The notes: generated by a model from the letters alone, not told the origin. Counted from the first letter of the stretch, positions 1-64,000 are shown. The stretch: 64,000 nucleotides of DNA from Raja brachyura (GCA_963514005.1 OY740797.1:19840001-19904000); one strand, 5' to 3'. Translations and numbers: made by a program.

Positions 1-20
1 GTAATTTATAGAGGCCAATT

Positions 21-450
21 AACTTACAACCCTGCAGGTTATGGGGAGCTGGGAGGAAACGGAGCACACACGCGGCTACTGGGAGAACGTTGTAAACTCC
101 AGACAGATAACACCGTAATACCTCCGTCCCACTTAGGAAACCTGAACAGAAAACTCTGGTGACCTTGCGGCCCACCCAAGGTTTGCATGAGTCCATGCGA
201 AGGTGGGGGCCAGGGACAGCGGAGGAGCGCTGTCTGCGCGGTGAAAGGGAAGGTAAACGGCTGCCACAGAGCATGGAACATAGAAGAAGCCTTGACTACG
301 CGGAAACCACTTTCCACCATTAGGGGGAGTGACCAAAACCACCGGGAACCTCATGGAAACCTTGGGTGGGGCGCAAGGTCTCCAGAGATTTCCGTTCAGG
401 TTTCCTAAGTGGGACTCAGGGTCAAACCCGGTCTCTGGCGCAGTGAGGTA
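21..450 (-). mobile_element. tRNA-derived SINE (V-SINE/HE1-like) interrupted by a degenerate Harbinger-type MITE (~119-413)
   Basis: Reverse complement resembles the SINE at 8827-9115 (B-box-like 'ggtttgaccctga', 'ggagtttacaacgttctccc'). The internal MITE has inverted arms gtcccacttaggaaacctgaac...gttcaggtttcctaagtgggac. Confidence 0.7.
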
Positions 451-3400
451 TCTGCAACCCTACCAGATGCGCCACTTTTACTGTAGGCTGCTATTTGTAG
501 GTCGTGGAATATGAAAAATGCAGGTTCCAGTACTAATGTTGTTGCTTATCCACTTTACATTTTTTTGTCTTCATTGATTACATTGAACAATGCAAAATGT
601 CACGGAACTATTTGTTACTTGTCTCGGTGTAAACGCATTTCCAATTGTTTGATTTTATTCAAAGCAAATTCTAGCGACGAGTTAGAATTTAGAATACAGT
701 CATCATAAAGATAGTGGTGCTATCTGTAGGTCGTGGAGTAGTGGTAATTAGAGGAGACTTTATCTCCTTGTTTGCTCAACTATAAACAAATGTAGTTAAC
801 GTTTCTTGCGACAATGTTCAAGTTGTGCACGACTCTATGACCTCGAAGAAAATTGAAAGTTCTTGATTCCGTTACCACACCATACAGTATGTTATTTATT
901 TTTTTATCGTTCCCGTTTATTATACCAATGTATCGGTTCAAATAAATGCTAAAGAGTCGCACAGAAATGCTTCGGTTACGGGATTTCTGTGCTGTGTGGT
1001 AGTTTGCTCTCTGCAAGTAATTGTTAGCAAGCATTGTTACAAAGATGCAGTAATACTGAGGTGAGGCTGAAAAGGAGAAGTAGTAAAAGCACAGTGGAAA
1101 TTATCACTCGCATTTCGAACGCATCTACTGCATTGGTGTGCTGCAGTGACTTTGCTAAGCAATAATAAGACAAACAGCTATCTGTTTTTTTCATGGGTAA
1201 GCCAATCAATGATCAGGAAAGGCTGCAGGAAGGTATGTCATCTTGTCATCTCCGCCTCATTTGGTCTGTGAAAGAAATGCAATATTGCCTGTTAGTCCAT
1301 TGTACAGTGATCAAGGAAAGCAATCAATTTTTCAACACAATTGGAATGTAGCCAACAATTATAATTTCCAGATTGCAGATAACGTATAAGAGTTTATGTT
1401 CATATTATTTATCCAGTCTTCTGCGGAGCCTTTCGTGGTCCAACGCAACAAATTTGTGGTAACACAAATATCCATAAAAAATATTCCCATTTTATTCTCT
1501 CCACAGTGCCATCAACACTTTGCTCACTCCTAGATTATACCACTTGCCTAAACATGGGGCATTTTAAATCTCTAATTAGCCTACCACCCCTCACGTGATT
1601 TGGGATGTGCGAAGTATTCAGAGCACCTCGGGAAACCCGCGAGGAGGCAGCAAATAACGTTCAACCTTCACACTGACAGCACCGAAAGCCAGGATTTGTT
1701 TTACCTTGAGTATAGACAAGGAGAAGCCATAATATCTCTGACACTGTGTGATCTTCGTTAGATAATATGGAAACGCTGTCAAGAGTCAAGAGTGCTTCTC
1801 ATATGTCCCAGATAGAACTAAGAAATTCTTAGCTGCAGCAGCACAACAGAAGAAGTAAACATAGTACTCTTTAAACAATATAATAAACCTCTCCGAGGTC
1901 CAGTGCCATCCTGCCACCTGTCTCCTTTGAGGTGGGTTTTCTGAATTCAGATTTCACTCTGTTCCTCCTGTCATTGTCTGAATTTCTCATATTTCCTGGC
2001 ACTGGATATGACCGCTGGGTGGAAAAACCTGTTGCCGATTACCTTGTCTGTTTCTTAATTTTGCGTTTATATTGGACAGCATTCTACATTAAAATCCGAG
2101 AACAAAGATAAAGGTAATTTTGCAGTGGGATGGTATCGTGCAGCTGAATTTGTTGTCTGCTCTATCTGGTTTCATGCCACAATTCAAAATTCATTACCGA
2201 CTTTTCCGCAGTCGTACAAGATCAAAATTTTGTTCACGTAACTTCATAATCAACACAAATAATTTCCTTTAACCTGATGTTTACTTGGAATGCTTTTCGT
2301 GCAAGCACTTTGCCTTTACCTCGACATTAACAACGTGCTCTTCGTTGCGTCGATATTTGGGTTTTTTCCCCCTCATTCAAGTTTAATGTTGCTAGGCAGA
2401 GGCAGCTTGATTGTTGTAGGCTTGTTTGGTGTGTCATTAATGATGGCATGTGTCTTTAAATTTTAGACCACCAGTGATATTGTGGGTGGGATTTATGACG
2501 TATTTTAGGGCGTGTTTGGAGCTGGGTTTCTTACACAGAAGCATAGTTTTTAGTTTAGTTTTGGACCAGCATGGGGAAGGTTTACCCTTTGATTATGCGA
2601 AGTGTAACGGAGACAGGAAGAGTTGTCTAACCTTTAAAGCAAAATGCTGGAGTTTGATGAAGATCATAGTGTGTGAGTCGGAAGTATTTTGGATGTGCCT
2701 TATTGTTTTCTATCAACAATAAATATTCTATTGATCAAAAGACTGTGTTGTGAAGATTTATCTGTGAAGAAGCTCTGAAGGTCTCTGACGGAGAGCGCGC
2801 ATGTGTATAACCACATTCTCCTTACTTATGTAGTCCATTTAGCGGCGAGAGGGAGTAATCTCTTGAACGATATAAAAATCTGCCGCTACACCTATTAGAA
2901 AGTGATATTCAACACAGCTAGCGGAGGGTCTGACGTAGTTCTTTAAATAGTGAAACAAACATACAGACTGATTGCAAAAAAAGGGGCACGATACCATTTG
3001 AACTGCACTCAATTACATTTCTCAAAATGTCATTCCCGAGAGGACTCAAAGTGCCAGTGTTCAACTTGTTTATTAATATTGTAGCTTGCGATTCATTTGC
3101 AAAATCTCTCTTCCAAATGCGATCCATTTCTCACTTCCCGCCATCTTATTCCGTCTCCGTTATCACCGTTTCCGGCTTCCATATAGATTTCATGCAGCGA
3201 TAGCAGTGCCCGCCGTATATCCCAGGCAACCTGGCCTATGCGAGCACGTTGTAGTGGGACGAGTCTGTCGTCTGCCCTTATGCACTTACTTGTACTTTCA
3301 TTCTTTGGTCGCAATTTATAGTAGCGAAGTAACCGAGCAATCCGCATCACTTTGGGATACAAGGAGAGTAGAGCATCCGGCGGAACAGCACACAAGAATA

Positions 3401-3651
3401 AACTGCTAATCACACACAGGTACCGTTGGAGATTAGGATTGAACGCGATCAGGACGGAACTGTGAGACTGCAGGTTTACTCGCTGCGCCCCTTCCAATTT
3501 TAGAGGTGACAGGCAAAATGGTTTCCTTCTGCGCTGCAAATTGCAGCCTGCAATGTTCTAAAATTATATGGCATGAAACGGATATCTGATGACTGTATAA
3601 TTTCTGTACTTGTCCAACCCTATTGGAAACAAGAACAATAGCTTCACCTAC

Positions 3652-3695
3652 CGGTTCTACGCTATGACTTGCTTCCACGGAGTTTGCATTAACAC
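3652..3695 (-). CDS. Probable cytoplasmic exon of VJ-C1 receptor copy A (GVNANSVEASHSVEP)
   Basis: Strong acceptor (T-tract + 'cgtgtag|') in phase 1, matching the TM exon donor, and a phase-0 donor 'CCG|GTAGGT'. Conserved in copy B (29012-29055). The true terminal exon is not resolved. Confidence 0.55.
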
Positions 3696-4161
3696 CTACA
3701 CGAAAAAAAAAGAAATCTCGAATAATATTTTAATGTCAGGAAAATCTAAGTTGCGCATTAGATTATAATCACATCTACTGCCTATGGACCCTTGAAGGCA
3801 GGCAACAATCCCGTATACACATCGGAGTACCACCGCCACAATGTAATGTGTTGGACATTACCTTCATATATACCATCCGAGTTAGATCTGGACAATCGGA
3901 GGATGCGAAGGTCTAAACCAAATACCTCATGCTTCAAAATCTGACTTTAAAGCTAATCAATACGCTAAGAATACAGATGTTTGAAACACACATACTCGAT
4001 GGATGATTGAATAATTCGAAAGGGCAGGGGAAATAATTGTAGTTTAACTTACAACTAATTACTAGTATTGCTTTGGTTTCTTGTTTCAATGATTCTCAGA
4101 ATGCACCATCCGCTTTTCTATCAACGGTTGTATTAAATGAAAAGTCAATCAAGGTTCTTAC

Positions 4162-4263
4162 CTCGTTGTGCCTTTAATGCGAATCTTGTCAAAATTATAA
4201 GCAGAACTACAATTGACAGTCCGCGCACGACATAACCGAGAATTTGAGTTTTGTCCGTGGTTT
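4162..4263 (-). CDS. Stalk/transmembrane exon of VJ-C1 receptor copy A (ETTDKTQILGYVVRGLSIVVLLIILTRFALKAQR)
   Basis: Acceptor 'tttttcgccatatccag|', donor 'CGAG|GTAAG', phase 1/1, 102 bp. Hydrophobic segment contains an Arg and is followed by basic residues. Confidence 0.85.
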
Positions 4264-4640
4264 CTGGATATGGCGAAAAATGAGAACGGTGAAACATAAA
4301 TACACAGACAGGGACCGAGACAAGAAGGCAGAGCAATCGTTCAATATTTTCCGCACAAAGATTTTATGACTGCCACATGGCACGCATTGTACGGTAATGG
4401 CGAATTTATAGAACAGACATTATACGGTGGCTCTTTGCAGAGGTTTGGTTATTAAGTTAAGATGACAGTTTAATTTCATTTTACAAAACTACGCCCGGTA
4501 GTTTGACAACAGTTTAAAAAGTCAGAATGCATTCTATATTCTGGATCTTACACCCTGGACCCGCCACCGCAGGTTCCAGTAAATATGAAAAGGAACTGGA
4601 TTTTTGTGTTTGCTCAACTATTTAATTGTATTAGAAAATA

Positions 4641-4712
4641 GACACAAAAGACAGGCAACATCTCTGGAGAGAAGGAATGAGAGACGATTCGGATCGAGAC
4701 CCTTGTTCAGAT
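4641..4712 (-). mobile_element. Penelope-like element fragment with degenerate hammerhead motif (paralogue ~29992-30082)
   Basis: 'gacacaaaag...catctctggagagaaggaatg...gacgattcggatcgagacccttgttcag' matches the recurrent Penelope-type repeat in this window. Confidence 0.6.
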
Positions 4713-4760
4713 TGTATTTCTGGGCAGGCTGGAGTCTGCGTAAAATGCCTCCAGGCTTAC

Positions 4761-4814
4761 CTTGCTCAAAAATGTAGCTGAAACTGGCAGGGACTGTAAG
4801 AGATACGTGTGATA
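4761..4814 (-). pseudogene. Remnant 3' end of a copy-B-type C1 exon (SHVSLTVPASFSYIFEQ|GTAAG)
   Basis: Nearly identical to 30132-30185, including the splice donor. It lies in the intron ~55 bp downstream of copy A's own C1 donor. Confidence 0.9.
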
Positions 4815-4868
4815 TGATCGAATTTGATCTACCGCCCCAATATCATATGTAACTGGCTCCAGTCTTAC

Positions 4869-5162
4869 CTTGGCCCAGGATGTAACTGAAACTGGCCGCC
4901 ACCTTCAGGGAGATATGTGATACCAGGCAGGTGTAAATATCTTTGCCCTCGCCAGGTTGCGTTATTTCCAAAAAACTAGAAGCCACAAACAATCCTTCTC
5001 CGCTCCGTGTTTTCACAGTTTCGATTCCAGTGCGAATTACCTCGTTATTTCTTAGCCAGAATATTTCTAATTTCTCCGGATAAAAGGCGCCAGTTTTGCA
5101 CACAAGTTTCCGTGGAGAGCCAAGTCCTTCAGCAGGAACAATTTTCAAGGGAGTTGGGGGAT
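4869..5162 (-). CDS. Ig C1-set exon of VJ-C1 receptor copy A
   Basis: DPPTPLKI...LVCKTGAFYPEKLEIFWLRN...GLFVASSFLEI...YTCLVSHISL shows the C1 hallmarks (C-x4-FYP, W, YxCxVxH). Acceptor 'tttttttttgcttaag|', donor 'CAAG|GTAAG', phase 1/1, 294 bp. Confidence 0.92.
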
Positions 5163-5414
5163 CTTAAGCAAAAAAAAACCACAGAATTTAAGGAGTTCCA
5201 ACATAAACTCTGTTCAGAATGGACGTTCCCGGGTATCGCGAGAAAGTGTTTGCCAGAAGCTTGCCGTGATTATTTAAAAGTGGCCATATTCGGATCATTC
5301 ATATGTTACAAAAAAAAAGAGCCATCATAATTGAAATATAACAGATGTGTATAGTGTGGTGGCATGAAGCGGTTATACATGAAGGTTAATGATTAATCTC
5401 GTTAGCTGTTTAAG

Positions 5415-6008
5415 TCGGGTTTGAAGAAGGGTTTCGGCACGAAACGGTGCCCATTTCCTTCGCTCCATAGATGCTGCTGCATCCGCTGAGTTTCTCCGGC
5501 ATTTTGTGTACCCTCAGCTGTTTAAGTAGTATATGAACGAAATCTCCTCAACCTGGTCAAAAAGACCCACTTCAAAATGTAATCACTACTCTACTCAATC
5601 CCACCTGCGCGAGATAACCAATTATGAGGTGTTTGCGCAGTAATCAACCAGAACCAGAAGCAGATATGGGTTTGAACTGCCGATCACAACCATTTACCAG
5701 CACATGAAACAAAGGCTGGGGCATTTTTCTCGCGCATTGAATGCTAATATTCAAAAATAGTGGTATCTATTACAAGCAATCTACGAGCGCACTTATTCAA
5801 TATCAGTGTGTAGGAAAGAACTGCAGATGCTGGTTTAAACCGAACATATGCTGGAGTAACTCAGCGGGACAGGCAACATCTCTTCGGAGAAGGAATGGGT
5901 GACGTTTCGGATCGAGGTTTGAAGAAGGGTCTCGACCCCAAACGTCACTCATTCCTTCTACCCAGAGATGCTGCCTGCCCCGCTGAGTTACTCCAGCATT
6001 TTGTGTCT
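5415..6008. mobile_element. Penelope-like fragments (5415-5512 and an inverted pair at 5808-6008) in the V-C1 intron of copy A
   Basis: 'tgaagaagggtctcgacccaaacgtcactcattccttct...gctgagttactccagcattttgtgtc' and its inverted copy 'gctggagtaactcagcgggacaggc'. Confidence 0.7.
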
Positions 6009-7060
6009 CTATACAAATCAGTTTCATCACAATCGACAGCACTAGATCGGCGTTAATGATGATAGCGTGCAGAAGCCAAATGAGGGAAAAGAAGAAGCTA
6101 TGTTTCTCGCTGTGCAGATTCTACTCATTTAGGTCTGCACGTAAAGGTCTATATTTGGCATTTATTAACGCGAACTCCTTCCGTTCGAGCTGCAGTCGGT
6201 GTCTAACTGGACGGGGAGTCGATTGTTGGGTTGCTTTGTCAGTTTATTACAAGCAATCCCTTTAGAAAGTTTGACTTAATTTACTTAATCCGGATAATTT
6301 TTAACGATGAAATAAATGTTACTGTTTATTCCAAGACTTTAAGCAATTTCAGTTGAGATGTTGTTTACTTCTTTTTCCCCCCGGACGGTGCCAAATTGGT
6401 GGGATAGACTGAAGATGTGTATTACAAAATTAGTGTCAAGCGTTTTCAAAACAAAAAAAAACATTTCATTGAAGTCAGCTTGGAGTCAACATCGATGAGT
6501 ACCACATGTGGGAACACCAAGGTCCTTGGGTTGCCGCTGCACATTGGTCTTGTGAGGTTTTAAAGCTGTCGATGTAGAATTGAGGCATGGCAGACTCTAC
6601 TATCGACGTATTAAAATTGCTCCTACTCTATTTTCTTAGTGATGAGAAACCTGGACATCACACTCCAGCCATTCAAACTAACAGGAGTATTATTTCAATA
6701 TCTCATTGCAAAACCTTTCTAACCACACCTCAGAATGAATTATTTCCATCTCAGCACTTAACCGTTCTCAGCGGTAAATCCATCTGGGAGATTGGCTTAA
6801 ATTGGCTTACGCCCATTCATTGCGGCAATGAAAAGGTGTCTCGCAAAGTCTCGTTCAATGCACAGAATAACCCTCTGGAGATTATGTACATTGTGCATTG
6901 TTTCATTTCGAATTACTGGTCTCTGTAATGCATTTATTTAAAATTGTTATTACCGGGTATTTATCAGCAGGCGATTTTTCATATTATCCTCGCGACTTGG
7001 TTTTACTTTACAAATGACATGGAACTGAAAATTGCTTATTTCCCTAACACACACACTCAC

Positions 7061-7366
7061 CAAATACAGTGATCTGGCTGCCACTTCCATTCCCGATAAC
7101 CTGATGCTGGAACTTTACTTGACAGTAATACAGGCCGGAGTCAGCGACACGCACATGTTGCAGAGTAAATGTTCCGCTTCCTGAATCTATCGTAAATTGT
7201 TTTCTACTGTCCGGTTCTAGGAATGTCTTCATGCCGCCCCTCCACCAATTAACGTCAATAGTGTCTTTCGATATTGGAAATTTGCAATACAAGATAGCAG
7301 TTTCTCCGCCGCCAACGTCCAAGTTGATGGGGAATTGAGACACTCTGCTCGAAGACACTTCGGCGG
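7061..7366 (-). CDS. V-set exon with germline-joined J-like segment, VJ-C1 receptor copy A
   Basis: VSQFP...ILYCKFP...VNWWR...TFTLQHVRVADSGLYYCQVK...IGNGSGSQITVF. Acceptor 'ttttttcccgacag|', donor 'TTTG|GTGAG', phase 1/1, 306 bp. No RSS at the 3' end. Confidence 0.93.
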
Positions 7367-7560
7367 CTGTCGGGAAAAAAGCAAGAACAATGGAAACAGT
7401 TGTACACACTGGACAGAGAAAACAAGAACCAACTGTCGAAAAGCACGAAACAACTATAAACCCACGAGGGCGTAACAGATGAACATAATAGCTCGAAACC
7501 AGGTCCGATTTTTCGAAAAATCACACTTAAACCAGAAATGGCACACATATTTAACTATAC

Positions 7561-7615
7561 CCTGTCTAAGTATAACCAGAAGAGCCATGGACCAAACTGT
7601 AACTTTCGCCGACAT
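7561..7615 (-). CDS. Leader (signal peptide) exon, copy A (MSAKVTVWSMALLVILRQ)
   Basis: ATG at 7615-7613, hydrophobic core, phase-1 donor 'CAGG|GTATAG'. Same 55-bp length as, and homologous to, the copy B leader. Confidence 0.8.
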
Positions 7616-8826
7616 ATTACAAGAATAAATTGCCAACTTGCTGTTAGAGTTGTTTACTCAAAACTCGCTCTGCGGAAAAGGAATTCATGAGTAAATATAT
7701 GAAACGTGTGACCGTGACGTAATATATCCCACGACTGCGGCAGAGTAATGGGTCCTAAGTTTTGTTTGGCTCGTGCGGCGGGAGAGGTCATAGCTCCCAT
7801 TATAACAAAGCCTTGCAATACTTCCTGAATCATGTTCACAATCCTCTCCCCGTGTTGACTCCCGTAGCATCCAGATTTCTACTCGGAACTAAATATGCAT
7901 CAGCTGCCTACTCAGTTAATCGCCACAAATCGTTTCCGCGTAGAAGGTAAGAAGTGCTTGTTAATATTTAGATGCACAAACGTAGACACACACCTTCCCT
8001 TGAATCTCCCCTCATTCCCAATTTGCGTTGTTCTCTTTCGCTCTTTCGATTATATACATTCAATCGACAATCACCCCTTTCGTTTCTTCCTGTTCAGCCC
8101 TCACCCATCGCCATCCGCAGCTTTCAATTGATTATGTTTCCATCTGACGCTTTATCTCTAACTCCGGTTGATATTCCTACAACACTAAATCTCCATGGTG
8201 GCTTTTGGTAACTAATATTTCTACTATTCTCATAAACACAATTGCAGCAATGTACTATGAGGAGTCCAGCAGCGTCCATACAGCTAGAAAATTGGCGCCA
8301 AGTCGAGACAGCTAACGTATGAATGAAATCTTTTTTTTCTTCCGATAAGGACCAGCAGAGCAATCCACTTATGCTGTTGACATCCACACAACACGGGAGA
8401 ATAGGGGCTGTAAATTAATCGAATGGGCCAATATAAATTAGGGAGATTTAAACCAAACTGTCAATCTTATAATTTCCTCCAAAGTATTGTTTAAAAAATC
8501 CTAGTAATGAAGGATTACTTCAAGTTTGGACTACAGGCAAGAAGCCAACGTGATTTGCGAGGCTGGTTTGAACTATTAATGTATTCCCCGTATCGTGGTT
8601 ATACTCACATCCCTCTGCACAAATCAATGAATTTGGGTTCAGAACATACATTACACGAGCAGAAACCCGTTGTAGATCAATTGGTTAAGTATTTTTCGTG
8701 CAAGTTAAATTTTTGATGCGCCTCAGTTAGAAGCCGTGTGCCCTTCAATGAAAGGACATAATATTCCAAATATATACAGTAATTTTTTGAATATTTTTAA
8801 ATGACTAAAATCGGGCAGGACCGTAT

Positions 8827-9115
8827 CGCAGCAGTAGAGTTGCTGCGCTTACAACGCCAGAGACCTGGGTTCGATCCTGACTACGGGTGCTGTATGCGTG
8901 GAGTTTGTATGTTCGCCACGTGACTGGCGTGGGTTTTCTCTGGGCGCTCCGGTTTCCGCCCACACTCCAAAGACGTACATGTTCGTAGGTTGATTGGCTT
9001 CAGTAAAGGTTGTAAATTTTCCCTGGCGTGGAGGATAATGCTAATGTACGGGGTGATCGCTGGTCGGCGCGGACTCTGTGGGTCGAAGGGCCCGTTTCCG
9101 CGCTGTATCTCTAAA
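8827..9115 (+). mobile_element. tRNA-derived SINE (V-SINE/HE1-like)
   Basis: A-box-like 'cgcagcagtagag', B-box 'ggttcgatcc', conserved 'ggagtttgtatgttc...gcgtgggtttt...ccggtttcc', tail 'ctgtatctctaaacta'. Confidence 0.8.
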
Positions 9116-10007
9116 CTATTACTAAATAAACTGCTTCTGCAAATGGTTTCTATTTGAACTTTCATGTAAAGATTGCGTAATGTTCGGGTTTTAAGTCTGT
9201 CGACACAAACCGTTCAAACGAAGAGCTGCAACAAGAACATTCCGGTTTCGGATGCTGGTCATGAAGATAATGAAGACTGGACTCAGATTTAAAGCTGCAA
9301 GTTGTTTCTATTTTAGTGATGACAGCAGTGTAAAGAAACCAGCGGCAGTTGGAGAAAACCTCAGAATAGAGTACACGGCAAATCTGACAAATTAAAGATT
9401 TCTGTGCATGTTTACAAGCTACTGTCGGCGATTCGCCATGGGCTGTTCTGCAATAATGGACCAATAATAATCTTACAAAAATGGATTTGAAGGCATTTTA
9501 TGTGCCACATTTTGAGGAAATGCATCGGTATATTCCCGTTGTTTAATAGATAACAAATTGCGCTACCGCAAGCGACTACTGAAATAGATTGTTTGCATTA
9601 TTAATTAAAGTCAATTAAATGTTTCCTAGATGTCTCCTAGATTTTTGAAGTTTCATTAAAGTAGATTCATTTAGTAAACAGCAGGCGCGGAAAGCTTTGG
9701 GTAACATAAAAAAAATGCGTGTTCTGCTTTGTGTCAAGTGTTTGAATACTTTTGATAGTCTCGACAAATACGATTATTCTTTAAATGAACTGGGAGACTA
9801 TGGACCGACTGTGAGGCTATTTTTACATTTTGAGGCAGATAAATTTTAACCAACGCACGAGATAATTTACTGTTTCTCTTTCTCCACAGATTGTCCTCGA
9901 CGACCTAGAATTCACAATAGATTTCGTGAAAATTTTCAGGTTTCAAAGTATCTACAGTTTTGCAATTTCTAGTAATTATCATGCCACAACTTTTTTTCCA
10001 AGTGTTC

Positions 10008-10370
10008 GCAGCGCCGGAGACCCGGGTTCGATCTAGACTACGGGCACTGTCTGTACGGAGTTTGTATGTTCTCCCCGTGACCGCGTGGGGTTTCTATCTC
10101 CGCGAAATTCGGTTTCTTCCCGCACTCCAATGACTTTGAAACATAGAAAATAGGTGCAGGAGTAGGCCATTCGAGCCTGCACCGCCATTCAATATGATCA
10201 TGTCTGATCATCCCACTCAGGTATGTAGGTATGCATGTATGTAGGTAAATTGACTTGGTAAATGTAAAAAATGTCTCTAGTGTGGGTAGGATAGTGTTAA
10301 TATGCGGGGATCGCTTATAGGCGCGGACCCGATGGGCCGAAGGGCCAGTTTTCGCGCTGCGTCTCAAGTA
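10008..10370 (+). mobile_element. SINE of the same family, interrupted by an inverted CR1 3' tail (~10138-10220)
   Basis: 'gacccgggttcgatc...ggagtttgtatgttctccccgtgacc'; insert 'gaaacatagaaaataggtgcaggagtaggccattc'. Confidence 0.75.
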
Positions 10371-10428
10371 AATTAAACAAAACTGGAATTTAGATGTACT
10401 GAAAATGCAAATGCACCAAACGAGCTCC

Positions 10429-10570
10429 AGGGGCTAGTGGAGTGAAGGGATATGGGGAGAAGGCAGGCACGAATTATTGATAGGGGACGATCAGCCATGA
10501 TCACAATGAATGGCGGTGCTGGCTTTAAGGGCCGAATGGCCTCCTCCTGCACCTATTTTCTATGTTTCTG
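10429..10570 (+). mobile_element. CR1-type LINE 3' UTR fragment
   Basis: 'ggatatggggagaaggcagg...gatcagccatgatc...gggccgaatggcctcctcctgcacctattttctatgtttc' matches the tail of the CR1 copies at 59640-59830. Confidence 0.8.
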
Positions 10571-12101
10571 TGTAAACGCATACCCCAGATGACCATCAAT
10601 TGCGACGTTATGCCAGTCCGTCTGCATTCTCCTTATCTCCTTATCTATTCGAGCGGCTCCTAAAGTCTATGAACTTCATACTTAATGCCAGCAAGTCATC
10701 TCTAATTACAGGCGATATCTTCTTTTTGTCAATAGAATCATCGCAACTTGTCAAATGTTGAATGGAGTACGTACTAAGCGCATCCACTTAGGTCAAATGC
10801 ACAGGGGTAGTCTTTCCAATTACCCTCACGGATATATTTCAGATCGTCTTTGCCAGAGAGGCACCACACGTCTCTGCTCTTCTGAGCAAGAGTGACAACG
10901 CGTCAACCATATGAAATACCCAAGAGGCCCAAGCAGGCAAGAAATGATGAAAAGATAATATTTTGAATCATTTCATCTTGACTTATAATGCGTCAGGTAA
11001 TGGCACATAGTTCCATGCTCTGAGAAAGAATAACACTTAAAAATGAGCCATTTAATTGTCATGAAGATGTTTGCCTCGTATTTATTTTCTCCCCAGAACG
11101 AACACGAAATAATGAAGGAAAAAACAATAAAGGTGAGAAGGAAAGACGGGCCTCGACCCGAAACGTCACCCATTCCTTCTCTCCAGAGATGCTGCCTGTC
11201 CCGCTGTGTTAATCCTACATTTTATGTCTACCAACGAAATAATGAAGACTTCACTACAACCTTAGAAATGCTTCATTGACGGAGGCAGACTTTTAATAAA
11301 TGATCTTAAAATAAACTTATTGTTCTACACTTAAGTATCTAAAGTGATAACACGACCCGTCCGGGACTTGTTTGTTTCAAATAGGCACAGCATTCGACCG
11401 CAAGCCTTTCCATGACGTCGCCAGCAGACTCGCGAGAGCAGTTCTATTCTCATGCTGTGTGTTATTTATATTTTGACAAGCTAGAAATGCAGTGGTCAAT
11501 TAGTTAGTCAGTGGATGATTAGTTAGTCAGTAGACGATCGAACAAAAACTTCTTTTCGATCAATCTTTTTTATAGAAACGTGGCAGAAGCTCGCATGGAC
11601 ACATTCGTGTTTGCGACACGAGCTTTTTGTGTCTATCTTCTGTTTAACCCAGCATCTGCAGTTCCTTTGTACATATTTATATGCCTATCTAAAGGACTCT
11701 TCAAAAACTACTGTCGTATTTTCTTCCACCACCCCTGGTAACGCGTTCCAGGCACTTCCTGCGTCAAAAACGGAACCAGCTTAACTCTAAACCTCTGACG
11801 TTAAAACAATACCTTCCTATCTTTCATGGGTTCTGACGAACAACACCATCTGTGCCTTTCCTTATTTTCTATTATTCAGCCATGTGGCCAGTCTCAGAAG
11901 AAAGCAAGTCAAGAGCGTTTTATTGTCATATGTCCCAGATAGAACAACGACATTCTTATTTGCAGCAGCGTAACAGAATATGTAAACATAGTACACTAAG
12001 CTTTACAATATACGAGAAAAAAGTCCAGTGTGTGTATATATAACATACATTTACCCACTCCGCCCCCCACACCCACACACACATATATATATATATATAT
12101 A

Positions 12102-25553: not shown

Positions 25554-25665
25554 CTTCACGTAGTCACTCACGTGACTCCGAAGTAAAATAGTGAGATTAA
25601 ACGAGAACTTACCTGTTTGAAGTTTGATCTTTATTTTATAAGGAGTTACGATGAGGGATTACGTG
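25554..25665 (+). other. DIRS internal complementary region (ICR)
   Basis: 'ctcacgtgactccgaagtaaaa' is the reverse complement of the left terminus. The adjacent 'tagtgagattaaacgagaacttacctg...gagggattacgtg' is the reverse complement of 25813-25891. Confidence 0.92.
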
Positions 25666-25989
25666 CCCTCCACTTCCAACCCTCATAATGTAAATGATCA
25701 TCTGGTAGTTCTAGTCTATTTTGAGCCTTACTATTTTACTTCGGCTATTGGTTCTGTGTTTTTCATGCCGCTGCTTTGAAGTATGCCGATCCAGCGCCAG
25801 GCGGGGCTTCTTCACGTAATCCCTCATCGTAATTCCTCATAAAATAAAGATCAAACTTCGAACAGGTAAGTTCTCGTTTAATCTCACTATTAACTTACAA
25901 CCCTGCAGGTTATGTGGATCTAGGAGGAAACGGAGCACACACGCGGCTACTGGGAGAACGCTGTAAACTCCAGACAGATAACACCGTAA

Positions 25990-26396
25990 TGCCCCTGTCC
26001 CACATAGGAAACCTGAACAGAAACCTCTGGTGACCTTGCGGCCCACCCAAGGTTTCCATGAGTCGCCAGAGGTTTTGGTCACTTGCCTGGAAAGCCTCCG
26101 CCAAAGCGTGAGCTGCATCTACTGACCAAAGATCCCACAGAATATTTGCTACCAACCGCACAAACACACCGTGAAGGTGGGGGCCAGGGACAGCGGAGGA
26201 GCGCTGTCTGCGCAGTGAAGGGGAAGGTAAACGGCTGCCACAGAGCATGGAAAATAGAAAAAGCCTTGACTACGCGGAAACCACTTTCCACCATTAGGGA
26301 GAGTGACCAAAACCACCTGGAACCTCATGGAAACCTTGTGTGGGGCGCAAGGTCTCCAGAGATTTCTGTTCAGGTTTCCTAAGTGGGACAGGGGCA
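25990..26396. mobile_element. PIF/Harbinger-type MITE inside a SINE
   Basis: TIRs TGCCCCTGTCCCAC / GTGGGACAGGGGCA flanked by a TAA TSD on both sides. Confidence 0.85.
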
Positions 26397-29011
26397 TAAC
26401 TCAGGGCCAAACCTGGTCTCTGGCGCAGTGAGGTATCTGCATCTCTACCAGATGTGCCACTTTTGCTGTAGGCTGCTATCTGTAGGTCGTGGAATATGAA
26501 AAATGCAGGTTCCAGTATTAATGCTGTTGCTTATCCACTTTCCTTTTTTTTTGTCTTAATTGATTACATTGAACAATGCAAAATGTCATGGAACGATTTG
26601 TTACTTGTCTCGGTGTAAACGCATTTCCAATTGTTTGATTTTAGTCAAAGCAACTTCTAGCGACGAGTTAGAATTTGGAATACAGTCATCATAAAGATAG
26701 TGGTGCTATCTGTAGGTCGTGGAGTAGTGGTAATTAGAGGAGACTTTATCTCCTGGTTTGCTCAACTACAAACAAATGTAGTTAACGTTTCATGCGACAA
26801 TGTTCAAGTTGTGCACGACTCTATGACCTTGAAGAAAATTAAAAGTTCTTGATTCCGATACCATTATACATCAGTATGTTATTTATTTTTTATCGTTCCC
26901 GTTTATTATACCAATGTATCGATTCAAATAAATGCTAAAGAGTCGCACAGAAATGCTTCAGTTACGGGATTTCTGTACGGTGTGGTATTTTGCTCTCTGC
27001 AAGTAATTGTTAGCAAGCATTGTTACAAAGATGCAGTAATACTGAGGTGAGGCTGAAAAGGAGAAGTAGTAAAAGCACAGTGGAAATTATCACTCGCATT
27101 TCGAACGGATCTACTGCATTGGTGTGCTGCAGTGACTTTGCTAAGCAATGATAAGACAAACAGCTATCTGTTTTTTTCATGGGTAAGCCAATCAATGATC
27201 AGGAAAGGCTGCAGGAAGGTATGTCATCTTGTCATCTCCGCCTCATTTGGTCTGTGAAAGAAATGCAATATTGCCTGTTAGTCCATTGTACAGTGATCAA
27301 GGAAAGCAATCAATTTTTCAACACAATTGGAATGTAGCCACAATTATAATTTCCAGATTGCAGATAACGTATAAGAGTTTATGTTCATATTATTTATCCA
27401 GTCTTCTGCGGAGCCTTTCGTGGTCAAACACAACAAATTTGTAGTAACACAAATATCCATTAAAAATATTCCCATTTTATTCTCTCCACAGTGCCATCAA
27501 CACTTTGCTCACTCCTAGATTATACCACTTGCCTAAACATGGGACTTTTAAATCTCTAATTAGCCTACCACCCCTCACATGATTTGGGATGTGCAAAATA
27601 TTCAGAGCACCTCGGGAAACCCGCGAGGACGCAGCAAATAACGTTCAACCTTCACACTGACAGCACCGAAAGCCAGGATTTGTTTTACCTTGTGTATAGA
27701 CGAGGAGAAGCCATAATATCTCTGTCACTGTGTGATCTTCGTTAGATAATATGGAAACCCTGTCAAGAGTCAAGAGTGCTTCTCATATGTCCCAGATACA
27801 ACTAAGAAATTCTTAGCTGCAGCAACACAACAGAATAAGTAAACATAGTACTCTTTAAACAATATAATAAACCTCTCTGAGGTCCAGTGCCATCCTGCCA
27901 CCTGTCTCCTTTGAGGTGGATTTTCGTTTGAGTTTGACTTTGAGGTTTACCGTTTGACTATGCGAAGTGTAAGGGAGACACGAGGAGTTGTCTAACCTTT
28001 AAAGCGATATGCTGGAGTTTGATGAAGATTATAGTGTGTGAGTCGGAAACTTTTGGATGTACCTTATTGTGTTCTATCAACAATAAATATTCTATTGATC
28101 AAAAGACTGTGTTGTGAAGATTTATCTGTGAAAAAGCTCTGAAGGTCTTTGACGAGAGCTCGCATGTGTATAACCACATTCTCCTTAATCATGTAGTCCA
28201 TTTAGCGGCGAGAGGGAGTAATGTCTTGAACGAAATAAAATCTGCCGCTACACCTATTAGAAAGTGATATTCAACACAGTTAGGTGAGGGTCTGACGTAG
28301 TTCTTTAAAGAGTGAGTCTGAAATATAACCATACAGACTAATTGCAAAAAAAGGGGCATGATACCATTTGAACTGCACTCAATTACATTTCTCAAAATGT
28401 CATTCCCGAGAGGATTCAATGTGCCAGTGTTGGACTTGTTTATTAGTATTATAGCTTGCGATTCATTTGAAAAATCCCTCTTCCAAATGCGATCAATTTC
28501 TCACTTCCCGCCATCTTATTCCGCCTCCGTTATCACCGTTTCCGGCTTCCCTATAGATTTCATGCAGCGATAGCAGTGCCCGCCGTATATCCCAGGCAAC
28601 CTGGCCGATGCGAGCACGTGGTGGTGGGACGAGTTTATCGTCTGCCCTTATGCACTTACGTGTACTTTCATTCTTAGGTCGCAATTTATAGTAGCGAAGT
28701 ATCCGAGCAATCCGCATTACTTTGGACTACAAGGGGAGTAGAGCATCCGGCGGAAAAGCACACAAGAATAAACTGCAAATCACACACAGGTACCGTTGGA
28801 GATTAGGATTGAACACGATCAGGACGGAACTGTGAGACTGCACCCCTTCCAATTTTAGAGGTGACAGGCAAAATGGTTTCCTTCTGCGCTGCAAATTGCA
28901 GCCGGCAATGTTCTAAAATTATATGGAATGGAACTGATATATTCTCTGCTGATCGTATAATTTCTGTACTTGTCCAACCCTATTGGAAACAAGAACAATA
29001 GCTTCACCTAC

Positions 29012-29055
29012 CGGTTCTACGCTATGACTTGCTTCGACGGAGTTTGCATTTACAC
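29012..29055 (-). CDS. Probable cytoplasmic exon of VJ-C1 receptor copy B (GVNANSVEASHSVEP)
   Basis: Same splice sites and peptide as 3652-3695; the two nucleotide differences I see are synonymous. Confidence 0.55.
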
Positions 29056-29521
29056 CTACACGAAAAAAAAAGAAATCTCGAATAACATTTTAATGTCAGG
29101 AAAATCTAAGTTGCGCATTAGATTATAATCACATCTACTGCCTATGGACCCTTGAAGGCAGGCGACAATCGCGTATACGCATCGGAGTACCACCGCCACA
29201 ATGTAATGTGTTGTACATTACCTTCATATATACCATCCCCGTTAGATCTGCACAACCGGAGGAAGCAAAGGTCTAAACCAAATAACTCATGCTTCAAAAT
29301 ATGACTTTAAAGCAAATCAATACGCTAAGAATACAGATGTTTGAAAAACACACACTCAATGGATGATTGAATAATTGGAAAGGGCAGGGGAAATAATTGT
29401 AGTTTAACTTACAACTAATTACTAGTATTGCTTTGGCTTCTTGTTTCAATGATTCTCAGAATGCACCAACCGCTTTTCTATCAACGGTTGTATGAAATGA
29501 AAAGTTAATCAAGGTTCTTAC

Positions 29522-29623
29522 CTCGTTGTGCCTTTAATGCGAATCTTGTTAAAATTATAAGCAGAACTACAATTGACAGTCCGCGCACGACACTTCCGAG
29601 AATTTGAGTTTTGTTCGTGGTTT
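29522..29623 (-). CDS. Stalk/TM exon copy B (ETTNKTQILGSVVRGLSIVVLLIILTRFALKAQR)
   Basis: Acceptor 'gccatatccag|', donor 'CGAG|GTAAG', open frame, TM Arg conserved. Confidence 0.85.
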
Positions 29624-30131
29624 CTGGATATGGCGAAAAATGAGAACGGTGAAACATACATACACAGACAGGGACCGGTACACAAGAAGGCAGAGCAATC
29701 GTTCAATATTTTCTGCACAAAGGTTTTATGACTGCCACATGGCACGCATTGTACGGCAATGGCGAATTTATAGAACAGATCACTTTATACGGTGGCTCTT
29801 TGCAGAGGTTTGGTTATTAAGTTAAGATGACTGTCCAATTTCATTTTACAAAACTACGCCCGGTAGTTTGACAACAGTTTAAAAAGTCAGAATGCATTCT
29901 GTATTCTGGATCTGACTCCCTGGACACACAGTAAATATGAAAATGAACTGGATTTTTGTGTTTGCACAACTATCTAATTATATTAGAAAATAGACACAAA
30001 AGAGCTGGAGTAACTCAGCTGGACAGGCAACATCTCTCGAGCGAGGAATGGGAGACGTTTCGGATCGAGACGCTTGTTCAGATTCTATTTCTCGGCAGGC
30101 TGGATTCTGCGTAAAACGCCTCCAGGCTTAC

Positions 30132-30428
30132 CTTGCTCGAAAATGTAGCTGAAACTGGCAGGGACTGTAAGAGATACGTGTGATACCAGGCAGGTGTAAA
30201 CAGTTTTGCCTGGAGCAGGCTGCGTGTCGTGCAAAAAACTGGAAGCCTCATAAAATCCATCCGCTGTTCTGTTTCTCACGATCAAAATACCGGTCAAAAT
30301 TTCCACGCTGTTTCTTTGCCAGATGATTTTTAATTCCTCCGGATAAAACGCAGCCGTTTTACACACGAGTTGCGGCAAATGCGCTGCACTTCCTTCAATA
30401 GCGACAATTTTCAATGGAGTTGGGGGAG
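30132..30428 (-). CDS. Ig C1-set exon copy B
   Basis: PPTPLKI...LVCKTAAFYPEELKIIWQRN...DGFYEASSFL...YTCLVSHVSL. Acceptor 'tattgttccag|', donor 'CAAG|GTAAG', 297 bp. Confidence 0.92.
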
Positions 30429-31697
30429 CTGGAACAATATAAAAAAGCGTGAAACTGCAAAATATATTTTATTTCAATTAACATATTTGTCGCTGAACAG
30501 TTGCTGCTGCCTCATGTTATCCGTGTGGTTGTTTGTTGAGTTTATAATTTTTTAATAAATTATTTTATGGAGGATATCATGGTAAGTAGTGCAATTGAAA
30601 CAAAGCATAAATGGAGTGAACTTTAGTACTGCTGCCTCGCGGGGTTCGCGCGATTATTAAGAAATAATGTGACACAGGTATTGCTCAGTAAGATTCCGTG
30701 ACAGTGCTTTATGTTGAATTCAAAACCACGCATTTCTTCTGAACATTTGCTCTTTCTTATCTGCATATGGTAGTTACAGAAAATGGACTGCACTGAGTGG
30801 CAGAAGTACATCGGGGACAACAATTGATTTTCTCGAAAAACACGCAAGGATCAAGCGAGCAAACTCTGTTTCTCATTTCATATATTTTATTAACAAGACA
30901 TTCACGAACATGGTTCAATTTGTGCTGGAGCCACTGTCAGTAATATTTAGCGAGCGGGAGAGTTAATTGTAATTTATTTTGTCAATTGATTGCGTAATCT
31001 CCTTAATGTCGTTTGTGTTTAAGCATTTTTACTTTCCTAAATTGATGTAATAACATCTTATTGTACTATCATTATTAATTAATAAAGCGACGTCAGTTTT
31101 TTCCCTGTGCCATATAAATGATTACCAAGCAAAGCTCTATTCTACACGATGTTATAACCATGGATCTATTTTAAATAAGAAATAATATCGGAGAATTTCC
31201 GTTGTAGTTCCTTTTTTTCTTTTATCATTCCATGAACTTTCCTTGAGACTGTGAAAGTGTAAGCAAAATTACCCACCTCAAAACTGTGAGATCAATTTCT
31301 CCTCCGTTTTCAGTTGATGGAAAAGTTTGTCGGGTGGGAAGTTTGCAACTTTCTGGAAATTCGGAGTAACGTGAATTTGGTTGGGTATTTGAAAAGCGGG
31401 AGGTCAAAATATAATTTTGCCTTCCAAATTACAAGAGCCATAACCAGGGTAGTGTCACTATGCCTTTGTAAGATAACCCGGAGTAATAAAAAACAAAACT
31501 ATAACAGAACTCTCGTTGTCGTACATTGACCGACGGATAGAATATTTTTCACTGTGTTCCCTTTATTTCAGATTTCCATCGCGGAAGTAACCATTAAAAT
31601 TATAGAACTAGATAAGATTAATATTTCCTCCACCAGCAAGCTTTAGTTACATTGCAACAGATGAACATATCCCACTACCCGTAACAAAGACACTTAC

Positions 31698-31994
31698 TTA
31701 ACACAATTAGCTGGGAGCCAGTTCCATTGCCGATAAGTTGCAGTTGATGTTTCACTCGACAGTAATATATCCCGGCGTCTGCGACACTCACATTCAGCAA
31801 AGTAAATGTACTCCTTCCTTTGTCTACTTTGAATAGTTTTCTGTTGTCCGGTTCCATAAATGTCTTCTCGCCCTCTCTCCACCAAGAAACGTCAGCGGTT
31901 TCTTTTAATATTGGAAATTTGCAGAACATGGACTCATTGTTGCCCCTTGAGACCCTCAGGAATGTGGGGAATTGTTCCACTTTGCTCGAAGTTG
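31698..31994 (-). CDS. V exon with germline-joined J-like segment, copy B (acceptor uncertain)
   Basis: VEQFP...MFCKFP...VSWWR...TFTLLNVSVADAGIYYCRVK...IGNGTGSQLIVL; donor 'TTAA|GTAAG'. The acceptor position homologous to copy A reads CAC, not CAG; an in-phase AAG lies 9 nt downstream. Confidence 0.85.
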
Positions 31995-32209
31995 CTTTTG
32001 TCAGTGGCAGAAATAAGTAAATATGATGAAAACAGTTGCACATACAGCACCAAGAAAAAGAGCCAATGGATACACAAATATAAAATAATTCGGAAATAAT
32101 TGTTAGCCAATTGCAGAAACGTTGTATATTTAATTTGCTGTGGCATACTATTGTAAAATATTGACACACATGATTTGCTTAGCGAAATCGGTTCAGAAAC
32201 TAAGCATAC

Positions 32210-32264
32210 CTTGACAAACCAAAGCAAGAAGACCCATGTACCGAACCATTGCTTTCACCGGCAT
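32210..32264 (-). CDS. Leader exon copy B (MPVKAMVRYMGLLALVCQ)
   Basis: ATG at 32264-32262, phase-1 donor 'CAAG|GTATGC', homologous to the copy A leader. Confidence 0.8.
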
Positions 32265-34123
32265 ACTGCAAAAGAGAAGGGTTTGCATAAGAAATAGGTT
32301 TTCATAGAATGCATGAAGCGTGTGACTCCAACGCCGTAAATCACATGACTAATGTATCGCGATGCATTTTGAGTATATTTATGTTACAGCGAGTACGATC
32401 TAGGAAATATGTTTTCTTCGATTTCCTACGCCAAAAAAGATTTATCTCCCAGCCTTTGTTGGTGCACCGTGTTTGGACAACACATATTGAAATCCATTTA
32501 CCTCTACCTCGTTCTCAAATTGAGGCGTTGTCCAACCGGAGCATAAGATGACAGGGCAGTCAAATATTCGGCCTCGTATATTTCGTGCTTACTATCACAG
32601 ATGATCGCACCTTGAATGCAGAAGGGTGTGATGACCTTTCAGTTAGTCACGCTGCGAATTTATTTCATTGCAGTCAAAAACTCCAAGCCTCAATCGCAGC
32701 ATTTAAATGAGATATATTATAGCCAAGTGATGTGTTGATAAGGATTTGATCATCCACTAGATGGCAGTTGACGGCGTACCACTGAGAGTTTTTCGCCATT
32801 GATTCGGATCTTCTAATTCCTCACGCAAGGAATTTAGAAAGGTAAACCCATGGTCAGTGTGATTGCATTATTTTTCGCTTATAATATAATGTGCATTCCT
32901 CTGTTACCTTTCTCCGTGGTACCATAAGTGACTATAAGCAAAAATGTTATAACCTCTTTCCATAGTTAAAATTCAGGAATTAACTAGCCTCTTGCTCCCA
33001 AGTATTAATCTGTTACCTTCGCAGATATTTGCAACAGCAACTTTCGCGCTAAGGTATTCAAGGGCCAAATGTGCATTACAAAACCCGATTACTGAAGAGA
33101 AGGGGACCAGATCGGCACGAAATTAACGTTAATTCAACAAACAAAAGACGATGCGAGTTTATTAAAGTAAAAGCTTGGATTGTTAGAAATAGAATCATTT
33201 ATCAAAAAAAAGCGGAAATACGTCCAAGACCACAAACGACTTCAGAGACAAAAAATAGAATTCTTTACAGTATGAATGTTAACTTAAAATTGTTGCATTC
33301 TTGGAGATTTGAGCACTTGACAACTTGTGATGCCTAATTTAAAAAGACCAGCATGAGCAAGGTATATAGTCTATGGACTTTGTTCCCGATCAATGCAATG
33401 TGCGACGTAACTTTTTAAAAGTTATAATTGTTCAAGCATCATCTTTGCAAATGTGGTTCCTTTTAGTTATTTCAGGTTCACATTTTCAACACACAAAGAA
33501 TAGTTATTATGGTAAGATGAATAACAAAACGTGAATCAAAAAAGGTGACTTGTGTGAAGGAACATAAGATGCTCATATGTACAAACGTAAGAACTTTAAA
33601 TAAGGGGGAGAGGGAGAAGAGGGGAGAAGGGGGGAGAGGGGGAGAAGGGGGAGAAGGAGTGGAAACACTTTCAAGAAGCATGACAACTTTCAATAAGCCA
33701 GAGATACACCGCCGTGAAATTCGGCGGGCATTTCACATTACCGGTCGGTTATCCTTGGTTAAGAAAATTCGTGCTTACGTTTTTTCCCACCCAATGAGCG
33801 AATGAAAATAACTGGTCAGCAAAGGCGATTAACTAAAACTACCTACTACTACCTTGACTACCTATAACTACATGGCGACCCCACTACAACTGCACCTACG
33901 ACTACAGGATTATCGATTTTGTCCATGGCGACCAATTTTTGGTCACAGGAAAATTTTCACCATGTTGAAAATTTAGCGGCGACCATACTGAGGTGGTGAC
34001 TAGTTCTCAGAATGCAGGAACTCCTCGCAACCATGAAGGGGACTCACCAGAGACCATCAGCGAATATGTGGCTACCATGTGGTGAGCGCAGAGTCTCCTG
34101 CACTCGCCTAAAAAGTCACCTAA

Positions 34124-34997
34124 AGGGGGTGTCCCACTGCCGCGACCTAATCTGCGTGTTTAGAAGAGTTTGCCCTCGACTCAAACTCGCAGCATGGTCG
34201 ACACATGGTCCTAGGAGGTCCTATGAGGCCACTGGACCTCTCCTTCATGCTAGAGGGATGTTTCTGCATACTTGCAGCCTCAGTTTGGTCGAGGAAAAAT
34301 TTTCAGCATGTTGAAAAAATTTGCGAGAGTAAAAATTGGTCGGCATGGTTCTTTTGAACTCGTAATGCAGTGGAGTGTAGTCGCTATGTAGTTATAGGCA
34401 GTCGAGGGCAGCCATAGGCAATCTCCTTTGCTGATCGGGCATTTTAATTGGCTCATTGGAGTTTTCAGGACCAAGGAAAACCGACCGTTAGGTTAAATGC
34501 CTGCTAAACTTTATTAAAAGTTGTCTGGCTTCTTAAAAGTGTCTCCACACCTTCTCCCCTCTTCTCCCCTCTTCTCGCCTCTTCTCCCCCCTTCTCCCCC
34601 TTCTCCCCCCCTCTCCCTTTCTCTCCCCCTCTCCTCCGCACTCTCTAAAGGACTTACCGTACACTGTGCAGCCATCTTTTACCTTCCTGTTCATCACGGG
34701 TGTGAAATTCAGACAGCCCTCCCCCGCTTTCCNNNNNNNNNNNNNNNNNNNNNNNNNNNNNNNNNNNNNNNNNNNNNNNNNNNNNNNNNNNNNNNNNNNN
34801 NNNNNNNNNNNNNNNNNNNNNNNNNNNNNNNNNNNNNNNNNNNNNNNNNNNNNNNNNNNNNNNNNNNNNNNNNNNNNNNNNNNNNNTCGATCCAGCTCAC
34901 GGTTTCATCGCTGACGGTCAATCCAGCTCAAGGTTATTCAGGAGAGTGCCCTTGAGCTTGAAGGTCGAAGACAGTCGCTGAAAGTGGGACAGGCCCT
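34124..34997. mobile_element. PIF/Harbinger-type MITE (contains an assembly gap), nested in an older copy of the same family
   Basis: TIRs AGGGGGTGTCCCACT / AGTGGGACAGGCCCT with TAA TSD. Absent from the paralogous block near 59860. Confidence 0.75.
34733..34886. other. Assembly gap (N run)
   Basis: Run of n. Confidence 1.
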
Positions 34998-36278
34998 TAA
35001 GTGGGATAGGCCCTTATGGGACAGGCAGCCTTCCCAGTCTCTCATCATAACTGAAAAATTCATTCCAGAAAATAATTCAGATGTATATACTCTTCTCATT
35101 TTATTTCTGGCCATAGACCAGAAAGGAGATGGAGAACCTTCAAGACAACAACTTTTCCCTCAATGCCAGCAAGACAAAGGAGAGACAAAGGAGATTGTGA
35201 TTGAATTCAGCAAGAGAAACAGTGCCCACCCCACTTATGCATTGATGGCGCCAAAGCAGAAAAGGTCGAAAGGTTCAAGTTCCTTAGAATAAATATCACC
35301 AGCAATTGTCCTGGACCAGCCATGTCGAAGCTATAGCAAGAAATGCACATGAATGCCTCTACGAACTGAGAAGGATTACGATTTTCGGCATGACACCAAT
35401 AACCCTCACAACTTCAACAGAGGCATTGTAAACAGCTTTTTTAGGATGCTTTATAGACAGGTTTGGAAACAGCTCCATCCAAGACCACAAGAAATTGCAG
35501 AGAGTTGTGGACATAGCTCAGACCATTGCACAAACTAACTTCCCATCCATTGACTCCATCTACACTCCATCTGCTGTGGCAAGGCCATCAGGATCAAAGA
35601 TTATAGAGGAGCAAGATAGGCCACTCCTCCGAAATCCAATGGACTGGTGTGTAGTACGTAACGAAACGTCACGGCCGCCATTTTGGCGGTATGCCTCCCG
35701 CTGTGTAATCCGCTCCAAACCTACAGAGCAGTTGTAAGTGAGATGTCTGTAAACAGGAATGGTTCATTGTCTTTTGAATAAATGATATTTTGATGTGGAC
35801 TTTTATTGCATGCGTTTGTCTATGGCAGGCTATGTAAATTGCCGTTGGGTTAGTGTCAAATATATACTGATTCATATACGTTTACATGTAAAATAGTAGC
35901 TCCAAAGATCCTTTGATCCGCTCTATCATCCTTGGTAAAATCAGTGTTGTAGGGAACAGTGTTTGATATAGCGCATCTATCACCTCACATATTTTAGTTA
36001 ATTTAATTGTAATATTTTCCCCCTGTTCCCCCATTTCCCTCCCATCTTTCCTCCCCAGCTCCCACCTTTGCATAGTTTCCCTTGCATTGCATTGTGCAGC
36101 TTCCCTTGTATTGCTTCAACACACACTGTGCACAAAATTACAGGTACACACAAACACACATTCATATAAGTATATGGTGGGACAGGCCCTTGAGAGATAA
36201 ATACATTTCTTTCTCATGGATCAGAAGCAACTTTGATTTAAAGCATCACTATTACTCTCTATCTTATTTGTCAGATGA

Positions 36279-36486
36279 NNNNNNNNNNNNNNNNNNNNNN
36301 NNNNNNNNNNNNNNNNNNNNNNNNNNNNNNNNNNNNNNNNNNNNNNNNNNNNNNNNNNNNNNNNNNNNNNNNNNNNNNNNNNNNNNNNNNNNNNNNNNNN
36401 NNNNNNNNNNNNNNNNNNNNNNNNNNNNNNNNNNNNNNNNNNNNNNNNNNNNNNNNNNNNNNNNNNNNNNNNNNNNNNNNNNNNNN
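36279..36486. other. Assembly gap (N run)
   Basis: Run of n. Confidence 1.
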
Positions 36487-36566
36487 AATATATCTATATA
36501 CACACATATACATACATATATACACATACATATACATGTGTATATACACATACATATATACATATG

Positions 36567-36885
36567 ATCATTTTCCAATGTTCAATAGACTTAGGATCAG
36601 TTCCTGTGGATTGGAGGATAGCTAATATTCTCCCACTTTTCAAGAAAGGAGCAAGAGAGAAAACAGGGAATTACAGACCAGTTAGCCTGGCTTCGGTGGT
36701 GGGAAAGATGCTGGAGTCAATTATTAAAGATGTAATAATGGGGCATTTGGATAGCAGTAAAAGGATTAGTCCAAGGCAGCATGGATTTATGAAAGGAAAA
36801 TCATGTTTGACTAATCTTCGGGAATTGTTTGCCACAAGGCTCGGTGTTGGGACCGCAACTGTTTACCATATTTATGAATGATTTT
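36567..36885 (+). mobile_element. CR1 LINE RT fragment
   Basis: VPVDWRIANILPLFKKG...GNYRPVSLASVVGKMLESII...QHGFMKGKSCLTNL. Confidence 0.9.
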
Positions 36886-38509
36886 GAAGAGGTAAATAGA
36901 AGCAAAACTAGTGCATACATACCTACATATTTCAATTCAGCTGACAAGTTGGTCAAATAACATGTGTACCTTCTTGCTTTTTTTAGAGACATGGATTTTT
37001 AAAATGTGAATGTCTCATAATGACACATTTGTGGGTCAGCAGTATTTGCACCAACCCACACAATTTAAAATAATTCTAAATTGAACTTCATAAACAAAGA
37101 AAACACTTTTTATATACATCATTTTGTGCGCGAAATATACAAGGTTGCAGTGCTTTGCATATCAGCTAATCAATAAAAGTGATATCAAATTCAACATATT
37201 TCAAACAAAGGACAAAATTTCCAACTTATATACATTAACTAGACTAAGTGGGAGCTATTGTGTCCCAGCATCACACGGGACGGGTTGGTCACCCAATGCA
37301 ATATTCCACCTCTCCACCTATTCCAATATTGCTGGCCAGTGGGGGGGGGGGGGGGCTTTCTGTTGCGCTAGTATGGGTGTTGACTTGTGCGCCGAAGGGA
37401 CTGTTTTCCAGAGGGCTAGTATGGACATTATGGTTTGAATGGATTCTAGGGCTGGCAGCTCAGTCACTGAGGCCAGGCAACTCAGTCACTGAGGCCAGGC
37501 AACTCAGTCACTCTTACCTGGCAGGCTGGCAGCTGAGAAACTGCCAGATATTCTGCCCAAAATAGGTGACAGACTCTGTGTGAGAGAGAAGGGGGAGAGG
37601 GTGGACTGAATGGATTATTGGCCTGGCAGTTCACTTAGTCACGGCTCGTGGGTTGGCAGTTCAGTCACTGACGGCTGGTGGGCTGGCAGTGCAGTCACTG
37701 ATGGCTGGAACCGATATTGCACCAACCCACTCAATTTTAAATAAATCATAATAGAGATCTATTAACATGGTTAACACTTTATTTCTGACATGCATAGTAA
37801 GATTTACATAATTCACATTATTCTGTGCGCGAGATATACAGGGTTGCAGTATTCAGCATATCAGCTAACCAGTGAAAGTGATGTAAAATTCAGCGAGTCC
37901 AGAACCAGGGACCACAGTGTTAGAATAAGGGGGAGGTCATTTAGGCCTGAGGTGAGAAAAAACCGTACTACGTGTTTTTCGCAGGAGTGGTCCATCTTGC
38001 TCCGCTATAGGATCTTTGCTCTTAGTGGCTCTCCCACAGAGTATCCATTCCTGCCCATTAGGTTCCCATTGTGATGAAGAACACGCAGGCATGATAAGTG
38101 GATAAAGGATTTATTAAAGTTTAAAATGTGAATAACTCTTAAAATATAAGAACAATTTAAACGTCAAAGATGAGAATTATTAAGTTATTTCTTGTTGTGT
38201 CTCTTGTTGCTGCCCACTGCATCTTTATGTCAATTTGCTGTTGATAAAAAAAAGTGAATTTAAAAATAGAGAGATTCAGCGGTCAAATTTTAACCACGAT
38301 AATCTGATAATATATCTCAGAAGTCATCATTCAATGAAGCACGCTTTTATATAAGCACGCATATATACACACATATTCAGACTCACACACAGAGACTCAC
38401 ACACACATACTCACACACAGAGACTTACACACACACACACTCACTCAAATGTTTAAAGCCTCCTGTAGAGGCTGCTGCTGCTGAAGCAAAAGTCTCGTTT
38501 ATATCGATG

Positions 38510-39200
38510 ATTGAAAGGGTCAAGAGCTTCAAATTCGTGGGCGTGCAAATCTCTGAAGATCTTTCCTGGTCTGAGAACACGGAGTGAAATATTAAGAAAG
38601 CACAACAGCACCTCTACTTCCTGATAAGATTACGGAGAGTCGGTTTGCCAAGGAGGACTCTAACCTCTACAGGTGCACAGTAGAGAGCATGCTGACCGGT
38701 TGCACGTGGCTTGGTTCGGCAACTTGAGCGCCCAGTAGAGGAAAAGACTCCAAAAAGTAGTAAACGCTGCCCAGTCCATCATCGGCTCTGACCTCCCTTC
38801 CATCGAGGGGATCTATCGAATTCGCTGCCACAAAAAGGCTGGCAGTATCATCAAGGACCCACACCATCCTGGCCACACACTCATCTCCCTGCTACCTTCA
38901 GGTAGAAGGTACAGGACCCTGAAGACTGCAACAACCAGGTACAGGAATAGCAACCTCCCAACAGCCATCAGGCTATTAAACTTGGCTCGGACAAAACTCT
39001 GAACATTAATAGCCCAATATCTGTTATTTGCACTTTATCAGTTTATTTATTCATGTGTGTATATATTTATATAATGGTATATGAACACACTGATCTGTTA
39101 TGTAGTCAATGCCTACTATGTTCTGTTGTGCTGAAGCAAAGTCAAGAATGTCATTGTACCATCAGGGACACATGACAATAAACTCACTTGGATTTGAACT
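38510..39200 (+). mobile_element. Rex1/Babar-type LINE 3' end
   Basis: Degenerate coding of ERVKSFKFVG...KKAQQHLYFL...YRCTVESML, then 'ctaccttcaggtagaaggtacagg' and a tail 'gacaataaactc...gaacttgaa'. Confidence 0.7.
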
Positions 39201-39550
39201 TGAATAGTATTACTTCAAATGAATACATTTTGAAAATTATGCACTTTACTTATGTTCTACTTTTTGAAGTTTTTTACATTTCCTTTTAACAGTCATGTTA
39301 TGCATTTTTCTATTCTTGAATTTGAGTCCATAGTGCATGTGGATACTCACAAAGATTGCTACAATTCTAACCTTGACTCTATTGCAGCACAAGTTCATGT
39401 CTTTGTATTGCTGTGTGTTATGTATTGCTGCATTTATTACATGGGAAAGATAGAAGAGCTTATTAAAATCTTCTTACAATGGCCATTATGTAATATATTT
39501 CTATCCTCTTTTGGACCTAAGGCATAGCAGGGCTGCCAACTCTCACACAG

Positions 39551-40026
39551 AGGGAAGGGAGGGAGAGAGGGAAAGGATGGAGGGTGGGAGGGAAGGGAAG
39601 GGAGGGAGAGAGGGGAGGGAGGGAGAGAGGGGGGGGAGAGGGATCGAGAAAAGAGAGGGGAGAGAGAGAGATCGAGAGGGGAGAGAGAGAGATCGAGAGG
39701 GGAGAGAGAGATCGAGATAAGAGAGAGATCGAGAGAAGAGAGGGGATCGACAAGGGAGAGAAAGAGATCGAGAGGGGAGAGAGAGAGATCGAGAGGGGAG
39801 AGAAAGAGATCGAGAGGGGAGAGAGATCGAGATAAGAGAGAGTTCGAGAGAAGAGAGGGGATAGAGAGAGATCGAGAGGGGAGAGAAAGAAATCGAGAGG
39901 GGAGAGAGAGTGATCGAGAGGGGAGAGAGAGAGATAGAGAGAAGAGAGGGAGATCAAGAGAAGAGAGGGAGATAGAGAGAAGAGAGGGAGATAGAGAGAA
40001 GAGAGGAGATAGAGAGAGATCGAGAG
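39551..40026. repeat. Purine-rich microsatellite (GA-rich, recurrent 'gagagatcgagaggg')
   Basis: Visible directly; it generates the spurious S/L/P-rich ORFs at 39437-40150. Confidence 0.95.
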
Positions 40027-40581
40027 GTAAGTAAAGATCGATTACAAATAAATCTAATAACTTTCTAATGCATCTTGCTCCTCTATAGTCTTTGCTTGCA
40101 ACTGCTCTGTAGCTTTGGAGCGGATTACACAGCAGGAGATCGAGAGACAAAGATTATAGAGGAGCCTAGTTTCCCAATGATGTAGATGCCATAGTCGAGG
40201 CCATCTCTGGTCAAGGCACTCCGCTAAAATGGCGTCGACAATCACACATGTGATACTACGCTTTTTTCGCTGAGTGGCTCATCTTGCTCCTCTATAATCT
40301 TTGATCAGGATAATCAAGGACCAGCTTTATACAGGTCATCACTCTTCTCCCCTCTCACTTGAGGCATGATGTACAGACGCATATCTCCAGAATCAGGGAC
40401 AATTTCCTCCCAGCTGTAATCAGGCAAGTGAACGAACGGCCCTCTGATCAGCTGGAGTGCGCTCCTCATCTACCTCATCCATCTCACATAAGACCTTTGA
40501 ACCATCTTTCATTGGCCTTTACCTTGCACTAAATTTTGTACCCTTTACAATTTCTCTGTGCATTGTGGACGGCTTGATTGT

Positions 40582-42402
40582 ATTTTACTTCGGAGTCACG
40601 TGAGTGACTAGGTGAAGAACCCCGGCCAGCCGCACGCGCGTCATTACGTCAGACACATGGTTGGAGTAGTAGAGCTCCTCCAGCGGTAAGTTTAAAAAAC
40701 CTCGATGTAAGTGCTAAACTTAGTTTGGAGGTTGCTTTCTGTAGGTACGCTTGGTTTTCAAAGCGCTAGTACTAAAATGCAGAAAGCTACAAAGGGGAGG
40801 CGAGCCACTAGTAAATGTTTGGAAGACCGTGTGAGTGCGGGTAGCGGGTGCCCGCCTTGCTCACCTATATCATCGTTAACAAGGGGGTTTGCGACTGCAG
40901 ACACGTTGCCTGTGAGCAGTGTCGCCGCGCTAGTGGGGCGCAAGGCCACTTCGAAGTCTGCTAGGCCCATGGACTCCGAGTCGGGCCAGGAGGAGTCAGC
41001 TCCGCAAAGCGAGACCGTTTCTAAACGGCTAAATGAAATCGAGGTCCTGTTGGAGAGGATACTCGCAAAGGATGCACACCGGGAGTATGACTGGTGTCCA
41101 CGCCGGGCTGATGGAGAGCCTGTGCCAGCAGCGCCTGCAATATGGCTGCTTGATCGCTCCCTCATGGACGAGGAGAGCTTGACGGGTCATGGGTATATTG
41201 ACGCCGAACCAGTGGGTGAATAGAGCCCAGGGTGTGAATGGCATGAGGTTACAATACCTGATTTGGCTGCAAAATGTGCCATTCCCACGAAGCAGGAGAG
41301 TCATTGGGGCAGCAGTTGTTCACAAGTATGAATTATTTGCTCTCCCATCAGCTCCAAGAGCTGGTATTGGATGACACTATAAAGAAGAATGAAACCCCGG
41401 TTGACTGTGCCTTATTGATGGTGCCGGTGGTGAACCATGTTATATGGGGACAAATGGGGATTGCAGTTTGGGCACAAGAGCTAAAACGAGTTAAAGAACT
41501 TGATGATGAGGCGAAAACTGTGGGGTTAATAAAAGTGCCGACGAGCAGCAAAATGGATCATTGGCAATTCCCCTATCGACGGGGTGCAATGACTGGGGCT
41601 GGTGAAGGGACGAGCCGTTCATTCCCGAACATACAAAGCTGGCACCCTGCCACAGCCACATGGGGAAGGATGAATTTTCCCACGAGGGACAGGGGGCAAC
41701 AAGTGCCATCGGTCAACATGCAGGTCAGCAGTTTTCCTCCTAATAGAATCAAATTAAGTGGGAAATATGTTCAAGTTGAGGGCAGGTTATACTTGTCCCT
41801 AAAAGAATGGCAGGAGATAACATCAGATCCGTTTGTGCTGTGCAGGGTTTCAAATTGAATTCTACCCTAATTTGTGTCCACCCACTCAGCATATTCCAAG
41901 TCGGACACTCGTTTTCTCACATGAAGAGAATATGCAAATACAGGCAGAACTTGAGGTATTGTGCAGTAAAGGGGTGATTGAGAAGTCAGTTCGTCAACTC
42001 GTCAATTATATTTCCTAGGTCTAAAAGGATGGGGGATGTAGAATAATTCTGGACCTGACGAGCCTTAACTCTTTTGTACAGTATAGACACTTCAAAATGG
42101 AGACCTTTCTGACGGCTAAACAGCTGATTTCCAAAGGGTGTTATATGGCAAGCATAGATCTTAAAGATACATATTACTCAGTATCTGTTCATTGCGACGA
42201 TAGGAGATATTTGAAGTTTAGCTGGATGAGTCAGTACGGGAATTCAAAGCACTGCCTAATGGATTAACCTCAGCTCCTAGATTGTTTACCAAATTGTTAA
42301 AACCAATTCTAGGGCTACTCCGAGCTCAGGGTCATGTTGTAATGGCCTATTTAGTTGATATCATAATTGTAGGAAAGACTTGGGATGCAGCTGAATCATC
42401 TG
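40582..42402 (+). mobile_element. 3'-truncated DIRS element (left terminus, gag-like region, RT start)
   Basis: Left end ATTTTACTTCGGAGTCACGTGAGTGACTAGGTGAAGAAC, the same terminus as 20993. RT fragments HFKMETF, IDLKDTY, LPNGLTSAPRLFTK, MAYLVD. Empty site at 60709-60711. Confidence 0.88.
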
Positions 42403-43366
42403 TTCTTATTAGCTCGAGCTGCAGATACATTCGCTTAGAGGGAAAACGGAGACGTGCTGCATAAGACAAAAACATTCGACCCGACTTGCCCATGCTGACG
42501 ATATGCCTATCTAGGTGAATGCCATTTACCTACCCATATTCTTCTATTCCTTTCCTATTTATGTAATTTCCCAAATGCTTTTTAAACTGCAAGATAGACC
42601 CTAACTTATCCAGGCAGATTACTCCGTGTACTCACCAAATATATCCATTTTCGTTTTAAACGTACACCTTCTAGTTTTAGACTCCCCTACACTTTGCAAA
42701 AATACTTTTAACTATGTTCCCTGTCTATGAACCTCATAATTTCATAAACTTCCATGGCGTCATCATGCCCCACAAGAACATTTAGATAATGTGCATGAAT
42801 ATACACACATTGCTGCAATTTGCATGAACACATATCGCATCAATTTCCGTTTAAATAAGTTTTTTTCAAATAATAAATATTGTCCACGCTGTTTTGCAGA
42901 AATATATGATTTGGACACTGGGGTATAATCAGTCGTTCAGATGGGGTGGGAGATTGCAACCTTCATGTGGTCCACCCTGTTTCGACTAATGCAATCAACC
43001 TGATGTGCACAAACAATTAGATCAAATAGGACAAGTTAACCACAACTTTAGGCTGTGCACGCCATACGCAAGAAGAATAAGTCATTCTGGTAAGCGGTCG
43101 AAAAGAAATTTAGCTTTTAAAGCACATCCTGCATGATGAAAGAGACAGAATGGTTCAGGAGAAGAAATTGGACAGTTAAGGATCAATAAGATTAGCAGCA
43201 GTGAATTGCAGCCATTTTGGATTATCCAAAGACCATATTGAGAAGCAGCTAGAGTTGTGAGCACGAATAATGATACAAGGAAAGGGACGAGTGAAGCAAA
43301 GCGGGCATTTGAAAGCATGGATGACATATGTAAGGTTGGTATCTTGCTGGACCAGATGTCGTACAG

Positions 43367-44991
43367 CAGGCATGTGCCGTGAGTAATTACTCAGGGTAGG
43401 CAGTCAGTTGGCTTCAAAAAAAAAAATTAAACTGCGCATTCTCAGATTGTTCTCTCTGTAAAAAAATTAAATTAAAATAAAGACATTAACAGTTCAATTT
43501 GCCCAAGGCTTCCAAGTCTCCTTTATTCTGAATTACTGAACGGGTGGGGGATGAAGGGTGATGGCACTTGGACAGATGGTGGGAAAAACGGGAGTACAGG
43601 GAAAAGTTGAACCAGTTGTCGTCTAATTGAATGACAACACTTGTTCAAGGGACCAATTGGGGGGAGCGTTCCTTTCACAGCGTGTGGAGAGTCTGTGCCA
43701 GGGGTAAAGTTGCGGGGAGGGCATGAGTGTTGGGTTGGGGATAATGCCAGTAACTCACTCACTCACCGCTGCCGTGGCGCTCTGGGCGCCACCGCACTGT
43801 AGCCGGGGATAGAAGCAGCTTGGGTAGCTGCGAGCGGCCGCCGGGAGCCGACAGCAGAACTGGCCACGACTTCAACGCCTTCTGCCGGCCCGCTCACCTC
43901 TGGCACTGCTCTCCGTCTGAACACCTCTCACCTGCCACACGCTCATGTCAGCAGCTTCCTGCAAATCCTTAAATTCCTAACCTCAACATCAACCTGACAT
44001 GAGTGAGGCCAGTGAGCGGCAATAGAGGTTTTTGGACGGAGAGCTGCCAGAGGTGAGCGGGGGCCGGCAGAAGGAGCTAAGGTGGCGGCTGGTTCCGCTC
44101 TCCAGCACAGCCACCCGAGCTACTTCTCCCACCCCCGGCCTCAATGCGGTGGCATTGCACGCCTCCGTGCAAGAAGTATCGCAAGTGGCATGCTCCCGAC
44201 CCCTCCTTCACAACATTCATGCCCTCCCCGCAACTTTACCCTGGGCCAGACTCCCCAAACGCTGTGAAAGGAGCGCTCCCCCCACTCCCACGCCCTGGGA
44301 AATACAGCATTTAAAAACATAAATACAAAATGTACTTACAACATTATTGGTACACAAACTCCATTCTTCTCTTTGTTTCCTAACAAACACTTAAAATAAT
44401 GCCAATCCATATTTGAAAACCCTGCCAAGAAACCAGCGCTGCGCATGCACAGTACGCTGCTGCGCATGCGTAGTGCTGCAAAGGTGGCGGAACCAGCCGC
44501 CACCTTAGCTCCTTCTGCCGGCCCCCGCTCAGAGGGAGAACAAGGAGGGAAGAGACAAATACTAAGACTTTTGCCTTCCACCACTGTGAGGAGGTGTTTG
44601 GTGAACTCACTGTGGTGGATGTTAAATTTGTGTTTATTGTGTGTTTTTGTTACTTTTAATATACGTATGACTGCAGGCACGAAAGGTCTGAATGACAATA
44701 AAGGTAATCTGAATCTGAATCTCAATCTGAAAACGCAGAATTTCTGCTGCCTTCAGTTCAGCTTGAAATTGACGCTTGAAGCAGCGCTGACAGCACGTGG
44801 GCTGCACACACCTTCAAGGGTTACAAGTGCTGCGGATGAAAGGCACGGAGAATTATGCTTACCTAAGAGATCGATCTTTTAGATAGGCATAATTCTCCCA
44901 TGCTTTATTATATATATTTAGTAATTACTATGTTATAATTTTAGTCAGGGTAGGCAGTGCCTACCTTGCCTACGCTGACGGCACGTGCCTG
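43367..44991. mobile_element. Non-autonomous hAT transposon
   Basis: TIRs CAGGCATGTGCCGT / ACGGCACGTGCCTG; perfect 8-bp TSD TCGTACAG (43359-43366, 44992-44999). Confidence 0.9.
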
Positions 44992-45078
44992 TCGTACAGT
45001 CAGCCAGCAACCACGTGATGGGTAAACGTGATGTCCAAGGAGATGTATACAAGGCATACGCTCACAAATATATACATA

Positions 45079-45267
45079 CAGTGGCTTGCAAAAGTATTCA
45101 TACCCCTTGAACTTTTCCACATTCTGTCACATTACAACCACAAACGTAAATGTATTTTATTGGGATTTTATGTGATAGACCAACACAAAGTGGTGCATAA
45201 TTGTGAAGTGGAAGGAAAATGATACATGGTTTCCAAATTTTATTACAAATAAAAAACTGAAAAGTGT
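45079..45267 (+). mobile_element. Tc1/mariner terminal fragment (one TIR)
   Basis: TA|CAGTGGCTTGCAAAAGTATTCATACCCCTTGAAC is a typical Tc1 terminus; it is truncated by a CR1 tail. Confidence 0.8.
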
Positions 45268-45268
45268 A

Positions 45269-45487
45269 GCCACAGAAGGTAGTTGAGGCCAGTTCATTGG
45301 CTATATTTAAGAGGGAGTTAGATGTGGCCCTTGTGGCTAAAGGGATCAGGGGGTATGGAGAGAAGGCATGCACAGGATACTGAGTTGGATGATCAGCCAT
45401 GATCATATTGAATGGCGGTGCAGGCTCGAAGGGCCGAATGGCGTACTCCTGCACCTATTTTCTATGATTCTATGATTCTATGATTCT
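45269..45487 (+). mobile_element. CR1 3' end with (TATGATTC)n tail
   Basis: 'gccacagaaggtagttgaggcc...gcacctattttctatgattctatgattctatgattc'. Confidence 0.85.
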
Positions 45488-46091
45488 AAAGTGATAAGAG
45501 ATCCGATGGTTTTAATTCCACCCTGGCTGTTTCAAAGGGCCATTCTTCCCAATTACCGATGACCACCATAATGCTCCAGCACCTTTCGAATGGGTCACTC
45601 CATTTAAGACATTCGGGCCTGCTCTTCCTCCCCCACATATTTTGTATCCAGCAGCACCACAGGCACATTGACTCAAATAATTCCTAATCTTAGGCCCCCT
45701 TCGGTCGTGGCTGACCGTGGGTGTCTCCAGGGTGCTATACCCTATATGGAGGACGCCGGTGGGGAGACTGGTGCACAGACACCCATCGCACGAACCTTGA
45801 CAGACCTGGGTCAGGATCCACGGAGCACGGGCACGGAGTCACTAAACAATTTTCTCAAACCAATTATGGAATGAGGTTCACAAACAATCAATATGTGGGC
45901 ATTTCCAGTGGCGCCATGTTCTAGCAACAGACGCTACACATAGCTCTGCTCCAGAAAATTTGTGATTTTTTGCATTAAAACTAGTTCTACTGATCGGGAC
46001 CGATTTAAAAATCTTACTGGAGCCTCTGTACGTCACGCTGCTGACGTCATCAGTAAGCGCTGTGGATTTAACGGTGGATTTAACTCTTTAA

Positions 46092-47148
46092 ATGCAAAAC
46101 CCGGTTACTGCTCAGTGTCCTCAGAGAACAATCATGAAACATCACTGGAGAAGCCAGAAGAAGCCTGAAGAAACTACTTTTGAAGTGGCTCCTGAAGGAA
46201 AACTGCCCTCAGAAATGGCTACAAGAGCTATGGCAGATAAGGACAAAGAAATTGAGGACTTAAGGCAAACGGTAAGAGAACTGAAAGATGAAAAGGTGGA
46301 TGGAAAGCAGATGGAAAAGATGATGAGAGAGATGATGGAACAGCTGATGGTGAATACGAATGCGGGCAATCAGAAAGTCACTGAGTCTGTGCAGGATTCG
46401 ATTAGCACTGTAAATAAACGAATGGAAGATGTGAGAGGAATTACTAGAGAGAATGGATACGGGGGAAGAAGACACCACTAAGAAGTTTGATGCAGTGCAT
46501 GAGACTGTCTCCTCATATGTGACAACAATGAAAGAGATGGAGGAAGAGATGGGACGAATGGCTGAGGAGATGACGAAAATGAAGATACATCGTGATCTCA
46601 CTGCAAAACAGCTGGCAAAAGTTTCAGACAAGTGCCTGGATCTCAAAGCTCGTTCGAGACGCCTAAATCTAAGATTAGTTGGAGTACCAGAGGGAGCCGA
46701 GGGAGATAACCCTCGGGAGTTCGCTGCGGATTTAATTAAAGAAGCTCTCAATCTTCCTAGCCTACCGAAAATTGAAGTGGCACACCAAGTCCCGAGATTC
46801 AAACAAAAATCTCAAAAAGGCTCAGAATACACACGTCAGATTATTGCGAAATTCTGGGACATTTCTGACTTGGAAGAGGTCAAGAGTAACATTAAATATG
46901 GAGTGCCAGTGAAGTACGGTCTGACATCTTTCAAAATATTCAGGGATTATCCTGATGAAATTGTTCAGAAGCGAAATCAGTTCTCTAAGGCAAAGCAAGC
47001 TCTCCAAGGAGTGAAAGGAGTCAGATATGGTGTCTACTACCCAGCTAAAAAGCGGATCTCTTACAAGGAACAGCAAAAATCATTCACAAACCCAGAGAAT
47101 GCATATAAATATGCTTTAACCATCGTGGAAGAGAAACATAGAAATTAG
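46092..47148 (+). pseudogene. L1 ORF1 (coiled coil + RRM/CTD), one frameshift
   Basis: Coiled-coil region followed by DLKARSRRLNLRLVGVPEGAEG, EVAHQV, RQIIAKF, IFRDY, YPAK. Confidence 0.88.
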
Positions 47149-47437
47149 GTGCAGGAGTAGGCCATTCGGCCCTTCGAGCCTGCACCGCCATTCAATATGA
47201 TCATGGCTGATCATCCAACTCAGTATCCCATACCTGCCTTCTCTCCATACCCTCTGATCCCCTTAGCCACAAGGGCCACATCTAACTCCCTCTTAAATAT
47301 AGCCAATGAACTGGCCTCAACTACCTTCTGTGGCAGAGAGTTCCAGAGACCCATCACTCTATGTGTGAAAAAAATCCTTCTCATCTCGGTCCTAAAGGAT
47401 TTCCCCCTTATCCTTAAGCTGTGACCCCTTGTCCTGG
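47134..47437 (-). mobile_element. CR1 3' fragment inserted at the end of L1 ORF1
   Basis: 'aaacatagaaattaggtgcaggagtaggccattcggcc...ctgtgaccccttgtcctgga', the same family as 63138-63450. Confidence 0.88.
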
Positions 47438-48617
47438 AATCAGTAACTTGAAAGGTTGAACTGTATGGATATTCTTTCTCTTTATTATTTCACCGTGAAT
47501 TATATTGTGTTTACCAGAAGATGGAACTCTCCCTGCGTTTTGTCTAGACTGCTTATCGGTGGAATGCTAACTCAAGGATATTCTGGGTTCCTTGAACCCA
47601 GTATATCCTTGAACCCAGTATATACCAGCCTGGCCAGCAGGAGGCCACAAAATGAAGGGGGGGGGGGGGGAGGGGGGGAGGGGAGGACGGGAGGGGAGGG
47701 GGAGGGGGGGAGGGGGGATGGGGAGAGGGAATGACACCGTTTTTGGAGGAGAGCAAGCTGCAGCAGCTGTAGTTATGGTGCCTGGCCAGCAGGAGGCCAC
47801 AAAATGAGTGAGTGTGTATGGGGGGGGGGGGGGGGGGGGGAAGGATTTTATGTTAAAAAGTGCACATAAAAATGTCTAAATGTATTGAGGAGTGCGTTTG
47901 TGAATGTACAAGCGTAATTTCTGGCAAAATGGAAAAAATGGCGGCGTTTGAGTGTCCGGTTTTGGCAGAGCAGGGAATCAAAGGGCAAAAATGTGATAGC
48001 CAGCCGGCAACTGGACGGCGGTCAGCAGACACACACAGAATTTTAAAAGTATATAGATAGATAAGTTTCAAGTAGATTTATAATTGGGGTGTGAGGGGGA
48101 AAGGCGGGCTCCTGGCTCAGAACCAGGAGCCTGCCTCAGTTAACCCCTTCAACCAACAGCTGATTATTACCGAGGTAAAACTAGATGCTCAACATTTAGT
48201 AGATAAAACGGTTAGATATTTGGGAATACATATGAAATGGATATATATACTGCAAATGGGTACTATACATCTGATTTTGAACCGGCCCTGCTCCAGTATG
48301 GATATGTTATGACTAACTGAGGGAGCGGAGTTAGTCTACTTGTTTGCTAATATCGACAACGGAAGTCGACATAATGTTTTCTCCCACCAACAGGTGGGCC
48401 ACTTGTTACAGTGCCGATAAGTTCGGTCACTGTATTTTCACTTTTACTAGTTTTTTTTTACTATCACAATCAGTCACATGTGTGTGTTTTTTTTAATTCA
48501 AGGAGAATCGCAAAAGGAATCTACAAATTGAACTTGGTAGGATAAATGGTCACCCTATACTTAAAGACCTGAGGTACGGATGCACCGCAAGATACACAGG
48601 TATTAAACCTAGCCAAA

Positions 48618-51600
48618 ATGCAAGATAATAATCAAAATAAACTGGGAGGAATCTCATTCTGCAGCTGGAATATTAGGGGGGTTAACGAACGCATTAAAAG
48701 GGGTAAGATTTTAGCTCAGCTGAAAGCATACAACACAGATGTTATCTTTCTTCAAGAAACACATCTTAAACTTCAAGATCAAGCTAGATTGAGAGCGAAC
48801 TGGATAGGCCAAACTTTTCACTCGTCATATATGTCGAAGTCCAGAGGCACGTCTATCATTATTCGCAAAGGTATACCATTTAAACAGAAAAATACCTTAA
48901 CAGGTAAGGACAGGAGATATTTGATATGTTACCGGTGAGATCCATGCCACCCCAATTACATTGGTAAATATATATGCGCCTAACTTTGACAATCCGCATT
49001 TTTTCAATAAAATGTTGAATATAATCGCAGAATATAATTACCAGAATGTTATAATTGGTTGAGACTTTAATTGTGTTTTAGACCCTTACTTAGATAAATC
49101 TAGTCAAAAACAGAGAGGTAATACGAAATCTAAAACTAGCAAACTTTTAAACACATATATAAAAAATACAAATATAACAGATGTTTGGAGGATTGCAAAT
49201 CCGACAGGCAATGAATATTCATTTTATTCATCGGTACACAAGACTTATTCACGTATAGATTATTTCCTGGTGGATACAAAATTAATTCCGTATACTCTTA
49301 ACACAAAATACCATACAAATACGATTTCAGATCATTCCCCACTAACTTTTTTTTTTAATGGAAGGAATGTCTAAGAATACGCCGTTTTGGAGGTACAACC
49401 CTCAAATTTTAAAAGACCTGCAAGGGAGTATATATGTAAAACAGCAAATGGATCTTTTATTCGAAATAAATGACATGCCAGAGACATCACCTACATTATT
49501 ATGGGAATCTTTCAAAGGATTTATTCGAGGTGTTATAATCCCATACCAAGCTTTTCAGAATAAAAAAAATAAGAACGAACAACGCCAGTTAGAAGAACAA
49601 ATTAGACAATTGGGCATAGATAATGCTAAAGACCCATGGATAAACATAATAAAATATTAATACTAAAATTTAAATTAAATAAATTACTTTCAGAGAAAGT
49701 AATAAGATTATTCCAAATCACAAGACAGGAACAGTTTGAATTTGGGGATAAACCCCATAAACGTCTGGCACGTTAGTTAAAAAAACGAGCAAAGGAACAT
49801 ACGATTTCAAAGATTAAATCAGATAGAGCGGAAGTATTAACATTACCGAATGAAATTAATAAAAGATTTGTGCAATTTTATGAAAATTTGTATACATCCA
49901 AAACGACAACGGACACTAATAAAGTTACTGAGTTCTTGCATAATTGCAATCTTCCCAAACTAGAGTTGCAGGAACAAGAGGAATTGGGAGCACAAATCTC
50001 AAATAAGGAAATAGAAGAAACAATAATCTCATAAAAAAATGGAAAAACACCAGGTCCTGATGGATTTAGTAATGAATTCTATAAAAGTTTTTATGATATA
50101 TTTACTCCACGCCTACAGAAAATGTATACACATGCCTTTACAGAACAAATACTACCTGATACACTAGCAGAATCTACGATTACATTAATACTTAAGAAAG
50201 ATAAAGATGTGGAAGAACCCAGATCATATAGAGCTATTGCATTGTTAAACACAGATAAAAAAATATTAGCGAAAATATTAGCAAGAAGATTGCCAGTACG
50301 CCAGTAAATTAATACATTCGAATCAAAAGGGGTTTATCCCTAAGAGACAATCATTTAATAATTTGAGACGTCTGCTCAACATAATGCATTCACACCAAAC
50401 TAAAGATCAAAAACTAGCAATTATTTCGCTGGACGCTGAGAAAGCATTCGATCAGGTTGAATGGAATTATATGGTTAAGGTATTGCAAAAATTTCAACTG
50501 GGAGAGAATTTCATTCTATGGATTAAATTATTATATAATAAGCCAACGGCCAGAATATTAACTAATAATATTTTATCTACGAAATTTCAACTGTCAAGAG
50601 GTAATAGGCAAGGCTGTTCATTATCACCATTGTTATTTGCCCTTATAATTGAACCACTAGCGAAGAGAATTAGAACTCATCCAAATATCCATGGATATAA
50701 TACAAAATATTCAAACAATAAAATATCATTATACGCTGATGATATACTTTTGTACATCACAAAACCTCATATCACTATACCCAATATTTCAAACTTAATT
50801 GAGGATTTCGGATCATTTTCAGGTTACAGAATAATTTGGAATAAAAGTGAAATCATGTCAATAAAACTGAAAGATCCTACACATCTCTTACAGTTTCCTT
50901 TTAAAATAGCTAGGGAAAAATTTAAATACTTGGGTATTGAAATCACCAGAAGATATCAAGACATGTTTAATGCAAACTATAACCCTGTACTTAAGAAACT
51001 ACATAATTTAATTAAATTTTGGAAAACGCTACCGATGTCCTTAATAGGCCGAATAAACGCCATAAAAATGATTTTTCTACCACAAATTCTATACCTGTTC
51101 CAATCAATCCCAATATACCTACCCAAAAAGTTTTTTTTAAAATTGGACTCAGATATTACAAATTTTATTTGGGATTATAAGTCCCATAGAATACAAAGAC
51201 CACACTTGAATAAACCCAAAGCAGTAGGGGGATTAGCACTCCCTAATTTCATGTATTACTATTGGTCTGTAAATATTACAAATATGATACAATTGCTGGA
51301 TAACTCTCCCCAGCAACCGGAGTGGATTATTATGGAGAAAGAGGACTGCTCCCCTTTTAATATTGGAGCGCTCCTTCTTTCACCAATGATGTTGAATAAT
51401 ACAAATTACAACAAAAATCCAATTATACATAGTACAATCAGAATTTGGAAACAAATAAAATATAACTTAAAATTAAGAAATTTATCTCTCCTATCTCCTA
51501 TCGCTAAAAACCCTCTGTTTAAACCCTCAATTATAGATAAAGCATTTATACAATGGGAAAGAGCAGGAATTAAATCTCTGGGAGATTTGTATGAAATTGG

Positions 51601-52402
51601 AAATCTATTATAATTTAAACAATTACAACTAAAATATAATTTGGGTAACGATCAGTACTTTAAAGATTACCAAATATGGGATTATCTGAAAAAATATGCA
51701 CAAGAATTTCACAATATGCCATCAGACTTACTGGATGAAGCAATGAATACAAAGGCTGAATCAGCAAATGTAATCTCATATATATATAATATTATCCTAA
51801 ATGCAGAAATACCAACAACTGAAGGTATCAGAAGAGACTGGGAAAAAGAATTAAGTATAAGAAGTTCCAAAGAAAGGTGGAAAGAACACTTATTAAATGT
51901 GCATAAATGTTCAATTAACGTAAAACACACTTTAATACAATTTAAAATCTTACACAGATTATACTATTCAAAAACTAAATTAAGTAAATTTTTTTCCCAA
52001 CGTCTCACCTATTTGTGATAAATGCCAGTCTCAAGAAGCTACTATAGCGCACTCATTCGTATTTTGTAGAAAAATTCAAAGGTTTTGGATTTAAAATTTG
52101 AAATCTTCACAATACTGTTTAAAATAAAAATGACACCAAAGGCAGATTGGATTATTTTTGGAATAACAGAAGGTAGCCCTGAATTAAATGTGTTTCAAAA
52201 GAATCTATTTGATTACGGCTTAATAATAGGAAAAAAGTTAATCTTAAAATTCTGGAAAAATTCCCCTATACCAACAGTACATATGTGGATTTCAACTATG
52301 TTTGAAACACGACATCTGGAAGATATGAGACTCTGCCTGGCAAGAAAAACAGATAGTTTCTATCAGACGTGGTCTGCATTTATAGATTTGCTACAAAGAT
52401 AG
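48618..52402 (+). pseudogene. L1 ORF2 (APE-RT-Cys domain), multiple stops and frameshifts
   Basis: SWNIRG, FLQETH, ISDHSP, GKTPGPDGF, YRAIALLNTD, SLDAEKAFDQVEW, RGNRQGCSLSPLLF, SLYADD, FKYLG, GGLALPN. Confidence 0.92.
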
Positions 52403-54104
52403 GGTGCAAGAGTACCTCAAAAAGATACCGATGTTGGGCCTTAGTAAAGGGGGATGAAAAACTATCGAGTTGGTAAATTCCTTTTGCGTGATGTATATAA
52501 TATAGTAACTGGCTTTTCTTTATTTTTCTCTCTCTCTTTTCTTTTTTCTCTTTTCTAGGGTCTATCTCTTAATCCCCTTTCTCTAACTCTTTGACCAAGG
52601 GTTTTTTTTTCCTTCCCTTTGGCACGCTTTTTCACTTTCACAACTCTTTTCACCTACTTCACTCTCTCTGTTTCTATTCTTTTTCTTTAAAAGCCTTAAA
52701 ATTAAGGGGTACAATGATTGTAACAATATATATGTGATGTGCACTAATGTATTTACCTCTATTAAATAAAAATATTTAAAAAAAACAAAAAAACAATTAA
52801 TATGTTAATACCGGGCTTTCGTGAAAGAACAGCTGAAGCGTTATGTTTTTTTCTGAAGCTGTCTGAGATGATCAAAAAATCAGGGCTTAATTTTACTTAC
52901 CACCATTCGGGCCTGCTCTTCCTTCCCCACATATTTTGCTCAAGCCTCCTTGAAATACTCGAAATGTTAGGTCTTTCCATCTCACATTCTGGGACCTAAA
53001 TAATCATCCCCGACGTAGCATCGATTCCCTTGTATTTATCTGGCGTATCGTATACAGTTTTCGCAACATAATCCCCTTTAGATTGAAGAAACCAGACGTT
53101 GATTGGACGATTTGCCTTCGGGAATCAAGATAACATTTTCAACTTTAGGTAATTTGCTTTACCTTCATGTCACTTAAGAATTGATGTCAATTGTGTCTGC
53201 CACAGTTTCTTCATTCCACTTCTGTCCCAGAGGCAGAATCAAATTAGCAACAAATTACACGGCCCTGGTATGTTAATCAAATCTAACCATGAATTTATTA
53301 GAGAATTCTCTTTTATTGCACCCATCATCCTCTTCAAAATCTTGGTATTCAATAGGCTAACACCTTTCTCTAGTTCACAGTTCTGACCAGGGATCTCTCG
53401 TCTGAAATATTAAACATTTTCCCCTCCAAAGTTGCAGTCTGACCGTTTCATCTATCCAACCATTTTCATTTCCTATTTTTACATCGTTTTGTCTCAGTTT
53501 CTATTTCCCATGAAGTGTTATAGGCAAACTATTAATTTCCCAATTCGTTTGCGAAATGTACAGTATTATGACATTCGTGATGTATAGAGTCAAGTAGAAT
53601 TTATTGACATATGCAGAGGTCTGCAGAGGTCCAAATTAAAGTTTGTATCCAGCACCACCACATGCACATTGACTCAATCAATCTTATTCTTAGGCTCTGT
53701 TCGGTCATGGCTGACCATGGGTGTCTCCAGGGTGCTATAGCCTATATGGAGGAAACCTGTGCGTGTCGTTGTTTAATGTGGGGAGACTGGTGCACAGACA
53801 GCCACCCCACGATCCTTGACAGATCTGGGCCAGGATCCAGTGGCATGGAGTCACTAAACAATTTACACAAACCAATTATGGAATGAGGTTCTCAAACAAT
53901 TAATCTGTTAATACAGGGTCTTCGTGAAAGAACAGCTGAAGCGTGATGCTGTTTTTCTGAAGCGATCTGAGCCGATTTAAAAAAATCAGGGCCTATTTTT
54001 ACTTACCATCGGATACCCTCTACTTTTCAAAGTCGTTCTTAATCATGCTGGTTGCAACCAAAGAGCCCCGTGCAAAAGCCTTCCCCCTTTTTTTAATGAC
54101 CCCA

Positions 54105-54520
54105 TTGCTGTCTTTCCTCAGATTTGGAAACCAAAACTGTACGCAATACTTCAGGTGTGGTCTCACCAAGGCCCTGTACAACTGCAGTAGAACCTCCCTG
54201 CTCCTATACTCAAATCCTTTTGCTATGAATGATAACATACAGTACCATTCACGGATGCACTACCTTCCCTGATTTATTATTTTGCCAAACTGAGATGAAC
54301 AATTGTTGTAGTTAATCCATGCAGTCTTTAAATGCCTTCCATTGCATATCCAACGTCAACCCCTTAAGAATCAATTAGCAGTCTATCTTGGCCAATTCAC
54401 ATCTCATACCATTAAAGTTACCTTTCTTTAAGTTCAGACCCCTTGTTTCTGAATTAACTGTGTCATTCTCCATCGTAATGAAGAACTCAACCATATTATG
54501 GTCACTCTTGCCCAAGGGCA
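54105..54520 (-). mobile_element. CR1 fragments (RT C-terminus and APE region)
   Basis: FIAKGFEYRSREVLLQLYRALVRPHLKYCVQFW (ORF 54020-54238); 'tggtcactcttgcccaaggg' (PLGKSDH). Confidence 0.8.
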
Positions 54521-55398
54521 ATGTATCTTGTTCAATTTACATCGCGGGACAATGGTGAATAAGGTGGGTGGGGGGGGGCGTGGGCGGGGGGGGGGGTCTG
54601 TGTGGGTGGGGGGGGGGGTCTGTGTGGGGATGGTGGGTATAGGCGGGGGGGTTGCGGGTGGATGTGTGTGTGGGCGGGAGGAGAATGTGGGGTGGGTGTT
54701 TTGGGGGGAGGGCGGTGTCTGGGTGTGGGCGGGTTGTGGGTGGAGGGGGGTGTGTGGTTGGAGGTGGGTTGTGGGGGGAGTGGCTGTATGGGCGGGGGGG
54801 GGGGTTGAGGGGGGGGGGGTTGAGGGGGGGAGAGATCTTGGAGAAAAGTTGGGAAAGACCATAGGGGAGAACGGGGCATCACGGGGGAGTGGGTCAGGAG
54901 TCAGCGAGAGGAACTAGAGTGGAAGAGGCTGGAGCTGGCGGTGCGATGGGGACTCACAGTGGGTGCTGGTTGCTGGTCGTTCTCCTCCGCTGGGAATAGA
55001 GTCCCCGCTTTCCATTTGGAAACATCGGCCAGATCTCCGACTCTGCACCAGGCTGGGCTACTTCCGGTCCCTCCAACAATTGTGTCCGGTTCGAGACCTC
55101 CACCGGCCATCCAGAGCGTCCCTCAGATCTAGTAAAGGCGCAGGAAGGGGCGGACTGTCCCATGGAGTGACAGGAGAAGAAAAAATCAGCACGGCGCTGA
55201 CTGGCAGGAGAGGAGATGGATTTGCGCACGCGCGGTTTTAAGATTTTTAAACCTCGCTAACTTTTACATTATGGCACCGATCGGAACCTAACTTGGTGCA
55301 CTCGCAGCACAAGAGAACGGGGAATGAGCTGGCAAAAAATTGTAGCGCTATCCGTACCGTTTTTGCGCAAATAGAAAAACCACGCAAACCAGAAGATA

Positions 55399-55526
55399 NN
55401 NNNNNNNNNNNNNNNNNNNNNNNNNNNNNNNNNNNNNNNNNNNNNNNNNNNNNNNNNNNNNNNNNNNNNNNNNNNNNNNNNNNNNNNNNNNNNNNNNNNN
55501 NNNNNNNNNNNNNNNNNNNNNNNNNN
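55399..55526. other. Assembly gap (N run)
   Basis: Run of n. Confidence 1.
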
Positions 55527-56146
55527 TTGGGCCCTGTTCCCCCAACACAATATCCCACCACTCACACATTCCCGTTGTGACGCCAGAGATCCCCGTTGTC
55601 ACGCGAGTCACGGTATCCGCTCCACCAACTGCGCCTCACCATCCCTCTTCCTATCCCTATCCTCCATTCCCCCTCGTCCCCCAGCACTCCATCCCCCTCT
55701 TCACCCTCCCTCTTATTATCCCTGTCCTCCTCCCCTCCCCCACTCCCTCCCTCATCTCTCCATCCCTCTCCTTTCTGACATTGATTATTTTCGATTGATC
55801 TTGTGAGATAATGAGATAATGGTGAGATACAGTACGGAAAGGTTACTTTGTAATGACAACATTTTCTTTTCATCTTGGACGTAACTTTTCGAAGTACCAT
55901 CCACGAACAAACTGTTAATGACCATGGATTCAGTTCAGTACCACAATGTGAATCATAAAGGTCATGCGTAATTCATATGGTGCAATTATTGAGGAGCTGC
56001 GAGCATGTTTTATAATTGGGCTATACACTGTTAAAGGAGTTCTTTTCGGGGTGACAAATACACATAATTATAACATTGCCTCGAGTTATTTTAAAATCTA
56101 ACTGTTACTTTTTATATGTTAATATATTTTATATATTACAGCTACA

Positions 56147-56975
56147 TGTCAGGTCTCGTGTTTGATCTAGTTTCTGTTTCTTATTGTTTTTTTGTATTAG
56201 AGTTTGCATTCTTGTTTTATTTTGGTGTCTCACATCTCCTCTTGTTTCAGGGCCCATTTCCTGTCATGTCGTTTACTCTCATGTGATTGTTGGCTCCGCC
56301 CTGATGTGTTTCACCTGTGTTTCGTTATCCCCTGTTAGTCTGTATTTAAGCCCTTTGTGTTTTAGTTCTCATTGCCAGTTTGTTGTGTATGCTACTTGGT
56401 ATAACCTTGTCCCAGCTCTAGCAATCTTGTGATCTTGACCGCTACACAAAAAGCTGGAGAAACTCAGCAGGTGCAGCAGCATCTAAGGGGCGAAGGAGAT
56501 AGGTGACGTTTCGGGTCGAGACCCTTCTTCAGACTTGTGATCTTGACCATTGCCTGTTTTTTGACCACAGCTTTTGCCTGCTCCTAGATTATACTGTTGC
56601 CTCTGTTTTTGCTTACCTGTGTACTGACGTGGACCGATTAAACTCTGAAAATGGATCTGCCCTGTGTCTGAGTCTGCATTTGTGTCCTCCTCGTTCAGTT
56701 CTGATATTATGAACTGGCCAACAATGGACTCAGCAGGCTCTGAACCCTTTTGTGCAGCGCTCCAGAAGCAAGAGGAGCGCATCCTGCATTACGAGGGTCA
56801 ACTCGCCTCGATCGTCGCCGGGTTCCGAGATCTCGGCGAGCCTCAGCAGGGGTTCCAGGCGGACATCGGTTCACAGATGAACACTTTAAATTCTTGGTTT
56901 GAGCACCTGGTTACTCAGCTGAATTCTTTGTTTCCTGAGACGACACCACCTGTTCATTTTCTAATTGCTCTCTGA
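56147..56975 (+). mobile_element. Ty3/Gypsy LTR (~56147-56706) plus start of gag
   Basis: TGTCA start, 'cacctg' and TATA-like 'gtatttaagccc' LTR motifs, then 'gaactggccaacaATGGACTCAGC' and gag-like MDSAG...ALQKQEERI coiled coil. A Penelope piece is inserted at ~56441-56533. Confidence 0.65.
56505..56532 (-). ncRNA. Minimal hammerhead-ribozyme-like motif in a Penelope fragment
   Basis: Minus strand reads CTGAAGA-A-GGGTC-TC-GACCC-GAAAC-GTC: CUGANGA core, helix II hairpin, GAAA box. Confidence 0.55.
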
Positions 56976-57547
56976 ATCCCAGAAACAAGCAGCTTTTTAT
57001 TACAGTTTCTAGCCCTATATTTGCTTTATTATCTTGCATGCTGTACTCCTTTTGCATCAATTTTCTTCAATTCTATCTCGCCACCATTAAATTCTGACAT
57101 TGGCTCAATCTTATTAAACTTTACATTTCCCCTCATATCTCTCCTTCACTCTCCACCCTTAAATTCCAAACTATTGCTTTTTAATCTCCCAGCTATGTTG
57201 TAGCTAAAGCCATTTTATACTGTTACACACACCATTTTAGTTTTTGTTTAATACAAGGATATAAATGTATTTATTAAGAATACAAATGTGTAAAAGTAGA
57301 AATAAGTAACTTGTTTATAACTTAAAGTAACTTGTTTAACTTCCATAATAGAGCTCTAGGGGCTAGTGGAGTCAAGGGATATGGGGAGAAGGCAGGCATG
57401 GGTTATTGACAGCGGACGATCAGCCATGATCACAAAGAATGGCGGTGCTGGCTCGAAGGGCCGAATGGCCTCCTCGTGCATCTAATTTCTATGACATGGG
57501 GAACATTTCGGGCCCAAACCCTTTTTCAGAATTTTTGATTGCATTTG

Positions 57548-60500
57548 TTTCGCTTACAATATATTGTGCATTCCTCTGTTACCTTTCTCCGTGGTACCAT
57601 AAGTGACTATAAGCAAAAATGTTATAACCTCTTTCCATTTTTAACATTCAGGAATTAACTAGCTCCTTGTTCCTAAGTATTAATCTGTTACCTTCGCAGA
57701 TATTTGCAACAGCAACTTTCGCGCAAAGGTATTCAAGTGCATTACAAAACTCGATTACTGAAGAGAAGGGGACCACATCGGCACGAGAACAAAGTTAATT
57801 CAACAAACAAAAGACGATATGTGTTTATTAAAGTAAAAGCTGGGAATGTTAGAAATGGAATCAATTAACAAAAAAACCCGGAAATACGCCCAAGACCACA
57901 AGATTTCAGAGACAAAAAATTGAATTCTTTACAGTATAATTGCTAACTTAAAATTGTTGCATTCTTAGAGATTTGAGCACTTGACAACTTGTGATGCCTA
58001 GTTTTTATACGACCAGCAAGGTATATAGTCCACGGAGTTTGTTCCCGGTCAAGGTAAAGTGCGACGTAACTTTTTAAAAGTTATAATTGTTCAAGCATCA
58101 TCTTTGCAAATGTGTTTCCTTTTAGTTTTTTCAGGTTCACATTTTCAACACGCAAAGAATAGTTATTATGGTAAAATGAATAACAAAACGTGAATCAAAA
58201 AAGGTGACCTGTGTGAAAGAACATAAGATGATCATATGTACAAACGTAAGAACTTTAAAAGAGGGGAGAAGGAGTGGAGACACTTTTAAGAAGTCGGACA
58301 ACTTTTAATTACCAGAGATACACAGCTGTGAAATTCGGCGGGCAATTCACATTACTGGTCAGTTATCATTGGTTCTGAAAACTCGTGCTTGCGTTTTTTC
58401 CCCCCCAATGAAAATGACCGGTCAGCAAAGGCGATTAAGTAAAACTGCCTAAGACTACCTCGACTACCTATAACTACATGGCGACCCAACTACTACTGCA
58501 CCTACGACTACAGGATTATCGATTTTCTCCATGGCGGTCGTAGACAAATTTTCAACATGTTGAAAAATTTGCGGCGACCATACTGAGGCCGCAACTAGTT
58601 TCCAGAATGCGGGAACTCCTCGCGACCATGAATGAGGCTCACCAGAGACCACCAGCGAATATGTGGTGACCATGTCCCACATAAGAGATTAGTATACAAA
58701 CTTAAAGCACATGGTATTGGGGGTTCAGTATTGATGTGGATAGAGAACTGGCTGGCAGACAGGAAGCAAAGGGTAGGAGTAAGTGGGTCCTTTTCAGAAT
58801 GGTAGGCAGTGAGTAGTGGGGTACCGCAAGGCTCAGTGCTGGGACCCCAGCTATTTAAAATATATAATAATTATATGGTCGCGGGAATTCAATGCAACAT
58901 CTCCAAGTTTGCGGATGACACAAAGCTGGGGGGCAGTGTTAGGTGTGAGGAGGAGGCTGCAAGGTGACTTGGATAGGCTGGGTGAGTGGGCAGATTCATG
59001 GCAGATACAGTACAATGTGGATAAATGTGAGCTTATCCACTTTGGTGGCAAAAACAGGAGGGTAGACTAATATCTGAATGGTGGCCGATTAGGAAAAGGG
59101 GAGATGCAATGAGACCTGGGTGTCATGGTACACCAGTCATTGAAAGTAGGCATGCAGGTGCAGCAGGCAGTGAAAAAAGCAAATGGTATGTTAGCATTCA
59201 TAGCAAAAGGATTTGAGTATAGGAGCAGGGTGGTTCTACTGCAGTTCTACAGGGTTTTGGCGAGACCACACCTGGAGTATTGCATACAGTTTTGGTCTCC
59301 AAATCTGAGGAAATACATTCTTGCCATAGAGGGGGTACAGAGAAGGTTCACCAGGCTGATTCCTAGGATGTCAGGACTTTCATATGAGGAAAGACTGGAT
59401 AGACTCGGCGTGTACTCGCTGGAATTTAGAAGATTGAGGGGGGATCTTATAGAAACTTACAAAATTCTTAAGGGGTTGGACAGGCTAGATGCAGGAAGAT
59501 TGTTACCAATGTTGGGGAGGCCCAGAACAAGGGGTCACAGTTTAAAGATAAGGGGGAATTCCTTTAGGACCGAGGTGAGGAAAACATTTTTCACACAGAC
59601 TGGTGAGTCTCTGGAATTCTCTGCCACAGAAGGTAGTTGAGGCCAGTTCATTGGCTATATTTAAGGGGGAGTTAGTTGTGGCCCTTGTGGCTAAAGGGAT
59701 CAGGGGGTATGGAGAGAAGGCAGGTACAGGATACTAAGTTGAATGATCAGCCATGATCATATTGAATGGTGGTGCAGGCTCGAAGGGCCGAAGGACACCT
59801 GCACCTATTTTCTATGTTTCTATGTTTTCTATGTGGTGAGCACAGAATCTCCTGCACTCGCCTAAAGTGGGACAGGCAGCCTTCCGAGTCTCTCATCATA
59901 ACTGACAACATTCCAGGAAAACATTCTGATGTATTTACTCTTCTCATTTTATTTCTGTCCAGAGTACAGAAAGGAGATTAAGAACCGTCAAGACAATATC
60001 TTTTCCCTCAATGTCAGAGAGACAAAGGAGGTTGTGATTGACTTAAGCAAGATAACAGTGCACACCCCACTTATGCATTCATGGCTCTGAAGCAGAAATG
60101 GTCGAAAGGTTCAAGTTCCATAGAATAAATATCACCAGCAATTTGTCCTGGACTAGCCACGTCGAAGCTATAGCCAGAAATTCACATGACTGTCTCTATG
60201 TCCTGAGAAGGATTAGGAATTTAGGCATGACACCAATAAACCCCACCAACTTCTACAGAGGCATTGTAAACAGCTTTTTTAGGATGCATTATAGATGGGT
60301 TTGGAAACGGCTCCATCCAAGACCACAAGAAATTGCAGAGAATTCTGGACGTAGCTCAGATCATCACACAAACTTCCCATCCGTTGACTCCATCTACACT
60401 CCATCTGCCACGGCAAGCCCGTCAGGATAATCAAGGACTAGCCTCATACTGGCCATCACACTTCTCCCCTCTCACATGAGGCAAGACGTACAGAAGTTTC

Positions 60501-60711
60501 CGAACGCATATCTCCAGAATCAGGGACAATTTCCTCCCAGCTGTCATCAGGTAGGTGAACTAACGGTCCTCTGATCAGCTAGAGTGCGGTCCTCATCTAC
60601 CTTGTCCATCTCACATAAGACCTATGAACCATCTTTCATTGGCCTTTATCTTGCACTAAATTTTGTACCCTTTACAATTTATCTGTGCATTGTGGAAGGC
60701 TTGATTGTATT
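57548..60711. repeat. Second segmental duplication, right copy
   Basis: Colinear with 32872-35594 + 40304-40584. It lacks the MITE, composite TIR element and DIRS, but carries a CR1. Confidence 0.9.
58676..59834 (+). mobile_element. 5'-truncated CR1 LINE
   Basis: GVPQGSVLGP, SKFADDTK, ORF 59125-59640 (RPHLEYCIQFW, RRLRGDLIETYK), tail (tatgtttc)n. The paralogue at ~34075 lacks it. Confidence 0.92.
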
Positions 60712-62413
60712 CATGTATAGTCTTTTCTTTGACAGGATAGCACGCACACAAATGTTTTTCATTGTATATCGGTAGACGTGACAATAATTTGCTGAAGTAA
60801 ACTAAACACACGACATGAAATTGAAACACAGCCATTGTATTTGAGGCAGGGGATGTGGGGGGTAGGGACGGACAGAGCGGCCTGGAGCCGGGGGAGGGGA
60901 AGGGCGCCGCCACCCTCAGACCCAGCCCCAGCATCCAGACCGTGGGTCGGCCAATCCTACCCTCAGATGCACCGCAGTGTGGATACAGGGCCCACTGCGC
61001 ATGCGCGGGGCTGACGGGCCTCCCGCAACTGGACAGGCAGTTTTAAAAATACCTTTCTAAAATTTTTAAATGTCAATAACTTGTAAATTAATCAATCAAT
61101 CTGAAGGAAATGTGGGAGGAGGGATGTGGTGGGGGGAGTGAGCGGGGGAAGGGTGTGTGGGAACAGGGATTGTGGGGCTGGTGATTGTGGGGGGGAGGGG
61201 TTTAGGGACAGGGGGATGTGTGGGGCAGAGGGGGTTGTGGGGGGTGGGATGTGGGAGCGGGGGGTTGTTGTGGGGGGAGGGGTGTGGGCGGGGGGAGTGG
61301 GGTTGTGGGCGGGGCGGTGGTGGGCGGGGGGATGGTGGGCTGGGTGGGGTTTAGGGGGTTGTGGGGGAGGGGTGTGTGTGGTTGTGAGGTGTGGGCGGGG
61401 GGGTCTGTGTGGGCGGGGGGTTGTGGGCCGAGGGGCGGGTTGTGGGTGGATGGATGTGTGGGCGGGAGGGGGTTGTGGGGGAGGAGGTTGTGTGTGCAGG
61501 TGGGGTTATGGGGGGAGTGGGTGTGTGGTCCTGGGAGGGGAGTGACAGCTTGAGAAAAGACGGGGAAGAATGGGGTATCACAGGGGATGGGGGCAGAAAC
61601 CAGAGAGGGAGATCATAACGTAAGTGGCTGGAGCTGGCGGTGCGATCGGGACTGACAGCGGGCGCTGGTTGCTGCTCGTCTCCTCCATCGATATCAGAGT
61701 TTTCACTTTCCATTTGGAGACATCGGTGACATCCCCGACTCCATGCCGGGCTGGGCTGCTTCCGGTCCCTCTGAAAATTGTGTCCGGTTTGTGACCTCCG
61801 CCGGCCATCCAGAGCGTCTCTCAGCTCCAGTAAAGACACGATGGCACAGGAAGGGGCGGAGTGTCCCATGGAGTGACAGGAGAGGAGATCAATCTGCGCG
61901 CACACTGTTCTAAGATTTTTAAACCTCGCTGCTTCAGAACAAAACTTGCTGCACTCGCAGCACATGAGAACGGGGAGTGAGCTGGCGAAAAATCATAGCA
62001 CTATCACGTACCGTTTTTTCGCAAATATAAAAATCGCGCAAAGCAGAATATAACAAGATTAGTTTTAGTTAGGGAAAGATAGATGGGAAAGATAGATGGG
62101 AAGGTGGATGGATAGATGGTTGGACTAGACCAAGTGGGAGCCTTTGGGCCCCGTTTCCCCCAATGCAATATTCCACCAATCACCCATTCCCGTTGTTACG
62201 CCAGAGATCCCATTGTGACGCGAGCCATTGCATCCCCTCCACCAACAGCGACTCACCATACCTCTTCCTACCCCTATCCTCCTCCATTCCCTCTCATCCC
62301 CTCCTCTTCACCCTCCCTCTTCTTTCCCCTCTCCTCCTCCCCTCCCTCACTCCCTCCCACAACTCTCCCTCCCTCTCCTGTCTGACATTGATTATTTTAG
62401 GTTTGTAGATTGA

Positions 62414-63137
62414 TGTTGCATGTTAACCAATCACACACCAGCCAGCATCTTTAACTCCACCCCACTGTGATACTTATACTAATACTATTTCTCAGCACCG
62501 ACATTTTGAGCAGTCAGGATGTGTTGATAATTAACCATCCTTCATGCTGTTAAGTTTTAGTACTGATTAAAGATGTGTTTGAATTATGTACTGAGTCTGG
62601 AAGTCATTTACATGGCGTCAGAAGTGGGATGCACTCCTTCTGTATAACATTTTTTTGTTTTACCCTTTGTGAGTTTTTATTTTGCTTTATGGTGGCCTCT
62701 TCCTGTCGAAAGCCTGACCCTCTCGTCTTTGATGCAGATATCAGCGAACGCTGGGCCACAGTTCAAATTGATTACCGACACTACATGGACATTGCACACC
62801 GAAATGAACCTGATGCTGTCAAGGCCTCTCTCCTACTCAACCTTGCGGGCCCAGATGTCCTTCGGCGATCCAGCACATTCAGTTATGCTCTGGCAGTCCA
62901 ACGACCAGGTAATAACCGCAGCTGAATCTCCTGATGACCCCAATGTTATGATGCGTAAATTTAGCCAGATCTGTGACCAGCCCTCAAATCACATTTTGGA
63001 CAGGGCTAGGTTTTCTCTCGCCATCAACTCCCTGGTGAACGAATAGACTTGTTTATCTCAGACTTAATGTATTTAGCCCAGCGCAGCCGATTCCAAAATA
63101 TGCCGGTCGATCAGCTGACTGATCATTTAACAAGGGA
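62414..63137 (+). mobile_element. Ty3/Gypsy LTR (62414-62612), tRNA-Leu-type PBS (62613-62630) and gag fragment
   Basis: TG...CA LTR with ATTAAA; PBS TGGCGTCAGAAGTGGGAT; gag-like FDADISERW...KASLLLNLAGPD. Confidence 0.8.
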
Positions 63138-64000
63138 CATAGAAACATAGAAATTAGGTGCAGGAGTAGGCCATTCACCCCTTCGAGCCTGCACCACCAT
63201 TCAATATGATCATGGCTGATCATCCAACTCAGTATCCCATACCTGCCTTCTCTCCATACCCTCTGATCCCCCTAGCCACAAGGGCCACATCTAACTCCCT
63301 CTTAAATATAGCCAATGAACTGGCCTAAACTACCCTCTGTGGCAGAGAGTTCCAGAGACTCGCCACTCTCTGTGTGAAAAAGGTATTTCTCATCTCGGTC
63401 TTAAAAGATTTCCCCCTTATCCTTAAGCTGTGACCCCTTGTCCTGGACTTCCCCAACATCGGGAACAATCTTCCTGCATCTAGCCTGTCCAACCCCTTAA
63501 GAATTTTGTAAGTTTCTATAAGATCCCCTCTCAATCTCCTAAATTCTAGAGAGCATAAACCGAGTCTATCCAGTCTTCCTTCATAAGACAGTCCTGACAT
63601 CCCAGAAATCAGTCTGGTGAACCTTCTCTGCACTCCCTCTATGGCAATAATGTCCTTCCTCAGATTTGGAGAAAACTGTACACAATACTCCAGGTGTGGT
63701 CTCACCAAAACCCTGTACAACTGAAGTAGAACCTCCCTGCTCCTATACTCAAATCCTTTTGCTATGAAAGCTAACACACCATTCGCTTTCTTCACTGCCT
63801 GCTGCACCTGCATGCCTACTCTCAATGACTGCTGTACCATGACACCCAGGTCTCATTGCATCTCCCCTTTTCCTAATCGGCCACCATTTAGATAATAGTC
63901 TGCTTTCCTGTTTTTACCACCAAAGTGGATAACCTCACATTTATCCACATTATACTGAATCTGCCAAACATTTGCCCACTCACCAAGCCTATCCAAGTCA
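63138..64000 (-). mobile_element. CR1 LINE 3' part (continues beyond the window)
   Basis: ORF 63325-63840 (QVQQAVKKANG...RPHLEYCVQF...RLRGDLIETYK) and 3' UTR tail 'catagaaacatagaaa'. Confidence 0.93.

What the first reader, a model, noticed from the sequence alone, without database searches (positions are those of the whole stretch)
3652..32264. Tandem pair of non-rearranging 'VJ-C1-TM(Arg)' antigen-receptor-like genes
Seen: two minus-strand genes with the exon plan leader / V / C1 / TM / probable cytoplasmic exon and phase-1 junctions. The V exon already contains the J-like G strand (IGNGSGSQITV; IGNGTGSQLIV) and runs directly into a splice donor with no RSS. The second domain is a true C1-set domain (FYP, W, YTCLVSH). 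Known: VJ+C1 is the architecture of TCR chains and Ig light chains after V(D)J joining, and C1 domains are otherwise largely confined to Ig, TCR, MHC, tapasin, SIRP and some B7-family proteins; NKp30/NCR3 has a germline VJ and a TM Arg but no C1. Inference: this is a germline-encoded, TCR-chain-shaped activating receptor family, a candidate relative of the pre-RAG antigen-receptor ancestor in a cartilaginous fish. Automated pipelines would probably label it SIRP-, NCR3- or Ig-lambda-like. I cannot tell whether this exact family has been described.
Basis: partly seen in the sequence, partly recalled or inferred. Interest (0 to 1): 0.88.

Follow-up and report, generated by a model that had tools for sequence, protein, structure and literature searches.

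The report
Skate VJ-C1 activating immune receptor pair
Two neighbouring, non-rearranging genes in a skate-type genome each encode a membrane receptor with one antibody-like V domain (J strand built in), one C1 constant domain and an arginine in the membrane anchor; they are activating-type members of a large shark, ray and chimaera receptor family that exists only as inconsistently named automatic predictions.

Summary
Both minus-strand genes have intact leader, V(J), C1, TM and tail exons, phase-1 junctions, GT-AG sites and no RSS. Pfam calls V/I-set and C1-set.

They are not orphans. Every relative I could name comes from Chondrichthyes (sharks, rays, skates, chimaera), and in each species all copies lie on one chromosome. 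NCBI names them inconsistently: SIRP-alpha-like, NCR3LG1-like, Ig-lambda-like or tapasin-related-like. Many members carry ITIM/ITSM tails and others a TM arginine, so this is a paired inhibitory/activating family that works most like SIRP or NKp30.

Both window genes are the activating type. Gene A belongs to one batoid lineage and gene B to another. Gene A's 3' half is a recent copy of B's (92-96% identity, against 72-74% for the V and C1 exons). Decayed ITIM exons lie downstream, so both derive from inhibitory ancestors.

The family scores about equally against Ig light chains, SIRP-alpha and UrIg2. The "pre-RAG ancestor relative" reading is therefore neither shown nor excluded. No RNA data were available. 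I found no paper describing the family. This scan already met the same family elsewhere on this chromosome (s1-880670, s1-880906).

The parts
7561..7615 (-). Gene A leader exon (MSAKVTVWSMALLVILRQ + 1 base, phase 1)
   Evidence: Read. ATG at 7615-7613, donor gt at 7560-7559. Similar to the leaders of Mobula A-lineage proteins.
7061..7366 (-). Gene A V(J) exon: short V/I-type Ig domain ending in the J-like strand IGNGSGSQITVF, then a donor
   Evidence: V tree: A lineage, 96*. No RSS.
4869..5162 (-). Gene A C1-set exon
   Evidence: Pfam C1-set 44.2 bits. C1 tree: A lineage, 96*.
4761..4814 (-). Scar: 3' end of a B-type C1 exon (..VSLTVPASFSYIFEQ + donor) just downstream of gene A's own C1 exon. 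It marks the breakpoint of the B-to-A copy.
   Evidence: Read. The blastn block A 2578-4814 = B 27943-30185 ends here. A contig of another organism spans 3400-5069 (record 9).
4162..4263 (-). Gene A TM exon (ETTDKTQILGYVVRGLSIVVLLIILTRFALKAQR), Arg in the helix
   Evidence: Closer to the Mobula B-lineage TM (37.4 bits) than to the A-lineage TM (23.1 bits).
3433..3695 (-). Gene A tail exon. It has a conserved donor-like CCG|GTAGGT at 3652/3651. If that site is read through, the frame stays open to the stop at 3435-3433.
   Evidence: The read-through tail ..EPVGEAIVLVSNR resembles the ends of annotated Mobula short forms.
3069..3074 (-). AATAAA, candidate poly(A) signal of gene A. The homologous site in B is at 28444.
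   Evidence: Inference only.
2329..2401 (-). Weak relic of an inhibitory-tail exon (LCLATLNLNEGEK..RRNEEHVV against LAYATLNVRENKK..RRQDEHVVY). Both tyrosines are lost and there is a frameshift.
   Evidence: At noise level on its own; counted only because it is collinear with the next relic.
1212..1271 (-). Relic ITIM exon downstream of gene A (SQTK*GGDDKMTYLPAAFPD against SQTKRNGADKLTYAALQLPD), with a stop codon
   Evidence: 25.0 bits, against 17.6 +/- 1.4 in 200 dinucleotide shuffles, none of which reached it.
32210..32264 (-). Gene B leader exon (MPVKAMVRYMGLLALVCQ + 1 base)
   Evidence: Resembles the Narcine leader.
31698..31994 (-). Gene B V(J) exon, ending IGNGTGSQLIVL
   Evidence: 69% identical to Mobula P0001.
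30132..30428 (-). Gene B C1-set exon
   Evidence: Pfam C1-set 32.6 bits. C1 tree: B lineage.
29522..29623 (-). Gene B TM exon (..ILGSVVRGLSIVVLLIILT..), Arg in the helix
28919..29055 (-). Gene B tail exon with read-through to a stop (..EPVGEAIVLVSNRVGQVQKLYDQQRIYQFHSI*)
27198..27257 (-). Relic ITIM exon downstream of gene B, a copy of 1212-1271
18..4814 (.). Recently shared 3' block of gene A, 92-96% identical to 25889-30185 of gene B, introns and flank included
   Evidence: blastn.

Best explanation
Both genes encode type I membrane glycoproteins. Each has a signal peptide, one short V-like (I-type) Ig domain with a germline J strand that probably binds the ligand, one C1-set domain, a short stalk, a TM helix with an arginine, and a short tail without a tyrosine motif.

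They are the activating-type members of an old paired inhibitory/activating receptor family restricted, as far as I could see, to cartilaginous fish. Relatives with almost the same outer part carry neutral TM helices and ITIM/ITSM-like tails.

By analogy with NKp30, SIRP-beta and activating KIR/LILR, the arginine should recruit an ITAM adaptor (FcR-gamma/CD3-zeta or DAP12 type). That would turn ligand binding into an activating signal that counterbalances the inhibitory relatives.

Genes A and B represent two ectodomain lineages that split before skates and rays diverged. Both arose from inhibitory genes, and gene A later received the TM/tail half of gene B by unequal exchange or gene conversion.

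Shown here: gene structure, family membership, lineage placement, the chimera and the relic exons. Inferred: adaptor pairing, activating function, expression and the 3' end of the mRNA. The ligand is unknown.
For: - Structure and domains.
- Family: 12 close relatives. The profile search found 160 proteins at E<1e-30; about 80 of the 150 listed are short (520 residues or fewer) and mostly family-like. All 30 clusters that I named and the 31 strongest of the 36 hits are chondrichthyan (two of these clusters have other labels: P0024 'titin-like' and one Logan fragment with no name or species). Each species' copies lie on one chromosome.
- Paired signalling: many relatives carry LTYAAL and TEYAxL/I tails, while others have a TM Arg and a short tail. 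On the C1 tree, 13 Arg forms against 44 ITIM forms need at least 12 changes of state.
- Lineages: C1 and V trees agree.
- Chimera. An independent contig from another organism bridges the junction.
- Relic ITIM exon: 0 of 200 shuffles reach its score.
- Constraint: dN/dS between A and B is 0.42 for V and 0.28 for C1.
- Fold: an AlphaFold model of relative P0185 has mean pLDDT 87.7 with two Ig domains and a TM helix.
Against: - No RNA run holds the locus, and the reads I could lay were genomic contigs only. Splicing, expression and the 3' end are therefore unproven for this species.
- The two tails diverge after ..KLY, and neither carries a recognisable motif.
- The Arg position is not conserved across the family, and Mobula B-lineage short forms have no Arg.
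- No adaptor was examined.
Confidence: 0.62

Rival explanations
1. The family is simply the cartilaginous-fish SIRP family (co-orthologues of SIRP-alpha/beta) that lost one C1 domain. The window genes would then be SIRP-beta equivalents.
For: - 'SIRP-alpha-like' is the most common automatic name.
- The language-model search of the whole inhibitory form P0012 puts SIRP-alpha clusters first, at 0.96-0.97.
- SIRP-alpha D3 gave the highest score of any separately scored single C1 domain in the five alignments printed (45.7 bits), and D1-D2 scores 63.5.
- The ITIM tails resemble SIRP-alpha's.
- One skate member is V-C1-C1.
Against: - With the tail removed, the ectodomain's nearest clusters are generic C1/B7-like, not SIRP.
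- Ig light chains score as high or higher than SIRP-alpha (65.7-68.5 bits).
- The two C1 domains of the V-C1-C1 skate protein are each other's closest relatives, so that is a recent internal duplication.
- The TM residue is Arg at varying positions, not the SIRP-beta Lys.
- ITIM plus TEYxxI/L tails also occur in Siglecs, PILR and CEACAM1 (own knowledge).
- No tree with SIRP sequences and no synteny could be obtained.
Confidence: 0.25
2. One or both window genes are unexpressed, decaying duplicates (young pseudogenes) in a birth-and-death cluster.
For: - No RNA evidence.
- Gene A is a chimera with a scar.
- The tails differ by an indel after KLY.
- Downstream exons are already decayed.
- The genes sit among LINE insertions.
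Against: - All exons are open, and all splice sites and the initiator ATG are intact.
- The canonical Cys, Trp, YYC, FYP and YTCxVxH residues are kept.
- dN/dS is 0.28-0.42.
- The locus, junction included, is kept at about 98.7% identity in a contig from another organism.
Confidence: 0.1
3. The chains are relics of the pre-RAG VJ-C1-TM antigen-receptor ancestor and pair through their C1 domains as TCR-like homo- or heterodimers (A with B).
For: - The VJ + C1 + TM with a basic residue is the plan of a TCR chain.
- C1 domains usually pair (own knowledge).
- Lineages A and B have both been kept since before the skate/ray split.
- The best Foldseek matches are Fab light chains.
Against: - The complex prediction gave no answer.
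- There is no stalk cysteine for an interchain bond.
- The V domain is I-type.
- The family evolves by rapid birth and death with repeated switches of signalling, like NK or myeloid paired receptors.
- Similarity to Ig/TCR is no greater than SIRP's.
Confidence: 0.06
4. They are B7-H6 (NCR3LG1) orthologues, that is ligands for NKp30 and not receptors.
For: The automatic name 'NCR3LG1-like' on several relatives, and the V-C1-TM layout shared with B7 proteins.
Against: - No B7-H6 or other B7 chain is among the best 60 PDB matches of either family profile.
- A TM Arg and ITIM/ITSM tails are receptor features.
- Another note of this scan reports a separate B7-H6-like gene elsewhere in this genome (s1-880671, not checked here).
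Confidence: 0.04

Closest known systems
SIRP family (SIRP-alpha, -beta, -gamma)
   Same: A germline V domain with a J-like G strand is followed by C1-set domains. Inhibitory ITIM members are paired with activating members that have a basic TM residue. The genes form a multigene cluster. The profile scores are comparable, and SIRP clusters are the nearest named clusters for the whole inhibitory form.
   Different: There is one C1 domain, not two. The V domain is I-type and short. The TM residue is Arg at varying positions, not Lys. No orthology has been shown, and the ectodomain alone is not SIRP-specific. I saw no member outside Chondrichthyes.
NKp30 / NCR3
   Same: A non-rearranging I-type VJ domain, a TM arginine and a short tail. 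NCR3 is multicopy in sharks according to PMC12227049.
   Different: NKp30 has no C1 domain between V and the membrane, and no ITIM-bearing twins are known for it (own knowledge).
UrIg and UrIg2 (elasmobranch non-rearranging VJ-C1 genes; PMC12227049, PDB 9dmx)
   Same: A single-exon VJ is followed by C1-set domains, there is no RSS, and both are specific to cartilaginous fish.
   Different: UrIg and UrIg2 carry several C1 domains (VJ plus nine to eleven in shark UrIg2) and form disulfide-linked homodimers. No TM region was detected in UrIg, and each is described as a single locus. Here there is one C1, a TM Arg or an ITIM tail, and a large family. The profile score to UrIg2 V-C1 (54.7 bits) is lower than to IgL or SIRP-alpha.
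Germline-joined Ig light chains of skates
   Same: The L / VJ / C1 exon order and the joined VJ. Several relatives are auto-named 'Ig lambda-1 light chain-like'. The best Foldseek and PDB matches are light chains.
   Different: Light chains are secreted partners of heavy chains with a full V domain. These genes have TM and tail exons that are conserved in relatives.
B7-H6 (NCR3LG1) and the B7 family
   Same: The V + C-type + TM layout, and the automatic name.
   Different: No specific similarity, and the signalling parts are receptor-type.
Other non-rearranging VJ receptors: chicken/fish PRARP, teleost NITRs, amphioxus IgVJ-C2
   Same: A germline VJ domain. NITRs have paired activating and inhibitory forms (own knowledge). 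The amphioxus IgVJ-C2 structure 5xpv is a hit of the V exon.
   Different: In those proteins the second domain is C2/I-type or absent, not C1-set.

Membership tests
Unnamed chondrichthyan VJ-C1 paired receptor family (NCBI models 'PTPNS1-like', 'NCR3LG1-like', 'Ig lambda-1-like') | Leader / V(J) / C1 / TM / tail exon plan with phase-1 junctions | tested here: met
   The exon ends coincide with the domain boundaries of the annotated proteins.
Unnamed chondrichthyan VJ-C1 paired receptor family (NCBI models 'PTPNS1-like', 'NCR3LG1-like', 'Ig lambda-1-like') | Sequence groups inside the family, both domains concordantly | tested here: met
   V exon B is 69% identical to Mobula P0001. C1 and V trees place A and B in two batoid lineages.
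Unnamed chondrichthyan VJ-C1 paired receptor family (NCBI models 'PTPNS1-like', 'NCR3LG1-like', 'Ig lambda-1-like') | Either a TM Arg with a short tail or a neutral TM with an ITIM/ITSM tail | tested here: met
   The window genes have a TM Arg and no tyrosine motif. Relatives show both types.
SIRP | V domain with a J-like G strand followed by C1-set domains | tested here: met
SIRP | Two C1-set domains (D2, D3) | tested here: not met
   One C1 exon per gene. The only V-C1-C1 relative seen duplicated its own C1.
SIRP | Orthology by phylogeny or synteny with the tetrapod SIRP locus | not testable with these tools
The window holds no flanking conserved gene.
SIRP | Activating member has a TM Lys pairing with DAP12; inhibitory member binds SHP-1/2; the ligand is CD47 | not testable with these tools
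   The TM residue here is Arg. Binding was not assayed.
B7-H6 / NCR3LG1 | Specific sequence similarity to B7-H6 or other B7 ectodomains | tested here: not met
   None is among the best 60 of 6805 or 8604 PDB matches of the family profiles.
NKp30 / NCR3 | A single VJ domain joined directly to the stalk and a TM with Arg | tested here: not met
   A C1-set exon lies between V and TM. Only the TM Arg is shared.
Rearranging Ig/TCR chains | Separate V and J segments flanked by RSS | tested here: not met
   The J strand is inside the V exon, which ends in a donor. No RSS.
Germline-joined Ig light chain | Secreted V-C1 chain without TM exons | tested here: not met
   TM and tail exons are present and conserved.
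UrIg / UrIg2 | VJ followed by several C1 domains; closest similarity to UrIg-type V and C | tested here: not met
   There is one C1 domain. UrIg2 V-C1 scores 54.7 bits, below IgL and SIRP-alpha.

The most novel reading that the evidence does not exclude
The family is neither a SIRP orthologue nor a B7. It is an independent surviving branch of the VJ-C1-TM stock from which SIRPs, UrIg and the rearranging antigen-receptor chains all came. It has been kept only in cartilaginous fish as a large paired-receptor cluster, and its A and B lineages may work as C1-paired dimers with an ITAM adaptor, which would be a germline analogue of a TCR.
Probability: 0.1. Interest if true: 0.9.

Novelty: new variant of a known kind. 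Interest (0 to 1): 0.6.

Why it matters
C1-set domains are almost confined to molecules of adaptive immunity. A V domain with a built-in J strand next to a C1 domain is the layout expected of the gene that the RAG transposon split.

In the papers I could search, only UrIg and UrIg2 are discussed as such relics in sharks. SIRP has been proposed as a link on the mammalian side (PMC2785349).

A large, old family of VJ-C1-TM receptors across sharks, rays and chimaeras, with both inhibitory and arginine-bearing activating forms, adds a third player. Its place in that history can now be tested directly with trees, synteny and structures. It also offers candidates for the still unknown NK-type or myeloid receptors of cartilaginous fish.

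This window adds a clear example of how activating members arise: from inhibitory genes, by a TM arginine, loss of the ITIM exons and exchange of the 3' half between diverged paralogues.

Tried and rejected
- Exons were searched one by one by reference, and full-length comparisons used database relatives.
- RNA evidence: the look-up of sequencing runs listed no RNA run. Read laying on four runs gave only genomic contigs with even cover over the introns. All listed joints lie in repeats at 4.6-6.0 kb, and none is an exon junction.
- Complex prediction on the Mobula A-lineage and B-lineage ectodomains returned 'no answer'. It counts neither for nor against pairing.
- Foldseek against the PDB returned only Fab light chains at low TM-scores (0.31-0.35) because of the elbow angle. 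It does not discriminate between families.
- A tree including SIRP, B7-H6, TCR, tapasin and MHC domains could not be built, because no such sequences were obtainable from the tools. Only human light chains served as outgroup.
- Papers PMC3709836 (B7H6/NKp30 evolution) and PMC10530332 (UrIg) are not held.
- The second relic exon (2329-2401) is not significant on its own.
- The RSS reading is rejected.

Full report
**What is there.** Reading the minus strand gives two genes with the same plan.

| Exon | Gene A | Gene B |
|---|---|---|
| Leader | 7615-7561 | 32264-32210 |
| V | 7366-7061 | 31994-31698 |
| C1 | 5162-4869 | 30428-30132 |
| TM | 4263-4162 | 29623-29522 |
| Tail | from 3695 | from 29055 |

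- All junctions are phase 1 with GT-AG.
- Pfam scores the V exons as V-set, I-set and Ig_3 at about 28-36 bits. It scores the second exons as C1-set at 44.2 and 32.6 bits, against a cut-off of 21.
- The V exons end in IGNGSGSQITVF and IGNGTGSQLIVL. Both fit the J core G-x-G-[ST]-x-[LI]-x-V and run directly into a donor.
- A heptamer/spacer/nonamer scan finds nothing at either V exon. There are 10 weak matches in the whole window, and the only nearby one is on the other strand, upstream of V-A.
- The TM exons carry an arginine seven residues into the helix.
The 'V' domain is short, with 54 residues between the cysteines. It hits I-set proteins such as ROBO, contactin and titin at least as well as antibody V domains. 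In an AlphaFold model of a close relative (mean pLDDT 87.7) it has no C'' strand.

**Rules followed.** I did not search a joined spliced protein. Exons were searched by reference, and full-length comparisons used database proteins. N stretches were left alone. No contig that I took for human turned up.

**The genes are members of a large family.**
- The V exon of B found two Mobula proteins at 68-69% identity. One of them, used as query, found 12 relatives in Mobula, Hypanus, Narcine and Scyliorhinus.
- These annotated models have exactly the exon boundaries I read in the window (alignment A1).
- A profile search of 1.84 billion representatives gave 160 proteins at E<1e-30. Of the 150 listed, about 80 are proteins of 520 residues or fewer, most matching the profile in one stretch. 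The rest of the top list are giant multi-Ig proteins scoring by summation.
- I named 30 of the clusters, and a profile word-search named 31 more strong hits. All are from Chondrichthyes: Callorhinchus, Heptranchias, Heterodontus, Scyliorhinus, Chiloscyllium, Hemiscyllium, Stegostoma, Mustelus, Carcharodon, Cetorhinus, Pristiophorus, Amblyraja, Leucoraja, Narcine, Hypanus, Hemitrygon and Mobula.
- Below them the score falls from about 150-200 bits to 82 bits or less, for a goldfish CD22-like protein and human lambda chains.
- Within each species all members sit on one chromosome-sized record.
- The automatic names are inconsistent: SIRP-alpha-like (the most common), SIRP-beta-1-like, NCR3LG1-like, Ig lambda-1 light chain-like, tapasin-related-like, CD276 homolog, PD-L1-like, MHC class II beta-like, or uncharacterized.

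**It is a paired inhibitory/activating family.**
- Many members have a neutral TM helix and a tail of 80-150 residues with motifs such as LTYAAL, TEYAQL/TEYAEI and TLYADV.
- Others have a TM arginine and a short tail.
- On the C1 tree, 13 Arg-type rows against 44 ITIM-type rows need at least 12 changes of state. Activating forms have therefore arisen, or been exchanged, again and again next to inhibitory ones.
- The arginine sits at different positions in different members. A second, distinct activating TM type (R...(D/E)H) is shared by several members, those that I named being sharks.

**The two window genes in that context.**
- The C1 and V trees agree. Gene A groups with Mobula P0010-P0013 and P0185 (starred, 96). 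Gene B groups with the Narcine, Hypanus and Mobula P0001-P0007 lineage. Both lie inside a batoid clade (99), next to a shark clade.
- The A/B split is therefore older than the skate/ray divergence. This fits dS of 0.74-0.93 between their V and C1 exons, with dN/dS of 0.42 and 0.28.
- By contrast, everything 3' of position 4814 in gene A is 92-96% identical to gene B, introns and 4 kb of flank included. The C1 and V exons are only 72-74% identical, and the V-C1 introns do not align.
- The breakpoint is visible as a scar. The last 50 bases of a B-type C1 exon, with its donor, lie at 4761-4814, just after gene A's own C1 exon.
- The shared TM exon is closer to Mobula B-lineage TM exons (37-39 bits) than to A-lineage ones (23 bits). 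So the copy went from B to A.
- A 2.2-kb contig from a run of a different organism lies on 3400-5069 with 22 differences. It bridges the TM exon, the scar and the A-type C1 exon, so the chimera is not an assembly artefact (record 9).

**Origin from inhibitory genes.**
- In ITIM-bearing relatives, the tail exon ends ..EEP and is spliced to further exons. In both window genes that donor (CCG|GTAGGT) is intact.
- What lies downstream has decayed. At 1271-1212, and in the copy at 27257-27198, the frame reads SQTK*GGDDKMTYLPAAFPD, against SQTKRNGADKLTYAALQLPD in Mobula. It contains a stop, and the ITIM is spoiled.
- This match scores 25.0 bits. In 200 dinucleotide shuffles of the 3.65-kb flank the score was 17.6 +/- 1.4, and none reached it.
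- A weaker collinear relic lies at 2401-2329. It has lost both tyrosines, has a frameshift, and is not significant on its own.
- If the donor is read through, the tails are ..EPVGEAIVLVSNRVGQVQKLY.. This resembles the ends of annotated Mobula short forms (..DPVGEVTRLVSER....GEPVGDTGFTFCF). An AATAAA follows at homologous places, 3074 and 28444.
- The 3' end is an inference.

**How it most likely works.**
- Shown: two intact genes for V(J)-C1-TM(Arg) membrane proteins. Both are under past purifying selection, and both derive from inhibitory ancestors in a family that keeps inhibitory twins.
- Inferred: the arginine recruits an ITAM adaptor, and the proteins deliver activating signals on binding the same kind of ligand as their inhibitory relatives, as for NKp30, SIRP-beta, and activating KIR and LILR.
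- The ligand and the expressing cells are unknown.
- No RNA run holds the locus, and the four runs I could lay are genomic. Expression is unproven.

**Comparison with known families.** Family profiles against all PDB sequences give the per-envelope scores below (one search is similar).

| PDB target | Bits |
|---|---|
| Lambda chain, V (part) + C | 68.5 |
| Kappa chain, V + C | 65.7 |
| SIRP-alpha D1-D2 | 63.5 |
| SIRP-alpha D3 alone | 45.7 |
| UrIg2 V-C1 | 54.7 |
| UrIg2 C3 | 35.4 |
| IgG CH1 and CH3 | about 26 |

- No B7 chain is among the best 60.
- The language-model atlas puts SIRP-alpha clusters first for a whole inhibitory member (0.96-0.97). For the ectodomain alone it returns only generic C1/B7-like clusters (0.91-0.93). 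Part of the SIRP likeness therefore lies in the tail.
- Foldseek returns Fab light chains.
- The family works like SIRP or NKp30, but I cannot file it as a member of either. SIRP has two C1 domains, and the one V-C1-C1 skate relative duplicated its own C1. NKp30 has no C1.
- It is not an Ig light chain, because it has TM exons. It is not UrIg/UrIg2, because it has one C1 and lower similarity. It is not a rearranging receptor, because it has no RSS.
- I could not build a tree with SIRP, TCR, B7-H6 and tapasin sequences, because none could be brought in through the tools. Whether the family is a diverged SIRP co-orthologue or an independent VJ-C1 branch stays open.
- A test of A-B ectodomain pairing gave no answer.

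**Literature.** Five full-text searches and reading of the UrIg2 paper (PMC12227049), the shark MHC paper (PMC10751288), the SIRP-alpha structure paper (PMC2785349) and the elephant shark genome paper (PMC3964593) turned up no description of this family. The UrIg2 paper treats UrIg and UrIg2 as the non-rearranging VJ-C1 relics of elasmobranchs, names NCR3 as the other non-rearranging VJ gene, and does not mention SIRP-like genes. Two key papers were not held, so a description elsewhere cannot be excluded.

**Earlier notes of this scan.**
- The same family was already followed up on this chromosome: s1-880906, 0.21 Mb beyond the window's end, and s1-880670, 4.9 Mb beyond it.
- First readers also noted it at about 5.1 Mb (s1-880689, and s1-880923 with ITIM tails).
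- My family-level conclusions were reached independently and agree with those notes.
- This window adds the chimera, the relic ITIM exons, the two old batoid lineages and the count of signalling switches.

**Verdict.** The genes are real and apparently intact. They are ordinary members of an extraordinary and apparently undescribed family. The link to the antigen-receptor ancestor remains a hypothesis with the same standing as SIRP's.

Noticed in passing
window 4761-4793 (-): The C1 scar is preceded by an AG (4795-4794) and a pyrimidine-rich run, and it keeps its donor. As a 33-base phase-1/phase-1 cassette it would insert VPASFSYIFEQ in frame between C1 and TM of gene A.
   Followed up: no
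window 1942-2577: A 636-bp stretch of gene A's 3' flank has no counterpart in gene B's flank (the blastn blocks stop at 1941 and resume at 2578). It contains the weak first relic tail exon.
   Followed up: partly
P0185 (Mobula birostris), P0004: A Mobula A-lineage ectodomain also sits on a B-type TM/tail with an Arg, but the Arg is four residues away from the window's. This looks like a parallel or older exchange of the signalling half between the two lineages.
   Followed up: partly
P0008, P0015, P0035, P0051, P0062, P0104, P0134: A second, distinct activating TM type, with Arg near the start and D/E-H at the end of the helix (e.g. VVITRLVLGFLVILGLLGIIVDH), is conserved among several members of the family; the four whose species I looked up are sharks.
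   Followed up: no
P0023 (Amblyraja radiata), P0069 (Leucoraja erinacea): A skate member has V-C1-C1. Its two C1 domains are nearly identical sisters on the tree, so this is a recent internal exon duplication that mimics the SIRP layout.
   Followed up: partly
window 18715-20888 (-): A LINE remnant between the two genes, with endonuclease and reverse-transcriptase ORFs in pieces (Pfam Exo_endo_phos_2 and RVT_1). A further RT ORF lies at 50363-51613 (+).
   Followed up: partly
window 23075-25300 (+): Three long ORFs (356, 213 and 91 aa) without Pfam matches at E<0.001. This is probably another retroelement between the genes.
   Followed up: partly
window 12000-14000: A GC-rich (57%) low-complexity stretch with proline-rich ORFs on both strands, between the two genes.
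   Followed up: no
P0024 (Carcharodon carcharias, 1105 aa, 'titin-like'): A protein with ten C1-like stretches among the profile hits. By size and layout it may be a UrIg2 orthologue under a misleading automatic name.
   Followed up: no
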